IMG/VR virus record: IMGVR_UViG_646206259_000001 | Source: a virus | Lineage: Duplodnaviria > Heunggongvirae > Uroviricota > Caudoviricetes | Length of the DNA stretch: 40,052 bases | Strand: one strand, 5' to 3' | Made by a program: the position numbers and the translations under genes | Shown here: piece by piece, positions 1-40,052 of the stretch | Layout: every line of letters starts with the position of its first letter | Position numbering within the stretch: position 1 is the stretch's first letter | Notes under the pieces: model-generated | Database searches by the model: none | What the model saw: the letters and a program-made list of their open reading frames with translations, nothing else | Told to the model about the DNA's origin: nothing

Positions 1-498
1 CATATTCTTTTCGGCGACATGCTCGGGATAACCATCGGCGATATAATCCAGACGATGATTATTGCCGGGCTGGTTACACTTGTTATTAGCGTAAAATGGC
101 GGGATTTTTTGCTGTTCAGCTTTGATTATCAACAGGCGCAGGTAAGCGGTTTGCATACGAGATGGCTGCATTATGGGCTGCTGTGCATGGTCTCTCTGAC
201 CATTGTGGCGACGCTGAAAGCGGTAGGTATCATTCTCTCCATTTCTCTGCTCATTGCGCCTGGCGCCATTGCGGTACTCCTGACACAACGCTTTCATATT
301 GCGCTCCTACTGGCGACTGGCATATCGGTAATAGTGTCAATGACTGGTGTCTGGTTGTCCTTTTTTATCGACAGCGCACCAGCTCCGACGATTGTCGTCT
401 TATTCGCGGTTTTGTTCATCATGACGTTTGCCGTTACCAGCATCAACGCACGCAAAAAGGGAAACTCCCATACACAGGATCTGTTATCACCCAATTAG
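1..498 (+). CDS. sitD: Metal (Mn/Fe) ABC transporter permease, C-terminal part; 5' end lies outside the window
   Basis: Frame open from base 1 to the stop at 496-498; polytopic hydrophobic protein with ABC-3 permease-like segments; SitD/MntB family resemblance from memory. Confidence 0.55.
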   Translation, partial: HILFGDMLGITIGDIIQTMIIAGLVTLVISVKWRDFLLFSFDYQQAQVSGLHTRWLHYGLLCMVSLTIVATLKAVGIILSISLLIAPGAIAVLLTQRFHIALLLATGISVIVSMTGVWLSFFIDSAPAPTIVVLFAVLFIMTFAVTSINARKKGNSHTQDLLSPN

Positions 499-589
499 CA
501 CAACATCCGAGGACAGCAACACCCGATACTTTTTCCTGGCTTCCAGCAACGGGGTTTCTTCCTCCGTTGCATATACAGCTCACCTTTTT

Positions 590-883
590 TCACCCACGAT
601 TAACCAACAGCCAGACCAGCAGACACGCCACCACCGGCACAGCAAAATCCATCAGGCTTGCCACATCCCAAGCTCGCGGATCAAAACCGCCCCACCACGG
701 CATATTCATTCGCTTGCCATGCCCGAACATTTCAATCCAGCGATATTCTGCCTGGGTATGTTCACGCGCAATGAAGAACGTACAACCGGCTATCGCTCCG
801 TAAGCCCAGTTTCCGGTAAAAAGACCAACCAGTATCTGCGCAGCCACAGCACAAAGCGCATGAAGTAAGGGGCTTATATCCAT
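590..883 (-). CDS. Hypothetical small membrane protein (97 aa)
   Basis: ORF with two hydrophobic segments; co-directional with and 13 nt downstream of the tail-fibre accessory ORF. Confidence 0.4.
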   Translation of the reverse strand: MDISPLLHALCAVAAQILVGLFTGNWAYGAIAGCTFFIAREHTQAEYRWIEMFGHGKRMNMPWWGGFDPRAWDVASLMDFAVPVVACLLVWLLVNRG

Positions 884-895
884 TATTTCCTCCTT

Positions 896-1174
896 TCAGC
901 TCCATTCCCGAAGCGGTGTTTCCAGCTCCACGACATAATCAGAGAATACAGAAACATCAAACAAGTCATCAAGAATGCGAATGTTGACAAAATAACCGTC
1001 ATTCCGGACACAGACAGGTTCTCCCTCTTCTGTTACCCCTGTTTCTGTGTAGGTGAAACCAATTTCATCGACTAACAGTTTATTCTGGAGGTCTTCATCC
1101 TCCTCCCAGTCAAGAGATGACAGGAAGGCCTTAAACTGCAGTTTGTCATGAAACTTCAAAGTTAAATCTTTCAT
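896..1174 (-). CDS. Hypothetical acidic protein (92 aa) coupled to the tail fibre gene; not Tfa-like
   Basis: Start overlaps the stf stop (ATGA, 1171-1174); acidic composition (DWEEDEDL...). Confidence 0.45.
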   Translation of the reverse strand: MKDLTLKFHDKLQFKAFLSSLDWEEDEDLQNKLLVDEIGFTYTETGVTEEGEPVCVRNDGYFVNIRILDDLFDVSVFSDYVVELETPLREWS

Positions 1175-3237
1175 ACGACCTCTTTTAATTGCCTGTCATT
1201 TAATTCTTTATGCCATATGCGGAAATTGCGAATATGGCCAAACAGATGTCGTTCTCCAGTATTCGTCTGCCCTCCAAATCGGATATTTTTATCAGCGGTC
1301 ACACCATTATATTCACAATAAACTTCATTAACCGCTTTACCATTTGTCACCACATGAAAGTGACCATCAGCTTTTGCAATACATCCAAATGTGGTTTTCT
1401 CTGCAAATACATCTGTCGCTGCGCTATTAACATACAAGCCTGAAGGGTTTGACAGACTCATATATAACTTACCACTACCTCTGTTGATTGCTGCAATTGC
1501 TGATTGCCCGGTATTGGCTGCTGCTATATCCCACACGCGGGGTGCGGCGTTTGGTGCAATATCCCAGTTTTTATGAATCTCAAGTAAAAAAGTAAATGGT
1601 AACTTATAAAGATTATTTCTGGTGGGGATACTAACCAAATCACTGGCTCTTGTCGTTGCGCTGCCTCCTGAAATAATAAATGATGATACACACGGCCCAT
1701 TCTCTACTTGTGGGGTGGCAAGATAAATATAGTCACCAGATACTGTTGCCCCACCCCGCTCAGGAGAATACTGTATCTGAGAGCCTATTTTTAACTCACC
1801 ATCAATTGCCTGAATCGTTGCCTCTGCAAAAATCCAGCCTGTGGTCTTATCCTTCCTGACTCGTGCCGTAATTCTGCCGGCAGCCCCACCTGTCATATTA
1901 ATTTCAAGCGTTTGCGTATCAATGTACGCATCGCCAAGAAAAGTTGTTGCACTACCATCATACTTATCAAACCGTATACGTAACCTTACCTGTCGTTCTG
2001 TTTTAAAACGGCATGAGGTTGTCACGTACTTGTTATCGCCTGAGACATCAACTGACTTTGTTGCAGCAATTGATGCCATATTAATAGCCGAAGTTTGCCC
2101 AACCAGAGAATCGTTGCAGACAAACTTTCCATAAGTAAAACCAAAACTATCTGTCCCGGTTTCGGGCACATCCATGTTTGATGACTTCCCCCAGCTGGCT
2201 GGACTTTCCGAATTGAGCATGTAGTTCGTTCTTTGTCCCTCAATAAGCAGGCCATCACACTCAAATCGCGGCTCATTAATTTCCGCCGTTTTCAGTTCGC
2301 CAGATTTGTTGATATATGTTGCCGTTGATGCGCGACTGAAATTAACCTGTTTATCACTGGCGACCTGAACCACATCGTCACCAATAGCTATTTTTTTATA
2401 GCCCGGAGAAAAACCCGCAATCATATCCAGTGAATCGTTAAACGGTATCCACACATCAGGCAGCGGCGGCACTATATTCGCATAGGGCTCTGCAGTCACT
2501 TCCGCTGCGACTTCTGCGCGGTCTGCCGCCTTTTCAGCCCGTGTCGCTGCCGACAGAGCCTCATCCTTTTTCTGCCCGGCCTTTGTTGCGTCTGCTGCGG
2601 CCTCCCGCGCTTTTGTGGTGGCGACTCCGGCATTTTCAGCGGCTGACTCTGCATTACGGCGGGAAGCCTCTTCACTGTCTGCGGAGGCTTCTTCTGACGC
2701 ACGGGCATTTGTCTCTGAACGTTCTGCCGCTGTTGCTGCGTTTTGTGCGGCTGTTTTTGAAGAAGCTGCCGCTTTCGCGCTGTTACCTGCATTCGTCTCT
2801 GATGTTTTCGCCGCATTCCTGGACGATGCCGCTGCTGTTTCTGATTTCTTTGCTGCCGCTGCGCTCTGAGAGGCGGCTTCAGCGTTGCGTGCCACCTCTT
2901 CCACCATCTTTTCAAAACGATACAGTGCCTCCGGACGAACATCATCTTCTGTTGCAGCGCCCAGAAAATCATTCAATGTCCCCGGCTTAGAATCCTCATA
3001 CACGGTGATGGCCCCGGCATGTGAAGGCGGAAAACCTTCAACCAGCAGGATAACGCTGTACTGGCCATACTCGACATCCATGCTGTAACGTCCGGCTTCA
3101 TCCGGATTTTCTGAGGCCACCGTGTTCACCACAACCGTGGTGCTGTTACGTTTTGCTTTGAGCTGAATGGTGCAGTTCTGTATCGGTTTTCCTGCACCGT
3201 CTTTCAGCACGCCTGAAATCTGTACTGCCATATTCAC
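1171..3237 (-). CDS. stf: Side tail fibre protein Stf with a non-lambda C-terminal region
   Basis: N-terminal ~260 aa match lambda Stf (MAVQISGVLKDGAGKPIQNCTIQLKAKRNST..., Ala/Ser-rich repeats); C-terminal ~400 aa differ from lambda. Confidence 0.85.
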   Translation of the reverse strand: MNMAVQISGVLKDGAGKPIQNCTIQLKAKRNSTTVVVNTVASENPDEAGRYSMDVEYGQYSVILLVEGFPPSHAGAITVYEDSKPGTLNDFLGAATEDDVRPEALYRFEKMVEEVARNAEAASQSAAAAKKSETAAASSRNAAKTSETNAGNSAKAAASSKTAAQNAATAAERSETNARASEEASADSEEASRRNAESAAENAGVATTKAREAAADATKAGQKKDEALSAATRAEKAADRAEVAAEVTAEPYANIVPPLPDVWIPFNDSLDMIAGFSPGYKKIAIGDDVVQVASDKQVNFSRASTATYINKSGELKTAEINEPRFECDGLLIEGQRTNYMLNSESPASWGKSSNMDVPETGTDSFGFTYGKFVCNDSLVGQTSAINMASIAATKSVDVSGDNKYVTTSCRFKTERQVRLRIRFDKYDGSATTFLGDAYIDTQTLEINMTGGAAGRITARVRKDKTTGWIFAEATIQAIDGELKIGSQIQYSPERGGATVSGDYIYLATPQVENGPCVSSFIISGGSATTRASDLVSIPTRNNLYKLPFTFLLEIHKNWDIAPNAAPRVWDIAAANTGQSAIAAINRGSGKLYMSLSNPSGLYVNSAATDVFAEKTTFGCIAKADGHFHVVTNGKAVNEVYCEYNGVTADKNIRFGGQTNTGERHLFGHIRNFRIWHKELNDRQLKEVV

Positions 3238-3289
3238 TCCACAAATAAAAAAGGCGCCATTTCTGGCGCCCGTATCTGGGTTATAAAAT

Positions 3290-6200
3290 TCAACTGATAC
3301 TGATACCGGCTGTAGATTTCTTCATCACAACAACAAGAAGGTCGCTGATACTGGTCGTTGGCGTCCAGTTATTAGCACCATATGAAGAAACATTGAAAGT
3401 CAGGGTGACATGGCCGTGTCCGGCAGGCATATCAATGACTGATGAAAATACCCTGCTGACATCCGTCGCGGGTTGCTGAAAGATTTCCTGTCCGTTCTTC
3501 AGTACCTGCAGCTTACAGGTTGAATACCAGTATGACTGTTGGTTGTTGCTGTTGAAGTTTTCATGCTTACCCCCACGAAACAGAACGGGGGGGACTACTA
3601 TCTGACGGTCAAAAGCCTGGTCATCGTACACAGTGACCGTTATTGTACCGCTGGCATAACTGCCATTTCTCGGAAAGGCTTTTCCCACCGTTTTGACAAT
3701 ATCACCTTCAATCTGGTTAGCTGACAGTTTTCCCAGAATCCGACAGTTCTGATTAATCGTGACGTTGTTGAGCGTCCCGGAGTTCGCGTTCACGTTACCG
3801 CTGATATCCGCATTTTTCGCAGAAAGTCGACCATCAGGTGTCAGTGAAAACGTTGGGGGATTGCCACCGCTGGTAATGGTGGGAGCCGTCAGATATTTCA
3901 GGAACACTTCGTTCATGAATATCTGATCGCCCTGCCCAACAAACATCGGCTTTGTGTTGCCATTCGCAGGATTAATCATCGCAATCCTGTCCGCCGCCAG
4001 CAGCACCTGACTCTGCATACCGTCAGGAGTATTCTCAACACCGGCACCAATACCCGCGATATAAAGGCGTCCGTCCTGCATCTGCTGCAGCTTCACAGCC
4101 CACATGCTGTTCAGGTTATTATTTGTATCAACCTGAACCTTCTGTATCTGCTGGATCGCTGCACTCTGGTCTTCCAGTTTCTTATTGACGGTCTGCGTGA
4201 TTTCATTGCTGACACCCGTAATGGACGTCCTGATTTCAGCCAGGTCAGGCGCAAGCTGACCGTTATCAATCTGCGTCCACAACTCCTGAGCCAGATGGGT
4301 TTTCCCTATCTCTCCTTTGAAAAAATCCAGATAGCCGGATGCATCATCACTCGGCTGGCCAACAGCCTCCACAAATGCCGATTTGCCAACGGTGTTCACA
4401 CTGCGGATGTAAAAATAATAATCATGGCCCGGTTTGATATTGATACTGGCGGCTATCCAGTACAGCGCCGTGCCAAGATAGCGTGCTGTGGTTTCAACCT
4501 GCCTGATATCCGCAATCCGCTTTTCCGAGAACCAGAACTCAAACTGTACCGTCGGATCATAAACCGCAAGATGCGGCGTGGCGGTTATCTGAAAATACCC
4601 CGGTGTCAGCTCAATCTGCGACGGCGCTGCCGGTGCGGCAATCCGGAACGATACCGATNNNNNNNNNNNNNNNNNNNNNNNNNNNNNNNNNNNNNNNNNN
4701 NNNNNNNNNNNNNNNNNNNNNNNNNNNNNNNNNNNNNNNNNNNNNNNNNNNNNNNNNNNNNNNNNNNNNNNNNNNNNNNNNNNNNNNNNNNNNNNNNNNN
4801 NNNNNNNNNNNNNNNNNNNNNNNNNNNNNNNNNNNNNNNNNNNNNNNNNNNNNNNNNNNNNNNNNNNNNNNNNNNNNNNNNNNNNNNNNNNNNNNNNNNN
4901 NNNNNNNNNNNNNNNNNNNNNNNNNNNNNNNNNNNNNNNNNNNNNNNNNNNNNNNNNNNNNNNNNNNNNNNNNNNNNNNNNNNNNNNNNNNNNNNNNNNN
5001 NNNNNNNNNNNNNNNNNNNNNNNNNNNNNNNNNNNNNNNNNNNNNNNNNNNNNNNNNNNNNNNNNNNNNNNNNNNNNNNNNNNNNNNNNNNNNNNNNNNN
5101 NNNNNNNNNNNNNNNNNNNNNNNNNNNNNNNNNNNNNNNNNNNNNNNNNNNNNNNNNNNNNNNNNNNNNNNNNNNNNNNNNNNNNNNNNNNNNNNNNNNN
5201 NNNNNNNNNNNNNNNNNNNNNNNNNNNNNNNNNNNNNNNNNNNNNNNNNNNNNNNNNNNNNNNNNNNNNNNNNNNNNNNNNNNNNNNNNNNNNNNNNNNN
5301 NNNNNNNNNNNNNNNNNNNNNNNNNNNNNNNNNNNNNNNNNNNNNNNNNNNNNNNNNNNNNNNNNNNNNNNNNNNNNNNNNNNNNNNNNNNNNNNNNNNN
5401 NNNNNNNNNNNNNNNNNNNNNNNNNNNNNNNNNNNNNNNNNNNNNNNNNNNNNNNNNNNNNNNNNNNNNNNNNNNNNNNNNNNNNNNNNNNNNNNNNNNN
5501 NNNNNNNNNNNNNNNNNNNNNNNNNNNNNNNNNNNNNNNNNNNNNNNNNNNNNNNNNNNNNNNNNNNNNNNNNNNNNNNNNNNNNNNNNNNNNNNNNNNN
5601 NNNNNNNNNNNNNNNNNNNNNNNNNNNNNNNNNNNNNNNNNNNNNNNNNNNNNNNNNNNNNNNNNNNNNNNNNNNNNNNNNNNNNNNNNNNNNNNNNNNN
5701 NNNNNNNNNNNNNNNNNNNNNNNNNNNNNNNNNNNNNNNNNNNNNNNNNNNNNNNNNNNNNNNNNNNNNNNNNNNNNNNNNNNNNNNNNNNNNNNNNNNN
5801 NNNNNNNNNNNNNNNNNNNNNNNNNNNNNNNNNNNNNNNNNNNNNNNNNNNNNNNNNNNNNNNNNNNNNNNNNNNNNNNNNNNNACTGGTCTGTGGTGCT
5901 GTCCGGCGTCATCCTGCGCATCCGGATATTAAACGGGCGCGGCGGCAGGTTATCCACCACCACCGAGGCCAGATACTGCGAGGTGGTTTTGCCTTTAATG
6001 GTGATGTCTTTTTCCGTCACCCAGCCACCGTTACGCTGTATCTGAACCAGCAGGCGGACTTCCGACGGATTCCGGTCCCCCTTTGAGGTGGTTTCCACCA
6101 GTGCCTGCACACCGAAGGTAAAGCGCAGACGGTCGATGTTTGCAGACGTGATGGTCCGGGTAATCGGCGTGTCGTACTTCACTTCCGTACCCAGCACCGT

Positions 6201-6461
6201 CTCGGAGCCGGAGGATTCAAATCCCTCCGGCGGTGTCTGCTCCTGCTCACCTGCCCGGAACACCACCGTGACACCGGAAATGTTGGTATTCCCCTCACTG
6301 TCCAGCACCGGCGTACTGTTCAGCAGCACGCTTTTTAATCCATCCACCGGACCTTCAACCGGCCCTTCGCTGATGGCATCGATCACACTCAGCAACTGCG
6401 TGGACTTCAGGTTGTCCTTCGCTTCGCGCGGGGTATGCCCCTTACTGCTTCCTTTACTCAT
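3290..6461 (-). CDS. J: Tail tip/host specificity protein J; interrupted by N-run 4659-5884, the two halves are in different frames
   Basis: N-terminal [24 protein letters not shown]... and C-terminal ...[21 protein letters not shown]...GISIS both match lambda J; J frame traced by hand open from 3290 to 4658. Confidence 0.9.
4659..5884. other. N-run (unresolved sequence) inside J
   Basis: 1226 consecutive n. Confidence 1.
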
Positions 6462-6521
6462 TCCTCACGCTCCATAAATGACAAAACCGCCCGCAGGCGG
6501 TTTCACATAAAACATTTTGCA

Positions 6522-7023
6522 TCAGCGACCAATCACCACAACCTGACCACCGTCCCCTTCGTCTGCCGTGCTGATCTCCTGAGAAACCACGCGTGACCCC
6601 ACGCGCATTTCCCCGTACAGAACAGGCAGAACATTGCCCTGGGCAACCATGTTATCCAGTGAGGAGAAATAGGTGTTCTGCTTACCGTTATCCGTTGTCT
6701 GTGTACGGGGAGTTCTGGCTTTCGGTGCCAGCATCTGCGCCACACCACCGAGGACCATACTGGCACCGAGAGAAAACAGGATGCCGGTCATACCACCGGC
6801 CCCAATGGCTGCCCCCCATGCTGCAAGGGTGGCTCCGGCGGTAAAGAATGATCCGGCAATGGCGGCAGCCCCCAGGACAATCTGGAATACGCCACCTGAC
6901 TTGGCCCCGGCGACTCTGGGAACAATATGAATCACAGCGCCATCAGGCAGAGTCTCATGTAACTGCGCCGTTAACCCGGACGTGCTGACGTCCCGCCCGG
7001 CAATCCGTACCTGATACCAGCCG
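6522..7023 (-). CDS. I: Tail assembly protein I, C-terminal part (N-terminus in N-run)
   Basis: ...IAGSFFTAGATLAAWGAAIGAGGMTGILFSLGASMVLGGVAQMLAPKARTP...GGQVVVIGR matches lambda gpI C-terminus. Confidence 0.85.
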
Positions 7024-7959
7024 NNNNNNNNNNNNNNNNNNNNNNNNNNNNNNNNNNNNNNNNNNNNNNNNNNNNNNNNNNNNNNNNNNNNNNNNNNNNN
7101 NNNNNNNNNNNNNNNNNNNNNNNNNNNNNNNNNNNNNNNNNNNNNNNNNNNNNNNNNNNNNNNNNNNNNNNNNNNNNNNNNNNNNNNNNNNNNNNNNNNN
7201 NNNNNNNNNNNNNNNNNNNNNNNNNNNNNNNNNNNNNNNNNNNNNNNNNNNNNNNNNNNNNNNNNNNNNNNNNNNNNNNNNNNNNNNNNNNNNNNNNNNN
7301 NNNNNNNNNNNNNNNNNNNNNNNNNNNNNNNNNNNNNNNNNNNNNNNNNNNNNNNNNNNNNNNNNNNNNNNNNNNNNNNNNNNNNNNNNNNNNNNNNNNN
7401 NNNNNNNNNNNNNNNNNNNNNNNNNNNNNNNNNNNNNNNNNNNNNNNNNNNNNNNNNNNNNNNNNNNNNNNNNNNNNNNNNNNNNNNNNNNNNNNNNNNN
7501 NNNNNNNNNNNNNNNNNNNNNNNNNNNNNNNNNNNNNNNNNNNNNNNNNNNNNNNNNNNNNNNNNNNNNNNNNNNNNNNNNNNNNNNNNNNNNNNNNNNN
7601 NNNNNNNNNNNNNNNNNNNNNNNNNNNNNNNNNNNNNNNNNNNNNNNNNNNNNNNNNNNNNNNNNNNNNNNNNNNNNNNNNNNNNNNNNNNNNNNNNNNN
7701 NNNNNNNNNNNNNNNNNNNNNNNNNNNNNNNNNNNNNNNNNNNNNNNNNNNNNNNNNNNNNNNNNNNNNNNNNNNNNNNNNNNNNNNNNNNNNNNNNNNN
7801 NNNNNNNNNNNNNNNNNNNNNNNNNNNNNNNNNNNNNNNNNNNNNNNNNNNNNNNNNNNNNNNNNNNNNNNNNNNNNNNNNNNNNNNNNNNNNNNNNNNN
7901 NNNNNNNNNNNNNNNNNNNNNNNNNNNNNNNNNNNNNNNNNNNNNNNNNNNNNNNNNNN
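7024..7959. other. N-run where H C-terminus, M, L, K and I N-terminus are expected
   Basis: 936 consecutive n; shorter than the ~2.1 kb the missing genes need. Confidence 1.
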
Positions 7960-10568
7960 GTGAAGACAAATTCACCACGGTGAACAATCCCCGCTGGCTC
8001 ATATTTGCCGCCGGTTCCCGTAAATCCCCCGGTCGCAAAACGGAATTTCGCCGCAGCGGCCTGAATGGCTGTACCGCCTGACGCGGATGCTCCACCACTG
8101 GCAGCACCGCCAATGGCGCTGCCGATACTCCCGACAATCCCCACCATTGCCTGCTTAAGCAGAATTTCTGTCATCATGGACAGCACGGAACGGGTGAAGC
8201 TGCGCCAGTTCTGCTCACTGCCGGTCAGCATCGCCGCCATATTCTGTGCAATACCATCAAAGGTCTGCGTGGCTGCACTTTTAACCTGCGACATACTGTC
8301 CGTGGCGCTCTCTTCCCACTCACTCCAGCCGGACTTCAGGCCTGCCATCCAGCTCCCGCGAAGCTGGTCTTCAGCCGCCCAGGTCTTTTTCTGCTCTGAC
8401 ATGACGTTATTCAGCGCCAGCGGATTATCGCCATACTGTTCCTTCAGGCGCTGTTCCGTGGCTTCCCGTTCTGCCTGCCGGTCAGTCAGCCCCCGGCTTT
8501 TCGCATCAATGGCGGCCCGTTTTGCCCGTTGCTGCTGTGCGAATTTATCCGCCTGCTGCGCCAGCGCGTTCAGGCGCTCCTGATACGTAACCTTGTCGCC
8601 AAGTGCAGCCAGCTGGCGTTTGTACTCCAGCGTCTCATCTTTATGCGCCAGCAGGGATTTCTCCTGTGCAGACAGCTGGCGACGTTGCGCCGCCTCCTCC
8701 AGTACCGCGAACTGACTCTCCGCCTTCCACAAATCCCGGCGCTGCTGGCTGATTTTCTCATTCGCTCCGGCATGCTTCTCCAGCGTCCGGAGTTCTGCCT
8801 GAAGCGTCAGCAGGGCGGCATGAGCACTGTCTTCCTGACGATCGCCCGCAGACACCTTCACGCCGGACTGTTTCGGCTTTTTCAGCGTCGCTTCATAATC
8901 CTTTTTCGCCGCCGCCATCAGCGTGTTGTAATCCGCCTGCAGGATTTTCCCGTCTTTCAGTGCCTTGTTCAGTTCTTCCTGACGGGCGGTATATTTCTCC
9001 AGCGGCGTCTGCAGCCGTTCGTAAGCCTTCTGCGCCTCTTCGGTATATTTCAGCCGTGACGCTTCGGTATCGCTCTGCTGCTGCGCATTTTTGTCCTGTT
9101 GAGTCTGCTGCTCAGCCTTCTTTCGGGCGGCTTCAAGCGCAAGACGGGCCTTTTCACGATCATCCCAGTAACGCGCCCGCGCTTCATCGTTAACAAAATA
9201 ATCATCCTTGCGCAGATTCCAGATGTCGTCTGCTTTCTTAAACGCAGCCTCTGCCTTAATCAGCATCTCCTGCGCGGTATCAGGACGACCAATATCCAGC
9301 ACCGCATCCCACATGGATTTGAATGCCCGCGCTGTCCTGTCTGCCCAGGTCTCCAGCGTGCCCATGTTCTCTTTCAGGCGGCGGGTCTGGTCATCAAACC
9401 CTTTCGTTGCGGCTTCGTTCGCCGCCTGCAATGCCCCGGCTTCATCGCCGGAACGCTGCAACTGAGCAACATACGCAATCTGCTCCGCCGTCACGTTATG
9501 GAACTGGCGCGCCATCGCCGTCAGCCCCGACGTCGGGTCAGTGGTCAGCTTCCCGAAGGCTTCAGCGACCTTGTCCACCTCCACGCCGGATGCAGAGGAG
9601 AAACGCGCCACACTCTGGCTGATGGACGCAATCTGAGCCTCACCGCTTACCCCCGCCTTAACCAGTGCACTGAGTGACTCGCTGGTCTGGTTAAACGTCA
9701 GCCCTGCCGCCTGCCCGGCTCTGGACAGGACCAGCATACGATCTGCCGTCAGACCTGACTGATGACCGGAAAGGACCAGCGTTTTGTTGAAATCGGACAG
9801 GGTTGAGTTACCCTGATACCAGGCATACGCCAGCGCACCGGTCNNNNNNNNNNNNNNNNNNNNNNNNNNNNNNNNNNNNNNNNNNNNNNNNNNNNNNNNN
9901 NNNNNNNNNNNNNNNNNNNNNNNNNNNNNNNNNNNNNNNNNNNNNNNNNNNNNNNNNNNNNNNNNNNNNNNNNNNNNNNNNNNNNNNNNNNNNNNNNNNN
10001 NNNNNNNNNNNNNNNNNNNNNNNNNNNNNNNNNNNNNNNNNNNNNNNNNNNNNNNNNNNNNNNNNNNNNNNNNNNNNNNNNNNNNNNNNNNNNNNNNNNN
10101 NNNNNNNNNNNNNNNNNNNNNNNNNNNNNNNNNNNNNNNNNNNNNNNNNNNNNNNNNNNNNNNNNNNNNNNNNNNNNNNNNNNNNNNNNNNNNNNNNNNN
10201 NNNNNNNNNNNNNNNNNNNNNNNNNNNNNNNNNNNNNNNNNNNNNNNNNNNNNNNNNNNNNNNNNNNNNNNNNNNNNNNNNNNNNNNNNNNNNNNNNNNN
10301 NNNNNNNNNNNNNNNNNNNNNNNNNNNNNNNNNNNNNNNNNNNNNNNNNNNNNNNNNNNNNNNNNNNNNNNNNNNNNNNNNNNNNNNNNNNNNNNNNNNN
10401 NNNNNNNNNNNNNNNNNNCCGGTTCATTGACTGTTCAACGACTGCCGCTGTTTTTTTCGCATCACTTTCCGTACCGGAAAAATGACGCCTGACTCTGGCC
10501 ATCTGCTCGTCAAATCTGGCTGCATCCAGACTTAAATCAACGACCAGATCGCCTACCGGTTCAGCCAT
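7960..10568 (-). CDS. H: Tail tape measure protein H (C-terminus in N-run 7024-7959; internal N-run 9844-10418)
   Basis: MAEPVGDLVVDLSLDAARFDEQMARVRRHF... at the N-terminus and long coiled-coil region ending ...GGKYEPAGIVHRGEFVF match lambda gpH. Confidence 0.9.
9844..10418. other. N-run inside H
   Basis: 575 consecutive n. Confidence 1.
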
Positions 10569-10995
10569 ACCGGACTCCTCCTGCGATCCCTTCTGATACT
10601 GTCATCAGCATTACGTCATCCTCCGTCATGTCCGCTACATCCGGGGAAGCGGGGATAACTTCATTCCCGTCCGGGCCAAAGCGGACGCCTCCGGCAAGCC
10701 CTGCCGCTTTCTGCATCAGCACATCATCTTCAGGCTCTTCGTCAGCCTCGCGCCGGTTCAGCAGACTGAAATCCAGCGGATGCATATCCGGATCGCTGAA
10801 AAACAGGCTGAGTACGGTGTACGTCAGCCCGGAAAAGTGCATATCCAGCAGGACATCATGAAAATAATGGGTACTGTAAAAGCGGTGCCAGTCGGCATAC
10901 TCCGTGGATGACATCCCGGCAAGCATGGCGCGCCAGTCGGGTCGCCCCATCTCACGCGCCAGTTTCAGGGCAAAACTCAGCTCACCGTCGAACAC
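10561..10995 (-). CDS. T: Tail assembly chaperone T frame, expressed as a G-T fusion by -1 frameshift
   Basis: ORF in -1 frame relative to G, overlapping the G 3' end and ending 5 nt before the H start; lambda G/T arrangement. Confidence 0.8.
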   Translation of the reverse strand: MFDGELSFALKLAREMGRPDWRAMLAGMSSTEYADWHRFYSTHYFHDVLLDMHFSGLTYTVLSLFFSDPDMHPLDFSLLNRREADEEPEDDVLMQKAAGLAGGVRFGPDGNEVIPASPDVADMTEDDVMLMTVSEGIAGGVRYG

Positions 10996-11399
10996 TTTCC
11001 CGCAGAAACAGGCTCTGCAGGCCCGGCGTCATCTGCCTGTTCAGGGGCATTATTCACCACAAACTCAGACATTCCGGACAGACGTAACACCACGTTTTCA
11101 GCCTGAGCAATTGCCTCCGTGGGCCAGGTGGTAAGCACTTCCTGCTCAATCTGTTTAATGGCTTCATTCATGGACGGCAGCTTTGTCTTCTGCGGATGGT
11201 TATGCCACAGAGACATCGCCACCAGAAACGCCCCGCCTCTGATAAGATCCTCTACAGACACCTGCAGGTTGCCACTGGATTCAGCCTTTTTTTCCTGCTC
11301 TTTCAACCAGGCAAGATGCTCAATACGCTGCAGGGCTGACAGTTCAGAAAGCGTGACGGTCACGCCGTTATGTTCAAATGATTCGGTTTTCAGGAACAT
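10977..11399 (-). CDS. G: Tail assembly chaperone G
   Basis: MFLKTESFEHNGVTVTLSELSALQRIEHLA... matches lambda gpG. Confidence 0.9.
   Translation of the reverse strand: MFLKTESFEHNGVTVTLSELSALQRIEHLAWLKEQEKKAESSGNLQVSVEDLIRGGAFLVAMSLWHNHPQKTKLPSMNEAIKQIEQEVLTTWPTEAIAQAENVVLRLSGMSEFVVNNAPEQADDAGPAEPVSAGKCSTVS
10995..11001 (-). promoter_or_regulatory. Programmed -1 ribosomal frameshift slippery heptamer GGGAAAG (G to G-T)
   Basis: Plus strand CTTTCCC = minus strand GGGAAAG, encoding the G-K of the G C-terminus ...SAGKCSTVS; same heptamer as in lambda. Confidence 0.8.
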
Positions 11400-11414
11400 C
11401 GCTGACTCTCCGGA

Positions 11415-12155
11415 TTAACTGGCGGTGACGGTGATTTCTGCAACCGCAGCAAACTCACCATTACCGGATACCACCGGAATGTTGACCTTACCTGCAGCAA
11501 CGCCGTTCACGGTGATGGTCATACCACTGACCGACACGGTGGCTTTTGTTTTATCCGCAGACACCGCACGGAAGCTCTTGTCGGTTACGCCTTCCGGCTG
11601 GAATGCCACGGTCAGCGTGGTGCTCTGCCCTTTCACTACGGAAGCACTGGCTGGTGTTACCGTCATGCCGGTTGCCGCTGTTACTGTGCTGCGATCTTCT
11701 GCCATCGACGGGCGTCCCACATTGGTGACCTTCACCGTGCGGGTGATCACTTCCTTCGCCGTCACCGCCTTACCGATACTGCTGACCCAGCCACGGAACA
11801 CATCGACCGTGCCGTTCGGAAAGCGGATTTTATAGGCACGGGTATCACCTTCATTAAACCACGCCAGCAGCGCCTGCTGCCCCTGCTCTCCGGGCATCCA
11901 CGCCAGCGTGAAGCTGGTATCTCCGGCTGACTTCTGCCCCTGTCCGGTCGCGGTCCAGTCCGCATCTTCATCATCGAGATAACTGTCGTCATAGGACTCA
12001 GCGGTCAGTTCGCCGGGCGTCAGGTCTTTAACTTTAGCCAGACGCGACCAGTCATTGTCTGAAAGCGGGTTTGCATAAGGGTCGCCGCTCCCGTTATAAA
12101 CCCACAGTGTGGTCCCGGCCCCTTTCACCGGTGCCAGAGGATTTGGTGTTGGCAT
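11415..12155 (-). CDS. V: Major tail tube protein V
   Basis: [33 protein letters not shown]... matches lambda gpV; start taken at the internal Met that gives 246 aa. Confidence 0.9.
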
Positions 12156-12162
12156 ATCGTCC

Positions 12163-12558
12163 TCACATTTCATAGGTAATGACATAAGTCAGATCGGCTG
12201 AACTCCACAGGCCCGCATCATCGTCGCGCCGGTAGTCATAGCCACTGGCCACCATACTGGTGATCAAATCTGACAGTGCCGGGATATCGCTCATCACCGG
12301 ATAAATCCGGGACTCCATCCACGAATCCAGCTCTGAATCCGGCACCTGAGCAGGCAGGAAAACTTCAATATGCAGCTCCGCCTGCCAGGTATCGCTGTCC
12401 AGCTCTTCGCCCGTGTATTCAGCGCCGGTGAGATAAACGGCAATTGCCGGAAAATCTTCCTCATCAAAAACAGCAGGGCGACCATCAAAAAGCGTCGCCC
12501 CGGTGTCATGCTTCTCCAGTGCATCCAGTACGGCTGCACGGAGTTCAGTATGTTTCAT
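12163..12558 (-). CDS. U: Tail terminator protein U
   Basis: [22 protein letters not shown]... 131 aa, matches lambda gpU. Confidence 0.9.
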
Positions 12559-13133
12559 CGCTTTATTACCATTCTCAGTTGATGCTGCAGCGCATAGCCC
12601 AGCTCTTTCGGAAGACGCTCACGCCGTATCCGCTCAATATTCTGTTTAAACGCCGTGGTCAGCGGCACCGCCATCGGGATTTTCACCACATCAATGGGGT
12701 AACGGTTTTTCCCGGCCACACGCTGCATGACATGCCACCGGCCATTTTTCAGTTGCTGAATAAACGCGCCGGGAATACGACGGTTTCCCACCACAAGCAC
12801 GCTGCCGCCACCTTTCAGGGATGAACGCTGCCCCTTTTTACGACGCCTGCGTCGGGACAGGACAACCCGCGCGTTACCCAGCCTGATTACGGGCAAATCC
12901 CCCCGGTTAACTTTGATTCTGGCCTGCGGATTTTTGACCGTGGCCCTTTTCAGCCTGGCCCTTTCCTTTACCAGTTTCCGGCGTACCTTTGTCTCACGGG
13001 CAACCAGTGACGCCGACTGCGATATCGCGGATGAAGCAACGCGGTTAATGGCCATTGCGGCGGCACCAGGCACTGCCGTTTTGCTGATACGGCTGAGGTT
13101 TTCAACGGCCTGCTCAAGACCTTTTATGGCCAT
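12555..13133 (-). CDS. Z: Tail completion protein Z
   Basis: MAIKGLEQAVENLSRISKTAVPGAAAMAINRV... 192 aa matches lambda gpZ; ATGA overlap with the U start. Confidence 0.9.
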   Translation of the reverse strand: MAIKGLEQAVENLSRISKTAVPGAAAMAINRVASSAISQSASLVARETKVRRKLVKERARLKRATVKNPQARIKVNRGDLPVIRLGNARVVLSRRRRRKKGQRSSLKGGGSVLVVGNRRIPGAFIQQLKNGRWHVMQRVAGKNRYPIDVVKIPMAVPLTTAFKQNIERIRRERLPKELGYALQHQLRMVIKR

Positions 13134-13144
13134 ACATCCCCCTT

Positions 13145-13498
13145 TCAGCGGCGACGGCTGGCGGCAGGTGGTTGCCCCCGGTTGAGCCAGAGATAACAAC
13201 TCCCTCCGTCATCCGGAGAAACACGGTCCACCCAGAACATCTCGCCGTTAATGGTCAGCGTGTCACCACGCCGTACAGCACAAACCGTATCCGTAAGCAC
13301 AAATAATGACGGGTTACTTCCTTCAATACGGATCCCACTACTGGCAAAACCCAGCGACTCCGGATCGTCAAAAACGCCATGAACCTCGCCGCCACGCTGT
13401 GCACCGGAGGTGAACTGCGCACTGATGCCCATCACTTCAACAATCGTACTGTCCACCCCGGCAAGGGCGGCATCAAAGGCATTCTGAAAATCACGCAT
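13145..13498 (-). CDS. FII: Head-tail joining protein FII
   Basis: 117 aa from the internal Met; ...RRGDTLTINGEMFWVDRVSPDDGGSCYLWL... matches lambda gpFII. Confidence 0.85.
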   Translation of the reverse strand: MRDFQNAFDAALAGVDSTIVEVMGISAQFTSGAQRGGEVHGVFDDPESLGFASSGIRIEGSNPSLFVLTDTVCAVRRGDTLTINGEMFWVDRVSPDDGGSCYLWLNRGQPPAASRRR

Positions 13499-13865
13499 AA
13501 ACAGCCATTCCACCATCAACGTGTGTTTTTGCATCTGAGGACATAATCAGAATCACCCGACCAACATCCGCAAGCTCAACGGATTCCCCCGTTTCACCAT
13601 CAACGCCACAGAGATGGAGGCAGGTCAGAACTCTGATGCGCGTTAACGCGCCGGATGTTTCCTCACGAACATCATGAGCCGCGGTTTCCCGCTCCCGGAT
13701 ATCCATATTCATAACCTGTACATCATCGCCGGATGACTGCATTTCCTCTTCCCATTCTGCCACCCGCTGCGCTATCTCTGCGGCACTCCCGGATATATCC
13801 GGCTCACGCCCCAGAATCAGGGCCAGTTCATCAAGCCGTTTCAGATTTTGCTCTTTCGTTGCCAT
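13491..13865 (-). CDS. FI: DNA packaging protein FI (divergent variant)
   Basis: Position between E and FII, size 124 aa, acidic composition and N-terminal pattern (MATKEQNLKRLDELA...) resemble lambda gpFI. Confidence 0.6.
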   Translation of the reverse strand: MATKEQNLKRLDELALILGREPDISGSAAEIAQRVAEWEEEMQSSGDDVQVMNMDIRERETAAHDVREETSGALTRIRVLTCLHLCGVDGETGESVELADVGRVILIMSSDAKTHVDGGMAVYA

Positions 13866-13916
13866 ATCAGCCCCCTGTGAAAAAAGACACGGGGGCATTT
13901 CGCCCCCGCTCACGGA

Positions 13917-14945
13917 TTATTTCACCTGTACCACCACAAACTCATCCGGGTCCGGCAACACCATCAGCGGCGCGGACTGCGTCATGGTAAATTCACGGGC
14001 GGGATCCCCTACCGTCAGCCAGTGTTTCGGATAACGGGAAGAGGCCACCACACCTTCGGACAACGCCTGAGCATCCTGAATGGCACCGTAACAACGGATC
14101 CCATCTGCAGCAGTATTCCCCAGAACCAGCATGCCATCTGGAAGATAACGTTTTTCGATACCGTCTTCTGCTATATAAGACGTTTTCGCCACCACAATGG
14201 CCAGATCGCCGTAATACCCCTTGAAGGACACCACTGCGCCCAGATCTTTCACTGCCGTTTCGAGTTGAGAATTTGAACCGCGACGGGTATCCAGTTTTTC
14301 GCGGAACAGCTTAAAACCATTCAGAAGACGCCAGACGGTACCGTCCATAATGGCAATATTCACAAGACCGCTGGCCAGGTCGCAGTAGAGGTCAATATCA
14401 TGTGTAGGATCGAACGTGTCACGATCCTGTTTTGACCACTCCTTACCACTACCCTGAGTGATGTTATTCTTCGTCGACCTGCCAAAATCGACCTCAATTT
14501 TCTCGAACTGGTCTCCTTCCATGGTGTATTTGCCATACAACACAGCATTTACCGCCTGCATTTCTTCCACCTGGACAATCGCGTGCTCTTCCTGTTTGAG
14601 GTTATCGGTAATGATACGCAGACGGCGGTAAGCCGGATCATTCAGTTGAGATGGATCTTCACCAGGAAGGCGCTCAACCGCCTGCTGGTAATTAAATTCG
14701 TGTTTCGGCTTGACGTAGCCCGGACGCAACACGCGGGTTTCACCACCACGATGACGCAGCACTTTTCCTTCAACAACCGGGGAGACATAGGCCGCCACCG
14801 GCGTTTTTCCGGTAATTTTGTCCAGCATCACCTCTTCGGTATGGAAATTCACCGTACGGCGGAAAAACAGCTCCAGAAACAGCGCACGAAATTTAACTTT
14901 TTGTTCGGTATAACCGAGTAACTGGCGGGTCGTAAACAATCCCAT
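13917..14945 (-). CDS. E: Major capsid protein E
   Basis: 342 aa; ...FTMTQSAPLMVLPDPDEFVVVQ... and other blocks match lambda gpE. Confidence 0.9.
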   Translation of the reverse strand: MGLFTTRQLLGYTEQKVKFRALFLELFFRRTVNFHTEEVMLDKITGKTPVAAYVSPVVEGKVLRHRGGETRVLRPGYVKPKHEFNYQQAVERLPGEDPSQLNDPAYRRLRIITDNLKQEEHAIVQVEEMQAVNAVLYGKYTMEGDQFEKIEVDFGRSTKNNITQGSGKEWSKQDRDTFDPTHDIDLYCDLASGLVNIAIMDGTVWRLLNGFKLFREKLDTRRGSNSQLETAVKDLGAVVSFKGYYGDLAIVVAKTSYIAEDGIEKRYLPDGMLVLGNTAADGIRCYGAIQDAQALSEGVVASSRYPKHWLTVGDPAREFTMTQSAPLMVLPDPDEFVVVQVK

Positions 14946-15002
14946 AAATCAGTTCCTTTCATTCAGAAATCAGTCAGGCCACCGCGGTGGCCTGATAACG
15001 TG

Positions 15003-15255
15003 TTACGGCAGCGCCGCGTGACTCAGGGCTGTGCCGGCAAAGGCATTTGCCTTTTTGTGTTCATCCACACTTTCAGGCCAGTGGATTGCCTCCGTCGCAA
15101 AGGTTCCCGACTTGTAATACGTCAGCGCCGTCTCTGTGCCTTCAAGCGGCAGTACCAGTATGCCAACCGCACTACCGGCTTTCTGTCCGTCCCAGACCAC
15201 CAGTTTCCCGGTGGCTTCATCCAGCATCAGGGGCGTCAGTGCCGGTGTTGGCGAG
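15003..15255 (-). CDS. D: Head decoration protein D, C-terminal part (N-terminus in N-run)
   Basis: ...[18 protein letters not shown]...[16 protein letters not shown]...AFAGTA... matches lambda gpD. Confidence 0.8.
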
Positions 15256-16812
15256 NNNNNNNNNNNNNNNNNNNNNNNNNNNNNNNNNNNNNNNNNNNNN
15301 NNNNNNNNNNNNNNNNNNNNNNNNNNNNNNNNNNNNNNNNNNNNNNNNNNNNNNNNNNNNNNNNNNNNNNNNNNNNNNNNNNNNNNNNNNNNNNNNNNNN
15401 NNNNNNNNNNNNNNNNNNNNNNNNNNNNNNNNNNNNNNNNNNNNNNNNNNNNNNNNNNNNNNNNNNNNNNNNNNNNNNNNNNNNNNNNNNNNNNNNNNNN
15501 NNNNNNNNNNNNNNNNNNNNNNNNNNNNNNNNNNNNNNNNNNNNNNNNNNNNNNNNNNNNNNNNNNNNNNNNNNNNNNNNNNNNNNNNNNNNNNNNNNNN
15601 NNNNNNNNNNNNNNNNNNNNNNNNNNNNNNNNNNNNNNNNNNNNNNNNNNNNNNNNNNNNNNNNNNNNNNNNNNNNNNNNNNNNNNNNNNNNNNNNNNNN
15701 NNNNNNNNNNNNNNNNNNNNNNNNNNNNNNNNNNNNNNNNNNNNNNNNNNNNNNNNNNNNNNNNNNNNNNNNNNNNNNNNNNNNNNNNNNNNNNNNNNNN
15801 NNNNNNNNNNNNNNNNNNNNNNNNNNNNNNNNNNNNNNNNNNNNNNNNNNNNNNNNNNNNNNNNNNNNNNNNNNNNNNNNNNNNNNNNNNNNNNNNNNNN
15901 NNNNNNNNNNNNNNNNNNNNNNNNNNNNNNNNNNNNNNNNNNNNNNNNNNNNNNNNNNNNNNNNNNNNNNNNNNNNNNNNNNNNNNNNNNNNNNNNNNNN
16001 NNNNNNNNNNNNNNNNNNNNNNNNNNNNNNNNNNNNNNNNNNNNNNNNNNNNNNNNNNNNNNNNNNNNNNNNNNNNNNNNNNNNNNNNNNNNNNNNNNNN
16101 NNNNNNNNNNNNNNNNNNNNNNNNNNNNNNNNNNNNNNNNNNNNNNNNNNNNNNNNNNNNNNNNNNNNNNNNNNNNNNNNNNNNNNNNNNNNNNNNNNNN
16201 NNNNNNNNNNNNNNNNNNNNNNNNNNNNNNNNNNNNNNNNNNNNNNNNNNNNNNNNNNNNNNNNNNNNNNNNNNNNNNNNNNNNNNNNNNNNNNNNNNNN
16301 NNNNNNNNNNNNNNNNNNNNNNNNNNNNNNNNNNNNNNNNNNNNNNNNNNNNNNNNNNNNNNNNNNNNNNNNNNNNNNNNNNNNNNNNNNNNNNNNNNNN
16401 NNNNNNNNNNNNNNNNNNNNNNNNNNNNNNNNNNNNNNNNNNNNNNNNNNNNNNNNNNNNNNNNNNNNNNNNNNNNNNNNNNNNNNNNNNNNNNNNNNNN
16501 NNNNNNNNNNNNNNNNNNNNNNNNNNNNNNNNNNNNNNNNNNNNNNNNNNNNNNNNNNNNNNNNNNNNNNNNNNNNNNNNNNNNNNNNNNNNNNNNNNNN
16601 NNNNNNNNNNNNNNNNNNNNNNNNNNNNNNNNNNNNNNNNNNNNNNNNNNNNNNNNNNNNNNNNNNNNNNNNNNNNNNNNNNNNNNNNNNNNNNNNNNNN
16701 NNNNNNNNNNNNNNNNNNNNNNNNNNNNNNNNNNNNNNNNNNNNNNNNNNNNNNNNNNNNNNNNNNNNNNNNNNNNNNNNNNNNNNNNNNNNNNNNNNNN
16801 NNNNNNNNNNNN
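15256..16812. other. N-run where D N-terminus, C/Nu3 and B C-terminus are expected
   Basis: 1557 consecutive n. Confidence 1.
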
Positions 16813-18369
16813 ACGACTCTCCGCTATCTGCTGCTGATACGCCTGCTCTATCCACACCGGACGTGAGAGTCCGGCTTTTTGCCGCTCAGCAGATTCCCTG
16901 ACCTGCTGGCGGAAAATGTCCTGATAATCCTCGCCCATCAGCGCCAGCTCTTTCTCATACGTGCTCAGTCCGGCCTCAATGCGCATCACTGATTCCTGGA
17001 CTTCCTTGAGCCCGTCAATGGCCATTCTTCCGGCACCAATCCACTCTGCCCGTGACCAGGCTGATCGCGCCTGATAAAAATCAAAACGTGCCCGTGGCGG
17101 ACGAATAATCCCCCGAAGAAGTGCCTCTTCCAGCCAGCAGGAAAACATCTGCGTGGCCAGCCGGGCCGCAATAAATTTTCGCCGCCCCATAAAATAGCGC
17201 CACGACTCATTGGCGGAGGCGCGGGCACTTGAGTAACTGACCTTCGAGTAATCACGGGACAACTGTTCGTAGGAAACGCCAAGACCGGCGGCGATATACC
17301 GCAGCAGCGCCTGTTCAAGCGCAGAAAATCCATTGTCTGAATCCTGCGCAGTCTGTAGTTTCAGATCATCACCAGGGAAAAGGTGCGGAATTTTGACACC
17401 GCCCAGTGTCACGTTATTCGTGTCATACCAGCTGGAAAACTTCTCCAGAATATTAATAAGCGGATTATCCTTCTGCTCCTGTGGCGCGCTGGCGATATAT
17501 TCAAAGGCCTTTTCGGTATCAAGTTCACTTTCAATCGTCGCTGCATACATCGCCTTCACTATGGCCGACTGAAGCTGTGTTGCCTGCAGGGAATCGAGCA
17601 TCTTCAGCCGTTCCATGACGCTGTAAAACTGATTAGCCCCACGGGTCTGCCCGTCCTCCACCGGCTCGAAAATATGCAGCATGGCCGGACGCCCGGTGGG
17701 AAGTTCACGCGGGATCCGTTCCCATCGTCCACTACCAGAGAACGGAAAATCATCCTCACAGATATGGTACGCGACGGCACGGCCATATCGATCGACCTCC
17801 ACACCGGCCCGCAGAAAACGGTTCCCCATACCGTGTCCAGGCGTGTCCACCCGTTTCGGACTCACGGCTTTAAAACGCGTACGGAATAACTGCGTGGTTT
17901 CCGTATCCCAGACCGGCTGCACAAAGATTTCGCCGTTAAACGCATGAACGCCCACACCTTCACGGATAAATTCCGTGAACGTGCGTTTTCCTTCCACGTC
18001 GATCTCGCCAAACATCCCTTCGGCGTATTCCGACCAGGCCGCCTCCACCTCATCGACAAAGCTTTTTGCTGCGGTCTCCCGCATCCCCAGCCAGCGCCAG
18101 TTCGGACGGTAGCTGATCAGAAACATATGCCCGACAATGTGATCCTTATGCAGAGCCACCGCATTAGCCGCTATTCCGTTATTGCGCACCAGATCATCTG
18201 CCCGGGCATTCCCCAGACGCAACGCGGGCAGCAGGGCCGCATCGGCACTCTGCGCCGGTGGCAACCACTCAGCCATTTGCCCGCCAAATCCTGCACCGCC
18301 CCCGTTGTAGCTGAGACTCTCACGAAGCGGAACGCCGTTCACATCAATCAGGACAGGCGTTCGTTTCAT
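16813..18369 (-). CDS. B: Portal protein B (C-terminal end in N-run)
   Basis: MKRTPVLIDVNGVPLRESLSYNGGGAGFGGQMAEWLPPAQ... continuous match to lambda gpB. Confidence 0.9.
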
Positions 18370-18462
18370 AACCTCACTCCCAGCGGACGACGGCGACACC
18401 GGGTTGTCCCCAGTACCGACTCCGCATCATTGATCGCCCGGTTAAGCTCATCCAGAGAAGCC
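18366..18462 (-). CDS. W: Head-tail joining protein W, C-terminal part
   Basis: ...DELNRAINDAESVLGTTRCRRRPLGVRL resembles lambda gpW C-terminus; stop overlaps the B start (ATGA). Confidence 0.6.
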
Positions 18463-19902
18463 NNNNNNNNNNNNNNNNNNNNNNNNNNNNNNNNNNNNNN
18501 NNNNNNNNNNNNNNNNNNNNNNNNNNNNNNNNNNNNNNNNNNNNNNNNNNNNNNNNNNNNNNNNNNNNNNNNNNNNNNNNNNNNNNNNNNNNNNNNNNNN
18601 NNNNNNNNNNNNNNNNNNNNNNNNNNNNNNNNNNNNNNNNNNNNNNNNNNNNNNNNNNNNNNNNNNNNNNNNNNNNNNNNNNNNNNNNNNNNNNNNNNNN
18701 NNNNNNNNNNNNNNNNNNNNNNNNNNNNNNNNNNNNNNNNNNNNNNNNNNNNNNNNNNNNNNNNNNNNNNNNNNNNNNNNNNNNNNNNNNNNNNNNNNNN
18801 NNNNNNNNNNNNNNNNNNNNNNNNNNNNNNNNNNNNNNNNNNNNNNNNNNNNNNNNNNNNNNNNNNNNNNNNNNNNNNNNNNNNNNNNNNNNNNNNNNNN
18901 NNNNNNNNNNNNNNNNNNNNNNNNNNNNNNNNNNNNNNNNNNNNNNNNNNNNNNNNNNNNNNNNNNNNNNNNNNNNNNNNNNNNNNNNNNNNNNNNNNNN
19001 NNNNNNNNNNNNNNNNNNNNNNNNNNNNNNNNNNNNNNNNNNNNNNNNNNNNNNNNNNNNNNNNNNNNNNNNNNNNNNNNNNNNNNNNNNNNNNNNNNNN
19101 NNNNNNNNNNNNNNNNNNNNNNNNNNNNNNNNNNNNNNNNNNNNNNNNNNNNNNNNNNNNNNNNNNNNNNNNNNNNNNNNNNNNNNNNNNNNNNNNNNNN
19201 NNNNNNNNNNNNNNNNNNNNNNNNNNNNNNNNNNNNNNNNNNNNNNNNNNNNNNNNNNNNNNNNNNNNNNNNNNNNNNNNNNNNNNNNNNNNNNNNNNNN
19301 NNNNNNNNNNNNNNNNNNNNNNNNNNNNNNNNNNNNNNNNNNNNNNNNNNNNNNNNNNNNNNNNNNNNNNNNNNNNNNNNNNNNNNNNNNNNNNNNNNNN
19401 NNNNNNNNNNNNNNNNNNNNNNNNNNNNNNNNNNNNNNNNNNNNNNNNNNNNNNNNNNNNNNNNNNNNNNNNNNNNNNNNNNNNNNNNNNNNNNNNNNNN
19501 NNNNNNNNNNNNNNNNNNNNNNNNNNNNNNNNNNNNNNNNNNNNNNNNNNNNNNNNNNNNNNNNNNNNNNNNNNNNNNNNNNNNNNNNNNNNNNNNNNNN
19601 NNNNNNNNNNNNNNNNNNNNNNNNNNNNNNNNNNNNNNNNNNNNNNNNNNNNNNNNNNNNNNNNNNNNNNNNNNNNNNNNNNNNNNNNNNNNNNNNNNNN
19701 NNNNNNNNNNNNNNNNNNNNNNNNNNNNNNNNNNNNNNNNNNNNNNNNNNNNNNNNNNNNNNNNNNNNNNNNNNNNNNNNNNNNNNNNNNNNNNNNNNNN
19801 NNNNNNNNNNNNNNNNNNNNNNNNNNNNNNNNNNNNNNNNNNNNNNNNNNNNNNNNNNNNNNNNNNNNNNNNNNNNNNNNNNNNNNNNNNNNNNNNNNNN
19901 NN
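18463..19902. other. N-run where Nu1, terminase large subunit A and W N-terminus are expected
   Basis: 1440 consecutive n; shorter than the ~2.5 kb expected. Confidence 1.
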
Positions 19903-19938
19903 GAAAATTTCGGCAAGCCTCTTTTTATTAACCTTCAT
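19903..19938 (-). CDS. nu1: Terminase small subunit Nu1, first 12 codons only (rest in N-run)
   Basis: MKVNKKRLAEIF... resembles lambda Nu1 MEVNKKQLADIF; lies at the expected distance from cos. Confidence 0.7.
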
Positions 19939-19939
19939 G

Positions 19940-20130
19940 AAAACAACCCATTATCAAATACAAGGCCCGACATGAAAACGCCAGAAAAAGGCATTTTCGG
20001 ACACTTTCATGTCGGACCTTTACGGATGCAATATTAAAAAAACAAAAAGTTATATTCGAGAAGTACCGACACGATTTTCCCTGAAAAATTTTCATAAATA
20101 GTGAAAAACCGCGAGGTCGCCGCCCCGTAA
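19940..20130 (-). other. cos site: cosN at 20114-20125 (12-nt cohesive end GGGCGGCGACCT on the minus strand) plus cosB region toward Nu1
   Basis: Plus strand ...AACCGCGAGGTCGCCGCCCC... is the reverse complement of the lambda left end GGGCGGCGACCTCGCGGTTTT; flanking CACTATTTATGAAAATTTT also lambda-like. Confidence 0.85.
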
Positions 20131-20273
20131 CCTGTTGGATCGACGGAAAGGACCCGAAAACGAGAATAATTATCACTTACAGCAAGAATCGAATCTGATC
20201 TATTATGGTGCTTGCTATTATGTGCCGGCACAAGTGCGTCGTTTACCGTCATTTCACACAGAGGCATCATCAA

Positions 20274-20525
20274 ATGAAAATCAGAAATATTCTCGCTATC
20301 TCCCTTGCGACATCATCCTTCAGTTGCCTGGCATTTAAATCCTCGCCCAATGTGCTACCAGGACCAACGAATCAACTAACTGCGGTAGAAAGTAAAATTA
20401 TCGGACATTTTTATGCCCCACACAGTACATTACCCGGAACAACCATCACAGGGACATGTGACGCCTCCCCCGTCCCGGGATGCACCTGTCCGTTTTGTAC
20501 TATGCTGCGTAGCCAAAACCGATAA
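20274..20525 (+). CDS. Hypothetical small secreted Cys-containing protein (83 aa) with N-terminal signal peptide
   Basis: ATG at 20274 after AGAGG-type RBS; MKIRNILAISLATSSFSCLA is signal-peptide-like; mature part has 5 Cys. Confidence 0.45.
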   Translation: MKIRNILAISLATSSFSCLAFKSSPNVLPGPTNQLTAVESKIIGHFYAPHSTLPGTTITGTCDASPVPGCTCPFCTMLRSQNR

Positions 20526-20586
20526 CATCCGCATTTACCTGGTATTCCATGATGAGTTCACGCAGCGACTGATAGAGGAAGGAAAG

Positions 20587-20766
20587 ATGGTTAGTAAAAG
20601 CAAGGCGCATTGCCGCCGCATGCTGCAGGCATTGCAACAGACGAGAGCAGGTATTTTTGACCAGTTGGAAAACTGCCAGCATACTTTGCCCGAGTATATC
20701 GCCATCTCATCGGAAACCAGTGCAACTCTTATTCATCGGGTTCCACCAGAGAAAAAGAAGAAATGA
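20587..20766 (+). CDS. Hypothetical protein (59 aa)
   Basis: ATG preceded by GAGGAAGGA RBS; followed by a hairpin terminator. Confidence 0.35.
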   Translation: MVSKSKAHCRRMLQALQQTRAGIFDQLENCQHTLPEYIAISSETSATLIHRVPPEKKKK

Positions 20767-20773
20767 ACAGTGA

Positions 20774-20803
20774 GGCGTTGTGTGGCATACAACGCCTTCT
20801 TCC
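20774..20803 (+). terminator. Rho-independent terminator candidate
   Basis: Stem GGCGTTGT / ACAACGCC with 7-nt loop followed by TTCTTCC. Confidence 0.4.
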
Positions 20804-20888
20804 ATCATTCCTCGTCAGCCATGACAAAAATATAACCGCTGGCTCTTTCATTTTTCTCCTGCTTCCAGCCCCTCTCTACCTGGAAGCA

Positions 20889-21215
20889 TCAAGGACGTGA
20901 CGGCGTAAAGATAAATTGTCTCTTCACTCCCTGACAGGGGCGATTCTTTTCAAATCGCCATTTCGCCATGGCCTTCACCACTTCATCACGAAACAAATTA
21001 TGAGGCTCTGAGCGGAGAAAAACGATCCGTGTCACAGTCCCATCAGCACCAATATCGAACTTAACCTCAACCAGCCCCTTGATATAATTTGCTGCAGCAT
21101 ATTCCGGATATCGTGGATACACCGTCACTAATTGCCGGGGCTCATCAGCTTTTTGCTGCGAGCATCCCACTGCCAGGACAGATAACAGAAAAAGTAGTAA
21201 AAGGCGTCTTTTCAT
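20889..21215 (-). CDS. Lipoprotein with TonB C-terminal-like domain (108 aa)
   Basis: MKRRLLLLFLLSVLAVGCSQQ has a lipobox (LAVGC); remainder ...YPRYPEYAAANYIKGLVEVKFDIGADGTVTRIVFLRSEPHNLFRDEVVKAMAKWRF fits the TonB_C pattern; AGGA RBS. Confidence 0.6.
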   Translation of the reverse strand: MKRRLLLLFLLSVLAVGCSQQKADEPRQLVTVYPRYPEYAAANYIKGLVEVKFDIGADGTVTRIVFLRSEPHNLFRDEVVKAMAKWRFEKNRPCQGVKRQFIFTPSRP

Positions 21216-21695
21216 TTTTATTCCTACGGGTCTTATTCTGACAATATATCCTGTGTTCCAGACTGCCACATCACCACATCCTGTGCCATTATCTGACTCA
21301 CATTACATACATCGCATCGGGATACAGTAGTAGCACTTTCTGTAATACAGCTTCCTGTTTCTTCCACCATCGCACCGGGATAAACCCGCGAATCATTAAC
21401 GCGGTAAAAACCCGGTGTGCATCGTTTTTAATTATTCCCGCACACTCACGCAGAAGGAATTCCCCGTCGGGCTACGGTCATGGTTAATGCGGGAATACGG
21501 CGACGATACAGCGCAGCTAAAAGGGTAATGGACGGATAGACCGGTTTATTTCATTCCACAGGATTCTGAGTGTCCCCAACTTCCTCCAATAGTCTGAGCC
21601 CACCTGTGTAGTTTTAATTTTCATCAATCCATTTAACTATCGTTTAATTGTTGTCACATAGGATTCTGCCGTTTTTAACAATGCAGGATAATAAG

Positions 21696-21989
21696 ATGAA
21701 AAAAATGTTGTTTTCTGCCGCTCTGGCAATGCTTATTACAGGATGTGCTCAACAGACGTTTACTGTTGGAAACAAACCTACAGCAGTAACACCAAAGGAA
21801 ACCATCACCCATCATTTCTTCGTTTCGGGAATTGGGCAGAAGAAAACTGTCGATGCAGCAAAAATTTGTGGTGGTGCAGAAAATGTTGTTAAAACAGAAA
21901 CCCAGCAAACATTCGTAAATGGATTGCTCGGTTTTATTACTTTAGGCATTTATACTCCGCTGGAAGCGCGTGTGTATTGCTCACAATAA
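21696..21989 (+). CDS. bor: Bor lipoprotein (serum resistance / lysogenic conversion)
   Basis: MKKMLFSAALAMLITGCAQQTFTV...GIYTPLEARVYCSQ, 97 aa, matches lambda Bor; opposite strand to the lysis genes as in lambda. Confidence 0.9.
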   Translation: MKKMLFSAALAMLITGCAQQTFTVGNKPTAVTPKETITHHFFVSGIGQKKTVDAAKICGGAENVVKTETQQTFVNGLLGFITLGIYTPLEARVYCSQ

Positions 21990-22020
21990 TTGCATGAGTT
22001 GCCCATCGATATGGGCAGCT

Positions 22021-22597
22021 CTATCTGCACTGCTCATTAATATACTTCTGGGTTCCTTCCAGTTGTTTTTGCATAGTGATCAGCCTCTNNNNNNNNNNNN
22101 NNNNNNNNNNNNNNNNNNNNNNNNNNNNNNNNNNNNNNNNNNNNNNNNNNNNNNNNNNNNNNNNNNNNNNNNNNNNNNNNNNNNNNNNNNNNNNNNNNNN
22201 NNNNNNNNNNNNNNNNNNNNNNNNNNNNNNNNNNNNNNNNNNNNNNNNNNNNNNNNNNNNNNNNNNNNNNNNNNNNNNNNNNNNNNNNNNNNNNNNNNNN
22301 NNNNNNNNNNNNNNNNNNNNNNNNNNNNNNNNNNNNNNNNNNNNNNNNNNNNNNNNNNNNNNNNNNNNNNNNNNNNNNNNNNNNNNNNNNNNNNNNNNNN
22401 NNNNNNNNNNNNNNNNNNNNNNNNNNNNNNNNNNNTATGTCAGTAATTACCGCGTTCGCCAGCGTCAGTTCTCTGGCATTTTTGTCGCGCTGGGCTTTGT
22501 AGGTAATGGCGTTATCACGGTAATGATTAACAGCCCATGACAGGCAGACGATGATGCAGATAACCAGAGCGGAGATAATCGCGGTTACTCTGTTCAT
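22021..22597 (-). CDS. Rz: Spanin Rz (i-spanin), interrupted by N-run 22089-22435; Rz1 presumably inside the N-run
   Basis: N-terminus [38 protein letters not shown]... and C-terminus ...[21 protein letters not shown] match lambda Rz, but the two parts are in different frames. Confidence 0.8.
22089..22435. other. N-run inside Rz
   Basis: 347 consecutive n. Confidence 1.
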
Positions 22598-23091
22598 TGC
22601 TGACCCCACAAACAGATTTCACGCTCAATCTCACGACGAGTCATGAGACCTTTCCATTGCTTACCGCCAGCATATGTCCAGCGACGTAGCTGATCACATG
22701 CGCCTTTGATATCGCCCTGGTTTATTTTGCGAAGAAGCGTCGATGTTCTGAAATTGCCAGCACCCACGTTGTAAACGAATGAGTAAAGAGCGCCGCGCAT
22801 TGTTTCCGGTATATCGACTTTGATGTACGGGTTAATTTGTCTGGCGACCGTGGCAAGGTCTTTATTCAGGAGGGCTTTGCATTCTGCTTTGGTATACGTT
22901 TTACCGAGCATGATGTCTTTTCCTGTATGCCCGTGACATACAGTCCATACACCAACAATATCTTTGTATGGTATGTAGCTGACACCTTCCAGACCATCGT
23001 TACCACTTGGGCCAGTGATTAACACTGATGCTATAGCAATTGCTCCGCCACCAATAGCAGCAGCAACGGCTTTTCGTAATGATGGAGGCAT
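22594..23091 (-). CDS. R: SAR endolysin R (phage 21 type, T4-lysozyme-like)
   Basis: N-terminal Gly/Ala-rich signal-arrest-release segment ([18 protein letters not shown]) and E-8-D-5-T catalytic spacing ([17 protein letters not shown]); matches P21 R from memory. Confidence 0.85.
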
Positions 23092-23306
23092 TATTCACCT
23101 CTCGCAGCCTTGCGCTTATCTTCTTTAATCTTGAAATAAAGGTTTGTCAGGTACGTCAGCAGGCCAAATACCAGGCTACCCAGCACACCTATTGCCGCCC
23201 ACTGTGAGGGCGTGACTTTATCGAGCAACTGTAAAAACCAGTACCCGGCACTACCTGCTGAGGTACCATAGGCGACACCCGTTGTTAACTTATCCATGGA
23301 TTTCAT
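23091..23306 (-). CDS. S: Pinholin S (phage 21 S21 type) with dual-start motif
   Basis: 71 aa, [26 protein letters not shown]...; Met1/Met4 dual start, two TMDs, charged C-terminus. Confidence 0.85.
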
Positions 23307-23444
23307 AACCCCACCTCGCAGACAAAGCGGGTGTAAATTAAGGGGATACTACGTATCGCAATAAAGGCAGAAACGTAACAGATTCGGAGTCAGTGAATAA
23401 CTCAGGTATTGGGTTATCAGCTAATATCGAGACTCAAAAAATGG

Positions 23445-23468
23445 AAAAACCCGCTCGACGGCGGGTTT
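23445..23468 (-). terminator. Rho-independent terminator candidate on the minus strand, ~140 nt upstream of S
   Basis: Stem AAACCCGC/GCGGGTTT with 6-nt loop; on the minus strand followed by TTTTTCCATTTTTTG. Confidence 0.45.
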
Positions 23469-23894
23469 AAGCTGTGTGACGAAGTAACCACTCTTAACAG
23501 CATAACCAATTTTTTACGTACGTAAACTACTAAATGATATTTGTGAGAATGCCACCGAGTGTTCAAAACACCACCACAAATGCATAAGAAAACTTCAACA
23601 AATAACCAGTTAATAATTTCCGATGTTATTTTTAGTTTGTTTAAATTAAGCTAAAGAATTATAGAGCACTTATAAATAAGTGCCATTAATATAAATTAGC
23701 TAATAGATTTATTTTTGTTCAGACAAGAGCCATGAATAGGATTAGATAGAAAAGGTTCAGATAAAAATAGAGATCTACTTCACAAATTAAATGAGAAACT
23801 AAAACTTACATCTTGAAATAATCACATTGATTAGATGAATATTTATCGCGCAGTGACATCATTTTTTAATAATAGTTCAAAAAAAGGGCGTACA

Positions 23895-24977
23895 ATGAAA
23901 AAATTAACAGTGGCAATTTCTGCTGTAGCTGCATCAGTACTGATGGCGATGTCTGCTCAGGCAGCTGAAATTTATAATAAAGACAGTAACAAGCTGGATC
24001 TATACGGGAAAGTTAATGCCAAGCACTACTTCTCCTCTAATGATGCAGATGATGGTGATACTACTTATGCCCGTCTTGGCTTCAAAGGTGAAACCCAAAT
24101 CAACGATCAACTGACTGGTTTCGGTCAGTGGGAATATGAATTCAAAGGCAACCGTGCTGAATCTCAAGGTTCTTCCAAAGACAAAACCCGTCTTGCATTT
24201 GCAGGCCTGAAATTTGGTGATTACGGCTCAATCGATTACGGCCGTAACTACGGTGTAGCATACGACATCGGTGCGTGGACTGACGTTCTGCCAGAATTCG
24301 GTGGTGATACCTGGACCCAAACAGATGTGTTCATGACTGGTCGCACTACTGGTGTTGCAACTTATCGTAACAACGACTTCTTTGGTCTGGTCGATGGCCT
24401 GAACTTTGCTGCTCAGTATCAGGGTAAAAATGACCGCACTGACGTAACTGAAGCCAATGGTGATGGTTTCGGTTTCTCCACTACTTATGAGTATGAAGGA
24501 TTCGGCGTGGGTGCAACCTATGCTAAATCAGATCGCACTGACGGTCAGGTCGCCTATGGTAAGAGCAAATTCAATGCCTCCGGCAAAAATGCGGAAGTAT
24601 GGGCTGCAGGCCTGAAATATGATGCGAACAATATCTATCTGGCTACCACATATTCTGAAACTCAGAATATGACCGTTTTTGGTAATAACCATATTGCAAA
24701 CAAAGCACAAAACTTTGAAGCAGTAGCACAATATCAGTTTGACTTCGGTCTGCGTCCATCTGTTGCTTACCTTCAGTCAAAAGGTAAAGACCTTGGTGTT
24801 CATGGTGACCGAGACTTAGTCAAGTATGTCGATGTCGGTGCTACTTACTACTTTAATAAAAACATGTCCACTTTTGTTGATTACAAAATCAACTTAATTG
24901 ACGATAGTAAGTTTACCAAAACAGCTGGTATTGATACCGACGACATCGTCGCTGTAGGTCTGGTTTATCAGTTCTAA
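23895..24977 (+). CDS. Outer membrane general porin, OmpC/OmpF/NmpC/Lc family (lysogenic conversion)
   Basis: Signal peptide [23 protein letters not shown], porin beta-strand pattern, C-terminal ...VAVGLVYQF; antisense in the Q-S interval as nmpC in DLP12 and lc in PA-2. Confidence 0.85.
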
Positions 24978-24984
24978 TCTGACT

Positions 24985-25024
24985 TACGAAAAAGATATGT
25001 TGCGGGAGGCTTTGCCTCCGCAAC
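24985..25024 (-). terminator. Hairpin with downstream U-run on the minus strand; candidate tR'-like element
   Basis: Stem GTTGCGGGAGGC/GCCTCCGCAAC (one bulge); minus strand continues ATATCTTTTTCG; ~150 nt downstream of Q. Confidence 0.3.
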
Positions 25025-25105
25025 ATATAAGTGGAGCCCTCAAGCCACTTCCTTTAGAAGCACTACCTTGCTTCTTACTATATAAACCTTCTGTTATATA
25101 TTACC

Positions 25106-25140
25106 CTTTATTTTGGGGGCGTTTCCACGCCCCATTTTTA
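25106..25140 (+). terminator. Rho-independent terminator for the porin transcript
   Basis: GGGGCGT-TTCC-ACGCCCC stem-loop followed by ATTTTTAAT on the plus strand. Confidence 0.5.
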
Positions 25141-25165
25141 ATAACTTTTAGTAAACAATTGCATA

Positions 25166-25549
25166 TCAATTAGAATTATTAGCAACGATATCCATATCTA
25201 ACCGGATATCTAATGCCATTAACATCCCTTCAATTATGCCCTCAGCCTTCTGTAACCTTTTCCCGATATAACCATCCGAGCAGCAATGCTTACTTGCCAG
25301 TGACATGAATGTCATACCACATACATAATAATCTACTAATAAATCGTGTAAATCGCTGTTGTTCTTTTTCAGACGGGCCATGCACCCGCAAATGATCATC
25401 GCGTCATCGTCACAACATTGCGGGCGAGATTTTACTTTTGAAGGAATTAATCCCTTAAAACCGGCGGCAATGGACGACCAGGTCACATCTTCATGATTAT
25501 TAGCCGCCCACGCACCCCAACGCTCAAGAACCATCTGAATATCACGCAT
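25166..25549 (-). CDS. Late gene antiterminator Q (QuuD-like, 127 aa)
   Basis: Cys-rich 127-aa protein immediately upstream of the late region and downstream of rusA/ylcG; resembles DLP12 QuuD from memory. Confidence 0.6.
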
Positions 25550-25634
25550 CAACTTACTCCACAAAAATCAGACCAGAACGCCAATTACAAGCAAAAATCA
25601 ACAAAACAGTATTAGTTGATTGTTATCTCTGACT

Positions 25635-25775
25635 TCATACTCCTGTTCCTGTCAGGGTTTTGGCGTAATTCTTCAGTATTCGGTAATCGGTCAAAACAGA
25701 ACCGAGGAAACGATATAAGCGCAGACGCCCCCAGCGGTGGCGAAGAAGTTCTGCCATATTAAACTCAAACATCAT
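25635..25775 (-). CDS. ylcG: Small protein YlcG-like (46 aa)
   Basis: 46-codon ORF translated by hand ([23 protein letters not shown]...); start overlaps the rusA stop; absent from the ORF track (<60 aa); position matches ylcG in DLP12-type nin regions. Confidence 0.5.
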
Positions 25776-26134
25776 TCATTCCCCATTTCGGTGATGGTCA
25801 GTTCCAGCCTCCCACCTTTGGTAACAGGCATCTTCACAACGCGGTAATCAACGACCTGAGCATCATCCAGCCAGAAACCTGCTTTAGTGAGTGCGTCAAA
25901 AGCGGCTTTTTGCAGATTATCCAGGTCACGGCGACGGCGATCCGGCATGTGGCACTCAATGCGGATTTTCACAGGCATAGCCAGGCCGATATCCAGCATT
26001 GCGTTTTTAATGATTCGGGCGACGTTATCGCGGTATGCCTGCCCCTCTGCGCTGACGTGCGTGCGCCCGCGATTATGGCGGTAATAGCGATTATTGCTCG
26101 GAGGCCAGGGTAATGTGATGCTGTAGGTATTCAC
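25772..26134 (-). CDS. rusA: Holliday junction resolvase RusA
   Basis: [38 protein letters not shown]... 120 aa matches RusA. Confidence 0.9.
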
Positions 26135-26340
26135 GCCTTAATAACCCCCTCTTTCAGCCACATAACCTGTGTTCTCGCCATACCTTCCAGCGCGCATTCT
26201 TTTGCATATGCAGCATCGACTTGCTTGGCATGCCCTTTACCGGCAATCTTCTGTATGCGCTAAACCTAGATAGAATCCACTCTGTGCACATTGAAGCCCG
26301 CTCTATGCTTTCTTTCAGGTATTGAAGGGATTGAGATGGG

Positions 26341-26688
26341 CTAAGCATTATTGGCCTCCTGCATCAGGAGAAAGACAATCATGGCGGCGCGGAGAGGTCT
26401 GGTATCAAATATTGGGCTTACGCCTTTTGCATCCACACACCATTCAGTTAACTGGTCTAAGATAGAAATCCTGTATTTCTCAATAATCGGCCATGAAGCG
26501 CTCGGATCATTGCAGTAGTCAGGCAAATGATTTAATGGCTCAAAAGTTGTATCAGCATTTCCGTAATACCATTTGTTGGTGTTATTCCCTGATGTTTCCG
26601 GTTTACTTGCCCAAAGGCCTTTAAAAATTATGTCTCCTACCATTCTGTTAATTTCAAAATCACTTAACTGTGAATAATCCATTGTCAT
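26341..26688 (-). CDS. Hypothetical nin-region protein (115 aa)
   Basis: ATG at 26688 overlaps the ninE stop (ATGA); family not recognised. Confidence 0.5.
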
Positions 26689-26861
26689 TTCCTCGCACGA
26701 TATCTTAGCCACCGGATATCCCACAGGTGGGCTGTGTAATTGAAGGTTTTTACGTCAGATTCTTTTGGGATTAGCTTGCGTTTATTTCTGGAGCGTTTCG
26801 TTGGAAGGTATTTGCAGTTTTCGCAGATTATGTCGGTGATGCTTCGTCGCTGTCGTCTCAT
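26685..26861 (-). CDS. ninE: NinE protein
   Basis: [52 protein letters not shown]... 58 aa, lambda NinE-like; ATGA coupling on both sides. Confidence 0.75.
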
Positions 26862-27385
26862 GCAGCCCTCCTGACGCCCTGCCCGATCGCCATCAATGCC
26901 GCTTTGGATACGGTAGTAAACATCCGTCGAGGACTGATGAACGGTCGCCAAATCAGCAGCATGGAGCCTTTGCTGTTTCCCTTCTTCTCCAGCCCTGTCG
27001 ATGGTTCGATAAAATTAATCCGTCCATCAGTGATAATACGAACTTCGTCAACACTCTCCAGAGCCTTGCTGAACCATCCGACAGACATATCCTCTGGCAC
27101 AAGCATCACTACCGTCTGTCGCTGTTGTATACACTGCTCAGCGGCTTTTTCCACCCACGGCCTGATATTGCTGTACGGTGGGTTATTCCAGATTGCACCG
27201 TGGCTTACCCACTCAGAATTGAGCGCGTCGTCGTCCTCAGTTAGCCAGTGAGCGCACAGAGCATTTTTGTCGCTCGCTGCCGAATCCAGCCAGAATCCAA
27301 ACTCAATATCCAGTGCATCAAAAAGCCAAAGCGGCGTTTGCCAGCAGTCCTTGTCGTGTGCTGGCGTATTTGATTTGATAGTCAT
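26858..27385 (-). CDS. Phage-type DNA N6-adenine methyltransferase (Dam-like), 175 aa
   Basis: NPPYS (D/NPPY) catalytic motif and ...[14 protein letters not shown]... N-terminus; start overlaps the ninB stop. Confidence 0.7.
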
Positions 27386-27822
27386 GCAGCCCGATCTCCC
27401 CATCGCGCTTTCCATTCGAGAGCCAGTCGCGCTTCGTCTGACCACTTAACGCCACGCTCTGTACCGAATGCCTGTATAAGCTCTAATAGCTCCGCAAATT
27501 CGCTTACACGCATCCTGCTGGTTGACTGGCCTATTACCACAAAGCCATTCCCGGCAAGGTTAGGAACAACATCCTGCTGCTTTAATGCTGCGGTAAACAC
27601 ACACTTCCAGCTTTCTGCATCCAGCCAGCGACCATGCCATTCAACCTGACGAGAGACGTCACCTAAGCAGGCCCATAGCTTCCTGTTTTGGTCTAAGCTG
27701 CGGTTGCGTTCCTGAATGGTTACTACGATTGGTTTGGTTGGGTCTGGAAGGATTTGCTGTACTGCGTGAATAGCGTTTTGCTGATGTGCCGGAGATCGAA
27801 TTTCAAAGGTTAGTTTTTTCAT
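27382..27822 (-). CDS. ninB: Recombination protein NinB (Orf)
   Basis: MKKLTFEIRSPAHQQNAIHAVQQILPDPTKPIVVTIQERNRSLDQN... matches lambda NinB. Confidence 0.9.
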   Translation of the reverse strand: MKKLTFEIRSPAHQQNAIHAVQQILPDPTKPIVVTIQERNRSLDQNRKLWACLGDVSRQVEWHGRWLDAESWKCVFTAALKQQDVVPNLAGNGFVVIGQSTSRMRVSEFAELLELIQAFGTERGVKWSDEARLALEWKARWGDRAA

Positions 27823-27840
27823 GACTTCCCTCTCCCCCAA

Positions 27841-27870
27841 ATAAAAAGGCCTGCGATTACCTGCAGGCCT
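27841..27870 (-). terminator. Rho-independent terminator, tR2 equivalent (between ren and ninB)
   Basis: Stem AGGCCTGC/GCAGGCCT with 8-nt loop; minus strand continues TTTTTAT; same position as lambda tR2. Confidence 0.65.
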
Positions 27871-27895
27871 GTTATTAGCTCAGTGATGTAGATGG

Positions 27896-28186
27896 TCATC
27901 TTTTAACTCCATATACCGCCAATATCCGTTTCATCGTGGCACTCTGGCGACACTCCTTAAAAATCAGGTTCGTGCTCATCTTTCCTTCCCGTTCTTCCTT
28001 GGTAGCAAACCGGTAATACACCGTTCGCCAGACCTTACCTTCGATAACCAGAAGACCTGCCCGTGCCATTTTAGCCGCGGCCTGATTTATGCTGGTTACT
28101 GTTGCGCCTGTTAGCGCGGCAACGTCCGGCGCACAGAAGCTATTATGCGTCCCCAGGTAATGAATAATTGCCTCTTTGCCCGTCAT
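27896..28186 (-). CDS. ren: Ren protein
   Basis: MTGKEAIIHYLGTHNSFCAPDVAALTGATVTSINQAAAKMARAG... 96 aa matches lambda Ren. Confidence 0.9.
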   Translation of the reverse strand: MTGKEAIIHYLGTHNSFCAPDVAALTGATVTSINQAAAKMARAGLLVIEGKVWRTVYYRFATKEEREGKMSTNLIFKECRQSATMKRILAVYGVKR

Positions 28187-28884
28187 ACACTTGCTCCTTT
28201 CAGTCCTAACTTAGCTTTAATTTCTGCGATCTTCGCCAGCGCCTGAACACGATTTAGAGGTCTGCCGCCCATGACAGGAAGTTGTTTTACTGGTTCAGGT
28301 ATCGTCTCACCACGGTTAATTCGCGCTGTCATACAGGTCAGTTCATCGGCAGCCTTGCGTCGTAATTCCGCGTCAGTCAGCGCATTGGCCCGCATGTTCT
28401 GGTACAGGTTGGTAACCAGCCAGTAGTGCGCGTTCGATTTCCACGGATAAGACTCTGCATCCGGATACAGGCCTCGCTTCCGGCAATACTCGTAAACCAT
28501 ATCAACCAGCTCGCTGACGTTTGGCAGTCCGGCGATAACGGATGCTTCTTCCCGGCACCATGCAACAAACTGCCCGGGTGATGGCAGAAATGGTCGATTC
28601 TGCCGACGGGCTACGCGCATTCCTGCGTTAACCTGTTCCATTGTGGTGATCCCGTTTTCCCGGAAAGCCAGAACCCACTGGCGGCGGATTTCGTTCAGTT
28701 CGTTCTGGTCACGGTTAGCCAGACTCGCCGGGAAAGTTGCCAGTAACTGGCTGAACACACCGTTGATGATCTGCGCTACCTGCTGTACCTGCGGCTTTTC
28801 GTCGTACTGTTCCGGCATGTTGTTGGCGATCCGACGCATCTGCTCACGGTCAAAATTAACCATCTGTGCGGCGATGTTTTTCAT
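28183..28884 (-). CDS. P: Replication protein P (helicase loader)
   Basis: 233 aa; MKNIAAQMVNFDREQMRRIANNMPEQYDEKPQVQQVAQIINGVFSQLL... matches lambda P. Confidence 0.9.
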   Translation of the reverse strand: MKNIAAQMVNFDREQMRRIANNMPEQYDEKPQVQQVAQIINGVFSQLLATFPASLANRDQNELNEIRRQWVLAFRENGITTMEQVNAGMRVARRQNRPFLPSPGQFVAWCREEASVIAGLPNVSELVDMVYEYCRKRGLYPDAESYPWKSNAHYWLVTNLYQNMRANALTDAELRRKAADELTCMTARINRGETIPEPVKQLPVMGGRPLNRVQALAKIAEIKAKLGLKGASV

Positions 28885-29780
28885 AAATCCACCCCGTAAA
28901 TCCAGTCAGTGTTTGTCAGGTCGAGTTTTGGTTTGCAGGCTGTCACACCTGCCTGTTGCTTGTTACGGTTGATTTCGAGCTGGGTCCACTTGTCGCGGAG
29001 TTTGGCCGGGCTCAGCACGTTACCGGACCAGAAGTTGTCCTGGCATGCCCAGCGGAACAGTACACACATGTCGCGATGGTTACGTCCGTCACGTTCACGC
29101 ATCAGGCGGATATCGTTAGCCCACCCTGCAAAATTCGGTTTTCTGGCTGATGGCGCGATGGTCTTCACCATGTCAAACATCCATTCTGCGGCGGTCAGGT
29201 CTTCTGCTGTCCCCCACTTGCTGCCGCTCTGAATTGCAGCATCCGGTTTCACCACAGAAAGGTCGTTTTCTGGCTGGTCAGAGGATTCGCCAGAATTCTC
29301 TGACGAATAATCTTTTCTTTTTTCTTTTGTAATAGTGTCTTTTGTGTCCCCCTGTTTTGAGGGATAGCAATCCCCCAATTTGAGGGATGTTTTATCCCTC
29401 GTTTTAGGGGATTTTCCCTCGTTTTGAGGGATACACCATTCTGAGATGTTTTTATTTGGTCCAAACATGCCGCCTTGCTGCTTGATAATATTCATTCTGA
29501 CGAGTTCTAACTTGGCTTCATTGCACCGTTTGACGGGTAACTTTGTAATCTCGCTAAGTTGAGAATCGGTGATTCTGTCCATTGGTTTATTCCATCCATA
29601 GGTTTTACGCAGAATGGCAAGCAGCACTTTAAACTGTCGCTTGGTCAGATCTGCGCCTGAATAAGCCTCAAGCAGCATATTTGATAGTCTGGCGTAACCA
29701 TCATCGAGATCTGCCACATTACGCTCCTGTTTGGCAAAGTTACCTCTGCAGAAGTTGAGTATTTTTGCTGTATTTGTCAT
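28881..29780 (-). CDS. O: Replication initiator protein O
   Basis: 299 aa; MTNTAKILNFCRGNFAKQERNVADLDDGYARLSNMLLEAYSGADLTKRQFKVLLAILRKTYGWNKP... matches lambda O; contains ori iterons. Confidence 0.9.
   Translation of the reverse strand: MTNTAKILNFCRGNFAKQERNVADLDDGYARLSNMLLEAYSGADLTKRQFKVLLAILRKTYGWNKPMDRITDSQLSEITKLPVKRCNEAKLELVRMNIIKQQGGMFGPNKNISEWCIPQNEGKSPKTRDKTSLKLGDCYPSKQGDTKDTITKEKRKDYSSENSGESSDQPENDLSVVKPDAAIQSGSKWGTAEDLTAAEWMFDMVKTIAPSARKPNFAGWANDIRLMRERDGRNHRDMCVLFRWACQDNFWSGNVLSPAKLRDKWTQLEINRNKQQAGVTACKPKLDLTNTDWIYGVDL
29290..29432 (-). repeat. ori-lambda: four ~18-bp iterons (29347-29432) plus adjacent AT-rich region, inside O
   Basis: Four copies of TCCC(T/C)C-N5-6-GAGGGAT (e.g. 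TCCCTCGTTTTGAGGGAT) followed by TCTTTTCTTTTTTCTTTTGTAATAG. Confidence 0.85.
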
Positions 29781-29812
29781 AATGACTCCTGTGGATTGAT
29801 CCAGTAATGACC

Positions 29813-30109
29813 TCAGAATTCCATCTGGATTTGTTCAGAACGCTCGGTTGCCGCCGGGCGTTTTTTATTGGTGAGTCCATCAAGCGCATACTTAAAAGCC
29901 CTGCTAATCGGACTGATGTCTGATGCCATTCCGAAAGCACACAAGACCGAAGCAATAAATCTCCAGTCCGTTCTGCTTATCTTCGATTCATGACAGCCAA
30001 TCATCTTTGCCAGACCGCGCTGGGTAATAGCTGACAGATTGATAAGTAAATCTGTTTCTGCGCGATCAACGTCACGCTGTGATAGTTTGCTGTAACTTGT
30101 TCTTTCCAT
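29813..30109 (-). CDS. cII: Transcriptional activator cII (chimeric: lambda-like C-terminus, divergent N-terminal domain)
   Basis: C-terminal ...LTNKKRPAATERSEQIQMEF identical to lambda cII; N-terminal ~75 aa differ. Confidence 0.75.
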   Translation of the reverse strand: MERTSYSKLSQRDVDRAETDLLINLSAITQRGLAKMIGCHESKISRTDWRFIASVLCAFGMASDISPISRAFKYALDGLTNKKRPAATERSEQIQMEF

Positions 30110-30193
30110 TTCTTAAGATTTCCAATAGTGAATAGTTAGTTGAAAGGTATGCATGGAAACGCATATGGCCTTAGTTGGTCAGATATCTTGGAA

Positions 30194-30240
30194 CTCGCTT
30201 TTCAGCGACGTAGGACGAATGTCCGTTGTTACAAAGAGCG
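30194..30240 (-). promoter_or_regulatory. nutR candidate: boxA (CGCTCTTTGTAACAA) and boxB hairpin (UCGCU-GAAA-AGCGA) downstream of cro
   Basis: Read on the minus strand; boxA matches the CGCTCTT(T)A consensus; boxB core GCUGAAAAGC is shared with the nutL candidate. Confidence 0.6.
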
Positions 30241-30250
30241 GATCCGCTTA

Positions 30251-30466
30251 TTAAGCGGCTTTGTGTTCCGGCGGGAACACGTCATCAAGACTGACTTTTG
30301 CGCCTAACTTGTTTAGGCACGCAACAAGAGCACGGCATGTTTTAAGGTCTGGGAAGCGACGACCAGATTCCCAATGTCCGATAGCTCCCTGTGTGCATCC
30401 AACTGCCTTAGCAAGTGTTGTTTGAGAGATATTCAGTGACTCTCGATATTTTCGTAGGTTGCTCAT
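30251..30466 (-). CDS. cro: Cro-like repressor (HTH_XRE, 71 aa)
   Basis: MSNLRKYRESLNISQTTLAKAVGCTQGAIGHWESGRRFPDL... HTH; GGAGGG RBS; divergent from cI; upstream part of the 128-aa track ORF discarded. Confidence 0.8.
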   Translation of the reverse strand: MSNLRKYRESLNISQTTLAKAVGCTQGAIGHWESGRRFPDLKTCRALVACLNKLGAKVSLDDVFPPEHKAA

Positions 30467-30577
30467 ATGCCCTCCATAGTAAACACGAATAAAAAAATAC
30501 AATATGTACTTTGCGAATACAAGTAAAAATACACATTGTGCATGGATGGTTCCAGTACAGAGCGTAATAATAAGGAC
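30467..30577. promoter_or_regulatory. Immunity operator/promoter region (OR, divergent PR and PRM); individual operators not resolved
   Basis: 111-bp AT-rich divergent intergenic region between the cro and cI starts; imperfect dyads; motif ATATGTACTTT also present, inverted, near the PL candidate. Confidence 0.55.
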
Positions 30578-31237
30578 ATGAAAATGAAATGGTATGAACT
30601 GGCTAGATCCAGAATGAAAGAGCTCGGCATAACTCAAGAGAAGTTAGCCGAAGAGCTAGGTATGACGCAGGGTGGGATTGGACACTGGTTGCGCGGATCT
30701 CGTCATCCATCTCTTAGTGATATTGGTGTGGTGTTTAAATACCTTGGTATTGATAACATATCATTCAACCACGACGGGACATTTTCACCTGTTGGCGAAT
30801 ACTCATCGGCCCCAGTTAAAAAACAATATGAGTACCCTGTTTTTTCTCATGTTCAGGCTGGGATGTTCTCTCCAGAACTCAGAACCTTTACCAAAGGCGA
30901 TGCGGAGAGATTGGTAAGCACAACCAAAAAAGCCAGTGACTCTGCATTCTGGCTTGAGGTTGAAGGTAACTCAATGACCGCACCAACAGGTTCCAAACCC
31001 AGCTTTCCTGACGGGATGTTAATTCTGGTTGACCCTGAGCAAGCTGTTGAGCCCGGCGATTTCTGCATAGCCAGACTTGGTGGTGATGAATTTACCTTCA
31101 AGAAACTGATCAGGGATAGCGGTCAGGTGTTTCTACAGCCACTAAACCCACAATACCCAATGATCCCATGCAATGAGAGTTGTTCCGTTGTGGGGAAAGT
31201 TATCGCCAGCCAATGGCCTGAAGAGACGTTTGGGTGA
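30578..31237 (+). CDS. cI: CI repressor (HTH N-domain plus LexA-like S24 autocleavage domain)
   Basis: HTH ...[23 protein letters not shown]...; Ala-Gly cleavage site (VQAGMF), catalytic Ser (GNSMTAP) and Lys (FTFKKLIRD); AAGGA RBS. Confidence 0.85.
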
Positions 31238-31276
31238 TGAAACCACTTTTATCTACAATTTACAGGGCGGTAAACA

Positions 31277-31834
31277 TTGGCAAAAATAGATGATTATCAG
31301 CCAAGCCAAGTAGAAGTTGATAAAGTACTTTATTGTAAAAAAATAGTTAACTTTTCTGGCGTTAAATGGAAACAGAAACCAAGTCGCTCTGATATGTGGC
31401 TACAAGCCCATATCATCCCCTTGGATGAGGATTGTATACCTATACAAGGGCTAAAGTTTGAACTGAAATGGAAACCAGATCAGGATTCAGAACCTGATGA
31501 CCCGATTTCTTACCCTAAAATAAATATTATTGCTTTCTATCATAACAAGAGGGTTTTCGCGGTAGATACCTATCACTTTGACAAACACACGAATAGTTAC
31601 AAGGTCGATCATCCGAAGTACCAAGATATCATTTACGGTGCTCACTACCATGTATACTATGAAGAAGCTGGATACTATAGTGATAGAATAGCGTTTCCAA
31701 TCGAAGATGACATAAACCCAGATGACCTGGTAGGGTATTGGAATTACTTCTGTAAACATCTGAACATAACTTACTCTGGGAGAATACCTTTACCGCTTGA
31801 AGATGAGTCGGGGCAAATGGGGTTTGGAATATGA
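31277..31834 (+). CDS. Hypothetical protein A (185 aa) of the cI-linked module; Tyr/Asp-rich, no TM segment; TTG start predicted, first ATG at 31394
   Basis: ORF 39 nt downstream of cI, AT-rich; stop overlaps the start of the next gene (ATGA at 31831-31834). Confidence 0.55.
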   Translation: MAKIDDYQPSQVEVDKVLYCKKIVNFSGVKWKQKPSRSDMWLQAHIIPLDEDCIPIQGLKFELKWKPDQDSEPDDPISYPKINIIAFYHNKRVFAVDTYHFDKHTNSYKVDHPKYQDIIYGAHYHVYYEEAGYYSDRIAFPIEDDINPDDLVGYWNYFCKHLNITYSGRIPLPLEDESGQMGFGI

Positions 31835-32583
31835 TGTGCTCAACAGTGATCTCACAACTAGGTTTCGAATGCCATCCAATAGGCAAGACCTTGAGAATTA
31901 TCAGTCCATTCACTTACTGTGATGATGGAGAGCATGTCGGTGCCTTTATCCGTGAAGTCAATGGTAGGTATTTAGTTAGTGACAGATGCGATGCCTTAAT
32001 GAATATGGAGGCAAGAGGGATCTCGCTTACCAAAAAACGACTTGATGAGATACGACAATTACTGCTTAAAGAAGGCGCAGAACTCAATGCTCGAGGAGAA
32101 ATCATTGCTTGGGCAACAGAAAAGGATGTCGGTGCGATTACATCGAACATAATTAGAGCTGGTATACTCGCATCAACTTTGTCGTTAGACTGGTATCAGC
32201 CAGTTCAAGCTGAAAAGTTTGAAAGTATGGTTATTGATTATCTATATCACACAGAGCTTAGAGACGCACTTTCTCTTCGTGAAAACGTATATGGCTTGAG
32301 TGGACATCAAATTACCGTCCCTGTAACAATAAAAACCGACATACCTAAATACGTTTTTACATCAAGCGTGAAACACGGAGGAAGCTGGAATAGTGCTTAC
32401 TCATTGCTTGGGAAACTAATTGATCTTAAAGCTTCAAGTGAGGAGTATAACAACAGATTTGTTGTTATAGACAGCGAAGCAATTGGTGATCAAATGCAAC
32501 AACTCTCCTTACTCTTCCATGAATCAAGCCAAGTTCTACCATTCTCCAAAAGAGAGACTTGGGTTAAGAGACTTGCAGCATAA
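31831..32583 (+). CDS. Hypothetical protein B (250 aa) of the cI-linked module; soluble, no recognised motif
   Basis: ATG at 31831 translationally coupled to protein A; followed 5 nt later by a terminator. Confidence 0.6.
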   Translation: MMCSTVISQLGFECHPIGKTLRIISPFTYCDDGEHVGAFIREVNGRYLVSDRCDALMNMEARGISLTKKRLDEIRQLLLKEGAELNARGEIIAWATEKDVGAITSNIIRAGILASTLSLDWYQPVQAEKFESMVIDYLYHTELRDALSLRENVYGLSGHQITVPVTIKTDIPKYVFTSSVKHGGSWNSAYSLLGKLIDLKASSEEYNNRFVVIDSEAIGDQMQQLSLLFHESSQVLPFSKRETWVKRLAA

Positions 32584-32588
32584 TACAA

Positions 32589-32610
32589 CCCGGCCTCAGC
32601 GCCGGGTTTT
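32589..32610 (+). terminator. Rho-independent terminator ending the cI operon (t-imm equivalent)
   Basis: CCCGGC-CTCAGC-GCCGGG stem-loop followed by TTTTCTTT. Confidence 0.7.
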
Positions 32611-32802
32611 CTTTGCCTCACGTTCGCCCACCTAAAAACACATAACCAATTATATTTATTGAAAAATAAATAGATGCAACCCACTAAACCACGCAATTCT
32701 GATCTCTCCTTACATCGCCGAGGCAATACATCCACGCTAAAAAACAACACTATTAAATACAAAGCGTTATAAAAAACCACGCCAACTTACAACAAATTGT
32801 AT

Positions 32803-32831
32803 TGATCTTGTAAAGTACATATCGTACTATT
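32803..32831 (+). promoter_or_regulatory. PL promoter candidate (-35 TTGATC, 17-bp spacer, -10 TACTAT) with overlapping operator-like dyads
   Basis: Sigma70-like hexamers ~45 nt upstream of nutL boxA; dyad AGTACATATCGTACT at 32814-32828. Confidence 0.4.
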
Positions 32832-32876
32832 TAACCGTCAGCAGGACGCTGGAAGCCAAATGGAACAGACTGGCAG

Positions 32877-32922
32877 GCTCTTTAAACAACGTCGACTCTC
32901 GACTACGTGGCTGAAAAGCCAG
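32877..32922 (+). promoter_or_regulatory. nutL candidate: boxA (GCTCTTTAAACAA) and boxB hairpin (UGGCU-GAAA-AGCCA)
   Basis: boxA matches the GCTCTTTAA consensus; boxB 5-bp stem with GAAA loop shares the core GCUGAAAAGC with the nutR candidate. Confidence 0.6.
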
Positions 32923-33019
32923 ATCACCCAACCACATAAGCTGTGGGATGCAATGCCGAAGCAACCGTCTCAGGAGGAGCTTCGAGATTGCATCGCCAAA
33001 GTTTATTCGGGAGGAATCC

Positions 33020-33292
33020 ATGTCCAGAAAAACAGAATTTAAAGGCACCGCAGCTTCTCGCCGTAGAGCTCGTCGCGCAAATCTGCAAAGTCAGGAGGCG
33101 ATCAGCTCCGACAAGCTACACAGGCCAACCCCTTCACGAGTGGTCTTGCAATGCAAGCTCAAACCAGCAATGAGAGCAGAAGTGATAACTCTGACAACGT
33201 TGACCAGAAAATATGAAGGTTCAACTTGTCTTCCGAACGTAGCTCTTTACGCGGCAGGCTACCGGAAATCAAAACAACTGACGGCGAGATGA
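33020..33292 (+). CDS. N: Antiterminator N (P22 gp24-like), 90 aa
   Basis: N-terminal arginine-rich motif (TAASRRRARRANLQ) and C-terminal ...LPNVALYAAGYRKSKQLTAR resembling P22 N; strong GGGAGGA RBS. Confidence 0.75.
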   Translation: MSRKTEFKGTAASRRRARRANLQSQEAISSDKLHRPTPSRVVLQCKLKPAMRAEVITLTTLTRKYEGSTCLPNVALYAAGYRKSKQLTAR

Positions 33293-33308
33293 TAAATTCA
33301 TTTGCTAA

Positions 33309-33890
33309 TTACTTGTTTTTGCCATGCTTATCCTGAGCGATAAGTTCATCCATAAGGCTGTCTGCCTTCCCGGCAAACCTAATGTAGCACTCATGTCTAT
33401 AGCTTTCAGGGATAACGAAACGGTCGGTATCAGGATATCCAACAGCAGGAGGCCTTCGAACGAGGAGTCCTTTTTTGAGCAATGAAATTGATTCATGAGC
33501 GCCCTTTTCCGTTTGTAGCTGGTTATTAGCGGCTACAGCGAATGCCAAATACGCTCTTTCTCCAAGAGTTAACGAATCAAACAAATCTTGCACATATTTT
33601 TCTTCTTTAGATTTGCGCTTCTGAGCAGCGAATACCTCAATTCTTTCAGTCACAGCGTGATAAGCGGAATTAACAACGCCGTTAAGCACATAGCTAACGC
33701 AAAACAACAGGATGTAATACATCCAGTAATGAGGAAGGATTTCTGGATTATGCAGGTTTATCCATTCTTTTACGCTTACCGGCATAACAATAATCAATAT
33801 GATCAGGATGATTAGCATATGAATCAACTGTTTAAGTGTCATTCCTTGCAGGAAAAAATGCATTAGTTCCTGCCACCATGAGTTGTTCAT
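33309..33890 (-). CDS. sieB: Superinfection exclusion protein SieB-like (193 aa, membrane)
   Basis: Two hydrophobic segments in the N-terminal half; size and position between N and ral match lambda sieB; sequence match from memory is weak. Confidence 0.5.
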   Translation of the reverse strand: MNNSWWQELMHFFLQGMTLKQLIHMLIILIILIIVMPVSVKEWINLHNPEILPHYWMYYILLFCVSYVLNGVVNSAYHAVTERIEVFAAQKRKSKEEKYVQDLFDSLTLGERAYLAFAVAANNQLQTEKGAHESISLLKKGLLVRRPPAVGYPDTDRFVIPESYRHECYIRFAGKADSLMDELIAQDKHGKNK

Positions 33891-34103
33891 CGGCGTTTCT
33901 CTTTTGCTCTCTGTAGGGGTGAATAGAGTTTATCCGATTTCTCGTTGTAGGGGTACACGAGAACCACCGAGCCTGATGTGGTTAAAAGACAGGCACAATC
34001 TTTACTACCGCAATCCACTATTTAAGGTGATATATGGAAGAAGAATTTGAAGAGTTCGAAGAGCATCCTCAAGATGTGATGGAACAATACCAGGACTATC
34101 CGT

Positions 34104-34304
34104 ATGACTACGACTATTGATACAAATCAATGGTGTGGACAATTCAAACGATGCAATGGATGCAAGCTGCAATCGGAATGCATGGTTAAGCCTGAAGAAA
34201 TGTTTCCTGTAATGGAAGATGGGAAATATGTCGATAAATGGGCAATACGAACGACGGCAATGATTGCCAGAGAACTTGGTAAACAGAACAACAAAGCTGC
34301 CTGA
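34104..34304 (+). CDS. ral: Restriction alleviation protein Ral
   Basis: MTTTIDTNQWCGQFKRCNGCKLQSECMVKPEEMFPVMEDGKYVDKWAIRTTAMIARELGKQNNKAA, 66 aa, matches lambda Ral. Confidence 0.85.
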   Translation: MTTTIDTNQWCGQFKRCNGCKLQSECMVKPEEMFPVMEDGKYVDKWAIRTTAMIARELGKQNNKAA

Positions 34305-34440
34305 TAGTGGCCTTTATTTTTGGCATAAATAACAGAATAAACACTGCACTGTGTATTCATTCCAACGAGTGAATACACGGAGCAATGTCGCTCGTAACTA
34401 AACAGGAGCCGACTTGTTCTGATTATTGGAAATCTTCTTT

Positions 34441-34466
34441 GCCCTCCAGTGTGAGGGCGATTTTTT
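34441..34466 (+). terminator. Rho-independent terminator in the PL operon (tL-type)
   Basis: GCCCTC-CAGTGT-GAGGGC stem-loop followed by GATTTTTTA. Confidence 0.6.
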
Positions 34467-34486
34467 ATCTATGAGGATATGAATAG

Positions 34487-34855
34487 ATGTCAAACATCAA
34501 AAAATACATCATTGATTACGACTGGAAAGCATCAATAGAAATTGAAATTGACCATGACGTAATGACAGAGGAAAAACTTCACCAGATTAATAATTTCTGG
34601 TCAGACTCTGAATACCGACTCAATAAACACGGCTCTGTATTAAATGCTGTATTAATCATGCTGGCGCAACATGCTCTGCTTATAGCAATTTCAAGCGACT
34701 TAAATGCATATGGTGTTGTGTGTGAGTTCGACTGGAATGATGGAAATGGTCAGGAAGGATGGCCTCCAATGGATGGTAGTGAAGGAATAAGAATTACCGA
34801 TATCGATACATCAGGAATATTTGATTCAGATGATATGACTATCAAGGCCGCCTGA
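34487..34855 (+). CDS. ea10: Ea10-like early protein (122 aa)
   Basis: 122-aa ORF between ral and cIII, the position and size of lambda ea10; flanking genes are near-identical to lambda. Confidence 0.5.
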   Translation: MSNIKKYIIDYDWKASIEIEIDHDVMTEEKLHQINNFWSDSEYRLNKHGSVLNAVLIMLAQHALLIAISSDLNAYGVVCEFDWNDGNGQEGWPPMDGSEGIRITDIDTSGIFDSDDMTIKAA

Positions 34856-34927
34856 GCGCGGCGTTACCGCATACCAATTACGCTTCACTCGAGGCGTTTT
34901 TCGTTATGTATAAATAAGGAGCACACC

Positions 34928-35092
34928 ATGCAATATGCCATTGCAGGGTGGCCTGTTGCTGGCTGCCCTTCCGAATCTTTACTTGAACGAATCACCCGTA
35001 AATTACGTGACGGATGGAAACGCCTTATCGACATACTTAATCAGCCAGGAGTCCCAAAAAATGGATCAAACAATTATGGCTATCCAGACTAA
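34928..35092 (+). CDS. cIII: CIII protein (FtsH inhibitor), 54 aa
   Basis: Hand translation [54 protein letters not shown] matches lambda CIII; absent from the ORF track (<60 aa). Confidence 0.85.
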   Translation: MQYAIAGWPVAGCPSESLLERITRKLRDGWKRLIDILNQPGVPKNGSNNYGYPD

Positions 35093-35204
35093 ATTCACTA
35101 TCGCCACTTTTATTGGCGATGAAAAGATGTTTCGTGAGGCCGTCGACGCTTATAAAAAATGGATATTAATACTGAAACTGAGATCAAGCAAAAGCATTCA
35201 CTAA
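35061..35204 (+). CDS. kil: Kil protein (host killing / FtsZ inhibition), 47 aa
   Basis: [47 protein letters not shown] matches lambda Kil; it is the C-terminal part of the 89-aa track ORF and overlaps the cIII 3' end. Confidence 0.8.
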
Positions 35205-35279
35205 CCCCCTTTCCTGTTTTCCTAATCAGCCTGGCATTTCGCGGGCGATATTTTCACAGCCATTTTCAGGAGTTCAGCC

Positions 35280-35576
35280 ATGAACGCTTATTACATTCAG
35301 GATCGTCTTGAGGCTCAGAGCTGGGCGCGTCACTACCAGCAGATCGCCCGTGAAGAGAAAGAGGCAGAACTGGCAGACGACATGGAAAAAGGCCTGCCCC
35401 AGCACCTGTTTGAATCGCTATGTATCGATCATTTACAACGCCACGGGGCCAGCAAAAAAGCCATTACCCGTGCGTTTGATGACGATGTTGAGTTTCAGGA
35501 GCGCATGGCAGAACACATCCGGTACATAGTTGAAACCATTGCTCACCATCAGGCTGATATTGATTCAGAGGTATAA
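35280..35576 (+). CDS. gam: Gam (RecBCD inhibitor), GamS form, 98 aa
   Basis: [60 protein letters not shown]... matches lambda Gam. Confidence 0.9.
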
Positions 35577-35581
35577 AACGG

Positions 35582-36367
35582 ATGAGTACAGCACTCGCAA
35601 CGCTGGCAGGGAAGCTGGCTGAACGTGTCGGCATGGATTCTGTCGACCCACAGGAACTGATCACCACTCTTCGCCAGACGGCATTTAAAGGTGATGCCAG
35701 CGATGCGCAGTTCATCGCATTGTTGATCGTCGCCAACCAGTACGGCCTTAATCCGTGGACGAAAGAAATTTACGCCTTCCCTGATAAGCAGAACGGCATT
35801 GTTCCGGTGGTGGGCGTTGATGGCTGGTCCCGCATCATCAATGAAAACCAGCAGTTTGATGGTATGGACTTTGAGCAGGACAATGAATCATGTACATGCC
35901 GGATTTACCGCAAAGACCGCAATCATCCGATCTGCGTTACCGAGTGGATGGATGAATGCCGCCGCGAACCATTCAAAACCCGCGAAGGCAGAGAAATCAC
36001 GGGGCCGTGGCAGTCGCATCCCAAACGGATGTTACGGCATAAAGCCATGATTCAGTGTGCCCGTCTGGCCTTCGGATTTGCTGGTATCTATGACAAGGAT
36101 GAAGCCGAGCGCATTGTCGAAAATACCGCATACACTGCAGAACGTCAGCCGGAACGCGACATCACTCCGGTTAACGATGAAACCATGCAGGAGATTAACA
36201 CTCTGCTGATTGCCCTGGACAAAACATGGGATGACGACTTATTGCCGCTCTGTTCCCAGATATTTCGCCGCGACATTCGCGCATCGTCAGAACTGACACA
36301 GGCCGAAGCAGTGAAAGCTCTTGGATTCCTGAAACAGAAAGCCACTGAGCAGAAGGTGGCAGCATGA
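35582..36367 (+). CDS. bet: Recombinase Bet (Red beta)
   Basis: 261 aa; [68 protein letters not shown]... matches lambda Bet. Confidence 0.9.
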
Positions 36368-37044
36368 CACCGGACATTATCCTGCAGCGTACCGGGATCG
36401 ACGTGAGAGCTGTCGAACAGGGGGATGATGCATGGCACAAATTACGGCTCGGCGTCATCACCGCTTCAGAAGTTCACAACGTGATAGCAAAGCCCCGCTC
36501 AGGAAAGAAGTGGCCTGACATGAAAATGTCCTACTTCCACACCCTGCTGGCTGAGGTTTGCACCGGTGTGGCTCCGGAAGTTAATGCTAAGGCGCTGGCG
36601 TGGGGAAAACAGTACGAGAACGACGCCAGAACCCTGTTTGAATTCACTTCCGGCGTGAATGTTACTGAATCCCCGATCATCTATCGCGACGAAAGTATGC
36701 GCACCGCCTGCTCTCCCGATGGTTTATGCAGTGACGGCAATGGCCTTGAGCTGAAATGCCCGTTTACCTCCCGGGATTTCATGAAGTTCCGGCTCGGTGG
36801 TTTCGAGGCCATAAAGTCGGCTTACATGGCCCAGGTGCAGTACAGCATGTGGGTGACACGAAAAGATGCCTGGTACTTTGCCAACTATGACCCACGAATG
36901 AAGCGTGAAGGCCTGCATTATGTCGTGGTTGAGCGGGATGAAAAGTACATGGCGAGTTTTGACGAGATGGTGCCGGAGTTCATCGAAAAAATGGACGAAG
37001 CACTGGCTGAAATTGGTTTTGTATTTGGAGAGCAATGGCGATGA
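36364..37044 (+). CDS. exo: Exonuclease Exo (Red alpha)
   Basis: 226 aa; [65 protein letters not shown]... matches lambda Exo. Confidence 0.9.
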
Positions 37045-37223
37045 CCCATCCTCACGATAATATCCGGGTAGGCGCGATCACTTTCGTCTACTCCGTTACA
37101 AAGCGAGGCTGGGTATTTCACGGTCTTTCTGTTATCCGAAATCCGCTGAAAGCCCAGCGGCTGGCTGAGGAGATAAATAATAAACGGGGGGCGGTATGCA
37201 CAAAGCATCTCCTGTTGAGTTAA
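37035..37223 (+). CDS. Lambda orf60a-like protein
   Basis: 62-aa ORF overlapping the exo 3' end; position matches lambda orf60a. Confidence 0.5.
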
Positions 37224-37387
37224 GAACGAGTATTGATTTGGCACATAGCCTTGCTCAAATTGGAGTCAGGTTTGTGCCAATACCAGCAGAAACAGACGAA
37301 GAATTTCATACGTTAGCCACATCCCTTTCACAAAAGCTGGAAATGATGGTGGCGAAAGCAGAAGCAGATGAGAGAGACCAGGTATGA
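37196..37387 (+). CDS. Lambda orf63-like protein
   Basis: 63-aa ORF; size and position match lambda orf63. Confidence 0.5.
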   Translation: MHKASPVELRTSIDLAHSLAQIGVRFVPIPAETDEEFHTLATSLSQKLEMMVAKAEADERDQV

Positions 37388-37397
37388 CAACCACTGA

Positions 37398-37580
37398 ATG
37401 CATTTTTCTGGCAGCGGGCTTCATATTCTGTGTGCTTATGCTTGCCGACATGGGGCTTGTTCAGTGACACCTCAGCAAGAAAACGCCCTTCGCAGCATTG
37501 CCCGTCAGGCTAATTCTGAAATCAAAAAAGTCAGACAGCAGTTTCCAAAAACGTCAATGACATTTGCCGTAGCGTACTGA
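37398..37580 (+). CDS. Lambda orf61-like protein
   Basis: 60-aa ORF; position matches lambda orf61; an overlapping 27-codon hydrophobic ORF (37384-37467) also exists. Confidence 0.4.
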   Translation: MHFSGSGLHILCAYACRHGACSVTPQQENALRSIARQANSEIKKVRQQFPKTSMTFAVAY

Positions 37581-37697
37581 AGAAGCACCGCGAAACGGTA
37601 ACGCTGAAGGGATTCACACCGACTCATTTAAGCCTGGCAATCGGCATGTTAAACGGCGTCTTTAAGGAACGATGAACATGAAAAGCAAAATTATCAG

Positions 37698-37718
37698 GGA
37701 GCTACAGGCTCCTTTTTT
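37698..37718 (+). terminator. Rho-independent terminator candidate
   Basis: GGAGC-TACAG-GCTCC stem-loop followed by TTTTTTATT. Confidence 0.55.
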
Positions 37719-37773
37719 ATTGTTCGCATTCACCCTCAAGCGTATTAACCAACAGTTCAGGGATTAATGAAAG

Positions 37774-37995
37774 ATGGCAGACATCATTGATTCAGCATCA
37801 GAAATAGAAGAATTACAGCGCAACACAGCAATAAAAATGCGCCGCCTGAACTACCTGGCTGTATCTGCCACTCATTGTTGTGAGTGTGGCGATCCGATAG
37901 ATGAACGAAGACGCCTGGCCGTTCAGGGTTGTCGGACTTGCGCCAGTTGCCAGCAAGATCTGGAGCTTATCCGCAAACAAAGGGGGATTAAGTGA
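37774..37995 (+). CDS. TraR/DksA-family C4 zinc-finger protein (73 aa)
   Basis: CxxC-N17-CxxC (CCECGDPIDERRRLAVQGCRTCASC) in a 73-aa protein. Confidence 0.65.
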   Translation: MADIIDSASEIEELQRNTAIKMRRLNYLAVSATHCCECGDPIDERRRLAVQGCRTCASCQQDLELIRKQRGIK

Positions 37996-38321
37996 TGGCT
38001 AACCTGCAACTTGCTGTTAAAAGTGAATACTTCGATGCCATGATTCGCGGAGAGAAAACGGAAGAGTATCGCTTGTGTAATGACTACTGGAATAAGCGAA
38101 TTATGTTCCGGGAATATGACCGCCTGATTATCACAAAGGGATATCCGAAGCGCGACGATTCCAGTCGCAGAATTGATGTTCCGTATGACGGATATGAAGT
38201 GAAGACAATCACACATCCGCACTTTGGCGATAAACCGGTAAAGGTGTTCGCTATAAAGGTGAATATCAGCACTGAATATCAATCCGCACAACACAAGGTC
38301 AAGAATGTTCAGAGTGATTGA
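37992..38321 (+). CDS. ASCH/DUF3850-like domain protein (109 aa)
   Basis: N-terminal pattern ...KSEYFDAMIRGEKTEEYR... typical of ASCH-like domains; ATGA coupling to the upstream gene. Confidence 0.45.
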   Translation: MMANLQLAVKSEYFDAMIRGEKTEEYRLCNDYWNKRIMFREYDRLIITKGYPKRDDSSRRIDVPYDGYEVKTITHPHFGDKPVKVFAIKVNISTEYQSAQHKVKNVQSD

Positions 38322-38544
38322 CCCTAACACCTGGTACGTCGACCACCACGGCACTCCCTGCAAAATCCTGCGTTCTACCCACAACAAAGTTCACTACATC
38401 CGAAAAGGCAGAACATGTATCGCCAGCATGTTCCGCTTTAATCATGACTTTGAACCTGTGAATAAAGCTGATGCAGATCGGATAGCAGAAGAGATCGAAA
38501 CGGCAGAACACATTAAGAAGTTACGTGACATGCGCAGGAAATAG
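38305..38544 (+). CDS. Hypothetical protein (79 aa)
   Basis: ORF in the int-proximal accessory region; overlaps the previous gene by 17 nt, true start may be internal. Confidence 0.4.
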   Translation: MFRVIDPNTWYVDHHGTPCKILRSTHNKVHYIRKGRTCIASMFRFNHDFEPVNKADADRIAEEIETAEHIKKLRDMRRK

Positions 38545-38683
38545 AAAAATTGATAAATTCAATACTGCATTTCTCAGCATTAAATTTATCTCTATGACCA
38601 GTCAAGAGATGTACCTGCCATGAGCTTAATATCATGTCAGATATATCGGTCACAAACTCCCTCAGCAGCTAAGAGGAGGACAA

Positions 38684-38920
38684 ATGTCTCGACTAATCAC
38701 TTTACAGGACTGGGCTAAAGAAGAATTTGGGGACTTAGCACCAAGTGAGCGAGTTCTGAAAAAATACGCGCAAGGGAAAATGATGGCCCCACCCGCTATA
38801 AAAGTTGGTCGCTACTGGATGATTGACCGAAATTCCCGTTTTGTAGGAACGCTTGCAGAACCGCAACTCCCAATAAACGCAAACCCAAAACTCCAAAGGA
38901 TAATCGCTGATGGCTGCTAG
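38684..38920 (+). CDS. xis: Excisionase Xis
   Basis: 78 aa, MSRLITLQDWAKEE... resembles phage excisionases; GAGGAGGA RBS; overlaps the int start. Confidence 0.7.
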   Translation: MSRLITLQDWAKEEFGDLAPSERVLKKYAQGKMMAPPAIKVGRYWMIDRNSRFVGTLAEPQLPINANPKLQRIIADGC

Positions 38921-40052
38921 ACCCCGATCTCACAAAATCTCTATACCCAATTTATATTGCAAATTAGATAAGCGAACCGGAAAGGTATATTGGCAATACA
39001 AACATCCACTATCCGGTCGTTTTCATAGCTTAGGAACTGATGAGAATGAAGCAAAACAAGTTGCTACTGAAGCAAATACCATTATTGCTGAACAACGTAC
39101 CAGACAAATATTAAGCGTCAATGAGCGTCTGGAAAGAATGAAAGGCAGGCGCTCAGACATTACGGTGACAGAATGGCTTGATAAATATATTTCTATCCAA
39201 GAGGACAGGCTGCAACATAATGAACTAAGACCCAACTCCTATCGGCAAAAAGGCAAACCCATTCGTCTTTTCCGTGAGCATTGTGGAATGCAACACCTCA
39301 AGGATATTACCGCACTTGATATTGCCGAAATAATTGATGCTGTAAAGGCTGAAGGTCATAACAGGATGGCGCAAGTCGTGAGAATGGTGTTGATCGACGT
39401 CTTCAAAGAAGCACAACACGCAGGACATGTTCCGCCAGGATTTAACCCAGCGCAGGCAACAAAACAACCGCGAAATCGAGTAAACCGCCAAAGATTGTCA
39501 CTGCCCGAATGGCAGGCAATATTTGACAGCGTAAGCAGACGGCAGCCCTATTTAAAATGCGGCATGCTACTTGCTCTTGTTACTGGACAACGTTTAGGCG
39601 ATATCTGCAATTTGAAATTCTCTGATATATGGGACGACATGTTGCACATTACTCAGGAAAAAACCGGTTCAAAACTTGCTATTCCGCTTAACCTGAAATG
39701 CGATGCTCTGAATATTACCCTTCGTGAAGTTATATCTCAGTGCAGGGATGCTGTTGTTAGTAAATATCTGGTCCATTACCGTCACACTACCTCTCAAGCA
39801 AACAGAGGAGACCAGGTTTCTGCGAATACTCTGACAACGGCTTTTAAAAAGGCCCGGGAAAAATGTGGCATAAAATGGGAGCAAGGAACTGCGCCCACAT
39901 TTCATGAGCAGCGATCTCTGTCAGAACGGTTATATCGGGAACAGGGTCTGGATACGCAAAAGTTGTTAGGCCATAAATCCAGAAAAATGACCGACCGATA
40001 CAATGATGATCGTGGTAAAGACTGGATTATCGTAGATATCAAAACAGCATAG
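38910..40052 (+). CDS. int: Tyrosine integrase (lambda Int family)
   Basis: 380 aa; conserved C-terminal catalytic blocks ...PTFHEQRSLSERLYREQ... and ...LLGHKSRKMTDRYNDDRGKDW... paralleling lambda Int; stop at 40050-40052. Confidence 0.9.
   Translation: MAARPRSHKISIPNLYCKLDKRTGKVYWQYKHPLSGRFHSLGTDENEAKQVATEANTIIAEQRTRQILSVNERLERMKGRRSDITVTEWLDKYISIQEDRLQHNELRPNSYRQKGKPIRLFREHCGMQHLKDITALDIAEIIDAVKAEGHNRMAQVVRMVLIDVFKEAQHAGHVPPGFNPAQATKQPRNRVNRQRLSLPEWQAIFDSVSRRQPYLKCGMLLALVTGQRLGDICNLKFSDIWDDMLHITQEKTGSKLAIPLNLKCDALNITLREVISQCRDAVVSKYLVHYRHTTSQANRGDQVSANTLTTAFKKAREKCGIKWEQGTAPTFHEQRSLSERLYREQGLDTQKLLGHKSRKMTDRYNDDRGKDWIIVDIKTA

Follow-up and report, generated by a model that had tools for sequence, protein, structure and literature searches.

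The locus analyzed here raises the question of what is encoded by a side tail fiber gene (stf) with a lambda-like beginning and an end that differs from lambda, and what is done by the two small genes that follow it in the place of tfa. The window, a stretch of 40,052 nucleotides from a tailed phage of the Caudoviricetes (IMG/VR record IMGVR_UViG_646206259_000001), was compared in this region with known phages, protein families, and structures. In the ORF list stf, orf92, and orf97 all lie on the minus strand, at the coordinates of the earlier note, whose description of their arrangement was confirmed with small corrections only (Table 1). In the reading that we favor with moderate confidence, the genes form a phage 21-type cassette with a lectin-type fiber head, orf92 would be the dedicated partner of this head, and orf97 is a separate element.

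Positions 500-3300 of the window are identical to the DNA of Escherichia phage 21 (100%, OL657228). Judged by its sequence, the locus is the side-tail-fiber cassette of a lambdoid prophage of the phage 21 type, which is common in coliphage 21 and many E. coli prophages. The three genes recur in phage 21 (CPT_21_22, _23, and _24) in unchanged order and without a sequence difference, and sitDCBA lies beyond them. The phage 21 record enters the three as 'side tail fiber', 'hypothetical protein', and 'putative membrane protein (2 TMDs)'; no function is proposed for any of them in the phage 21 paper (Feiss et al., 2022, PMC9119081). A literature search by protein accession and for the phage 21 side tail fiber found no functional study. 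As a sequence the locus is ordinary and not new, being already annotated in phage 21. Of 5,426 complete E. coli genomes, 1,127 have the orf92-orf97 pair at no less than 80% coverage; the carriers of the cassette, approximately one fifth of these genomes, include Nissle 1917, ATCC 25922, and many ExPEC strains. The three genes keep this arrangement in phage 21 as well as in 79 of the 80 viral loci from E. coli, and are not a chance set of ORFs.

Table 1. Features of the side-tail-fiber cassette (positions in the window)
Feature	Position	Strand	Remarks
tfa 3' end remnant, lambda-type	513..569	-	recombination scar, not a gene; 53/57 nt identical to lambda tfa 3' end
orf97, 97-aa three-helix membrane protein	590..883	-	phrog_1443; slot after receptor-binding gene
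orf92-orf97 spacer, 12 nt	884..895	-	AGGAGG Shine-Dalgarno of orf97 at 889-894
orf92, acidic 92-aa alpha/beta protein	896..1174	-	phrog_1361, phrog_18574; start overlaps stf stop
stf, phage 21-type side tail fiber, 686 aa	1171..3231	-	100% identical to phage 21 CDS UMO75437 'side tail fiber'
Putative concanavalin/LamG-like lectin domain, C-terminal, aa ~562-683	1183..1548	-	PF13385 Laminin_G_3; profile match to CBM40
GTA head-spike-fiber-like domain, aa ~297-543	1603..2343	-	NCBIfam NF048003 GTA_spike_fiber
Ala-rich stalk, probably coiled coil, lambda-like, aa ~134-250	2482..2832	-	composition-biased; GC 59%
Stf N-terminal anchor domain, lambda-type, aa 1-133	2833..3231	-	PF08400 phage_tail_N, E 9.8e-69
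Hairpin, GC-rich, with T-run, between J and stf	3252..3271	-	annotated as terminator in phage 21

The mechanical stf ORF begins at a GTG codon at 3237. No gap separates this codon from the GGAG Shine-Dalgarno sequence, so translation most likely begins at the ATG at 3231, which is also the start annotated in phage 21. The resulting protein matches phrog_1419 'tail protein' with 1102 bits. Its N-terminal part is of the lambda type: the anchor domain scores 230 bits against PF08400 (cut-off 26.6) and matches the structure 9e7m 'Tail fiber protein' (E 1.4e-49). Identity to lambda Stf orf-401 is 74% over residues 1-158 and 53% in the Ala-rich stretch, which ends at about residue 240. The lambda-like N-terminus proposed in the earlier note is thus real, with an extent of about 240 residues rather than 260. 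By homology, this part is the lambda-type module that plugs the fiber into the tail tip, together with an Ala-rich stalk. The locus shares with lambda (Ur-lambda) the homologous anchor and stalk and the position after J. It differs from lambda in a distal half unrelated to orf-314, in the absence of a tfa (Caudo_TAP) gene, and in the absence of lom between J and stf.

The remaining ~440 residues have no similarity to lambda orf-314, the lambda/T4 gp37-like tip that needs Tfa; the best E-value of this comparison is 1.2, with no alignment. The proposal that the C-terminus is not lambda's is therefore supported, as is the mosaic nature of the fiber, in which a foreign C-terminal module is attached to an N-terminus of the lambda type. 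The central domain of this module belongs to the NCBIfam family NF048003 GTA_spike_fiber (55.3 bits, cut-off 36). It also matches Rcc01080 (PDB 6TB9), both as a single sequence (E 1.4e-9) and as a profile (E 3.6e-36). The C-terminal domain of Stf scores 23.9 bits against PF13385 Laminin_G_3, which is under the Pfam cut-off of 27.6, while the homolog in L034 is over the cut-off with 39.2 bits. The Stf profile also matches the CBM40 lectin domain of the sialidase NanA (4c1w, E 1.3e-4). Homology characterizes the distal ~440 residues as a lectin-type receptor-binding unit, in which a GTA spike-fiber homolog is followed by a probable LamG/CBM40-like beta-sandwich.

A known relative of this unit, with homology of Stf residues ~280-540 over almost all of Rcc01080 (GhsB), is the head-spike fiber of the Rhodobacter capsulatus gene transfer agent, RcGTA. 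Rcc01080 binds capsular polysaccharide and is present as a single subunit per spike (PMC7296036, PMC10218006). The two proteins differ in their attachment, since Rcc01080 docks on the head-spike base by a Leu-Gly repeat, whereas the Stf domain is joined to the stalk of a lambda tail fiber, and Stf carries the additional, probable LamG/CBM40-like domain. The hypervariable part of Stf, roughly residues 340-640 in the variability profile, overlaps the GTA spike-fiber-like domain, which is the main candidate for the glycan-binding module. Lambda Stf has OmpC as its receptor (10.1101/2022.09.30.509847), whereas the phage 21-type fiber carries lectin-type domains. Most likely, this Stf would mediate reversible binding to a surface polysaccharide, either capsule or O-antigen, and would not use OmpC.

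The absence of a Tfa-type gene after stf was borne out. Neither small protein resembles Tfa, with no Pfam, NCBIfam, or BLASTP match of orf92 or orf97 to Tfa/Caudo_TAP (PF02413 or related). What is left of tfa is a non-coding remnant of 57 nt just downstream of orf97. Translation of positions 499-573 gives YATEEETPLLEARKKYRVLLSSDVV, in which ATEEETPLLEARKKYRVLL corresponds to the aligned 3' end of lambda tfa. This remnant shows descent from a lambda-type locus. In our reading, the cassette replaced the distal half of a lambda-type stf together with tfa by recombination, leaving the 3' scar of tfa behind. A Tfa-type trimerization chaperone may not be needed by this Stf, because its head consists of globular beta-sandwich domains and not of a lambda/T4-type fiber tip.

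The position of tfa, directly after the fiber gene and translationally coupled to it, is occupied by orf92, although orf92 shares neither sequence nor fold with Tfa/gp38 and is half the size of Tfa. The coupling of this acidic ORF to stf, as originally described, consists of an ATGA stop/start overlap at 1174-1171. The protein has a pI of 4.1, with 22 Asp and Glu residues versus 8 Lys and Arg, and its AF2 model has a pLDDT of 89.3. It matches two families annotated 'unknown function', phrog_1361 (8.1e-42) and phrog_18574 (3e-6). Both orf92 and orf97 lack a significant Pfam, NCBIfam, or PADLOC family and a solved structure in the PDB profile search; at E<=1, PADLOC has no match for Stf or for either small protein. 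A link of the locus to the Tai tail-assembly-inhibition systems was considered and rejected: the genes of these systems mainly precede the packaging module, and the Tai paper offers no link to this region.

The orf92 family is linked to the spike-fiber domain. Among 28 diverse, independent IMG/VR viral loci retrieved with an orf92-like query, a spike-fiber HMM match lies immediately upstream of the orf92-like gene in all 28. Because the family directly follows a spike-fiber-domain gene in every viral locus of this set, we infer that orf92 is a dedicated partner of the spike-fiber domain, in the role of a chaperone or of a subunit that stays attached. The E. coli family and the family from Comamonas, Pantoea, and Chelativorans align over the full length (hhalign probability 87%, E 4e-6), and both groups match phrog_18574. 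Several of the 28 loci continue with ORFs that, by sequence and length, are apparent head-tail joining or terminase genes. The family thus occurs in tail modules and in apparent head modules. In some variant loci the orf92 homolog is followed by a second fiber gene whose product has its own Peptidase_S74 domain, an intramolecular chaperone.

The function that follows for orf92 is that of a small, acidic, presumably cytoplasmic protein that would be made in step with the fiber by means of the overlapping stop and start codons. It would act as a folding or assembly chaperone of the spike-fiber domain or would stay bound as a subunit. The earlier suggestion of a dedicated fiber chaperone is thus plausible in the broader form of a dedicated fiber factor, given the synteny, the overlaps, and the shared low GC content. 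The stf-orf92 junction is an overlap in 82 of 83 E. coli loci, in two forms found 55 and 27 times, and a stop/start overlap before the orf92-like gene is also seen in Comamonas and Pantoea. The GC content of orf92 and of the distal Stf module (StfC) is 42-45% in both cases, and that of orf97 is 53%.

Variation of the two partners was compared as well. An orf92 type with 91-100% identity is found beside StfC variants that share just 43% identity. In sliding windows along Stf, the best co-variation with orf92 was found at residues ~248-278 (rho 0.71) and in the last 40 residues (rho 0.62), with no sharply localized signal; this analysis is confounded by recombination blocks and is weak evidence. 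Tight co-variation of orf92 and the receptor-binding domain is thus lacking, and orf92 must, if it binds Stf, bind a conserved part of it.

That orf92 fails to co-vary with the variable region of the receptor-binding domain, and that it is strongly acidic, would fit an alternative in which it is unrelated cargo, for example an anti-defense or immunity-type protein that merely travels with the fiber module. We consider this unlikely. Strict synteny with spike-fiber-domain genes throughout the 28 loci, apparent head modules included, speaks against it, as do the overlaps with the preceding gene at nearly all E. coli junctions and also in Comamonas and Pantoea. The GC content, equal to that of StfC, and the lack of a PADLOC match argue in the same direction. 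A dedicated partner of the spike-fiber domain thus is the preferred reading of orf92.

The second small gene, orf97, lies close behind orf92, as initially noted, at a distance of 12 nt instead of 13, and it encodes a membrane protein for which two transmembrane segments had been proposed. The AlphaFold2 model, which is of high confidence (pLDDT 97.3), has three helices (residues 4-23, 26-53, and 74-96). Residues R40, E41, W72, and P83 are invariant, and H8, R40, E41, Q44, and E46 form a conserved polar cluster. The distribution of Lys and Arg places the conserved loop in the cytoplasm, and the topology is ambiguous. The protein matches phrog_1443 (2.4e-58), again annotated 'unknown function', and none of the 429 representatives of the family is fused to another domain. 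One Aeromonas homolog is named prolipoprotein diacylglyceryl transferase in UniRef; this assignment was rejected, as a Pfam LGT match was found in 0 of 57 members.

Homologs of orf97 occur behind receptor-binding genes of unrelated kinds in siphoviruses, podoviruses, and myoviruses. They are found after a P22-like tailspike gene (with a 4-nt overlap), after a P2-type fiber gene and tfa (with a 4-nt overlap with tfa, in the G-FI gap of a P2-like phage), after a beta-helix tailspike gene, and after a gene for a variable protein that is the target of a diversity-generating retroelement (DGR). Other homologs reside outside phages, on chromosomes of Aeromonas and Alphaproteobacteria, with neighbors such as pnp, ligA, amn, and pirin/RIO1; in Aeromonas orf97 is a conserved solitary chromosomal gene. 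For these reasons, orf97 is a separate element and not a fiber-specific factor. The slot after a receptor-binding gene is known to hold cor in phi80 and N15, fun(Z) in P2, gtrABC in P22, and llp in T5. The position of orf97 after the last fiber or tailspike gene is of the same kind. However, it has no homology to these genes and no lipoprotein signal, it is often coupled to the preceding late gene instead of having its own promoter, and it also occurs at non-phage chromosomal sites.

Consensus scans of positions 400-3400 for promoter-like sites gave no more than expected by chance, and none upstream of orf92 or orf97, although such scans are weak evidence. A classic moron is prophage cargo that is expressed in the lysogen from its own promoter and flanked by a terminator; the lack of a promoter for orf97, the 12-nt spacer with a Shine-Dalgarno sequence, and the 4-nt overlaps in other phages argue against such a nature of orf97. 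Of the roles suggested in the earlier note, exclusion factor or cargo are possible, with the reservation that here orf97 lacks its own promoter and in other phages is coupled to the preceding gene. Most likely, orf97 would work independently of the receptor, on a conserved target in the envelope or membrane of the cell, and an action on the fiber itself is unlikely. As an inner-membrane protein it could, for example, block superinfection or adjust the envelope late in infection; the family might block DNA entry or alter the export of lipid-linked glycans at that stage.

The third suggested role, modification of the receptor, is unlikely, as orf97 is near-invariant beside a variable receptor-binding domain and follows unrelated receptor-binding genes. 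More generally, orf97 could be a receptor-specific factor for this fiber, either a receptor modifier or mask or a membrane-bound assembly factor. The slot after the receptor-binding module hosts receptor-blocking genes such as cor, orf97 directly follows this module, and in E. coli a spike-fiber-type Stf is encoded upstream of 79 of 80 copies. Nevertheless, we give this explanation a low probability: orf97 is 95-100% identical in E. coli while the adjacent hypervariable StfC ranges between 35 and 100% identity, it occurs after tailspikes, P2-type fibers, and DGR targets and at non-phage chromosomal sites, it is present in just 5 of the 28 loci with spike-fiber and orf92-like genes and missing from the other 23, and its GC content is unlike that of the fiber module.

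Similarly improbable is a holin-like or lysis-timing function of orf97. The size of about 100 residues, the three membrane helices, and expression with the late genes agree with such a role, and in Comamonas and Pantoea prophages the gene lies directly upstream of apparent holin, endolysin, and spanin genes, as read from the sequences. Holins typically have a charged cytoplasmic C-terminal tail and are encoded beside the endolysin. In contrast, orf97 has no charged C-terminal tail, and among the phages examined its place in the lambdoid, P22-like, and P2-like ones is the tail-fiber or tailspike region, not the lysis genes; no lysis gene is nearby in this region of the window or in phage 21, and only the Comamonas and Pantoea loci have putative lysis genes next to it. 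Where a lysis cassette is present, other genes are already candidates for the holin. Holins seldom show an identity of ~60% between Gamma- and Betaproteobacteria, the gene is conserved and solitary on Aeromonas chromosomes, and a weak Phage_holin_8 match was found in only 1 of 57 members.

Finally, decay of the region into a prophage remnant with a non-functional fiber or small ORFs is the least probable explanation, close to negligible: in RefSeq, stf of identical DNA is annotated in two pieces, a pseudogene and a 417-aa CDS, the tfa scar adjoins the cassette, and some relatives carry an IS element in stf, but the stf ORF is intact across 686 codons, the same DNA is present in the plaque-forming phages 21, ev017, PhiR63_2, and others, both small proteins have confident folds, and both small genes are conserved in more than 1,000 genomes.

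The preferred reading of the locus, a lectin-type fiber with a dedicated partner and a separate membrane protein, can be extended to the two families. Tentatively, and with less confidence than for the cassette itself, we suggest that the orf92 family may represent a new class of obligate partners for GTA-spike-type domains, on the tail or on the head, and that orf97 may be a widespread membrane protein of phages and chromosomes, coupled in translation to receptor-binding genes in phages of all three morphotypes, that acts on a universally conserved component of the envelope.

The host range of lambdoid phages, and of delivery particles derived from lambda, is determined by their side tail fibers. 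The relationship of the lectin-like head to the capsule-binding fiber of a gene transfer agent points to surface polysaccharides as receptors of phage 21-type fibers. If this receptor-binding domain is transplanted, the gene of the 92-residue partner should be moved with it, as the two always travel together. In turn, orf97 is a well-conserved protein encoded beside receptor-binding genes in all three morphotypes of tailed phages, which makes it a cheap and well-defined target for study.

Escherichia phage 21 (OL657228) carries the fibre cassette (window 500-3300) at 100% identity. In that record the side tail fibre gene (stf), the acidic 92-aa ORF after it (orf92), and the following gene for a predicted 97-aa membrane protein (orf97) are named 'side tail fiber', 'hypothetical protein' and 'putative membrane protein', respectively, and sitDCBA follows. 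The genome announcement left the function of these genes unassigned (Feiss et al., 2022; PMC9119081), and a literature search by accession numbers of the cassette proteins found no paper. Hundreds of ExPEC and B2 genomes contain the same DNA; among 5,426 complete genomes of E. coli, 1,127 carry the orf92-orf97 pair (at least 80% coverage), in at most seven places each. As a sequence, the locus is ordinary, very common, and already deposited and annotated. In E. coli ATCC 25922 (L002, NZ_CP009072), positions 4171-6231 are the equivalent of window 1171-3231; RefSeq/PGAP splits this intact, identical 686-codon stf into a 417-aa 'phage head spike fiber domain-containing protein' and an N-terminal pseudogene fragment, and these product names recur at the matching region of the other RefSeq genomes listed. 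The remaining window matches the temperate phages PhiR63_2 and ev017 at 99-100%, including 20001-40052, where an integrase and, as further cargo, a porin gene of the OmpD/NmpC type accompany replication and recombination genes of the lambda type. ORF lists spanning the six masked runs, which include the middle of gene J, are artefactual.

Features of the fibre cassette and its surroundings in the window
Feature	Position	Strand	Basis or remark
stf ORF	1171-3237	minus	ORF scan, GTG start at 3237
orf92, 92 aa	896-1174	minus	ORF scan
orf97, 97 aa	590-883	minus	ORF scan
ATGA	1174-1171	minus	stf stop overlapping orf92 start
tfa 3' remnant	about 513-569	minus	directly downstream of orf97
sitD 3' end	19-498 and past the left end	plus	iron/manganese ABC transporter permease
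GC-rich hairpin + T-run	3252-3271		between J (end at 3290) and stf
'CII binding site' (ttgynnnnnnttgy)	2733-2746		annotated in phage 21 record, within stf
N runs (masked)	4659-5884, 7024-7959, 9844-10418, 15256-16812, 18463-19902, 22089-22435		

Because the GTG immediately adjoins a GGAG Shine-Dalgarno sequence, the likely start of stf is the ATG at 3231, giving 686 aa and matching the phage 21 annotation. The overlap of stf with orf92 agrees with the earlier note; the 13-nt gap proposed there between orf92 and orf97 is in fact a 12-nt spacer with AGGAGG inside. In the window, lom is absent between J and stf. The sitD gene converges on the cassette; phage 21 and prophages of ExPEC strains have the whole sitABCD operon at this site as cargo. 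The annotated CII site probably reflects a fortuitous match to the pattern.

Fibre tips are well known to be exchanged in mosaic fashion. A lambda-like N-terminus joined to a foreign C-terminus, as first noted for this fibre, was borne out. Identity to lambda Stf (orf-401) is 74% over residues 1-158 and 53% along the Ala-rich stalk, which runs to about residue 240; PF08400 and the solved lambda fragment 9e7m both match the N-terminal domain. No similarity was found between the distal part (StfC) and lambda orf-314. Residues ~297-543 instead score above the cut-off for NCBIfam NF048003 'GTA_spike_fiber' and, as a single sequence, match the RcGTA head-spike fibre Rcc01080 (6TB9; E 1.4e-9). A nine-homologue profile reaches E 3.6e-36 and spans residues 28-284 of the 325 in Rcc01080. 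That protein, present as one subunit per head spike, binds the R. capsulatus capsule (PMC7296036, PMC10218006). A LamG match at residues ~562-683 is below threshold here and above it in one homologue, and the Stf profile also reaches a sialidase CBM40 lectin domain (E 1.3e-4). Only through its N-terminus does Stf belong to the lambda family; its head falls within the GTA/phage head-spike-fibre domain family. Among E. coli variants, residues ~340-640 are hypervariable (mean pairwise identity 0.29-0.6), and residues 259-338 and the last 40 are better conserved, a pattern that fits a diversifying receptor-binding surface. Most probably, Stf is a polysaccharide-binding fibre of the lectin type, mounted on a lambda stalk. 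Its head would be made of globular beta-sandwich domains and not of a lambda/T4-type fibre tip, and this would account for the missing Tfa-type chaperone.

The absence of tfa, also claimed initially, holds apart from a 57-nt stretch after orf97, identical at 53 positions to the lambda tfa 3' end. The translation of 499-573 is YATEEETPLLEARKKYRVLLSSDVV, of which ATEEETPLLEARKKYRVLL matches the aligned lambda end. This remnant is a recombination scar at the right-hand edge of the replaced module; a foreign unit would therefore have displaced the distal half of stf and most of tfa. GC content divides this unit in two: StfC (42-45%) and orf92 (42.7%) versus orf97 (53.1%).

The orf92 product (pI 4.1) belongs to phrog_1361 and matches phrog_18574 more weakly, both labelled as of unknown function; its close relatives occur only in Escherichia and Shigella. 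The AF2 model (pLDDT 89.3) shows a small beta-alpha-alpha-beta4 fold with a conserved C-terminal tail of lower confidence. Prophages of Comamonas, Pantoea, and Chelativorans encode a ~400-490-aa protein with the same spike-fibre and LamG domains, and an orf92-like gene follows, with a 4-nt overlap in the first two; in Chelativorans, an overlapping orf97 homologue lies between the fibre gene and the orf92-like ORF. This group aligns with orf92 over the full length (hhalign probability 87%, E 4e-6) and also matches phrog_18574. When it was used to search IMG/VR, a spike-fibre HMM match lay immediately upstream of the orf92-like gene in 28/28 loci. In several of these the next ORFs, judged by their sequences, resemble terminase genes or genes for head-tail joining. 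An overlap of 4 nt or 1 nt is present at 82 of 83 E. coli stf/orf92 junctions; the sole exception contains an IS element. Synteny between the orf92 family and spike-fibre domain genes is observed across these loci, and their obligate pairing appears to be new to the literature. The suggestion of a dedicated fibre factor is therefore plausible; orf92 would serve this domain as a dedicated partner, whether chaperone or bound subunit. One orf92 type (91-100% identical) accompanies StfC variants only 43% identical to one another. Hence orf92 does not track the variable part of the receptor-binding domain, and any binding to Stf would be to a conserved part.

Variants of the cassette were also observed. 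In phage Tritos (L007, 2577-6616) and others (L009, L011, L102-L138), a 93-aa orf92 variant (~53% identical) is separated from orf97 by an additional tail-fibre gene, whose product has 234 or 346 aa and an intramolecular chaperone domain of the Peptidase_S74 type. In a third variant, the orf92 relative is 89 aa long (~30% identical). In phage 1W (L006, OM475428; 999-3415), three adjoining 'mobile element protein' genes near the stf 3' end part stf from orf92 and orf97; the insertion looks like an IS element, IS66-like by gene layout.

The orf97 family (phrog_1443; no Pfam family) is large, with 577 clusters when grouped at 90% identity and 429 representatives when grouped at 50%; all have ~90-130 aa, and no domain fusions were found among them. 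Members occur in Gamma-, Beta-, and Alphaproteobacteria; the E. coli protein and those of Comamonas or Aeromonas are ~60% identical. Among 57 diverse members, R40, E41, W72, and P83 are invariant and H8, Q44, A45, and E46 are more than 90% conserved. The distribution of K+R (about 5.9 on the N-terminus/loop side versus 0.6 on the opposite side) favours a cytoplasmic position of the conserved loop. No promoter-like site was found upstream of orf97 in the window, and PADLOC gave no match for it.

The gene tends to sit after the last receptor-binding gene, often translationally coupled. Of 80 E. coli viral loci, 79 have it after a spike-fibre-type Stf; in variant loci such as that of Tritos, it follows the second fibre gene with Peptidase_S74. 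Homologues follow a P22-like tailspike (4-nt overlap), a P2-like myovirus tfa just upstream of the sheath gene (4-nt overlap), and a beta-helix tailspike in Leclercia; the gene is also found between a DGR variable-protein gene and avd-RT. In Comamonas nitrativorans (L036) and Pigmentiphaga humi (L039), at about 6785-10054, the homologue stands between a 370-383-aa protein and bAvd plus reverse transcriptase, which looks like a diversity-generating retroelement cassette. Non-phage neighbours include pnp, ligA, amn, and pirin/RIO1, and several Aeromonas species have a homologue at a syntenic position. Only 5 of the 28 orf92-like loci contain orf97. In Comamonas, Pantoea, and Acidovorax prophages (L015, L024, L028, L035, L031), the ORFs directly after the homologue, judged by their sequences, resemble a lysis cassette and look like holin-like, endolysin, and spanin genes.

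Thus, orf97 encodes a membrane protein that moves separately and is under strong constraint. Its family is distributed broadly and independently of the receptor, and this distribution appears to be new to the literature. The receptor-specific role envisaged in the earlier note is unlikely, as is that of a fibre-specific chaperone: in E. coli orf97 is 95-100% identical beside a receptor-binding domain of 35-100% identity, and it occurs in varied phage and non-phage contexts. Its target is most likely an invariant component of the cell envelope or membrane, and its purpose may be exclusion, envelope adjustment, or lysis timing.

Follow-up and report, generated by a model that had tools for sequence, protein, structure and literature searches.

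The window, by which we mean the whole stretch of 40,052 nucleotides that was analysed, belongs to a phage-21-like E. coli prophage and carries next to its cos site a segment that had been described as one terminator-bounded unit of a secreted 83-residue protein and a 59-residue open reading frame, referred to here as ORF83 and ORF59. The cos stretch is 99.6–100% identical to the phage 21 cos records, and the end of the linear phage 21 record OL657228 corresponds to window position 20126. With cosN and cosQ placed, ORF83 indeed lies immediately outside cos and on the strand opposite to Nu1 and the structural genes, all of which are read from the minus strand. The features of the segment are listed in Table 1.

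Table 1 Features at and beside the cos site of the window.
Feature	Position	Strand	Basis or remark
cosN AGGTCGCCGCCC	20114-20125	.	Reverse complement of GGGCGGCGACCT; landmark for the slot
cosQ AGGACCC (reverse complement of GGGTCCT)	20149-20155	.	cosQ at the equivalent position in OL657228
Fur-box-like 7-1-7 palindrome CGAGAATAATTATCA	20161-20175	.	13/15 to TGATAATNATTATCA; best match in the whole window
Candidate extended -10 element TGCTATTAT for ORF83	20213-20221	+	Read from the sequence
Perfect 12-bp palindrome TGTGCCGGCACA	20221-20232	.	Read from the sequence; located where relatives carry the Zur box
ORF83, gene for an 83-aa secreted four-Cys precursor	20274-20525	+	Homologues, dN/dS, intactness
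Signal peptide of ORF83 (residues 1-20, predicted cleavage C-L-A / F)	20274-20333	+	Ala20 and Phe21 invariant in 30 diverse members
C-x7-C-x-C-x2-C motif (Cys62, Cys70, Cys72, Cys75), inside GTCDASPVPGCTCPFC	20457-20498	+	All four Cys invariant
Antisense 60-aa ORF (RefSeq/PGAP, phage 21 record)	20500-20682	-	Judged spurious
Probable 3' UTR of ORF83, contains ORF59	20526-20772	+	No hairpin directly after the ORF83 stop
ORF59	20587-20766	+	Purine-rich Shine-Dalgarno GAGGAAGGAAAG
GC-rich hairpin, 12-bp stem	20773-20797	+	dG -16.4 kcal/mol, z -2.95

Judged by its conservation, ORF83 is a genuine gene, which usually goes unannotated. It is preceded by a Shine-Dalgarno sequence (AGAGG, 9 nt upstream), and homologues of the same length occur across the Enterobacterales at 25–77% identity; 22 homologues from E. 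coli, Salmonella, Klebsiella and Citrobacter, mostly of 82–84 aa, share 55–98% identity. A profile search against 1.84 billion representatives yielded 30 clusters, nearly all of 79–88 aa, with E values down to 1e-45, and the GTDB genomes contributed 52 species-level chromosomal loci. Of 68 family loci that were fetched, 67 have an intact reading frame, with a median length of 83 aa (67 loci), which is also the length of the window protein, and pairs with unsaturated dS give dN/dS values of 0.09–0.39. Members typically span 76–88 aa from a conserved MK(I/V) start, as does ORF83. A longer start used in some GenBank records (ATG at 20205, giving 106 aa) was rejected, since the extension is unconserved in all relatives. 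Within the prophage population ORF83 is intact in 77/77 loci; the polymorphic sites (4 synonymous, 5 non-synonymous) are too few to show constraint on their own.

Searches of Pfam, NCBIfam and PHROGs returned nothing for ORF83, either as a single sequence or as an alignment of 30 members, and Pfam had no match for the 117-aa frame either. Because no entry of these three collections matches, ORF83 matches neither ybcV/ybcW nor DUF3950, and its relatives are mostly chromosomal and belong to other Enterobacterales. The objection raised in advance by the preliminary description, namely that homology might expose an ordinary conserved phage ORF of the ybcV/ybcW type, was thus not borne out by the homology search. 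Relatives are called "hypothetical" or "uncharacterized" in public records, apart from one automatic "Lipoprotein" (a UniRef entry), and papers on Zur-regulated small proteins, AztD neighbours, the tonB-like gene of CP-933N, phage 21 morons, Fur boxes with cosQ and ylcI with Fur contained nothing on the ORF83 gene. Eukaryote-like repeat proteins with a PGCNCPKCTxLR motif had no Pfam domain and gave no functional lead. ORF83 is unannotated by RefSeq both in two E. coli records read whole and among the 40 matches listed, and it is missing from both prophage GenBank records inspected. We hold this part of the interpretation, the gene and its family, with high confidence. For annotation it means that a gene under purifying selection, present in 1232 of 5426 complete E. 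coli genomes (~23%), is passed over in the RefSeq records inspected, which instead call a decaying ORF on the other strand.

That antisense frame (WP_000881610.1, CPT_21_75, phrog_3744) could in principle be the real gene and ORF83 a chance frame, as its annotation and its position on the strand of the late operon would suggest. However, a nonsense change (20547 C>A) interrupts it in 22/77 loci, its polymorphic sites comprise 0 synonymous and 7 non-synonymous changes plus 1 stop, and its matches are confined to near-identical E. coli sequences, whereas ORF83 is kept under purifying selection down to the lowest identities of the family. We therefore regard this alternative as extremely improbable, and dN/dS and polymorphism appear to have effectively refuted it already. 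The other alternative at the level of gene content is the one originally put forward, a two-gene moron operon bounded by a terminator, in which ORF59 would encode a functional small cytoplasmic protein. The strong ribosome-binding site claimed for ORF59 is real (GAGGAAGG at 20575-20582), the frame is intact in 74/77 prophage loci and situated between ORF83 and the hairpin, and it has a PHROGs entry (phrog_4843). Its standing as a gene and as a partner of ORF83 did not survive comparison: apart from one garbled contig, no homologue below ~90% identity was found, and none outside this E. coli module; a 1-bp insertion at 20602 shifts its frame in a common lineage (indexed in 483 blocks of a public assembly collection), and a separate deletion hits it as well. 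Its polymorphism (3 synonymous and 7 non-synonymous sites) looks neutral, Pfam and NCBIfam return nothing for it, and ORF59 is consistently absent beside the ORF83 homologues of Salmonella, Klebsiella, Citrobacter and other E. coli prophages, which speaks against the proposed unit. We thus give the two-gene operon little credence, and ORF59 is probably not a gene. We also considered ORF59 as a decayed DUF3950 gene and dropped this idea for want of any similarity. Read most simply, the ~250 nt after ORF83 would be its 3' untranslated tail, which ends at the hairpin; an Rfam scan over 19903-21700 gave only sub-threshold noise. The hairpin itself, first described as a terminator at 20774-20803, is found with slightly different coordinates, and 2 of 200 shuffled sequences fold as well. 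It separates ORF83 from a convergent TonB_C lipoprotein gene and is followed by CUUCCAUCAUU, not by a U-run. Because of this poor U-tract it escaped the terminator scan, so that its role as a terminator is in doubt, and it is possibly a weak or bidirectional one.

As had been proposed, the ORF83 frame encodes an 83-aa protein with a clear signal peptide, whose cleavage site is invariant in the family. All 30 members start with a basic n-region and continue with a hydrophobic core, and where the signal peptide of the family ends in A-x-A followed by the invariant Phe, ORF83 reads C-L-A/F-K. Its Cys18 thus occupies position -3 of the signal-peptidase site, which is Ala in most members. Since Cys18 belongs to the signal peptide, the five cysteines previously assigned to the mature part are those of the whole precursor, and the mature protein has four, all of them invariant. 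In addition to C62, C70, C72 and C75, the residues G60, P66, G69, L78 and R79 are conserved in at least 90% of the 30 members, and the window protein has every one of these residues. A lipoprotein reading was rejected, as there is no lipobox of the form [LVI][ASTVI][GAS]C (S-F-S-C here) and the Cys in question is unconserved. The precursor would accordingly be exported by Sec and cut by signal peptidase I after Ala20, which would release a mildly basic protein of ~63 aa and 6.6 kDa into the periplasm, with a conserved core made up of one amphipathic helix and the C-terminal cysteine motif. DsbA normally oxidises periplasmic cysteines, and the four cysteines may for this reason be paired in two structural disulfides instead of making up a metal site. 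Structural comparison contributed little: the profile found no relative among PDB sequences, and AlphaFold2 predictions of the family were of low confidence (pLDDT 46.6 with 13 and 58.2 with 30 sequences), too low to compare folds.

The cos-proximal position had been pointed out as a known moron slot next to bor, and a comparison among related prophages agrees with this, since the cargo differs between lineages. In lambda the slot holds a DUF3950 ORF alone, in the L014 prophage lineage an ORF83 homologue followed by a DUF3950 gene, and in the phage 21 type ORF83 followed by the orphan stretch; ybcV/ybcW of DLP12 and YlcI (DUF3950; lambda and DLP12) occupy the same interval in other lambdoid prophages. 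No Pfam family matches ORF83 or ORF59, be it DUF3950 (PF13132), DUF1398 or any other, a comparison of 20526-20888 with the DUF3950 region detected no DNA or protein similarity, and a tblastn search with DUF3950 proteins produced nothing but noise over 20501-20900. ORF83 has the hallmark of a moron, in that it is inserted between conserved phage modules and absent from related phages, and its GC content is 47% compared to 53% in the structural genes. As it is encoded opposite to the late operon, its transcription should be independent of pR'. In phage-21-type prophages ORF83 therefore looks like captured cargo, i.e. a lysogenic-conversion moron just outside cos. It resembles lambda bor, E. coli iss and other morons between the lysis genes and cos in its location and its orientation against the late operon, in encoding a small exported envelope protein, in a GC content below that of the structural genes and in its variable presence among similar phages. 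However, the sequences of ORF83 and Bor are unrelated, most relatives of ORF83 are chromosomal and have Zur operators, and whereas Bor is an outer-membrane lipoprotein, ORF83 lacks a lipobox and is predicted to be a soluble substrate of signal peptidase I.

The chromosomal relatives connect the family to zinc. A search for the Zur core TGTTATANTATAACA with up to 3 mismatches within 150 bp upstream was positive for 43 of 56 distinct family members; the corresponding rates are 0.8% for background windows and 1.1% for shuffled sequences. At the species level, 43 of 51 chromosomal relatives have a Zur box just upstream, and these boxes lie at -37 to -120. The same motif precedes the genes for AztC, an ABC ATPase, an AztD-like protein and COG0523 in the loci of the family. 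Many of the chromosomal relatives adjoin aztABCD, a COG0523 GTPase gene, pliG or genes for Cys-less DksA2-like proteins, and metal importers are the commonest neighbours overall. An aztD-aztC-aztB cluster is located beside the ORF83-family gene in 12/51 species loci, where the AztC and AztB neighbours score above the NCBIfam cut-offs; the azt genes are mostly convergent with it and not co-transcribed. Other, "NikA-like" ABC neighbours match TIGR04028, for which metal transport is unproven. The E. coli Zur regulon has been described as comprising four operators only. In Salmonella, pliG has a perfect Zur box and the copy lies 95 bp further downstream; pliG was experimentally shown to be a Zur target in E. 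coli (PMC4219657). Taken at face value, these loci indicate that the ORF83 family is native to Enterobacterales chromosomes, where it is typically preceded by a Zur operator and sits among zinc-starvation genes. Such a family of small secreted four-Cys proteins, whose genes have Zur boxes in at least 43 enterobacterial species and are frequently found by aztABCD, is a new candidate for a role in bacterial zinc homeostasis.

The prophage copy departs from this pattern. No Zur box (≤3 mismatches) is present anywhere in the window, so ORF83 itself lacks the operator that marks its relatives; the link to zinc consequently comes from these relatives and may not hold for the copy in the window. Having lost the Zur operator, ORF83 would be under different control in lysogens, which could be constitutive or could act via the Fur-like palindrome by cosQ. 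This palindrome is located ~100 nt upstream of ORF83, and at the same position flanking cosQ it is perfect in lambda and in the L014 lineage. Since it flanks cosQ there whatever gene follows, it may belong to cos; either Fur binding or a part in packaging is conceivable. A strict sigma-70 scan upstream of ORF83 found no good -35/-10 pair.

Our best guess is that ORF83 acts as a periplasmic helper under zinc limitation. Proteins of the family would be made when zinc is scarce and would help the envelope to cope, most probably because the four-Cys site binds zinc and passes it on to an importer of high affinity, or because the protein aids such an importer in another way. E. coli has no chromosomal copy of the family, so that the prophage would supply a member that the host otherwise lacks. 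In its most specific form this reading makes ORF83 the mobile version of an unrecognised Zur-regulon family of 6–7 kDa, which binds zinc or some other thiophilic metal for delivery to high-affinity importers such as AztABCD or ZnuABC, and which was captured repeatedly by phages, virulence-type Klebsiella plasmids and a Salmonella islet and, uncoupled from Zur, pre-arms the bacteria that carry it against zinc starvation imposed by the host; we offer this version only tentatively and consider it doubtful in its full detail. The zinc-handling biochemistry of the family, considered alone, we would place somewhat short of even chances, while we lean slightly towards accepting the broader package of a real exported four-Cys moron, a Zur-linked family and an ORF59 that is not a gene.

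Known proteins offer partial parallels to a periplasmic zinc-limitation helper. ZinT and PliG, the periplasmic proteins of the Zur regulon, are likewise small and exported by Sec, and their genes have a GTTATnnTATAAC-type Zur operator as do most of those of the ORF83 family. ORF83 has no sequence similarity and no detectable fold similarity to either, is half their size and differs by its four-Cys motif; ZinT binds zinc via histidines, while the lysozyme inhibitor PliG has a beta-sandwich fold. The hand-off from the periplasmic metallochaperone AztD to the solute-binding protein AztC is of the same kind as the role proposed here, in which a periplasmic protein would support a zinc importer of high affinity. 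However, AztD is a beta-propeller of ~400 aa whereas ORF83 is a mini-protein of 63 aa, and with genes that are usually convergent the connection between ORF83 and Azt is a proposal.

The same observations on export, cysteines and neighbourhood can be read in two other ways. The mature protein might be a disulfide-bonded mini-protein and no metal binder, which inhibits or shields against a factor of the host or of a competitor in the periplasm. Like PliG, it would be induced by zinc starvation because this tells the cell that it is in a host. This would fit the location of the Salmonella copy directly behind the Zur-controlled pliG, the resemblance of four invariant cysteines in an exported protein to disulfides made by DsbA, and the company of the mobile copies, which travel with bor/iss, omptin and SPATE genes and on Klebsiella plasmids. 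We nevertheless consider it unlikely, given that ORF83 is unlike any known inhibitor family, that its commonest neighbours are importers and not defence genes, and that no target can be named. Improbable in our view is a pre-pro-peptide from which a C-terminal, Cys-rich peptide of ~24 residues would be freed as a toxin, bacteriocin or signal. The architecture recalls the heat-stable enterotoxins STa and STb (precursors of 72–83 aa with a signal peptide), residues 22-38 are variable while conservation peaks in the C-terminal GTC...PGCxCPFCTMLR, and the double-frameshift variants P0003 and P0006 retain the ends only. Against this, similarity to enterotoxin or bacteriocin families was not found in Pfam or NCBIfam (E ≤ 1), there is no conserved processing site and no export system or immunity gene nearby, and a single folded protein is favoured by the invariant Phe21 and by the conserved helix ESxIxxxFY, which falls into the supposed pro-region. 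ORF83 does share with STa and STb a short Sec precursor, a Cys-rich C-terminal part capable of forming disulfides (STb has four cysteines, which form two disulfides) and a location on mobile elements; it shows no sequence similarity to them and differs in the spacing of its cysteines and in the conserved helix in its middle.

If ORF83 should prove to be no more than a mini-protein held together by disulfides and of little effect, a corrected annotation and another ordinary moron remain. Family copies were found on 66 Klebsiella plasmids and in a Salmonella islet, and the mobile copies accompany serum-resistance and virulence cargo, with iss/bor and the gene for a lipoprotein with a TonB C-terminal domain among their neighbours. 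Repeated capture by prophages, plasmids and a virulence islet suggests that the family acts at the interface with the host, under nutritional immunity.

The window represents a lambdoid prophage of E. coli; between positions 19903 and 21300, its identity to phage 21 and related phages is 99.9-100%. Masked bases (6081, as runs of N) cover the terminase and some of the lysis region, including 18460-19902, 22090-22430 and other stretches, and ORF lists spanning these runs are artefacts. The feature under study had been placed correctly in the preliminary description, i.e. directly outside cos, opposite to the strand of the late genes and inside the bor-containing interval. Existing annotations of this interval disagree: the curated phage 21 record and RefSeq (PGAP; WP_000881610.1) call a minus-strand 60-aa ORF, the PhiR57_1 record calls plus-strand ORFs of 67 aa and 117 aa, and PHROGs lists separate, mutually antisense families for the 59-aa plus-strand and the 60-aa minus-strand ORF (phrog_4843, phrog_3744). 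The 83-aa ORF (ORF83) is called in none of them. Since the annotators are at odds, the first question is whether one of the frames is a gene, and which.

Coordinates of features in and around the cos-proximal slot
Feature	Position	Strand	Remark
Nu1 terminase start	19938	-	
cosN	20114-20125	.	
cosQ	20149-20155	.	
Fur-box-like 7-1-7 palindrome	20161-20175		TGATAATnATTATCA; directly after cosQ, ~100 nt upstream of ORF83
Candidate extended -10	20213-20221		TGCTATTAT; found by eye
Perfect 12-bp palindrome	20221-20232		TGTGCCGGCACA; just after the candidate extended -10
Feature of the preliminary description	20274-20803	+	
ORF83	20274-20525	+	
Antisense 60-aa ORF	20500-20682	-	
ORF59	20587-20766	+	
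Hairpin	20773-20797		
TonB C-terminal-domain lipoprotein	20889-21215	-	
bor/iss	21693-21989	+	
Rz	from 22037	-	

The homology search proposed earlier uncovered diverged relatives of ORF83 across the Enterobacterales. Among 5.8 billion proteins, 22 relatives were found in E. coli, Salmonella, Klebsiella and Citrobacter (mostly 82-84 aa, 55-98% identity), and an ORF83 profile run against 1.84 billion cluster representatives matched 30, the great majority with 79-88 aa. Scanning bacterial genomes, one for each species, yielded 52 loci, in genera including Salmonella, Enterobacter, Pantoea, Erwinia, Klebsiella, Raoultella, Kosakonia, Phytobacter, Serratia, Dickeya and Pectobacterium. Pfam, NCBIfam, PHROGs and PDB gave no match, and public sources name the protein "hypothetical" throughout. 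The frame is intact in 67 of the 68 fetched loci (median 83 codons) as well as in all 77 near-identical prophage copies (30 haplotypes), and pairwise dN/dS ratios range from 0.09 to 0.39 for pairs with unsaturated synonymous sites. On these comparative grounds we regard ORF83 as a gene.

The 59-aa ORF (ORF59) has four homologues, all from the same E. coli module, and its polymorphic sites in the 77 copies comprise 3 synonymous and 7 non-synonymous changes plus a 1-bp deletion. In a lineage indexed in 483 blocks of the assembly collection, a 1-bp insertion at 20602 shifts its frame after codon 5. The antisense ORF has homologues in E. coli only, mostly near-identical and many truncated; it shows 0 synonymous and 7 non-synonymous sites, and 22 of the 77 copies carry a nonsense change. 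Neither ORF ever occurs beside ORF83 homologues outside the E. coli module. Based on the E. coli-only homologues, the polymorphism, the disabling changes and this absence, both were rejected as genes, so that one real moron gene, i.e. a lysogenic-conversion cargo gene, replaces the two-gene unit suspected before. A decayed DUF3950 gene was ruled out for the ORF59 stretch (no similarity), which also lacks an Rfam family match. Most simply, 20526-20772 would be transcribed along with ORF83 and form the 3' end of its message. The hairpin previously taken as its terminator is significantly stable (12-bp stem, dG -16.4 kcal/mol, z -2.95), but was not called by the terminator scan because a U-run is absent on both strands. 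Located between the convergent ORF83 and TonB_C lipoprotein genes, it may act as a weak terminator for either of them.

In an alignment of 30 diverse family members (down to 25% identity), Ala20, Phe21, Cys62, Cys70, Cys72 and Cys75 are invariant, and Gly60, Pro66, Gly69, Leu78 and Arg79 are conserved in at least 90%. The signal peptide noted for the 83-aa protein in the preliminary description has a putative counterpart at the start of every member, consisting of a basic residue, a hydrophobic stretch and a terminal A-x-A before the invariant Phe, which is the predicted signal-peptidase-I site. Cys18 of the window protein falls at position -3 of this site, where most members have Ala; this rules out a lipoprotein and leaves four cysteines in the mature protein, not five as counted before. 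The latter (63 aa, computed 6.65 kDa and pI 8.5) runs from a variable N-terminal third through a conserved helix (ESxIxxxFY) to GTCxAxPVxGCxCPFCTMLR, and AlphaFold2 yielded two helices at low confidence (pLDDT 46.6 and 58.2). Some copies encode an 82-aa form (E. coli variants P0003 and P0006; L075/L076 2793-3041), in which two compensating frameshifts put an overlapping frame at residues ~47-66, Cys62 included, and whose signal peptide is retained along with GCTCPFCTMLR at the C-terminus. Two long asparagine-rich, eukaryote-like proteins of the representative library (P0045, P0047), both without a Pfam domain, contain 4-5 repeats P[IL]PGCNCPKCTxLR, in which nearly every residue agrees with the ORF83 motif P-V-P-G-C-x-C-P-x-C-T-x-L-R.

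Clustering the neighbours of all family loci revealed no universal neighbour, and metal-uptake genes were repeatedly present. In 12 species loci, the family gene adjoins AztC and AztB (above NCBIfam cut-offs) plus an AztD-like protein; COG0523 GTPases and FecB-type binding-protein transporters recur as well, and so does, in Serratia and Pectobacterium, an ABC system with a family-5 binding protein (TIGR04028). In view of these neighbours, we scanned for the enterobacterial operator of the zinc-starvation repressor Zur (core TGTTATANTATAACA, ≤3 mismatches, ≤150 bp upstream). It precedes 43 of the 56 distinct family genes (77%) and 43 of the 51 species-level loci, compared with 0.8% of random windows from the same loci and 1.1% of shuffled upstream regions. 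In these loci the motif, often perfect, also lies ahead of AztC, the ABC ATPase, the AztD-like gene and COG0523, and its identity as a Zur operator is thereby confirmed. Pectobacterium shares one Zur box between the family gene and a divergent DksA paralogue, whose zinc-finger region, as read from the sequence, has one cysteine left. The Salmonella homologue lies 95 bp downstream of pliG, which has a perfect Zur box and for which experiments have demonstrated Zur control in E. coli (PMC4219657). Altogether, there is strong comparative evidence, short of experimental proof, that the ORF83 family belongs to the Zur regulon of many species.

No Zur-like site was found in the 34 kb of unmasked window sequence. 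ORF83 matches in E. coli are prophage or plasmid copies only; the module occurs in 1232 of 5426 complete genomes, nearly always with at least 99% identity, and 73 near-identical prophage copies are present in IMG/VR. Related copies of about 60-70% identity have the signal-peptide signature SSFSCLAF in common. Citrobacter carries a relative as a chromosomal gene. A homologue of 63% identity, mostly left without annotation, is located on 66 Klebsiella plasmids, the majority predicted to be conjugative (L005-L007 and L154 are IncFIB plasmids, e.g. pINF237_01-VP); its neighbours there are a repressor of the Fur family and a COG0523 (ZigA-like) GTPase. A Salmonella islet (Salmonella salamae, diarizonae and others; L008-L010, L018-L021) with the order SPATE autotransporter, pliG, ORF83 homologue, bor-like lipoprotein, omptin and NEL-type effector looks like a virulence-gene cluster around a zinc-responsive pair. 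At the cos-side place, a second E. coli lambdoid lineage has an ORF83 homologue followed by a DUF3950 gene, and lambda a DUF3950-type ORF alone. This differing cargo marks ORF83 as a moron in a known variable slot, as had been suggested, and it was probably acquired from the Zur-controlled family of chromosomal genes and has since come under a different control. The lambda ORF (DUF3950/YlcI-like, 64 aa, MSTKNRTRRTTTRNIRFPNQMIEQ..., minus strand ~48303-48109) is missing from the annotated features of NC_001416.

A strict promoter scan found no usable promoter for ORF83. The 12-bp palindrome behind the candidate extended -10 occupies the position of the Zur box in chromosomal relatives and may act as operator for some unknown regulator. 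The Fur-box-like palindrome agrees with the Fur 7-1-7 consensus at 13 of 15 positions, ranking first among the sites of the window. The same cosQ-flanking position has a perfect version in the second lineage (L014, ~3862-3876) and in lambda (NC_001416, ~48452-48466). Being kept in three lambdoid lineages whatever gene follows, the palindrome may serve the slot as a conserved Fur operator or else represent a hitherto unrecognised element of cos; we found no literature on it.

An exported small protein with four invariant cysteines, family-wide Zur operators, zinc-uptake neighbours and a mobile copy without operator emerge from the comparison. The protein would work in the periplasm during zinc limitation, and we tentatively prefer a mechanism in which the cysteine site captures zinc or passes it to a high-affinity importer, a reading with somewhat less than an even chance. 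The chief argument against such a thiolate site is the oxidising chemistry of the periplasm. The main rival is a disulfide-locked inhibitor or protective protein, which would be co-regulated with pliG since a lack of zinc indicates the host; we consider it possible but rather unlikely. A pro-peptide toxin or signal seems improbable.

The initial observation was largely correct and its interpretation half right, with regard to the moron gene and not to the two-gene unit. ORF83 is a hitherto uncharacterised moron gene belonging to two known kinds, prophage cargo and Zur-linked periplasmic proteins, and its family matters as it is unnamed, widespread, mobile and commonly mis-annotated. The convergent lipoprotein (108 aa) comprises little beyond its TonB C-terminal domain (Pfam TonB_C, E = 7e-13), and its family is labelled "Rz-like spanin" in PHROGs; it may be a competitor of TonB at TonB-dependent receptors, e.g. 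in phage or colicin exclusion.

Follow-up and report, generated by a model that had tools for sequence, protein, structure and literature searches.

In the structure of the FhuA-TonB complex the TonB box pairs in parallel with strand beta3 of TonB, by beta-augmentation (PMC11658791). According to papers citing Howard et al. 2001, secreted periplasmic fragments of TonB comprising residues 33-239, 103-239 or 122-239 inhibit TonB-dependent transport, and anchorless periplasmic fragments block ferrichrome transport and other TonB-dependent functions. These fragments, like the ompT(ss)-TonB(33-239) construct of the Postle laboratory, are un-energized periplasmic TonB domains. Cor (of phages phi80, N15, HK022 and mEp167) and Llp (of T5) are small phage lipoproteins that act on the periplasmic face of FhuA from the inner leaflet of the outer membrane. 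Acylation is essential for this, and the FhuA surface that they bind is partly occluded by TonB. Both are specific for FhuA, the receptor of their own phage; they share a fold with each other, and their genes adjoin tail and host-range genes. FusB, a TonB homologue of Pectobacterium (7ZC8, 9HI3), is a full-length energy transducer anchored in the inner membrane and not a lipoprotein. Its C-terminal domain has the TonB_C fold and binds ferredoxin, and therefore TonB_C domains can gain new ligands.

The gene described here lies in a lambdoid prophage. The window, by which we mean the whole stretch of 40,052 nucleotides that was analyzed, contains six N-masked stretches. Identity to phage 21 is 98.7% over its structural half; the early half matches both ev207 and PhiR63_2, a phage derived from ECOR, with ~100% identity. 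The gene and its signals are placed as follows.

20889-21215, minus strand: coding sequence of the TonB_C lipoprotein, 108 amino acids plus stop, the same as CPT_21_73, UMO75484.1 and WP_000830178.1.
21223-21226, minus strand: Shine-Dalgarno sequence AGGA, 7 nt 5' of the ATG and kept in the clade of 72% identity.
21162-21215, minus strand: signal peptide and lipobox, residues 1-18, MKRRLLLLFLLSVLAVG-C18, assigned from sequence and cysteine conservation.
20901-21140, minus strand: TonB_C domain, residues 26-105, corresponding to E. coli TonB ~153-232, with the order alpha1-beta1-beta2-alpha2-beta3.

The open reading frame runs on the minus strand from an ATG at 21215-21213 to a stop codon at 20891-20889. 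Its product of 108 amino acids begins with MKRRLLLLFLLSVLAVGC, continues with SQQKADEPRQ and ends in FIFTPSRP. A frame starting at GTG and reaching 21269 would give 126 amino acids; this is a mechanical call only, and both the CPT and PGAP annotations use the shorter form. The signal is laid out as MKRR-LLLLFLLSV-LAVG-C18, with an n-region rich in K and R, an uncharged hydrophobic h-region and the lipobox LAVG|C18. The protein conforms to the lipobox rule [LVI][ASTVI][GAS]C following a positive n-region and a hydrophobic h-region, and we take the LAVG-C18 segment to satisfy the classical PROSITE lipoprotein pattern. A lipobox LAVGC had been called in the first-pass annotation of this DNA, and it is indeed present, with its cysteine at residue 18. 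This cysteine is invariant among nine aligned sequences that include close and distant relatives, and is kept in all the phage and chromosomal relatives of lipoprotein type. The residue at +2 is serine and not aspartate, so that the sequence carries no inner-membrane retention signal, and this predicts sorting to the outer membrane. In the mature protein Cys18 would be followed by ~8 tether residues (SQQKADEP) and then by a module equivalent to TonB 153-235.

That this module is a TonB C-terminal domain had also been proposed, with a Pfam TonB_C search named as the check, and the match to PF03544 lies well above the gathering score (49.2 bits compared with 24.6; E=7.3e-13). TIGR01352 is matched with 47.4 bits against a cut-off of 27.1, and a phmmer search of PDB sequences finds the E. 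coli TonB chains with E=1.4e-14, residues 24-103 aligning with TonB ~151-230. This alignment is free of gaps, so that residue i corresponds to TonB i+127, and the identity to the E. coli TonB C-terminus is 38-41% over ~80 residues. As judged by these sequence scores the assignment is far above chance. The protein is not a full-length TonB. The TonB equivalog profiles (NCBIfam PRK10819 equivalogs) give only 44.8-69.2 bits against cut-offs of 265-448, with the match confined to profile positions ~150-240, and the membrane anchor and proline-rich spacer of TonB are missing. Coupling to ExbB/ExbD and the proton motive force is not expected from the sequence because the required transmembrane segment is absent.

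The fold was predicted by AlphaFold (AF2) from an alignment of 16 sequences of diverse family members, giving a mean pLDDT of 87.7 and values >95 for residues ~30-100. An earlier run with six near-identical sequences gave a pLDDT of 57 and was left out of the fold search. The top Foldseek matches in the PDB are TonB C-termini and the TonB homologue FusB, with rmsd values of 0.9-1.4 Å and a probability of 1.00 for 1u07, 2gsk_B and 2grx_C. The model superimposes on 1u07 with an rmsd of 1.4 Å, on TonB in the BtuB complex (2gsk_B) with an rmsd of 1.0 Å and a TM score of 0.92, and on TonB in the FhuA complex (2grx_C) with an rmsd of 0.9 Å. Further matches were to Salmonella TonB, Pseudomonas TonB and FusB. 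Nothing was found in the BFVD library of viral structures at E<=0.001. The predicted fold is thus that of the receptor-bound conformation of TonB, and the module resembling TonB 153-235 corresponds very closely to the fragment that is ordered in the BtuB:TonB crystal, a chain of 81 residues. The order of secondary structure is the same as that of the E. coli TonB C-terminus (~150-239; 1U07, 1XX3, 2GSK, 2GRX).

We compared 58 distinct family sequences of lipoprotein type with E. coli TonB and with 23 host TonBs taken from the same scans. Cysteine scanning of TonB 150-239 identified Y163, F180, G186, F202, W213, Y215 and F230 as the sole functionally important residues, and these are buried in the solved structures of TonB (PMC3005593). 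All seven are kept in the lipoprotein family, with Y, G, F and W invariant and the others F or Y. The equivalents in the window protein are Y36-P37, F53, G59, F75, W86, F88 and F103, the YP motif being retained. Because these residues are buried, their retention proves the fold and not the function. Strand beta3 is present in the alignment. Other positions differ consistently across the family. All 23 host TonBs have R166, where 53 of the 58 lipoproteins have tyrosine, the A165 position is usually tyrosine, the segment around Q160 is variable, and everything beyond TonB ~235, including the terminal strand, is missing. A conserved surface signature, YPxYAxAN and SEPxHLFD, is particular to the family. 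R166 of TonB presumably contacts E56 of FhuA. Substitutions at Q160 suppress TonB-box mutations, and the terminal strand of TonB fills the TonB-box site in dimeric crystals. Should the terminal strand indeed play this role, a protein that has lost it would have a beta3 edge that is always free. Work on the FhuA-TonB complex mentions Q160L (PMC11658791). The tyrosine at R166 in 53 of the 58 sequences and the lack of conservation in the Q160 region weigh against a simple, strong block of all TonB function. Compared with TonB, which has a membrane anchor, proline-rich spacer, ExbBD coupling, terminal strand and R166, the window protein is predicted to be lipid-anchored and to lie at the outer membrane.

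The domain itself has been annotated before. The open reading frame is 100% identical to CPT_21_73 of phage 21, labelled 'TonB C-terminal domain protein', and identical genes in six other phage records are called 'Partial tonB-like membrane protein', 'TonB fragment' or 'TonB family protein'. The PGAP label in UTI89 is 'TonB family protein' (WP_000830178.1). Using blastn we found the gene in 1617 of 5426 complete E. coli genomes (~30%); 1202 of these have at least 99% identity, and 392 fall into a second clade with 60-80% identity. The exact protein occurs on at least 1000 contigs of a large collection. Lysogens carrying the gene include UTI89 and ATCC 25922, strains that we assume to depend on, or to show normal, TonB-dependent uptake. 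The presence of the gene in siderophore-dependent pathogens such as UTI89 weighs against a strong pan-TonB block. When 1.84 billion representatives were scanned in full with HMMER, 2795 matches containing TonB_C were obtained, and about 20 short proteins of 98-135 amino acids among the best of these align from residue 1, mostly with a lipobox. There are two E. coli clades, that of the window and a type of 72% identity in Stx1a and O55/O157 phages. The clades in Klebsiella prophages have 40-48% identity, and further relatives are found in Raoultella, Serratia, Erwinia and Pantoea.

In phages the gene keeps one place on the late strand, with the lysis cassette before it and the terminase after it (phage 21, JLK-2012 and Klebsiella phage ST13-OXA48phi12.4). 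A lysis gene was found upstream in 112 of the 134 loci with enough upstream flank using a crude BLAST panel of lysis and terminase proteins; this panel is too insensitive for distant loci, for which the open reading frame contexts were read by eye. The distant relatives are single chromosomal genes in contexts that are not those of a phage (Serratia, Erwinia, Pantoea and Raoultella). Klebsiella and Raoultella relatives adjoin lacZ/lacI and a yagU-like gene, and the Serratia relative lies between ycgN and dsbB/nhaB, near minCD. The existence of these chromosomal relatives weighs against a simple, strong pan-TonB block.

The gene is clearly under purifying selection. Comparison of the two E. coli clades by the Nei-Gojobori method gives dN/dS 0.12 at dS 1.46, the ratio is ~0.12 inside the TonB_C domain itself, and the median for the Klebsiella clade is 0.17.

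The gene had been placed between bor and cos, and this is where it lies. The end of the phage 21 genome maps to 20125/20126 of the window, cosQ is at 20149-20155, and the surrounding features are these.

21696-21989, plus strand: bor/iss lipoprotein gene, divergent neighbor of the TonB_C gene.
21216-21695, no strand assigned: divergent intergenic region of 480 bp between the TonB_C gene and bor/iss.
21377-21515, no strand assigned: structured conserved element of 139 nt, the upstream boundary of the insertion module.
20157-21376, no strand assigned: insertion module of ~1.22 kb relative to the same-cos phages 4A7 and 1W, from just after cosQ to the 139-nt element.
20500-20682, minus strand: small open reading frame in the insertion module, PHROG_3744.
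20729-20851, minus strand: small open reading frame in the insertion module.
20274-20525, plus strand: small open reading frame in the insertion module.

Phages 4A7 and 1W have the same cos/cosQ flank (window 19903-20156) and the same 139-nt element, with only ~95 bp between them. In the window 20157-21376 stands in place of the ~95 bp of 4A7, between identical flanks, and is therefore an insertion relative to collinear phages. Many lambdoid phages have the 139-nt element, whether or not they carry the TonB_C gene. What the clade of 72% identity has in common with the window is the gene and ~300 nt upstream only. Family and homology searches with the other small open reading frames of the module gave nothing informative. 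A frame of 45 amino acids at 21233-21370 was considered as a partner gene and rejected, as it is not kept in the clade of 72% identity and has no family match. Rfam gave no match in the region. PADLOC found no defense system and has no model for the TonB_C gene, and no cor-like gene was found after J or stf.

The neighboring Bor/Iss is another small outer-membrane lipoprotein, encoded divergently in the same hot spot between bor and cos and linked to serum resistance; it is unrelated to the window protein in sequence and fold. Any promoter active in the lysogen must lie in the 480 bp between the two genes. A consensus scan of the minus strand upstream of the TonB_C gene gave best sigma70 candidates of only 8/12, which are unconvincing, and no Fur box reaching 12/19 was found in 20851-21700. 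A sigma70-like site with 10/12 matches and a TG lies antisense within the TonB_C open reading frame, at 21061-21088.

Transcription of such a locus can be followed in published RNA-seq that compares the adherent-invasive E. coli (AIEC) strain NC101 with a deletion of its prophage NC-SV. This prophage, a lambda-like one, occupies the site in icd that phage 21 uses, and we matched it to the window by its accessory genes, which are the same set of ompC-like porin, iss, TonB family protein and sitABCD. For the deleted prophage genes, the size of logFC was read as the level of expression in the lysogen. GQ584_RS06965, 'TonB family protein', has a logFC of -9.91 (P=1.6e-11) and ranks fifth among the 31 prophage genes detected, about equal to the helix-turn-helix regulator (-9.76). 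The values are -6.15 for iss/bor, which is thus also transcribed in the lysogen, and -5.6 to -7.8 for sitABCD. Terminase, prophage holin, lysis and head genes have no entry in the NC101 table, and since the lysis, terminase and head entries are missing we take these late genes not to be expressed. The table also lacks six locus tags that lie between ompC and the structural genes. Sampling took place 10 min after the cells had been infected with a different phage. Because the library appears to be non-directional and there is the sigma70-like site antisense in the open reading frame, the abundant transcript may come from either strand. With the caveats of an unstranded library and a match by gene set, the TonB_C locus behaves as a lysogenic-conversion gene and not as a late gene. 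The earlier description of the gene as a moron is supported by the phage-specific insertion of 1.2 kb; transcription of the locus while the late genes are silent would fit it, as far as an unstranded library can show.

In rich medium the genes of the Fur regulon showed no significant change on deletion of the prophage (fhuA -0.23, fiu -0.75, fhuE -0.31 and exbB -0.44), an observation that weighs against a strong pan-TonB block. The anti-Drexlerviridae phenotype of NC-SV was considered as an effect of the TonB_C gene and set aside; the authors credit svsR with it, and a related phage uses LptD.

Our leading interpretation, which we hold tentatively, is that this is a real and selectively maintained lysogenic-conversion gene, belonging to prophages like phage 21 and to other lambdoid ones, whose product would compete non-productively for TonB boxes, reducing TonB-dependent uptake. 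The mechanism of such a decoy, in which an un-energized TonB tip is tethered beneath the outer membrane, is plausible by analogy with the systems described above. The tether of eight residues would keep a stand-alone TonB C-terminal domain (TonB 153-235) directly beneath the outer-membrane transporters. Its free beta3 edge could then pair with a TonB box, either in TonB-dependent transporters or in group-B colicins entering the cell. Energy could not be delivered because the membrane anchor, the proline-rich spacer and ExbBD coupling are missing. Engagement by TonB itself would be prevented, so that heterologous phages, colicins and microcins would enter less readily by TonB-dependent routes, and the price of occupying TonB boxes would be some loss of siderophore uptake. 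Relative to the engineered fragments, the window protein is natural, with ~40% identity to TonB, much shorter (only 153-235), predicted to be lipidated and expressed at native level from a prophage, and inhibition by it is suggested by analogy. That it is a strong pan-TonB inhibitor is unlikely.

The first-pass annotation had likened the gene to cor and llp, and the comparison holds in part. The precedent of inhibitory TonB fragments and the retention of beta3 speak for the decoy idea, and like Cor and Llp this is a small phage lipoprotein with a predicted position in the inner leaflet of the outer membrane. Unlike theirs, its fold is TonB_C, to which that of Cor and Llp has no relation, and its gene is beside cos and not beside tail genes. 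Its putative target is the generic TonB box, whereas theirs is FhuA. The receptor of phage 21 is LamB, which is not TonB-dependent, and on this ground a blocker of the phage's own receptor was rejected. Any benefit would therefore lie in the exclusion of other phages or in resistance to colicins or microcins.

A stronger form of the proposal is that a TonB-tip mimic tethered to the outer membrane occupies TonB boxes so as to tune all TonB-dependent traffic in lysogens, which would pay in siderophore uptake for being resistant to group-B colicins, microcins, T1/phi80-type phages and siderophore-antibiotic conjugates. We regard this form as doubtful. In phage-21-type prophages the cost in uptake might be offset by the co-carried SitABCD importer of iron and manganese, which is TonB-independent.

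It is possible, though on balance we think it unlikely, that the TonB_C module has been neofunctionalized and binds a ligand other than the TonB box, such as an outer-membrane protein, peptidoglycan or an imported substrate, to provide a surface or virulence trait like that of Bor/Iss. The separate surface signature and the replacement of R166 by tyrosine would be consistent with this, as would the relatives in chromosomal, non-phage settings. The C-terminal domain of FusB, a top structural match, has been solved bound to ferredoxin (9hi3), and the lysogens appear to be TonB-proficient with an unchanged Fur regulon. However, no search points to another ligand, the gene neighborhoods are uninformative, and the beta3 edge is retained in an overall geometry that lies ~1 Å from receptor-bound TonB.

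The tethered domain could instead be dominant-negative by heterodimerizing with the C-terminus of the host TonB on its arrival at the outer membrane, sequestering TonB and not the transporters. TonB C-termini do interact in vivo, forming disulfide-linked dimers through conserved aromatic residues (PMC3005593). Those residues are kept in the lipoprotein family, and over-produced TonB, or its periplasmic domain, is reported to be dominant-negative. The strand that we understand to be exchanged in the crystal dimers is nevertheless missing from the family. Moreover, the crystal dimers are reported to be absent in vivo (PMC3005593). We consider such sequestration improbable.

A role as a lysis accessory or spanin-like late protein is suggested by PHROG_1267, which the protein matches with 5e-43 and which is labelled 'Rz-like spanin'; strong PHROG matches are limited to phrog_1267 and phrog_34172. 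Such a role would fit the gene's place on the late strand, following S-R-Rz and preceding the terminase, which is alike in E. coli, Stx-type and Klebsiella phages. Yet a complete Rz/Rz1 pair is already annotated, and bor and 480 bp separate the TonB_C gene from Rz, so that it is not an o-spanin gene within or beside that of an i-spanin. The 108-residue sequence has no C-terminal hydrophobic or transmembrane segment of the kind expected of a u-spanin, nor the proline-rich character of an o-spanin, and it has the TonB_C fold. Transcripts of the locus are seen in the lysogen, where lysis genes go undetected. A lysis function is thus very improbable, and we regard the PHROG label as a positional mis-annotation.

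We give almost no credence to a non-functional captured piece of tonB, as the labels 'partial tonB-like' and 'TonB fragment' and the absence of two thirds of TonB might imply; it is refuted by the purifying selection, with dN/dS 0.12 at near-saturated synonymous divergence, and it is opposed by a lipoprotein signal peptide that was acquired and is kept across clades, by a full-length open reading frame in >1600 genomes and by transcription of the locus.

Full-text literature searches on the function of the gene returned no study of a phage TonB-like lipoprotein. The domain annotation was already known; as far as we have searched, the combination of a lipobox with a bare TonB_C domain, its prevalence, its apparent expression in lysogens and a possible action on TonB boxes are unstudied. 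By analogy, we rate the protein as one that may combine the receptor-face exclusion lipoproteins with the dominant-negative TonB fragments.

Should the decoy model fail, this would still be a widespread and selectively maintained conversion gene, and the label 'Rz-like spanin' needs correction. If the model is true, the protein would be the first natural inhibitor of the generic contact between TonB box and TonB and not of one receptor, and would offer a ready-made minimal scaffold for anti-TonB inhibitors. It would represent a broad-spectrum exclusion device distinct from Cor and Llp in about a third of complete E. coli genomes, with carriers that include uropathogenic E. coli (UPEC), AIEC and Stx-phage lysogens. 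It could then explain why strains differ in how sensitive they are to colicins, microcins and TonB-dependent phages, and perhaps also to antibiotics conjugated with siderophores.

The TonB_C lipoprotein (20889-21215) matches PHROG_1267 over its full length (E = 5e-43), and this family carries the label 'Rz-like spanin'. A spanin identity is contradicted by the fold and by the architecture of the protein, and the label was probably propagated from gene position. The following further features lie in the window.

Features of the window, in order of position
19-498 (+), partial sitD; the window begins within the gene
4659-5884, 7024-7959, 9844-10418, 15256-16812, 18463-19902 and 22089-22435, six runs of N
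20274-20525 (+), 83-codon ORF without annotation, in the 1.2-kb module (the insertion beside cosQ that carries the TonB_C gene)
21061-21088 (+), strong sigma70-like site with 10/12 matches: TTAACC and TATAAT (preceded by TG), spaced by 16 nt
21377-21515, 139-nt element, 92-98% conserved across dozens of phages, lambdoid and Stx
23895-24977 (+), OmpC/NmpC-like porin gene, oriented opposite to the late strand
34915-34973 (+), Lambda_thermo (cIII thermoregulator; Rfam, 88.5 bits)

The runs of N hide portions of J, of further tail and head genes, and of terminase and Rz/Rz1, and for these genes the records of phage 21 and UTI89 were used.

The start of the 83-codon ORF resembles a signal peptide (MKIRNILAISLATSSFSCLA), and its C-terminus is Cys-rich (CDASPVPGCTCPFC). 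It has no match in Pfam or PHROG, and is missing from both the CPT and the PGAP annotations.

The sigma70-like site is antisense to the TonB_C ORF in which it lies, and is directed at bor. It could give rise to an antisense transcript or serve as a distal promoter of bor. It also makes the apparently unstranded RNA-seq data of strain NC101 harder to read. The 139-nt element, conserved in phages with and without the TonB_C gene, has nested inverted repeats, and its minus-strand RNA has a folding energy of -56.9 kcal/mol (z = -2.55). No Rfam family matches the element, Lambda_thermo being the sole family to reach the gathering threshold across the window.

Several other prophage genes are expressed in the NC101 lysogen, more negative logFC denoting higher expression. 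Five 'hypothetical' or DUF4145 genes of this matching prophage (GQ584_RS06840, RS06845, RS06945, RS06880 and RS07115; supplement of PMC12803456) are transcribed at a higher level than the TonB_C locus, with logFC of -9.8 to -11.7; GQ584_RS06945 is located between the porin gene and iss. The porin gene itself (logFC -7.2) is flanked in the window by the Q antiterminator (25166-25564, -) and holin (23091-23306, -), and is annotated as OmpD/OmpC in related phages and UTI89.

A gene for a DUF1440/YagU-like inner-membrane protein lies near TonB_C lipoprotein genes in Klebsiella prophages and in chromosomal Klebsiella and Raoultella loci (comparison loci L206, 1232-1858; L138, 1169-1795; L086, 6749-7312; L088, 6738-7301). 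The two genes may have been captured together or may be functionally linked.

Past the tail-fibre genes, phage 21 and prophages of the type found in NC101 carry a complete sitABCD iron/manganese ABC importer (comparison locus L002, 8968-12417), whose genes are transcribed in lysogenic NC101 (logFC -5.6 to -7.8). The presence of a TonB-independent metal importer and a possible TonB blocker on one prophage is suggestive, but sit is absent from the Stx phages carrying the 72%-identical type of TonB_C gene.

Follow-up and report, generated by a model that had tools for sequence, protein, structure and literature searches.

A predicted late promoter between the prophage porin and holin genes of a DLP12-type lambdoid module

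Previous work on prophage DLP12 (qsr') of E. coli K-12 has made its late-control and lysis region, with the gene order quuD-nmpC-essD-rrrD-rzpD, a standard example of a lambdoid phage that carries an outer-membrane porin gene. Prophage porins alter the composition of the outer membrane and the sensitivity of the cell to phages and colicins. The porin gene lc of prophage PA-2 was reportedly described by Blasband et al. in 1986 and by Castillo-Keller et al. in 2006 as lying in the Q-S interval and being expressed in lysogens. In K-12, loss of the segment from -199 to -1, counted from the nmpC start codon, abolishes an active sigma-70 promoter, the start of which was mapped by 5'RACE (PMC11677980). 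Moreover, according to two reports, the DLP12 porin transcript contains within it a 167-nt RNA, IpeX (PMC12197685), which lowers the levels of the host porins OmpC and OmpF (PMC12197685, PMC7177473).

A second group of relatives is formed by the Stx phages 933W, H-19B and those of strain Sakai, in which Q933, pR', StxS and tR' make up a cassette. In 933W, pR' and the end of Q overlap, and the 933W-type leader continues to a second terminator at +258, yielding StxS; in the Sakai phages the distance from pR' to tR' was mapped as 258 nt by dRNA-seq and Term-seq (PMC7547250). The Q proteins concerned fall into PF06530, the Q21/Q933W family in the naming of Yin et al. (10.1101/651190).

The window analysed herein is a stretch of 40,052 nucleotides from a virus of the Caudoviricetes (IMGVR_UViG_646206259_000001). 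Its Q-to-lysis locus is a lambdoid module of the long-known DLP12/PA-2 type, made up of Q, a porin gene in reverse orientation, a holin gene and a lysozyme gene. With the module already known, what we correct in an earlier reading of the same DNA, the first-pass annotation, is modest: that reading placed the late promoter beside Q, so that late transcription would have had to cross the porin gene in antisense for about 1.8 kb. Its gene and hairpin coordinates agreed with the open reading frames and folds obtained here to within a few bases, and the parallel it drew with nmpC of DLP12 proved exact. The gene order is the quuD-nmpC-essD-rrrD arrangement of DLP12, with all orientations the same; Q and the porin share 96% and 91% amino acid identity, respectively, with the K-12 copies, the DNA between Q and the porin gene is about 95% identical, and the late-promoter region (ACGTACGT, the transcribed block and the hairpin described below) is identical or nearly so. 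The two differ in that the K-12 porin gene is broken by IS5 whereas that of the window is intact, and in an indel of 19 nt that falls within the leader, shortly before S. The likeness to PA-2, which also combines a prophage porin between Q and S with a 3'UTR RNA, is drawn from the description of PA-2.

All 2474 bp of the module at 23091-25564 recur with 100% identity in phages ev017 and PhiR57_1 and in many E. coli chromosomes, and at least 80% of it is covered in 2395 of the 5426 complete E. coli genomes. Records of the identical DNA carry the annotations quuD, ompC, essD and rrrD, the first being the name used by RefSeq. Since ev017 and PhiR57_1, which match it exactly from Q to S, are plaque-forming, the window may derive from a functional phage and not from a remnant. 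The first late gene is S, which encodes an S21-type holin (23091-23306, minus strand; PF04971, E 2e-35; essD/holin in the identical records), and it is followed by an endolysin gene of the RrrD/R21 type (22594-23091, minus strand; PF00959, E 1e-45; annotated as rrrD or lysozyme R) and by Rz, part of which is masked by a run of N at 22089-22435.

The Q gene occupies 25166-25549 on the minus strand, with its ATG at 25549 and its stop codon at 25166-25168, and encodes an antiterminator of the QuuD type with 127 residues that matches PF06530 over its full length (E 8e-54). The match to the Q21 structures 6p18 and 6jnx is distant (E 4e-8). Identity to the Q proteins of 933W and Lahn1 is 76-80%, and a comparison with these and with K-12 QuuD shows a common core up to ...RLEMD, after which the C-terminal tails diverge. 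At the DNA level, positions 25551-25217 are about 75% identical to Q of the 933W/Lahn1 type.

Between Q and S, and on the opposite strand to both, lies a complete gene for an OmpC-family porin of the NmpC/Lc/OmpD type, as the first-pass annotation had noted. The open reading frame is listed as 23835-24977, and the likely start is the ATG at 23895 (MKKLTVAIS...), which gives an intact protein of 360 residues including the signal peptide. It spans positions 1-337 of the 337 in PF00267 (E 2e-151), can be aligned over its whole length with crystal structures of OmpC (residues 24-360 against chain positions 1-343, E 6e-137), and scores 521 bits against the NCBIfam model 'porin OmpC', the cut-off of which is 484. 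Among 39 related loci, the amino acid identity of the porin is 91-100%. The AT-rich segment at 23696-23894 (plus strand) corresponds to the upstream region of nmpC in K-12 and is predicted to hold the porin promoter and regulatory sequences, the equivalent of PnmpC.

Downstream of the porin gene, the 3'UTR at 24978-25144 (plus strand) shares about 95% identity with the nmpC-quuD intergenic DNA of K-12 and is the equivalent of the IpeX region of DLP12. The segment from 24978 to about 25139-25144 fits IpeX in its length of about 167 nt, in its position directly 3' of the porin stop codon and in ending at an intrinsic terminator, and 24978-25144 as a whole folds with -53.6 kcal/mol (z -6.5). That terminator (25116-25139, plus strand) was called by the terminator scan as GGGGCGTTTCCACGCCCC followed by ATTTTT; its stem at 25116-25133 has 7 bp (dG -13.8, z -3.2), and it ends 27 nt short of the Q stop codon. 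The earlier proposal that this hairpin terminates the porin transcript is thus borne out. In a scan of 22500-26200 with E values up to 1, the IpeX region had no Rfam match; the scan returned two chance-level hits far below the gathering scores, sau-19 at a hairpin at 24995-25028 and Trp_leader at the late terminator. We also asked if conservation of the Q-porin intergenic DNA exceeds that of the porin gene, as selection on IpeX might bring about, and dropped the idea, the in-frame identities being similar.

This long hairpin at 24995-25028 comes directly after the porin stop codon and is the first stem-loop in the 3'UTR; it can form on both strands and has a 14-bp stem with one bulge. Its dG is -21.9 kcal/mol on the minus strand (z -6.3) and -22.5 on the plus strand (z about -6 in either case), and none of 200 shuffles folded as well. 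The stem is preserved in allelic variants through changes near the bulge. On the minus strand only, the hairpin is followed by a run of five T (24989-24993), and it could for that reason end transcripts of the Q strand; the run is down to four T in the commonest alleles. The hairpin belongs to the porin 3'UTR, and at most it may end Q-strand transcripts. The first-pass annotation had placed it at 24985-25024 and likened it to tR', a role that is not supported by its surroundings: neither the promoter scan nor the homology search found a pR'-like sequence between Q and the hairpin, and the pR' homologue follows only after another 1.5 kb.

Within the window, homology to late promoters of the same Q family is confined to 23526-23476, a segment flanked by the porin gene and S. 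The reference was the pR' of 933W and the other Stx phages; in the record of 933W, a putative pR' (TTTACG-16-TATCAT) is annotated at the homologous position. In the window, the putative pR' (23499-23526, minus strand) consists of a -35 element TTTACG (23521-23526), a 16-nt spacer and a -10 element TATGCT (23499-23504). The hexamers agree with the consensus at 8 of 12 positions, which explains why a generic promoter scan misses it. Within it, the palindrome ACGTACGT (23516-23523) is followed by a run of six A (23510-23515) and is a candidate Q-binding element; its counterpart in 933W reads ACGATCGT. Positions 23529-23445 align with the Lahn1 DNA at and just past the end of Q (78.8% over 85 nt, E 1e-9) and with a segment of phiP27 (91.7%, E 1e-14), and the alignment keeps the TTTACG -35, the 16-nt spacer, a TAnnnT -10, the invariant TAAGAGTGGTTAC and the hairpin that follows. 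Neither the transcribed block nor the promoter element was found again near Q in the window.

Immediately after the promoter comes a conserved initial transcribed block, TAAGAGTGGTTACTTCGTCAC (23476-23496, minus strand), the first 13 bases of which, TAAGAGTGGTTAC, are exact in DLP12 of K-12, PhiR57_1, PhiR70_1, 933W, Lahn1, phiP27 and VIT_AJPSC. Counting 258 nt back from the U run of the 933W tR' places the 933W start at block position 5/6, so that the start in the window is predicted at A23492/G23491, with S beginning about 186 nt downstream. The late promoter thus most likely sits between the porin and holin genes and not beside Q, as judged from homology. The first-pass annotation had itself named a late promoter just upstream of S as the observation that would overturn its reading, and this is the position to which both the homology and the comparative context point.

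An intrinsic terminator is present between this promoter and the late genes. The terminator scan and the fold agree on a minus-strand, tR'-type element at 23437-23468, in which an 8-bp stem at 23447-23468 (about +25 to +46; dG -12, z -2.0) is followed by TTCCATTTTTT and a U-rich tail reaching to 23437. In 933W its homologue is the first hairpin downstream of pR'. In the window, the scan found no other terminator-like site between the hairpin and S. That the late operon has its terminator 140 nt upstream of S, as assigned earlier, is therefore upheld by scan call, fold and homology alike. The 933W homology stops after this hairpin; in the window S begins within 130 nt, whereas the leader of 933W runs on. 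Terminator-like patterns as such were not enriched in the region (3, against 2.3 expected from shuffles), so the weight given to the hairpins rests on their position and conservation rather than on their number. We infer that 23447-23468 is the promoter-proximal late terminator of this phage.

To compare related loci, the block was turned into a scan pattern with three N, corresponding to the three variable positions among the eight bases after TAAGAGTGGTTAC, and 120 viral loci were matched. A Q-family gene was detected upstream in about 100 of these, always on the same strand as the block; no Q was detected in the rest, in several of which the sequence upstream was too short, and a few of which had more than 1 kb of it. 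The distance from the end of Q to the block ranged from 42 to about 2480 nt, and cargo of many kinds was found in between. The porin type has 1673 nt with the antisense porin gene between, so the textbook adjacency of promoter and Q is absent here: the promoter lies 1.67 kb from the Q stop codon, as opposed to the overlap seen in 933W. Displacement of this sort in many related loci indicates that adjacency is not a strict feature of the family. In phiP27, Q is likewise split from the matching promoter, the cargo being a GIY-YIG nuclease gene on the Q strand. In Lambda_ev087 the matching element is 1.9 kb downstream of Q, with an antisense lipocalin gene and others between, and the initial transcribed region differs from that of the window; a Q-strand terminator stands just ahead of the antisense cargo gene. 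Over 79 loci, the spacer palindrome co-varied with the subtype of Q, occurring as ACGTACGT, ACGATCGT, ACAATCGT, TGTTATAACA, GCGGTCCGC, GGAATTCC and TTCGTTACGAA.

Taken with the promoter-Q linkage across these loci, the arrangement is best explained, and with good confidence, by a porin cassette (promoter, porin gene, IpeX-type 3'UTR and terminator) inserted between Q and the late promoter that belongs to Q. In a lysogen, the porin and its 3'UTR RNA would be made rightwards from their own promoter, with transcription stopping at 25116-25139. The predicted pR' at 23526-23499 would start near 23492 on the minus strand, presumably firing constitutively, as the mapped pR' of the Sakai Stx phages suggests, and its transcripts would for the most part end after about 25 to 55 nt, where they reach the hairpin and its U run (23468-23437). 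Upon induction, Q would bind at this promoter, probably at the ACGTACGT spacer palindrome, and load onto RNA polymerase, which could then pass the terminator at 23468-23437 into S, R, Rz and the structural genes. Because pR' would lie downstream of the porin gene, late transcription would not cross it. The hairpin at 24995-25028 may also stop Q-strand transcripts that leave Q without being antiterminated, in which case the Q-strand and porin transcripts would end convergently with an overlap of about 150 nt. If the late promoter does lie between the porin gene and S, then expression of the porin and IpeX is physically insulated from that of the lysis genes instead of being coupled to it by antisense transcription, and the silence of the holin and endolysin genes in lysogens depends on one barrier, the terminator 140 nt before S. 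The point is relevant to the DLP12 lysis genes, whose reported expression at a low level influences the formation of biofilm and vesicles in K-12.

The porin gene could still be crossed by transcripts of another origin. It is conceivable, if somewhat doubtful, that besides a late start at about 23492 putative antiterminated early-right transcripts run through Q and continue across the porin gene in antisense; the two hairpins, 24995-25028 and 23447-23468, would then act only on polymerases that are not antiterminated, and the porin antisense RNA would not be the late transcript. Read-through beyond Q by N-antiterminated polymerase is established biology in lambda. It counts for this possibility, as do the orientation of Q and of its upstream neighbours (rusA, a ylcG-like gene and the nin region), all of which are on the minus strand and directed into the porin gene, and the Q-strand terminator ahead of antisense cargo in Lambda_ev087. 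Such transcripts would complement the insertion of a porin cassette upstream of pR' and would not replace it.

The hairpin at 23447-23468 might alternatively serve mainly as an RNA element for Q loading or pausing, or as a stabiliser of the leader, with the silence of S in lysogens resulting from low promoter activity. In the Sakai Stx phages with a 933W-type leader, pR' transcripts extend to +258 (PMC7547250), so the homologous first hairpin is at least partly passed without Q. Moreover, a common DLP12-type allele (16 loci) has a mismatch in the stem (GCTGG), and the lysis genes of DLP12 in K-12 are expressed at a low level (PMC7918800). However, at least 53 of the 60 distinct leader variants keep a hairpin with T-rich sequence after the block, and the window has no other terminator-like site before S. 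Divergent variants use different stem sequences, and retention of hairpin and U run despite such differences marks an intrinsic terminator rather than an element recognised by its sequence. We thus regard a role other than termination as unlikely.

A pR' directly downstream of Q, with 24995-25028 as tR', about 1.7 kb of antisense read-through and 23447-23468 overridden as well, appears very improbable: it would follow the usual lambda layout, with a very stable hairpin and five T on the Q strand 140-175 nt past Q and a weak sigma-70-like TGGAAA-18-TAATAT readable by eye at 25127-25098, but the late promoter, leader block and subtype palindrome are all at 23526-23476 with none beside Q, the T run is only T4 in the commonest alleles, and related phages separate Q from the conserved promoter by varied cargo. 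The TGGAAA-18-TAATAT sequence itself was rejected as a promoter, having no homology, no call in the promoter scan and, in most alleles as in K-12, a spacer of 19 nt.

With the insertion of a porin cassette between Q and pR' as the preferred reading, a tentative generalisation, rather less likely than not, is that the Q-pR' junction of Q21/Q933W phages is a general slot for mostly antisense morons, candidate defence genes among them, which would be expressed in the lysogen and shielded from the late transcript. Q might find its displaced promoter through the subtype-specific spacer palindrome (ACGTACGT here), and the overlap of about 150 nt between the Q and porin-IpeX transcripts could allow mutual regulation. 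The palindrome of each Q subtype and the position of the cargo slot would aid the annotation of late promoters and cargo in many prophages of the same Q family.

A minor feature concerns the DNA between the porin start codon and pR'. The essD operon of K-12 is cited in PMC7918800 as being under Q-type and RpoE control. A reporter fragment of that study ('-121 to +650') begins at position 5754 of the comparison sequence L001, which puts the RpoE-dependent +1 at L001 5875, or about 23846 in the window. The fragment covers both the pR' homologue and a motif GAACTA-16-TCACT, so it cannot discriminate between the two. This motif, which we infer to be recognised by sigmaE, lies within the porin 5' leader at 23852-23878 on the minus strand, directed toward S, and is the same in K-12 and in the window.

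Read on the minus strand, window positions 22.0-26.2 kb are a lambdoid late-control and lysis module. It comprises RusA (25772-26134, minus strand), a ylcG-like ORF (25635-25775, minus), Q (25166-25549, minus), a porin gene on the plus strand (ORF listed as 23835-24977, likely start 23895), the S21-type holin gene S (23091-23306, minus), a lysozyme (22594-23091, minus) and Rz. Rz is partly obscured by a run of 347 Ns at 22089-22435, which hides the greater part of Rz/Rz1 and leaves the spanin genes beyond assessment. The porin gene is intact: PF00267 is matched along the entire model, the score exceeds the NCBIfam 'porin OmpC' cut-off, and OmpC crystal structures align from residue 24 through the final residue. 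Gene calls, family matches and folds bore out the genes and hairpins described in the first-pass annotation. Phages ev017 and PhiR57_1, as well as many E. coli chromosomes, match the 2474 bases between S and Q with 100% identity; of 5426 complete E. coli genomes, 2395 have at least 80% of this stretch, and records identical to the module name its genes quuD, ompC, essD and rrrD. The cryptic prophage DLP12 of E. coli K-12 has the same layout, differing by an IS5 within nmpC, and the parallel drawn earlier with nmpC is one of identity rather than analogy. The module is of the DLP12/PA-2 type, a known arrangement that is very widespread and annotated as a matter of routine.

The late promoter had been assumed to adjoin Q, as in lambda. 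The homologue of the late promoter of this Q family lies instead at 23526-23499 (minus), between the porin gene and S. Q is a member of the Q21/Q933W family (Pfam PF06530) and is 76-80% identical to Q of phages 933W and Lahn1 (an Stx1 phage) as far as an RLEMD motif, beyond which the C-terminal tails diverge; DNA similarity to 933W ends ~50 nt short of the Q stop codon. When the DNA upstream of S was used as the query, window 23529-23445 matched the end of the Lahn1 Q gene together with the next 68 nt, and also a segment of phage phiP27. A promoter-region homologue before S was unexpected; judged by its alignment, it is the 933W late promoter region. The aligned features are, in order, a -35 TTTACG, a 16-nt spacer, a TAnnnT -10 (TATCAT in 933W versus TATGCT in the window) and an invariant TAAGAGTGGTTAC, after which comes a GC-rich hairpin followed by a U run. 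For the Sakai Stx phages, which are related, dRNA-seq and Term-seq mapped the 3' end of the late terminator tR' 258 nt from the late transcription start (PMC7547250). In 933W, stepping back 258 nt from the second terminator's U run leads to position 5/6 of the conserved initial transcribed sequence (the block; window 23476-23496, minus), the window equivalent of which, A23492/G23491, is the predicted late start. No second copy of the block or promoter element was found in the whole window, including near Q. The porin cassette appears to be placed between Q and the late promoter, pR', and not between pR' and S as the earlier functional reading had it; of that reading, the terminator before S stands, while the Q-side hairpin as tR' does not. 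Throughout, we infer function in this phage from homology.

An exact-pattern scan of a viral contig collection for the block returned 120 loci (loci compared here carry L-numbers). A Q-family gene, 39-100% identical to the window Q and sharing the strand of the block in every case, was found upstream in ~100 of the 120; in the remainder no Q was detected, several being short of upstream DNA and a few having >1 kb of it. The gap between the end of Q and the block was 42-93 nt (933W type), ~630-870, 1120-1200, 1450-1710 or 2280-2480 nt. Loci of the porin type have a gap of 1673 nt that contains the antisense porin gene, with S 173-190 nt past the block. Within the promoter spacer there is a short palindrome, with A5 or T4 after it (window 23510-23523, minus; loci L003 and L005-L128), and the palindrome differs by Q subtype or subfamily: ACGTACGT occurs with QuuD-type Q, ACGATCGT with Q933, ACAATCGT with an 84% type, TGTTATAACA with a 60% type, GCGGTCCGC with several types near 50%, GGAATTCC with phiP27-type Q and TTCGTTACGAA with the most distant type, while GCGTACGC is among the variants that change with Q subfamily. 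At L099, a recombinant Q has a QuuD-like C-terminal half, and its promoter, 933W-like in other respects, has ACGTACGT. Phage ev087 is without the block; TTTACAATCGTAAAAA-N-TATGAT, the element matching its Q subtype, nevertheless lies beyond an antisense lipocalin gene, 1.9 kb downstream of Q. Such co-variation is the pattern expected of a Q-binding element, making the palindrome a candidate for that of the Q21/Q933W family, and links the 23526-23499 promoter with the Q gene (25166-25549). In the 933W record, a different element, downstream of the start site, bears the annotation 'putative qut', and a literature search found no paper defining a Q-binding element for Q933.

Related phages carry 0.6-2.5 kb of varied cargo from the Q stop to the late promoter, mostly antisense to Q (L012, L014, L016, L024, L046, L048, L051, L059, L099; L004 3394-5270; L007 1145-2500). 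Examples are the PADLOC candidate defence protein PDC-S42 (E 9e-28), an NA37-family protein, an esterase, a lipoprotein, a lipocalin and, on the Q strand, the phiP27 GIY-YIG nuclease. The Q/pR' junction has the look of a hotspot for cargo, and separation of pR' from Q by mostly antisense cargo is common in the Q21/Q933W family. Within the family, Q proteins have a common core up to RLEMD, followed by unrelated short tails (25166-25190 in the window; L003, L004, L007): IVANNSN, ADCLR, GALHHG, or a 24-residue 933W tail overlapping pR'. Moreover, ~16 nt of a 933W-like Q 3' end persist by the displaced promoter (23529-23514). Variable tails and remnant together suggest an ancestral Q gene into whose 3' end the cargo was inserted. 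Displacement by cargo and a subtype-specific palindrome go somewhat beyond the textbook, and come from the comparison rather than the window locus.

Terminator scan and folding confirmed the three hairpins claimed. Terminator-like patterns in the region numbered 3 versus 2.3 in shuffles, that is, no excess, so that position and conservation carry the terminator argument. The minus-strand stem before S (23447-23468, followed by TTCCATTTTTT) is the sole terminator-like site ahead of S in the scan; in the late transcript as predicted, it spans ~+25 to +55. Its proposed role as a late terminator held up: of 60 distinct leader variants, at least 53 have a hairpin and then T-rich sequence after the block, and in the rest a hairpin is mostly visible by eye. 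Divergent leaders use other stem sequences (CCTCGC/GCGGGG, CCCTGCC/GGCGGGG), which indicates that terminator function is conserved. In the Sakai Stx phages, whose leader is of the 933W type, transcripts run past the homologous hairpin and end at +258 (PMC7547250), so this hairpin is not fully efficient there. A frequent DLP12-type allele (L009, L019, L025, L039 and ~12 further loci) has GCTGG for GCGGG in the 3' arm, a mismatch at the equivalent of window 23451; the lysis genes of those prophages may be less tightly silenced. Leakage past the single barrier at 23447-23468 would fit the low-level expression of DLP12 lysis genes reported in K-12 (PMC7918800).

Of the three, stem 24995-25028 far exceeds the others in stability (-21.9 kcal/mol, z -6.3, 0 of 200 shuffles as good). 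It can form on both strands, with a T5 run after it on the minus strand only, a run that is just T4 in the commonest alleles. With no late promoter upstream of it, this hairpin cannot be the tR' that had been proposed. The 188-nt spacer between the porin and Q stops is ~95% identical to the K-12 nmpC-quuD spacer. IpeX, as described in PMC12197685 and PMC7177473, is a 167-nt DLP12 RNA that is transcribed together with the porin gene from its promoter and reduces OmpC/OmpF. In both length and position it is matched by the segment between 24978 and the plus-strand terminator (25116-25139; stem 25116-25133, then ATTTTT), which folds far more stably than shuffles (z -6.5). Stem 24995-25028, retained despite allelic changes around its bulge, is the first stem-loop of this porin 3'UTR/IpeX region. 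It may also stop ordinary transcripts exiting Q; in ev087, too, a strong terminator on the Q strand stands right ahead of the antisense cargo gene. If so, Q-strand and porin transcripts would have convergent ends overlapping by ~150 nt (24989-25139), and the 3' end of Q mRNA would be wholly complementary to the IpeX region.

A sigmaE-like motif, GAACTA-16-TCACT (23852-23878, minus), lies within the porin 5' leader and points to S, divergent from and antisense to the porin promoter region, with a predicted start at ~23846. PMC7918800 describes a DLP12 reporter fragment, '-121 to +650', with an RpoE-dependent +1. This fragment starts at 5754 of L001 (the K-12 DLP12 locus), placing the cited +1 at 5875, or ~window 23846, so that the motif coincides with the +1 implied by the fragment and primer positions. 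Since the fragment holds both elements, the published reporter data cannot separate the motif from the pR' homologue. Transcripts from the motif would also have to cross the terminator at 23447-23468.

At the 3' end of the late leader (23307-23335, minus), a hairpin, CACCCGCUUUGUCUGCGAGGUGGGG, pairs with the Shine-Dalgarno region just upstream of the S start, and the N-terminus of S, MKSM, offers two potential start codons. Dual-start control is known in lambdoid holins, and the arrangement at S resembles it.

Follow-up and report, generated by a model that had tools for sequence, protein, structure and literature searches.

An orphan phage N6-adenine methyltransferase gene in the nin region of a lambda-like Escherichia coli prophage

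Why phages of Dam-positive hosts so often retain a GATC-type methylase of their own is a puzzle. It is raised here by a small gene in the window, i.e. the whole 40,052-nucleotide stretch of IMG/VR virus record IMGVR_UViG_646206259_000001, which is a lambda-like, non-Stx prophage. Judging from its sequence, the gene is an intact copy of the well-known small DNA adenine methyltransferase of many lambda-like E. coli prophages. Its product is very likely an orphan, AdoMet-dependent DNA N6-adenine methyltransferase of the T1 Dam/VT2 Dam family, and the adenine of GATC is the most probable target. The gene is already known: RefSeq annotates it correctly as a "phage N-6-adenine-methyltransferase" (WP_000153286.1), and a near-identical orthologue was characterised in 2001. 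In this respect the identification is correct but ordinary. The substrate of the enzyme, the time of its expression and its benefit to the phage are the points considered below.

Translation of the gene (Table 1) gives 175 residues followed by a stop codon, with NPPY at residues 68-71 (codons 27184..27173) in the context IWNNPPYSN. The gene lies on the minus strand, which the original prediction did not specify. Its ATG (27385..27383) shares TG with the TGA of ninB (27384..27382), and the ATG of ninE (26861..26859) shares TG with the TGA of the methyltransferase gene (26860..26858). Both junctions are thus ATGA overlaps, and the sequence at each is GCTGCATGA. The product encoded 3' of ninE, NinX, matches PF10765 (E 1.1e-16 in the Pfam profile search). 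The original prediction had described a 175-aa methyltransferase with an NPPY-type motif, joined to ninB and ninE by ATGA overlaps on both sides; the translation bears out the first statement, and the bases, together with the PF05772 and PF05322 matches of the neighbours, the second. A longer open reading frame of 195 aa, started by GTG and reaching 27445, was rejected as the gene, since the homologues and RefSeq begin at the ATG at 27385 and the extension would run 60 nt into ninB.

Table 1. Positions of the methyltransferase gene, its motifs and junctions, and other features of the prophage (window coordinates)
Feature	Position	Strand	Basis
Phage N6-adenine DNA methyltransferase CDS, 175 aa	26858..27385	-	Translation, PF05869, TIGR01712, phrog_111, RefSeq WP_000153286.1
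NPPY (N68-P69-P70-Y71), catalytic motif IV codons	27173..27184	-	Reverse complement AAC CCA CCG TAC
L33-D34-S35-A36-A37-S38, putative AdoMet-binding motif I variant (LDxAAS)	27272..27289	-	Homologue conservation, position before NPPY
ninB/orf recombination mediator gene	27382..27822	-	PF05772, E 1.3e-54; RefSeq coordinates
ninE	26685..26861	-	PF05322, E 1.8e-41; RefSeq coordinates
Upstream 11-nt junction GGGCTGCATGA, ninB end/methyltransferase start	27382..27392	-	Bases read
Downstream 11-nt junction GGGCTGCATGA, methyltransferase end/ninE start	26858..26868	-	Bases read
tR2-like intrinsic terminator hairpin between ren and ninB	27847..27870	-	AGGCCTGCAGGTAATCGCAGGCCT then TTTTATTTGG
OmpC-like porin, between quuD and lysis genes	about 23895-24977	+	RefSeq, UPEC129
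iss (bor-like), serum-survival lipoprotein	about 21811-22104	+	RefSeq, UPEC129; partly under N run 22089-22435
Ral antirestriction gene, pL operon	about 34104-34304	+	RefSeq, UPEC129
sieB	33309-33890	-	RefSeq, UPEC129
Masked N runs	4659-5884, 7024-7959, 9844-10418, 15256-16812, 18463-19902, 22089-22435		

According to profile searches, the protein belongs to the family over its full length. It matches PF05869 "DNA N-6-adenine-methyltransferase (Dam)" with E 3.7e-65 and 219.1 bits at profile positions 1-167 of 169 (curated cut-off 28.1 bits), and the NCBIfam equivalog TIGR01712 "phage N-6-adenine-methyltransferase" with E 1.2e-79 and 265.6 bits at positions 1-165 of 165 (curated cut-off 97.05 bits). 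The match to PHROG 111 (phrog_111, "DNA methyltransferase") has an E-value of 8.3e-88. No family besides PF05869 was matched in the Pfam search, neither PF02086 nor MT-A70. The full-length PF05869 and TIGR01712 matches, which put a chance origin of the reading frame out of the question, confirm the N6-adenine methyltransferase type that had been predicted.

Conservation was assessed in an alignment of the window protein with 42 full-length homologues of 59-86% identity from Enterobacterales, including Escherichia, Pectobacterium, Serratia, Edwardsiella, Providencia, Yersinia, Photorhabdus and Xenorhabdus. Among these 43 sequences 46 columns are invariant, and they contain the whole catalytic motif (N68, P69, P70 and Y71) as well as T17, P18, D34, P97, D99, S101, W104, G121, F125, K139 and G140. 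In the LDxAAS stretch (residues 33-38), L33, D34 and A36 are invariant, and T1 Dam reads LDAAAS there. From its position before NPPY, this stretch is plausibly a variant of AdoMet motif I.

The AlphaFold2 model, built on the homologue alignment, is of moderate confidence (mean pLDDT 75, pTM 0.77). NPPY directly follows strand 64-66 in this model, as motif IV does, and residues 75-160 form a helix-strand core. The segment in which motifs II and III would be expected, residues 37-63, shows pLDDT values of 55-62 and no secondary structure. The model resembles gamma-type N6-adenine methyltransferases, e.g. M.TaqI, more than cellular Dam, and the structure ranked closest to it is that of an RNA cap methyltransferase. 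A sequence search against PDB chains returned noise only (E 0.31 or worse); the family therefore has no solved structure. On the model, the protein would be a minimal, single-domain member of the class I N6-adenine methyltransferases; its motifs follow a gamma-like order, and a separate recognition domain is absent. The hairpin of residues 121-141 (GRxxF...GNxKGS) and the N-terminal WQTP segment are likely candidates for the elements that contact DNA.

Comparison with known methyltransferases shows in which sense the gene is "Dam-like", as it had been called. Cellular Dam and T4 Dam (alpha class, PF02086) share with the window enzyme the reported GATC target, the N6-adenine chemistry, the (D/N)PPY motif and the class I fold. 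The features of canonical Dam (E. coli Dam, T4 Dam, DpnM), namely the PF02086 profile and an inserted target-recognition domain that separates the AdoMet-binding half from the catalytic half, are nevertheless absent from the window protein, and among phage enzymes only those of T2 and T4 are homologues of cellular Dam (PMC7139368). The term thus holds for the reported target and fails for ancestry, given the lack of a PF02086 match, the gamma-type structural neighbours and the account of PMC7139368. M.TaqI, other gamma-class N6-adenine methyltransferases and PCIF1/CAPAM have 8-15% identity with the window protein; they are 380-600 aa long and carry large C-terminal or accessory recognition domains, which the window protein lacks.

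Another characterised member of the family is T1 Dam (ST20, 237 aa), which also matches PF05869 (E 1.7e-70). Its identity with the window protein is 33%, and WxTP, LDxAAS, NPPYS, PxDxSxWF, GRxxF and GNxKGS are common to both. T1 Dam is extended by 45 residues at its N-terminus and has ~14 residues inserted ahead of the GR...F hairpin. T1 is, moreover, a virulent phage, and its gene has another neighbourhood, following a helicase gene and having neither ninB nor ninE alongside. The Dam proteins of phages HP1 and HP2 are grouped with T1 Dam by annotation. The target of T1 Dam, too, is presumably GATC; if so, the reported specificity spans the breadth of the family. T1 Dam has been purified (Scherzer et al. 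1987, listed among the references of PMC7139368).

The nearest characterised relative comes from the Stx2 phage VT2-Sakai (NC_000902). Its orf32 product (NP_050531.1) has the same length as the window protein and is identical to it at 174 of 175 residues; the sole difference is residue 51 (D here, A in VT2), which falls in a variable, low-confidence loop. At the DNA level the two genes differ at 9 nt, of which 8 are synonymous and 1 is non-synonymous. In VT2-Sakai the gene occupies the identical slot between ninB and ninE, with the same ATGA junctions. Since orf32 is the only methyltransferase annotated in the VT2-Sakai genome, it is inferred to be M.EcoVT2Dam. The difference between the two settings is that the host prophage here is non-Stx and lambda-like and adjoins icd in extraintestinal E. 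coli. The dam product of Phi24B is 100% identical to NP_050531.1, and the copies of HK97 and many other Stx phages reach 98-100%. The VT-2 dam methyltransferase was reportedly cloned, and its GATC specificity established, by Radlinska and Bujnicki in 2001. A statement in PMC6602927, citing Radlinska and Bujnicki 2001, reads "M.EcoVT2Dam is known to target 5'-GATC-3'", and a statement in PMC7139368, with the same citation, names VT-2 among the phages whose methyltransferases showed Dam-like activity. The GATC specificity of the window enzyme, most probable as it is, thus rests on secondary citations for the 99.4%-identical VT2 enzyme and for T1 Dam. Over-expression of a methyltransferase can cause off-target methylation (PMC10810198), and the GATC assignment would be weaker if the VT2 assay relied on a cloned, over-expressed gene.

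The strongest alternative, improbable as it appears, is that the gene encodes an active adenine methyltransferase whose native substrate or specificity is not duplex GATC, i.e. that it recognises another or a relaxed motif, single-stranded DNA or RNA, possibly together with a partner. There is a precedent in gp5 of Stx phages (M.EcoPA8orf6770P/M.EcoGV), which is also an orphan of lambdoid Stx prophages annotated as a GATC adenine methyltransferase. Bound to PNB-2, a partner protein that it requires, this enzyme acts preferentially on 16S rRNA, and its apparent GATC activity was ascribed to over-expression (PMC10810198). The lack of a separate target-recognition domain in the 175-aa window protein also speaks for such a substrate. 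The gp5 enzyme, however, is of another family: it belongs to MT-A70, has the motif DPPW and is encoded by the fifth gene from the left genome end, whereas the window protein has NPPY, matches PF05869 and gives no MT-A70 match. For the same reasons the prophage rRNA methyltransferase described in NAR 2023 (PMC10810198), which is gp5, was rejected as being the same gene. Furthermore, both VT2 Dam and T1 Dam, members of the same family, are cited for Dam-like activity, T1 Dam being listed as purified, and the occurrence of the gene in T1 away from ninB and ninE argues against an obligatory partner from the nin region.

A related proposal is that the native enzyme is not redundant with host Dam and acts on a distinct substrate or with a distinct partner, for example on intermediates of replication or recombination handled by the co-translated NinB/Orf, or on RNA. 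Its prospects are slim; if true, the enzyme could tune prophage induction or recombination, the reassignment of an MT-A70 "GATC methylase" as a 16S rRNA methyltransferase being the precedent. Methylation of duplex GATC remains the preferred reading.

As for expression, the order of genes on the minus strand is cro-like, cII, O, P, ren, the terminator, ninB, the methyltransferase gene, ninE, ninX, a DUF1364 remnant, rusA, ylcG and quuD. The methyltransferase gene is thus placed as in a lambdoid nin region: it falls between the replication genes and Q, shares their strand, is tightly packed by ATGA overlaps and lies 3' of a tR2-like site. The strong terminator-like hairpin (27870..27847) has 8 pairs, 6 of them G-C, and is followed by the T tract TTTTATTT; by its position it is taken as the equivalent of lambda tR2. 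Since the gene lies downstream of this terminator, N-antitermination-dependent delayed-early expression would be expected. By analogy with lambda biology, the methyltransferase should be expressed only under N antitermination, i.e. on induction or infection, when transcripts from pR are carried past the tR2-like terminator by N. The ATGA overlaps probably couple its translation to those of ninB and ninE, and the enzyme would then appear during phage DNA replication. In Phi24B the level of the dam transcript was significantly changed on induction, and the dam product was recovered by an expression screen of lysogen cultures (PMC3342100). Autoregulation through a GATC in the ribosome-binding region of the gene (27393) was considered as well, and was dropped because VT2-Sakai has no GATC at that position.

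The gene order and the upstream tR2-like terminator agree with the delayed-early nin-region location of the original prediction. Its description of the enzyme as an orphan likewise stands: the flanking genes are ninB, ninE, ninX, ren and rusA, no nuclease gene adjoins the methyltransferase gene, and the enzyme is classed as an orphan because of this.

With regard to mechanism, membership of the family suggests that the class I enzyme would bind AdoMet, with LDxAAS as the motif I variant, and that the target adenine would be flipped into the pocket of N68-P69-P70-Y71 and receive the methyl group at N6. The most parsimonious role would be to top up Dam-type methylation on fast-replicating phage DNA that host Dam leaves under-methylated. 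Virion DNA of lambda and P22 indeed carries less than full methylation by host Dam, perhaps because modification cannot keep pace with replication (PMC8022706). Progeny genomes would then be shielded in the next host from methylation-sensitive restriction that cuts GATC and from MutH nicking, and the enzyme may also affect the stability of lysogeny. That it completes the GATC methylation of progeny and thereby protects them against GATC restriction and MutH is a tentative suggestion, with the odds somewhat against it, and is the least certain part of the interpretation. No knockout phenotype of a nin-region methyltransferase was found in the literature searched.

The GATC content of the window bears on the same question. 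According to a maximal-order Markov model, 155 GATC sites are expected in its 33,971 non-N bases, and 96 are observed (ratio 0.62, z about -4.8), which makes GATC the second most depleted of the 256 tetramers after CTAG. Depletion of GATC has been reported for prophages in general (PMC6602927, PMC4659465). In the window it is seen although the prophage encodes a probable GATC methylase. With host Dam already present, a GATC enzyme of the prophage's own looks redundant, and the depletion leaves fewer sites to protect.

Redundancy of this kind leads to the second alternative, that the gene is intact and functionally irrelevant cargo, silent in the lysogen, making no lytic contribution because host Dam suffices, and hitch-hiking in the nin region. 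It draws on the facts that lambdoid phages can dispense with nin-region genes (PMC8022706), that lambda itself has ninC and ninD in the slot and no methyltransferase, and that a prophage methyltransferase of EC958, a predicted Dam homologue that is possibly another gene, showed no transcription in the conditions examined (PMC4659465). The substitutions relative to VT2, however, are strongly synonymous (8 versus 1), full-length homologues are conserved in many genera of Enterobacterales, and copies with at least 95% identity occur in 1566 of 5426 complete E. coli genomes (~29%), in up to 5 places per genome. Recovery of the Phi24B orthologue product in the expression screen of lysogen cultures (PMC3342100) also disagrees with silence. 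Taken with these observations, the idea of inert cargo seems quite improbable. Finally, that the enzyme serves as the modification partner in a restriction-modification system is hardly credible: nothing besides its being a DNA methyltransferase favours it, whereas the flanking genes are ninB, ninE, ninX, ren and rusA, no restriction endonuclease is annotated by RefSeq in the early/regulatory half of the identical UPEC129 prophage, and the same arrangement recurs in VT2-Sakai; a Type II system was rejected on this gene neighbourhood, which has no adjacent cognate endonuclease gene.

An orphan GATC methylase thus remains the favoured interpretation, and the junctions of its gene show how it may have been exchanged. 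The 11-mer GGGCTGCATGA encodes ..AA, a stop and the next ATG, and forms a perfect direct repeat around the methyltransferase gene, which makes the gene a repeat-flanked cassette. The downstream junction of VT2-Sakai is GGGCGGCATGA, with 1 mismatch to GGGCTGCATGA, and lambda ninB, followed there by ninC and ninD, ends with the same 11-mer GGGCTGCATGA. Recombination between the two copies of GGGCTGCATGA would cut out the cassette precisely and rejoin ninB and ninE in the same ATGA register, and the repeat looks like a boundary of module exchange. Mosaic exchange at nin-gene boundaries is known (PMC8022706), and the methyltransferase cassette fits it.

Databases also contain fusions of the methyltransferase with NinE, NinB, CII-like, RusA-like or other domains (P0002, P0016, P0113, P0005, P0011). 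These fusion proteins come mostly from automatic assemblies and are probably artefacts of frameshift or assembly at ATGA overlaps or at recombinant junctions. P0002, P0016 and P0113, which have few members, were weighed as a sign of physical partnership and set aside on these grounds.

The gene recurs with 100% identical DNA in phages ev207, ev017 and PhiR57_1, and likewise in the E. coli strains Nissle 1917, ATCC 11775, NU14 and many others. The copy studied here belongs to a prophage carried by uropathogenic strains, and the identical gene is present in the probiotic Nissle 1917. Strains such as UPEC129 have the entire prophage; the Nissle 1917 copy has no intact integrase. Beyond the gene, window positions 23000-40052 are 100% identical to prophages that adjoin icd in human extraintestinal E. 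coli, e.g. UPEC129 and SCU-123.

The late/structural half of the prophage contains six masked N runs with a total of 6081 bases, none of them near the nin region. They yield spurious long open reading frames in all frames, and they are also the cause of the low GC in parts of the window, which was therefore rejected as a biological feature. RefSeq annotates two pseudogenes in the identical UPEC129 prophage: between ninX and rusA a DUF1364 gene is truncated (window about 26131-26220), and in the pL operon a zapA-like gene carries a frameshift (window about 37464-37675). Together they indicate some decay in an otherwise complete-looking prophage. RefSeq further places an OmpC-like porin gene, iss, Ral and sieB in the UPEC129 prophage (Table 1). 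Ral and the methyltransferase give each of the two early operons a restriction-related function.

Follow-up and report, generated by a model that had tools for sequence, protein, structure and literature searches.

Genes A and B, which directly follow the cI-type repressor of a lambdoid immunity region, are a genuine two-gene cassette with sharp boundaries and wide conservation, in the slot occupied by rexA and rexB in lambda, as judged from comparisons of the genes, their flanks and their protein families. By analogy with other systems, and with a probability that we put at about one half, A-B would be a lysogen-expressed, toxin-antitoxin (TA)-like abortive-infection or exclusion module directed against superinfecting phages. 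The window in which the cassette lies is a viral stretch of 40,052 nucleotides (IMGVR_UViG_646206259_000001), and all coordinates below are counted from its first letter.

The immunity region is marked by a cro-like gene divergent from the repressor, the latter annotated as a LexA-family protein or as cI in Nissle, ev017 and PhiR57_1 and presumed to be the first gene of the lysogenic operon. Genes A and B lie downstream on the same strand (Table 1). The initial annotation had described them as two reading frames of these lengths that share an ATGA and begin 39 nt past the cI stop, which is what the sequence holds, and RefSeq/PGAP calls the identical two genes, with the protein accessions WP_001062368.1 and WP_000968518.1, including the TTG start of A behind a weak ribosome-binding site. 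The 39 N-terminal residues of A that precede its first in-frame ATG are kept across genera, indicating that the TTG start is real, and starting at a codon other than ATG is a trait of the family, 11 of 13 homologous loci using GTG or TTG. A terminator had also been placed directly after B, and one is found there, with a predicted fold of -17 kcal/mol (z = -3.5 against shuffled sequences), but its hairpin begins 3 nt rather than 5 nt past the B stop codon and spans 32587-32608 rather than 32589-32610.

Table 1. Features of the immunity region and of the A-B cassette in the window
Feature	Coordinates	Strand	Basis
cro-like HTH gene	30251..30466	(-)	Annotation of the identical locus in Nissle 1917 (RefSeq) transferred to the window, and ORF list; marks the immunity region
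cI-type repressor	30542..31237 (ORF also with 30536 start)	(+)	Pfam Peptidase_S24, E 1.3e-28; HTH_3, E 2.1e-10
Exchangeable cassette	31236..32580	(+)	blastn break-points against YYZ-2008, lambda lysogen, HicAB, DUF2335 and two-unknown-gene loci
cI-A spacer, 39 nt	31238..31276	(+)	Sequence; without terminator; weak ribosome-binding site GGGCGG before TTG
Gene A	31277..31834	(+)	185 aa, TTG start
ATGA stop/start overlap (translational coupling)	31831..31834	(+)	ORF coordinates, sequence
Gene B	31831..32583	(+)	250 aa, start inside ATGA
Rho-independent terminator, t-imm equivalent	32587..32616	(+)	8-bp GC-rich hairpin 32587-32608 plus T-run
Antiterminator N gene	33020..33292	(+)	PhiR57_1 annotation mapped onto the window, and ORF list; far edge of the cI-N variable slot

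This layout argues for expression of A and B together with cI in the lysogen, because no terminator follows cI, the pair has no convincing promoter of its own and a common terminator closes the operon. Folding of the cI-A spacer gave nothing stable or terminator-like (z = +0.42); a consensus scan of the region for a promoter of A or B returned promoter-like sites at no more than the chance rate, the sole match in the spacer being within that expectation; and an Rfam search of the cassette yielded no RNA family. The GC content of A and B together is 39.6%, compared with 42.6-45.8% in the immediate flanks and 48.7% in the non-N window. The AT-richness reported in the initial annotation is thus present, but it is a modest dip and the word 'markedly' was too strong.

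The boundaries of the cassette were defined by comparison with prophages that have both flanks but other cargo, the cassette being the stretch that lacks homology to them. Every such comparison broke at the same two places, at 31233-31238 on the stop codon of cI and at 32577-32587 on the hairpin of the terminator. For a lambda lysogen the right-hand homology starts at the last bases of rexB, and the terminator itself, ∼91% identical to what immediately follows rexB in lambda, is part of the conserved flank. This homology, reaching to the cI stop on one side and to the terminator past rexB on the other, establishes that A-B sits in the slot of rexAB, as had been proposed, and that the terminator belongs to the conserved backbone. 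A survey of what occupies this slot in related prophages, a check named beforehand, revealed a varied cargo. Between identical flanks, E. coli prophages carry lambda rexA-rexB, a HicA toxin with a DUF1902 protein, a DUF2335 protein, or two overlapping unknown genes, each of the last three in a different prophage. YYZ-2008 matches the window up to 31235 and again from 32581, with a different gene of ∼175 aa (gp25) in between. E. coli strain FDAARGOS_772 has a diverged pair, A'-B', in which A' is 40% identical to A and B' 51% identical to B; the pair follows a lambda-type cI and takes exactly the position of rexAB. Among the E. coli genomes searched with the cI 3' end, the cassette and the N flank, 237 carry the whole stretch and many carry both flanks only; many Stx phages have the same cI allele (99% identity) and no A-B. 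The presence of different cargo between the same flanks makes the A-B segment an exchangeable cassette by sequence comparison, and the prophages with identical flanks and varied contents (rexAB, A-B, A'-B', HicAB, DUF2335 and others) offer a ready panel with which to study the purpose of the cI-N slot.

At 99% identity or higher, the 1.3-kb segment was found in 241 of 5,426 complete E. coli genomes (about 4%), always on the chromosome and once per genome. It is 100% identical in the probiotic strain Nissle 1917, the quality-control strain ATCC 25922, the type strain ATCC 11775, the UPEC strain NU14, APEC O18 and others, and is also present in phages ev017, ev207, PhiR57_1 and PhiR63_2 and in one Stx1a phage; A and B are annotated as 'hypothetical' or 'DUF1828 domain-containing' in every record. 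The four named phages are viable, indicating that the module does not block the phage that carries it.

Beyond E. coli, the family of A is rare, amounting to 21 clusters in a set of 5.8 billion proteins and to only 20 matches (E <= 0.001) in a profile search of 1.84 billion representatives, and that of B is somewhat larger (124 clusters found with a profile). The two genes nonetheless travel together. In every locus fetched with enough flanking DNA, a homologue of A stands directly upstream of B in the same direction, with a stop-start overlap of 4 nt in most loci and of 13 nt in the Pantoea/FDAARGOS_772 variant. A scan of species-representative genomes, with strict search patterns, gave 8 loci only. 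Across the 22 distinct loci assembled in all, the pair lies downstream of a prophage repressor and in its direction in 20, with either no gene or one to three small genes between them. The repressor-linked loci come from E. coli (two cI alleles), Izhakiella, Yersinia, two Providencia, Xenorhabdus, Pantoea, Thorsellia, Aeromonas (two repressor alleles), a Klebsiella Rac-like prophage with an HTH-only repressor, several Pseudomonas aeruginosa prophages, other Pseudomonas, Azotobacter and metagenomic prophages; Pseudomonas phage phPA-G also has a homologue of A, present but unannotated. The repressors beside the pair range from near-identical to undetectably similar and the phage backbones are unrelated, which shows that the module was inserted or kept repeatedly at the position downstream of the repressor. 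One of the two exceptions (L030) has an ambiguous context. The other, a distant pair (23% identity), stands in a chromosomal neighbourhood that is not a prophage, which points to a self-contained unit. No homologue of B was found in 72,556 plasmid records.

The initial annotation had recognised no family in either protein, a statement that does not hold for B. Over residues 26-110, B scores 33.5 bits against Pfam DUF1828 (threshold 22), a domain that all 32 family members examined match, and it aligns along almost its whole length with the PADLOC model PDC-M24B (E 4.7e-10, residues 2-249 against profile positions 4-254 of 256), which 29 of 32 diverse B-family members also match. The AlphaFold2 model (pLDDT 83, pTM 0.56) is consistent with two domains, an N-terminal DUF1828 domain (about residues 1-120) and a C-terminal domain (about 128-250) with a predicted restriction-endonuclease-like fold. 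The order of elements in residues 128-213, alpha-beta-beta-beta-alpha-beta, fits the restriction-endonuclease core, a mapping that we drew from the element order. A canonical PD-(D/E)xK site was considered for this domain and rejected, since the alignment of 32 family sequences has no conserved acid or lysine on strands 2 and 3; nuclease activity of B is accordingly doubtful. What the 32 sequences do conserve, down to 22% identity, are C3, C14, D51, G63, G89, E90, F130, G155, S157, G158, H159, W186, G194 and D198, all invariant, and D54, K195 and R209, nearly so.

The far end of B is also conserved. Full-length homologues, down to 23% identity, end in -AA in 96 of 110 cases (87%) and in -LAA in 69 of 110 (63%). 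The sequence -LAA is the ending of the SsrA tag and corresponds to ClpX 'C-motif 1', a classic recognition signal for ClpXP, and on this likeness we hypothesize that B may be labile through ClpXP; it counts against a degron that, in the model of B, the -LAA end lies within a predicted helix.

Protein A is predicted to be a cytoplasmic, beta-rich protein (model pLDDT 82, pTM 0.81), with a fold for which no match was found in PDB or BFVD. Invariant in its family are D97, H104, N106, G121, H123 and H125, the polar ones among them forming a cluster (D/H/N/HxH) that looks like a metal or catalytic site, and distant relatives retain K22, W31, R92, D97, H104, N106, G121, H123, H125, F158 and P173. 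The C-terminal tail is disordered and still conserved, as SGQxGxxL in A and as SGQxGLxL or GQGxLL in relatives. Similarity to described families is confined to the His-rich core, through which A and several relatives weakly match DUF6978 and PDC-M24A only. A itself scores 22 bits against Pfam DUF6978, below the threshold of 29.6, and E 4.8e-4 against PDC-M24A over residues 104-163 only, and a few other members of the family match three different PDC-M24A models at about 1e-4 to 7e-3. These matches hint weakly that A is a distant relative of DUF6978/PDC-M24A. For both proteins, profile searches of PDB gave nothing meaningful (best E 0.2-0.9) and NCBIfam gave no useful match. A and B are both mildly acidic, neither has a signal peptide, and, in agreement with the initial annotation, neither has a transmembrane segment, the maximum Kyte-Doolittle hydropathy over 19 residues being 0.45 for A and 1.19 for B, compared with 2.39 for RexB.

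The label of defence candidate that the initial annotation gave to this pair is strengthened by the comparative evidence, above all by the rexAB slot, the linkage to repressors, the matches to PDC-M24 and the precedent of the repressor-linked BstA. In the model that we propose, A and B would be transcribed with cI from the maintenance promoter of the lysogen as far as the common terminator, A being poorly translated from its non-ATG start and B through its coupling to A. As long as the lysogen is healthy, the two cytoplasmic proteins would keep each other inactive in a complex; an infecting phage would disturb their balance and thereby free a toxic activity. This TA-like reading draws on the poor start of A, the coupled translation and tag-like end of B, the polar cluster of A, the degenerate nuclease fold of B and the occurrence of HicAB as alternative cargo of the slot. 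The sequence comparisons show the gene layout, the cassette boundaries, the equivalence with the rexAB slot, the constant pairing, the link to repressors and the features of fold and motif; co-transcription with cI, an A-B complex, lability of B to ClpXP, toxicity and an anti-phage effect are inferred.

Which protein would do what is much less certain than the module's proposed role. B may be the labile regulator or sensor and A the effector enzyme, a polarity suggested by the SsrA-like -LAA of B and its loss of canonical catalytic residues, on one side, and by the invariant Asp/His/Asn/His-x-His cluster of A, on the other. Although still doubtful, this is more likely than the reverse arrangement, which is conceivable and in which B would be a non-canonical nuclease effector and A its sensor. 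Tentatively, and with clearly less conviction than for the module as such, we can imagine A-B as the first member open to characterisation of a defence family that is found almost only in repressor operons of gamma-proteobacterial temperate phages, in which A is an effector with a previously unseen fold and B a degenerate nuclease-fold sensor, turned over by ClpXP, whose infection-induced loss or engagement frees A. The absence from plasmids and the near-confinement to repressor operons are unlike most defence systems and would fit a lysogeny-specific role equally well.

Such a role could take the form of a helper that tunes the lysis-lysogeny switch, induction or excision, for instance through a DNA-binding nuclease-fold protein acting at the prophage, and the near-exclusive linkage to repressors and the XisH-like fold lend it some interest. 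We nevertheless consider it decidedly unlikely. Many Stx phages manage with the same cI allele and no module, and the module works with unrelated repressors, which argues that it does not depend on one particular switch; a further pair stands clear of any prophage; and both proteins are mildly acidic, which is atypical of DNA binders. Somewhat easier to entertain, if still improbable, is a prophage-addiction TA pair that has no role against other phages and stabilises the prophage or lysogeny, cells that lose it being killed or arrested. Such a pair would likewise have overlapping genes, with a poor start on the first and -LAA at the end of the second, and HicAB is other cargo of the slot. An integrated prophage is rarely lost, however, so that the benefit would be small, and both rexAB, the best-known occupant of the slot, and the repressor-linked BstA act against other phages. 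Many TA systems are anti-phage as well, and to that extent an addiction pair and the exclusion module that we favour overlap.

The strain distribution could be read differently, as that of a gene for host fitness or virulence that has nothing to do with phages. B2-type strains (Nissle, NU14, APEC O18, ATCC 25922) are enriched for the module, and the 241 complete genomes that carry it include many extra-intestinal pathogens. One prophage lineage explains this distribution, though, and bacteria that live in soil or with insects carry this pair in their prophages too; both products are moreover cytoplasmic, with neither signal peptide nor membrane segment, and we find the idea hard to credit. Lambda RexB is reported to damp ClpXP proteolysis, and B, which shares the slot of rexB and whose homologues so often (87%) end in -LAA or -AA, might by extension be an abundant ClpXP substrate or decoy that damps proteolysis in the lysogen with A as cofactor. 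This chain is entirely inferential and leaves the invariant residues of A and the conserved SGH/D198 site of B unexplained, and to us it is the most far-fetched of these alternatives.

A screen of E. coli prophage defences was reportedly carried out by Brenes and Laub (Cell Host Microbe 33:1004, 2025), and the two ECOR13-hosted phages met in this analysis may stem from that study, which is a guess on our part. A literature search on DUF1828, DUF6978, PDC-M24, the protein accessions and the phage names, which did not extend to that screen, returned nothing functional and no test of the module. The 'pr' ('phage repressor') of Nissle (Bury et al., 2018) was examined as possible evidence on the module and set aside, as its primers map to a cII-family ORF (29813..30109) and not to cI, A or B.

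If A-B proves to be a defence system, it would add a new protein family to the few phage exclusion genes that are expressed with the repressor (rexAB, BstA) and would open a way to the function of DUF1828, of DUF6978 and of PDC-M24, a PADLOC candidate. Its presence in widely used strains and in plaque-forming phages (ev017, PhiR57_1) makes tests simple, and we expect their outcome to bear on the phage susceptibility of a strain in therapeutic use, Nissle 1917.

Comparison with known systems places A-B near several of them and within none that has been characterised. The C-terminal fold of B recalls PD-(D/E)xK effectors such as Can2/Card1 and NucC, from which it differs in that D...(D/E)xK is not conserved and B keeps S157-G-H159, K195, D198 and R209 instead; its N-terminal domain is DUF1828, with an order of strands and helices putatively unlike that of a CARF or SAVED sensor, and neither a CARF nor a SAVED domain was detected in A or B. 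Type II TA systems with the toxin first, in the style of HigBA or HicAB, are similar in having two small, co-directional, overlapping genes with a weak first start and a protease-tag-like second end, and another E. coli prophage has HicA with DUF1902 in this very slot. In contrast to these systems, A-B lacks any known toxin or antitoxin domain, any DNA-binding domain that could serve autoregulation and any recognisable promoter of its own, being laid out to be driven by the repressor promoter.

Among the PADLOC models, A and B match only PDC-M24A and PDC-M24B respectively. The two genes, adjacent and co-directional, stand in the gene order of PDC-M24 (A DUF6978-like, B DUF1828-like), and the match of B is full-length, whereas that of A is weak (E about 5e-4) and limited to the C-terminal 60 residues, and the A-B branch is confined to prophage repressor operons. 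On these profile matches, A-B would be a distant branch of PDC-M24, itself only a PADLOC candidate for which our literature search found no published test, with B a clear member and A a marginal one.

BstA of Salmonella phage BTP1 is an abortive-infection defence protein encoded directly downstream of the prophage repressor, in a synteny that is kept across diverse Gram-negative prophages and for which expression with the repressor has been proposed (PMC8585504). A-B shares this repressor-locus synteny. It differs in consisting of two genes, whereas BstA is one protein accompanied by a DNA element for self-immunity, aba, and in matching, of the PADLOC models, only those of PDC-M24. With RexAB, finally, A-B has in common the slot, as defined by flank homology, the number of genes, the strand of cI and a layout for expression in the lysogen. 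The proteins themselves are unlike RexA and RexB, as the initial annotation had it: BLASTP gave nothing below E = 0.9, folds and gene sizes differ, and RexB is a multi-pass membrane protein, whereas A and B have no membrane component. By this comparison, A-B stands in the place of RexAB without being a member of that system.

The gene pair A-B, which lies between the repressor gene cI and the antiterminator gene N, in the place of lambda rexAB, has relatives at several other loci, one of which is in E. coli strain FDAARGOS_772. Here a lambda-immunity prophage with lambda-type cI and cro carries a diverged pair, A'-B', where rexAB would be, with 40% and 51% identity to A and B respectively and a 13 nt overlap. 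This is a natural allelic replacement, and of use for experiments. In Pseudomonas phage VB_PaD_phPA-G, a homologue of A lacking annotation in the GenBank record precedes an annotated B homologue, and the two genes share the ATGA overlap seen in A-B. Prophages of Izhakiella and Providencia have a conserved 113-aa ORF (MAFNDIE...) between the repressor and A. A 518-bp contig (L020) in an actinomycete assembly, labelled Actinomadura rugatobispora, also encodes the A/B junction, 82% identical to that of E. coli at the protein level; most likely it is a contaminant of this assembly.

Other cargo occupies the cI-N slot elsewhere. O157 Stx phages have an uncharacterised gene there that encodes about 175 aa (e.g. 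gp25 of phage YYZ-2008), and strain N767 has an uncharacterised overlapping pair (88 and 216 aa). Both are candidates for further genes of the same kind as A-B.

Features of the window and comparison loci (L numbers; own coordinates)
Feature	Sequence	Coordinates	Strand	Basis or position
N runs	window	4659-5884, 7024-7959, 9844-10418, 15256-16812, 18463-19902, 22089-22435
cII-family ORF / pr primer region	window	29786-30109 (ORF 29813..30109)	-	primer mapping
LexA-like cI	window	30542..31237	+
SieB-type superinfection-exclusion gene	window	33309-33890	-	just past N
lambda cIII thermoregulator element	window	34915-34973	+	Rfam, 88.5 bits, E 3e-21
A'-B', FDAARGOS_772	L022	1585-2891
A homologue, phPA-G	L004	3420-4004
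113-aa ORF	L013	5044-5385
113-aa ORF	L015	5053-5394
113-aa ORF	L016	5052-5393
gp25, YYZ-2008	L003	5189-5725
88-aa + 216-aa pair, N767	L024	1964-2868

The six N runs (6,081 bases in total) hide some of the sequence in the half of the window that carries the late genes, and composition statistics have no meaning inside them.

The 'phage repressor' (pr, EcN_1294) cloned from the Nissle prophage lowered plating of lambda and Stx phages about 200-fold (Bury et al., 2018). Mapped onto the window, the pr primers of that study, for qPCR and cloning, target the cII-family ORF and not the LexA-like cI. The SieB-type gene lies beside the cassette, and the same prophage therefore has a second, known exclusion function.

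Follow-up and report, generated by a model that had tools for sequence, protein, structure and literature searches.

We analyzed a 40,052-nucleotide stretch of viral DNA (Caudoviricetes; IMG/VR record IMGVR_UViG_646206259_000001), hereafter the window, and found an element on its plus strand that is very probably the nutL site of a lambdoid prophage carrying an early-control module of the VT2-Sakai/ev017 type. The element covers positions 32877–32921 and consists of a boxA, a 5-bp spacer hairpin, a UACG linker and a boxB hairpin; it occupies nt ∼40–85 of the PL transcript, and the gene for the antiterminator N begins 98 nt farther downstream. The nut site itself is textbook biology, and its sole unusual feature is a boxB loop of four bases instead of five. 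Across ∼280 related loci, the length of this loop followed the arginine-rich motif of N with zero exceptions, at both nut sites. Judged from these sequence patterns, there is about an even chance that N proteins of the form F.G..A.RRR[AE][RH]R..LQ and boxB hairpins with a U–A-closed GNRA tetraloop (GAAA or GCAA) make up a fourth natural N–boxB class beside those of lambda, P22/H-19B and phi21, orthogonal to the GACAA class.

The boxA of nutL, GCUCUUUAA, spans positions 32877–32885 (+), is followed by ACAA to 32889 and, with one further base, by an ACAAC continuation to 32890, and is close to the rrn/P22 consensus UGCUCUUUA (quoted in PMC2724277). The DNA word GCTCTTTAA has its sole exact copy in the window at this place, and its extended form GCTCTTTAAACAA ends at 32889. 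Both this boxA and that of the partner site nutR, CGCUCUUUG, agree with the consensus (C/U)GCUCUU(U)A and lie upstream of a boxB. The gap between boxA and boxB is 18 nt (32890–32907) and contains the spacer hairpin GUCGA-CUC-UCGAC (32891–32903, +), the counterpart of the H-19B "reducer," whose 3′ arm ends at the C of a conserved CUACG, and the UACG linker (32904–32907, +); CTACG was invariant in 32 of 32 aligned nut sites. The boxB, UGGCU-GAAA-AGCCA (32908–32921, +), has a 5-bp stem with a U–A closing pair and a GAAA tetraloop of the GNRA type and is the predicted binding site of the arginine-rich motif of N. It shows the features expected of a nut site, with a 5-bp stem and a purine-rich, GNRA-like loop kept between nutL and nutR, the loop being 4 nt long vs. 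5–6 nt in the characterized examples. The initial annotation had placed a boxA-like word, an 18-nt gap and this hairpin at 32877–32922: All three are present and the start is correct, while the stem stops one base earlier than given, at 32921. The spacer hairpin, GTCGA-CTC-TCGAC in the DNA of nutL and GGAC-AUUC-GUCC in nutR, had been missed.

The partner site nutR was located on the minus strand at 30195–30242, between cro (30466–30251, –) and cII (30109–29813, –). Its build matches that of nutL, with boxA (30240–30232), ACAAC, the spacer hairpin (30224–30213), UACG and the boxB UCGCU-GAAA-AGCGA (30208–30195) in the same order, and the two boxB stems differ by one compensatory change from G–C to C–G. 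A core shared with a hairpin downstream of cro had been noted before and was borne out: GCTGAAAAGC occurs exactly twice in the 40 kb, in the expected positions, at 32910–32919 (+) and, preceded by CGCTCTTTG, downstream of cro at 30197–30206 (–). The chance expectation is ∼0.1 copies, and two copies were reached in 2 of 100 shuffles. Each site lies on the transcribed strand where a nut site belongs, nutL downstream of PL and upstream of N and nutR downstream of cro, so that the immunity region has one of them on either side. With a covariance model trained on 23 related nut sites, both window sites included, these two scored 67.5 and 59.9 bits and the next best match 8.9 bits, scores that show only the absence of a third nut site in the window.

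The plus strand of the window corresponds to the "leftward" direction of lambda. Beyond cro, OR is followed by cI (30536–31237, +), two ORFs (31277–32583, +) and a terminator (32587–32608) between these ORFs and OL/PL. The PL promoter (32802–32830, +) was read directly from its hexamers, with the –35 element TTGATC at 32802–32807, a 17-nt spacer and the –10 element TACTAT at 32825–32830; it was not among the promoters listed by a simple consensus scan, and it aligns with a VT2-Sakai feature (AP000422) labeled "putative major leftward promoter." Its transcript probably starts near 32837–32838, in the conserved GTCAGCAGGACGC. The order of genes after nutL is N, sieB (–), Ea10, cIII, kil, gam, bet and exo. 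An intrinsic-terminator-like hairpin with a U-run lies downstream of N in the PL operon (34439–34460, +), and another terminator-like site of the PL transcript immediately precedes cIII (34880–34897, +). Both come from a consensus scan and are the presumed targets of the N-modified polymerase. The second is followed by the cIII thermoregulator RF01804 (34915–34973), the sole match when the whole window was scanned against Rfam at the gathering threshold; no nut family was matched in that scan.

The N gene (33020–33292, +; ribosome-binding site GGAGG at 33011–33015) encodes 90 amino acids. The protein matched the Pfam family PF25694 (N_peptide; E = 1.5e-32, 112.5 bits vs. a cutoff of 27.9) and phrog_271 ("anti-termination protein N-like"; E = 2.3e-24), and a sequence search of the PDB gave zero matches, even at E ≤ 10. 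The start at 33020 agrees with M[ST]R[KR]T.F, the conserved beginning of the homologues, and the 114-aa N ORF of some GenBank records is probably an overextension. The arginine-rich motif, residues 9–24, reads GTAASRRRARRANLQS. The C terminus is of the P22 type (LPNVALYAAGYRKSKQLTAR vs. LPGVALYAAGHRKSKQITAR), as the initial annotation had it. Its placement of a nutL between PL and N likewise holds, being in accord with position and orientation, with boxA and boxB, with N and with the annotation of VT2-Sakai.

The site has been recognized earlier, as a prediction only. In AP000422, a "putative N-utilization leftward" feature lies on exactly the nutL bases of the window and a "rightward" feature on the nutR bases; these predicted GenBank features end inside the boxB loop. 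The 700 bp around nutL are 100% identical to the Escherichia phages ev017 and ev207 and ∼93.5% identical to VT2-Sakai, a Stx1-converting phage, Stx2 II, Nil2, 1717 and many other Stx phages, and the nutL module is found in all those named. VT2-Sakai and the window share every base of the nutL leader and almost every base of nutR, and their N proteins are 98.9% identical. There are no substantial differences, the window having a slightly different operator/PL variant upstream. The nutL–N segment was present at a coverage of at least 80% in 759 of 5,426 complete Escherichia coli genomes (14%), including Nissle 1917 and the type strain, and the RefSeq label for its N is "hypothetical protein."

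For the comparative analyses, we collected related loci with the N protein (∼80), with a DNA pattern tolerant of loop length (120) and with the N of phage epsilon34 (80), and added loci from GTDB and GenBank. About one-third of the matches to the DNA pattern, CTACGTSGCTGN{1,3}AAGCS, were chance matches in unrelated contigs without boxA context and were discarded. A MAFFT alignment of all 32 nut sites misregistered the nutL sites lacking a boxA and the sites with a pentaloop, and we therefore used a pairing-agnostic anchored count together with a cleaner alignment of 23 sequences. In the anchored test, the 5′ arm of the spacer hairpin was taken to begin behind the first AA[CT]G, and the C of CUACG was taken as the last base of the 3′ arm. 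Each of the 23 distinct spacer segments formed at least four consecutive outer pairs, compared with 25–56% pairing in slid controls, and three positions covaried: Pair 2 was found as U–A, G–C or A–U, pair 3 as C–G, A–U, U–A or G–U and pair 4 as G–C, C–G, U–A or G–U. On the MAFFT alignment of 23 sequences, three of the five spacer pairs changed on both sides and 91.3% of the cells were paired. For the whole two-helix structure, paired cells amounted to 95.7% vs. 76.5% in shuffled alignments (reached in 0 of 500) and the covariation score to 0.43 vs. 0.107 (0 of 500), with slid controls at 25–45%; four pairs, three in the spacer hairpin and one in boxB, had changed on both sides.

The variation is unevenly distributed over boxB. 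Across the wider family, the outermost pair was U–A, C–G, A–U or G–C and the second pair G–C or C–G, while the inner GCU/AGC pairs and the U–A closing pair never changed. A fixed stem top vs. a variable base is the pattern expected if the stem top and loop are read in a sequence-specific manner. Among loci with the N type of the window, ∼100 in number, the boxA GCUCUUUAA was conserved, boxB was invariant and the spacer varied in its loop only (CUC, ACAC, ACUC, AUC or GCAC). The module with the invariant boxB stands behind at least five different operator/PL types in these ∼100 loci, which suggests that nutL and N travel as one cassette.

Compared with shuffled sequence, the isolated boxB hairpins folded well (nutL, –7.1 kcal/mol, z = –3.05; nutR, –6.7 kcal/mol, z = –2.05), and the 61-nt nutL region had an unremarkable z-score of –1.1. 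In the minimum free energy fold of the naked leader, 61 or 193 nt long, boxA pairs with the 3′ half of boxB and boxB is not formed. We rejected this pairing as the functional fold. The base before GCU varies uncompensated, and the epsilon34- and H-19B-type nutL sites have no boxA; since the pairing is not conserved, we take it to be a side effect of thermodynamics, arising where a U-rich boxA faces an A-rich loop. An alternative register of boxB, with a stem of 3–4 bp and a UGAAAA loop, was likewise rejected, as the U–A closing pair is invariant in 23 of 23 aligned tetraloop sites; that lambda N requires a U–A closing pair (PMC12027372) also counts against it. Outside the nut site proper, the N leader contains a long imperfect hairpin (32936–33007, +) that separates nutL from the ribosome-binding site of N. 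The 193-nt leader folds with z = –4.0, none of 200 shuffles folding as well, and by analogy this hairpin is a possible counterpart of the processing and translation-control stem in the lambda N leader.

The loop length of boxB separated the related loci cleanly. The motif RRR[AE][RH]R..LQ was associated with GNRA tetraloops, either GAAA or GCAA, and the motif RRRERLKAKA with GACAA pentaloops, in each case at both nut sites, so that the two sites of one phage always agreed in loop length. In the unbiased sample collected with epsilon34 N, RRRERRAALQ occurred in 39 loci, and all nut sites detected in these had GAAA, nutR being unfound in two short loci. The same sample held 41 loci with RRRERLKA[KQ]A[LI]A. 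A nutL was detected in 34 of them, and all sites detected in these 34 had GACAA; in the remaining 7, nutL was undetected by the pattern, and 6 of these carry a GACAA nutR with a U–G closing pair. Loci mixing tetraloop and pentaloop were not found in this sample, and the pattern-based and N-based samples agreed on the association. In the other classes represented among the GTDB loci, lambda-like motifs with Trp went with GAAAA and P22-like motifs with GACAA. The number of loci overstates the independent evidence, as many are near-identical E. coli prophages and the independent lineages are far fewer, with approximately eight variants of the tetraloop-type motif vs. three to four pentaloop types.

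Besides GTAASRRRARRANLQS of the window, the tetraloop-type motifs include RRRAHRAELQS in POCJ13, with GCAA in nutL and GAAA in nutR, and RRRERRAHLQS in the locus L121, with GCAA at both sites; four further loci (L131, L143, L170 and L197) also have motifs of this type. Natural chimeras locate the difference more closely. Phage epsilon34 joins an H-19B-like N body to a tetraloop-type motif and tetraloop boxB, L197 joins a lambda-type C terminus (...KMRGKSIPLV) to the same motif type and boxB, and the N of L270 is like the tetraloop class up to RRRER but continues with LKAQAIA and goes with a GACAA loop. Because of these chimeras, the discriminating residues of N seem to be located just after RRRER, and the tetraloop and GACAA classes differ by one loop base and by the residues in this place (RA.LQ vs. 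LKAKA). In gap-free register, the window motif is identical to that of phi21 at 10 of 16 positions, of lambda at 8 of 16 (counted by hand), of P22 at 7 of 16 and of H-19B at 6 of 16. We rejected a reading of the motif as lambda-like, on the strength of RRR.RRA..Q, phi21 being closer.

The initial annotation had proposed that the nut specificity differs from that of lambda and is possibly a lambda/P22 hybrid with a lambda-like loop. The first part is supported by the different stem, loop and motif. A hybrid is not what the comparison points to, as the loop, a pentaloop in lambda, has the 4 nt of a genuine GNRA tetraloop and the motif belongs to a class of its own; the pairing of tetraloop and arginine-rich motif looks like a separate specificity class of N. 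The two together probably define a separate N/nut specificity. Its spread is wide, from Stx phages of the VT2-Sakai type to the Salmonella phage epsilon34. A tetraloop class of boxB was not described anywhere in the full-text literature searched, although subscription papers may contain such a description.

Three other explanations have to be weighed against this reading. That a chance hairpin happens to lie beside a chance boxA-like word, with no function, might draw on the unremarkable fold of the 61-nt region (z only –1.1) and on the number of window copies of GCTCTTTAA with up to one mismatch, which shows no enrichment (12 vs. 7.7 expected). The exact 10-mer, however, is duplicated in two expected places and orientations, the elements are conserved with compensatory changes across many phages, and others have annotated the nut sites; the comparative data refute chance as far as computation allows, and we give it a negligible probability. 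It is also very improbable that the main role of the hairpin is not antitermination but posttranscriptional control of N, whether N regulates its own translation or the leader is processed by RNase. The location would suit such a role, the hairpin being in the N leader and upstream of a long and strongly predicted stem (leader z = –4.0), and in lambda, N reportedly represses its own translation through nutL. Against it, nutR, which does not precede N, has the same boxB core together with a spacer hairpin and boxA, and a role in the N leader would supplement antitermination, not supplant it.

A more serious objection accepts the nut site but takes the tetraloop for a neutral variant, the window N sharing its specificity with N of the H-19B/P22 type. 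H-19B has the same stem, U–A closing pair, CUACG context and spacer hairpin. The lambda N peptide is said to tolerate a boxB with a GAAA tetraloop, and the specificity of P22 N is reportedly easily relaxed. Both loops, moreover, would give the same G-A-A-A scaffold of the GNRA type once the C is flipped out, as it is looped out of GACAA in P22 (PMC12550061). Yet loop length and motif class never mix in the ∼280 loci, natural chimeras included, loop length is always equal at the two nut sites of a phage, and the authors of the epsilon34 study inferred a novel boxB specificity independently (PMC2629481). On balance, we consider shared specificity unlikely, though clearly less so than the other two explanations.

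If the element is nutL, it would act as RNA, the spacer hairpin and boxB folding while they emerge ∼40–85 nt into the PL transcript. By inference from the studied systems, boxA would be the binding element of NusB–S10, and the spacer hairpin would fold away the intervening bases and bring boxA near boxB, following the reducer idea from H-19B. [quoted passage not shown] The polymerase so modified would read through terminators, including the terminator-like sites at 34439–34460 and 34880–34897, and allow cIII, kil, gam, bet and exo to be expressed; the twin site nutR would do likewise for the PR operon at tR1.

The loops of lambda, P22 and H-19B have 5 nt, one of which is flipped out to mimic a GNRA tetraloop (for lambda and P22, PMC12027372 and PMC12550061). 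As the flipped-out C of the P22 loop GACAA is absent here, the GAAA loop should take the canonical 4-nt GNRA fold with no base flipped out, and the variation at the second loop base (GAAA or GCAA) fits GNRA. A fourth class, if true, would thus be one of recognition without a flipped-out base. In lambda, the extruded or noncontacted loop bases of boxB have reportedly been tied to the recruitment of NusA; if that link is right, the tetraloop class must recruit NusA without an extruded base.

Readthrough dependent on N governs early gene expression and, indirectly, the induction of toxin phages, and the module is present in many Stx2 phages. The system would be a natural minimal example of a possible RNA–peptide specificity switch, involving a single loop base and a few residues, with natural chimeras at hand. 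If the specificity is real, a 1-nt indel and a few residue changes would create new antitermination specificities among coresident Stx and other prophages, and a tetraloop-specific N peptide would provide a compact extra orthogonal RNA-tethering pair beside lambda N–boxB, which is widely used.

The closest studied relatives of the window nutL are the nut sites of H-19B/933W. With H-19B, 933W and HK97, it shares the boxA, AAY, the spacer hairpin (reducer), CUACG and a 5-bp boxB with inner GCU/AGC pairs and a U–A closing pair. In H-19B (AF034975), nutR reads CGCUAUUUUCACAAU-GGAC-AUUC-GUCC-UACG-UCGCU-GACAA-AGCGA and nutL ...AUACAAC-GAUUCG-AAUA-UGAAUC-UACG-GCGCU-GACAA-AGCGC. From the spacer hairpin of nutR through tR1 to the start of cII, the two phages are near-identical but for the change from GACAA to GAAA, which leaves one loop base fewer; the tR1 regions are homologous, as are the central and C-terminal regions of N. 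The differences lie in the loop (GACAA pentaloop vs. GAAA tetraloop), the arginine-rich motif (GNSRSRRRERLKAKALA vs. GTAASRRRARRANLQS), the length of N (127 vs. 90 amino acids) and boxA, which is not recognizable in H-19B nutL and is near consensus in that of the window. In H-19B, boxA and NusB/S10 are reportedly dispensable, and the role of boxA in the window nutL is therefore uncertain. The spacer hairpin is said to work there as a reducer; going by that definition, the window has the H-19B type of architecture, with 23 of 23 spacers pairing and three to four pair types at three of the outer four positions. For H-19B, it has been reported that antitermination at nutR/tR1 depends on N, that nutR holds two hairpins and that mutations in the arginine-rich motif cost N its function (PMC3526286).

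The nearest relative of the window boxB is the hairpin of the H-19B/P22 type (GCU-GACAA-AGC), minus one loop base. P22, whose N is gp24 and whose complex has been solved by NMR (PDB 1A4T), shares the GCUCUUUAA-type boxA, the inner half of the boxB stem and the C terminus of N (ALYAAG[HY]RKSKQ[IL]TAR) with the window, and its nutL boxB is identical to that of H-19B nutL. It differs in having no spacer hairpin, in the motif (7 of 16 identical) and in the GACAA loop, whose C is flipped out and contacted by the peptide (PMC12550061). The H-19B/P22 specificity goes with GACAA and its extruded third base, and the window has GAAA at both sites; because this C is absent, the window nutL is not to be filed under that specificity, though its architecture is of that type. 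Lambda has the same succession of boxA, spacer and boxB in the PL and PR transcripts, a 5-bp stem, a U–A closing pair, a purine-rich loop of the GNRA type and RRR.RRA..Q in N. Its stem is GCCCU/AGGGC, its loops are GAAGA and GAAAA, 5 nt long with the fourth base extruded (PMC12027372), and its N has Trp18 and another C terminus. Compared with the lambda specificity, defined by a GNRNA pentaloop and Trp18, the window has a 4-nt loop, another stem and Glu at the Trp position. Phage epsilon34 belongs to the same class as the window, with the nutL boxB CGGCU-GAAA-AGCCG, the nutR boxB UCGCU-GAAA-AGCGA and the motif GSAAGRRRERRAALQ, and is different in its N of 120 amino acids with an H-19B-like body and in a nutL lacking boxA; for this phage, Villafane et al. 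(2008) judged the N-terminal 27 residues of N to imply a "novel BoxB specificity" (PMC2629481).

The cassette of nutL, the leftward N-utilisation site, and the antiterminator gene N was found to be preceded by at least five unrelated operator/PL types among loci L022-L101 of the set gathered for comparison: the type of the window, H-19B-like, lambda-like and phi21-like types, and one other. The junction of the cassette coincides with the conserved transcript start CAUCAGCAGGACGC (window 32837-32849, + strand), and, judged from the sequences compared, this start is a clear mosaic boundary.

Within nutL, boxA (GGCUCUUU, 32877-32884) is complementary to the loop and 3' arm of boxB (GAAAAGCC, 32913-32920; both + strand), and the same complementarity is present at nutR, the partner site after cro. 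In minimum-free-energy folds of naked RNA, the boxA:boxB pairing and the boxB hairpin are competitors. Covariation provided no support for the boxA:boxB pairing, and the pairing is missing where nutL lacks boxA.

Apparent additional N/boxB classes were seen in the GTDB sequences of L014, L015 and L016. Among the GTDB loci, the N arginine-rich motif NARNRRRARRQAQREQ pairs with a boxB CCCGC-CGAAAU-GCGGG, a boxB CCUCA-GAAUC-UGAGG accompanies a Citrobacter N, and a longer boxB stem accompanies a Pantoea N. L014, in which boxB lies upstream of N, comes from MAG contig JAJXBQ010000254.1; this contig and that of L011 carry E. coli-type lambdoid sequence under the label of a Segatella copri MAG and look like binning contamination. 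In the six loci of the L246 group, the nutR boxB is UCGCU-GACAA-GGCGA, its loop closed by a U-G pair in place of the otherwise invariant U-A, and the nutL pattern search gave no match in these loci.

The rexA/rexB position, from cI to the PRM terminator, is occupied by two ORFs (31277-31834 and 31831-32583, both + strand) matching the PADLOC candidate defence system PDC-M24, weakly for component A (E=4.8e-4) and with E=4.7e-10 for component B. Pfam matched the first ORF to DUF6978, below the cutoff, and the second to DUF1828, above its cutoff. The ORFs may form a prophage-encoded defence or exclusion pair.

On the PL side, a terminator-like site (34880-34897) is followed closely by a lambda cIII thermoregulator RNA (34915-34973, +; Rfam RF01804, 88.5 bits). 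Downstream of nutL and ahead of the ribosome-binding site of N, folding predicted a long imperfect hairpin (32936-33007, +), the 193-nt leader containing it giving z=-4.0. The hairpin is similar to the lambda N-leader stem, which has a role in RNase III processing and the control of N translation. Convergent with the 3' end of N lies a homologue of the superinfection-exclusion gene SieB (33309-33890, -; PF14163, E=2.5e-22), the same layout as in P22.
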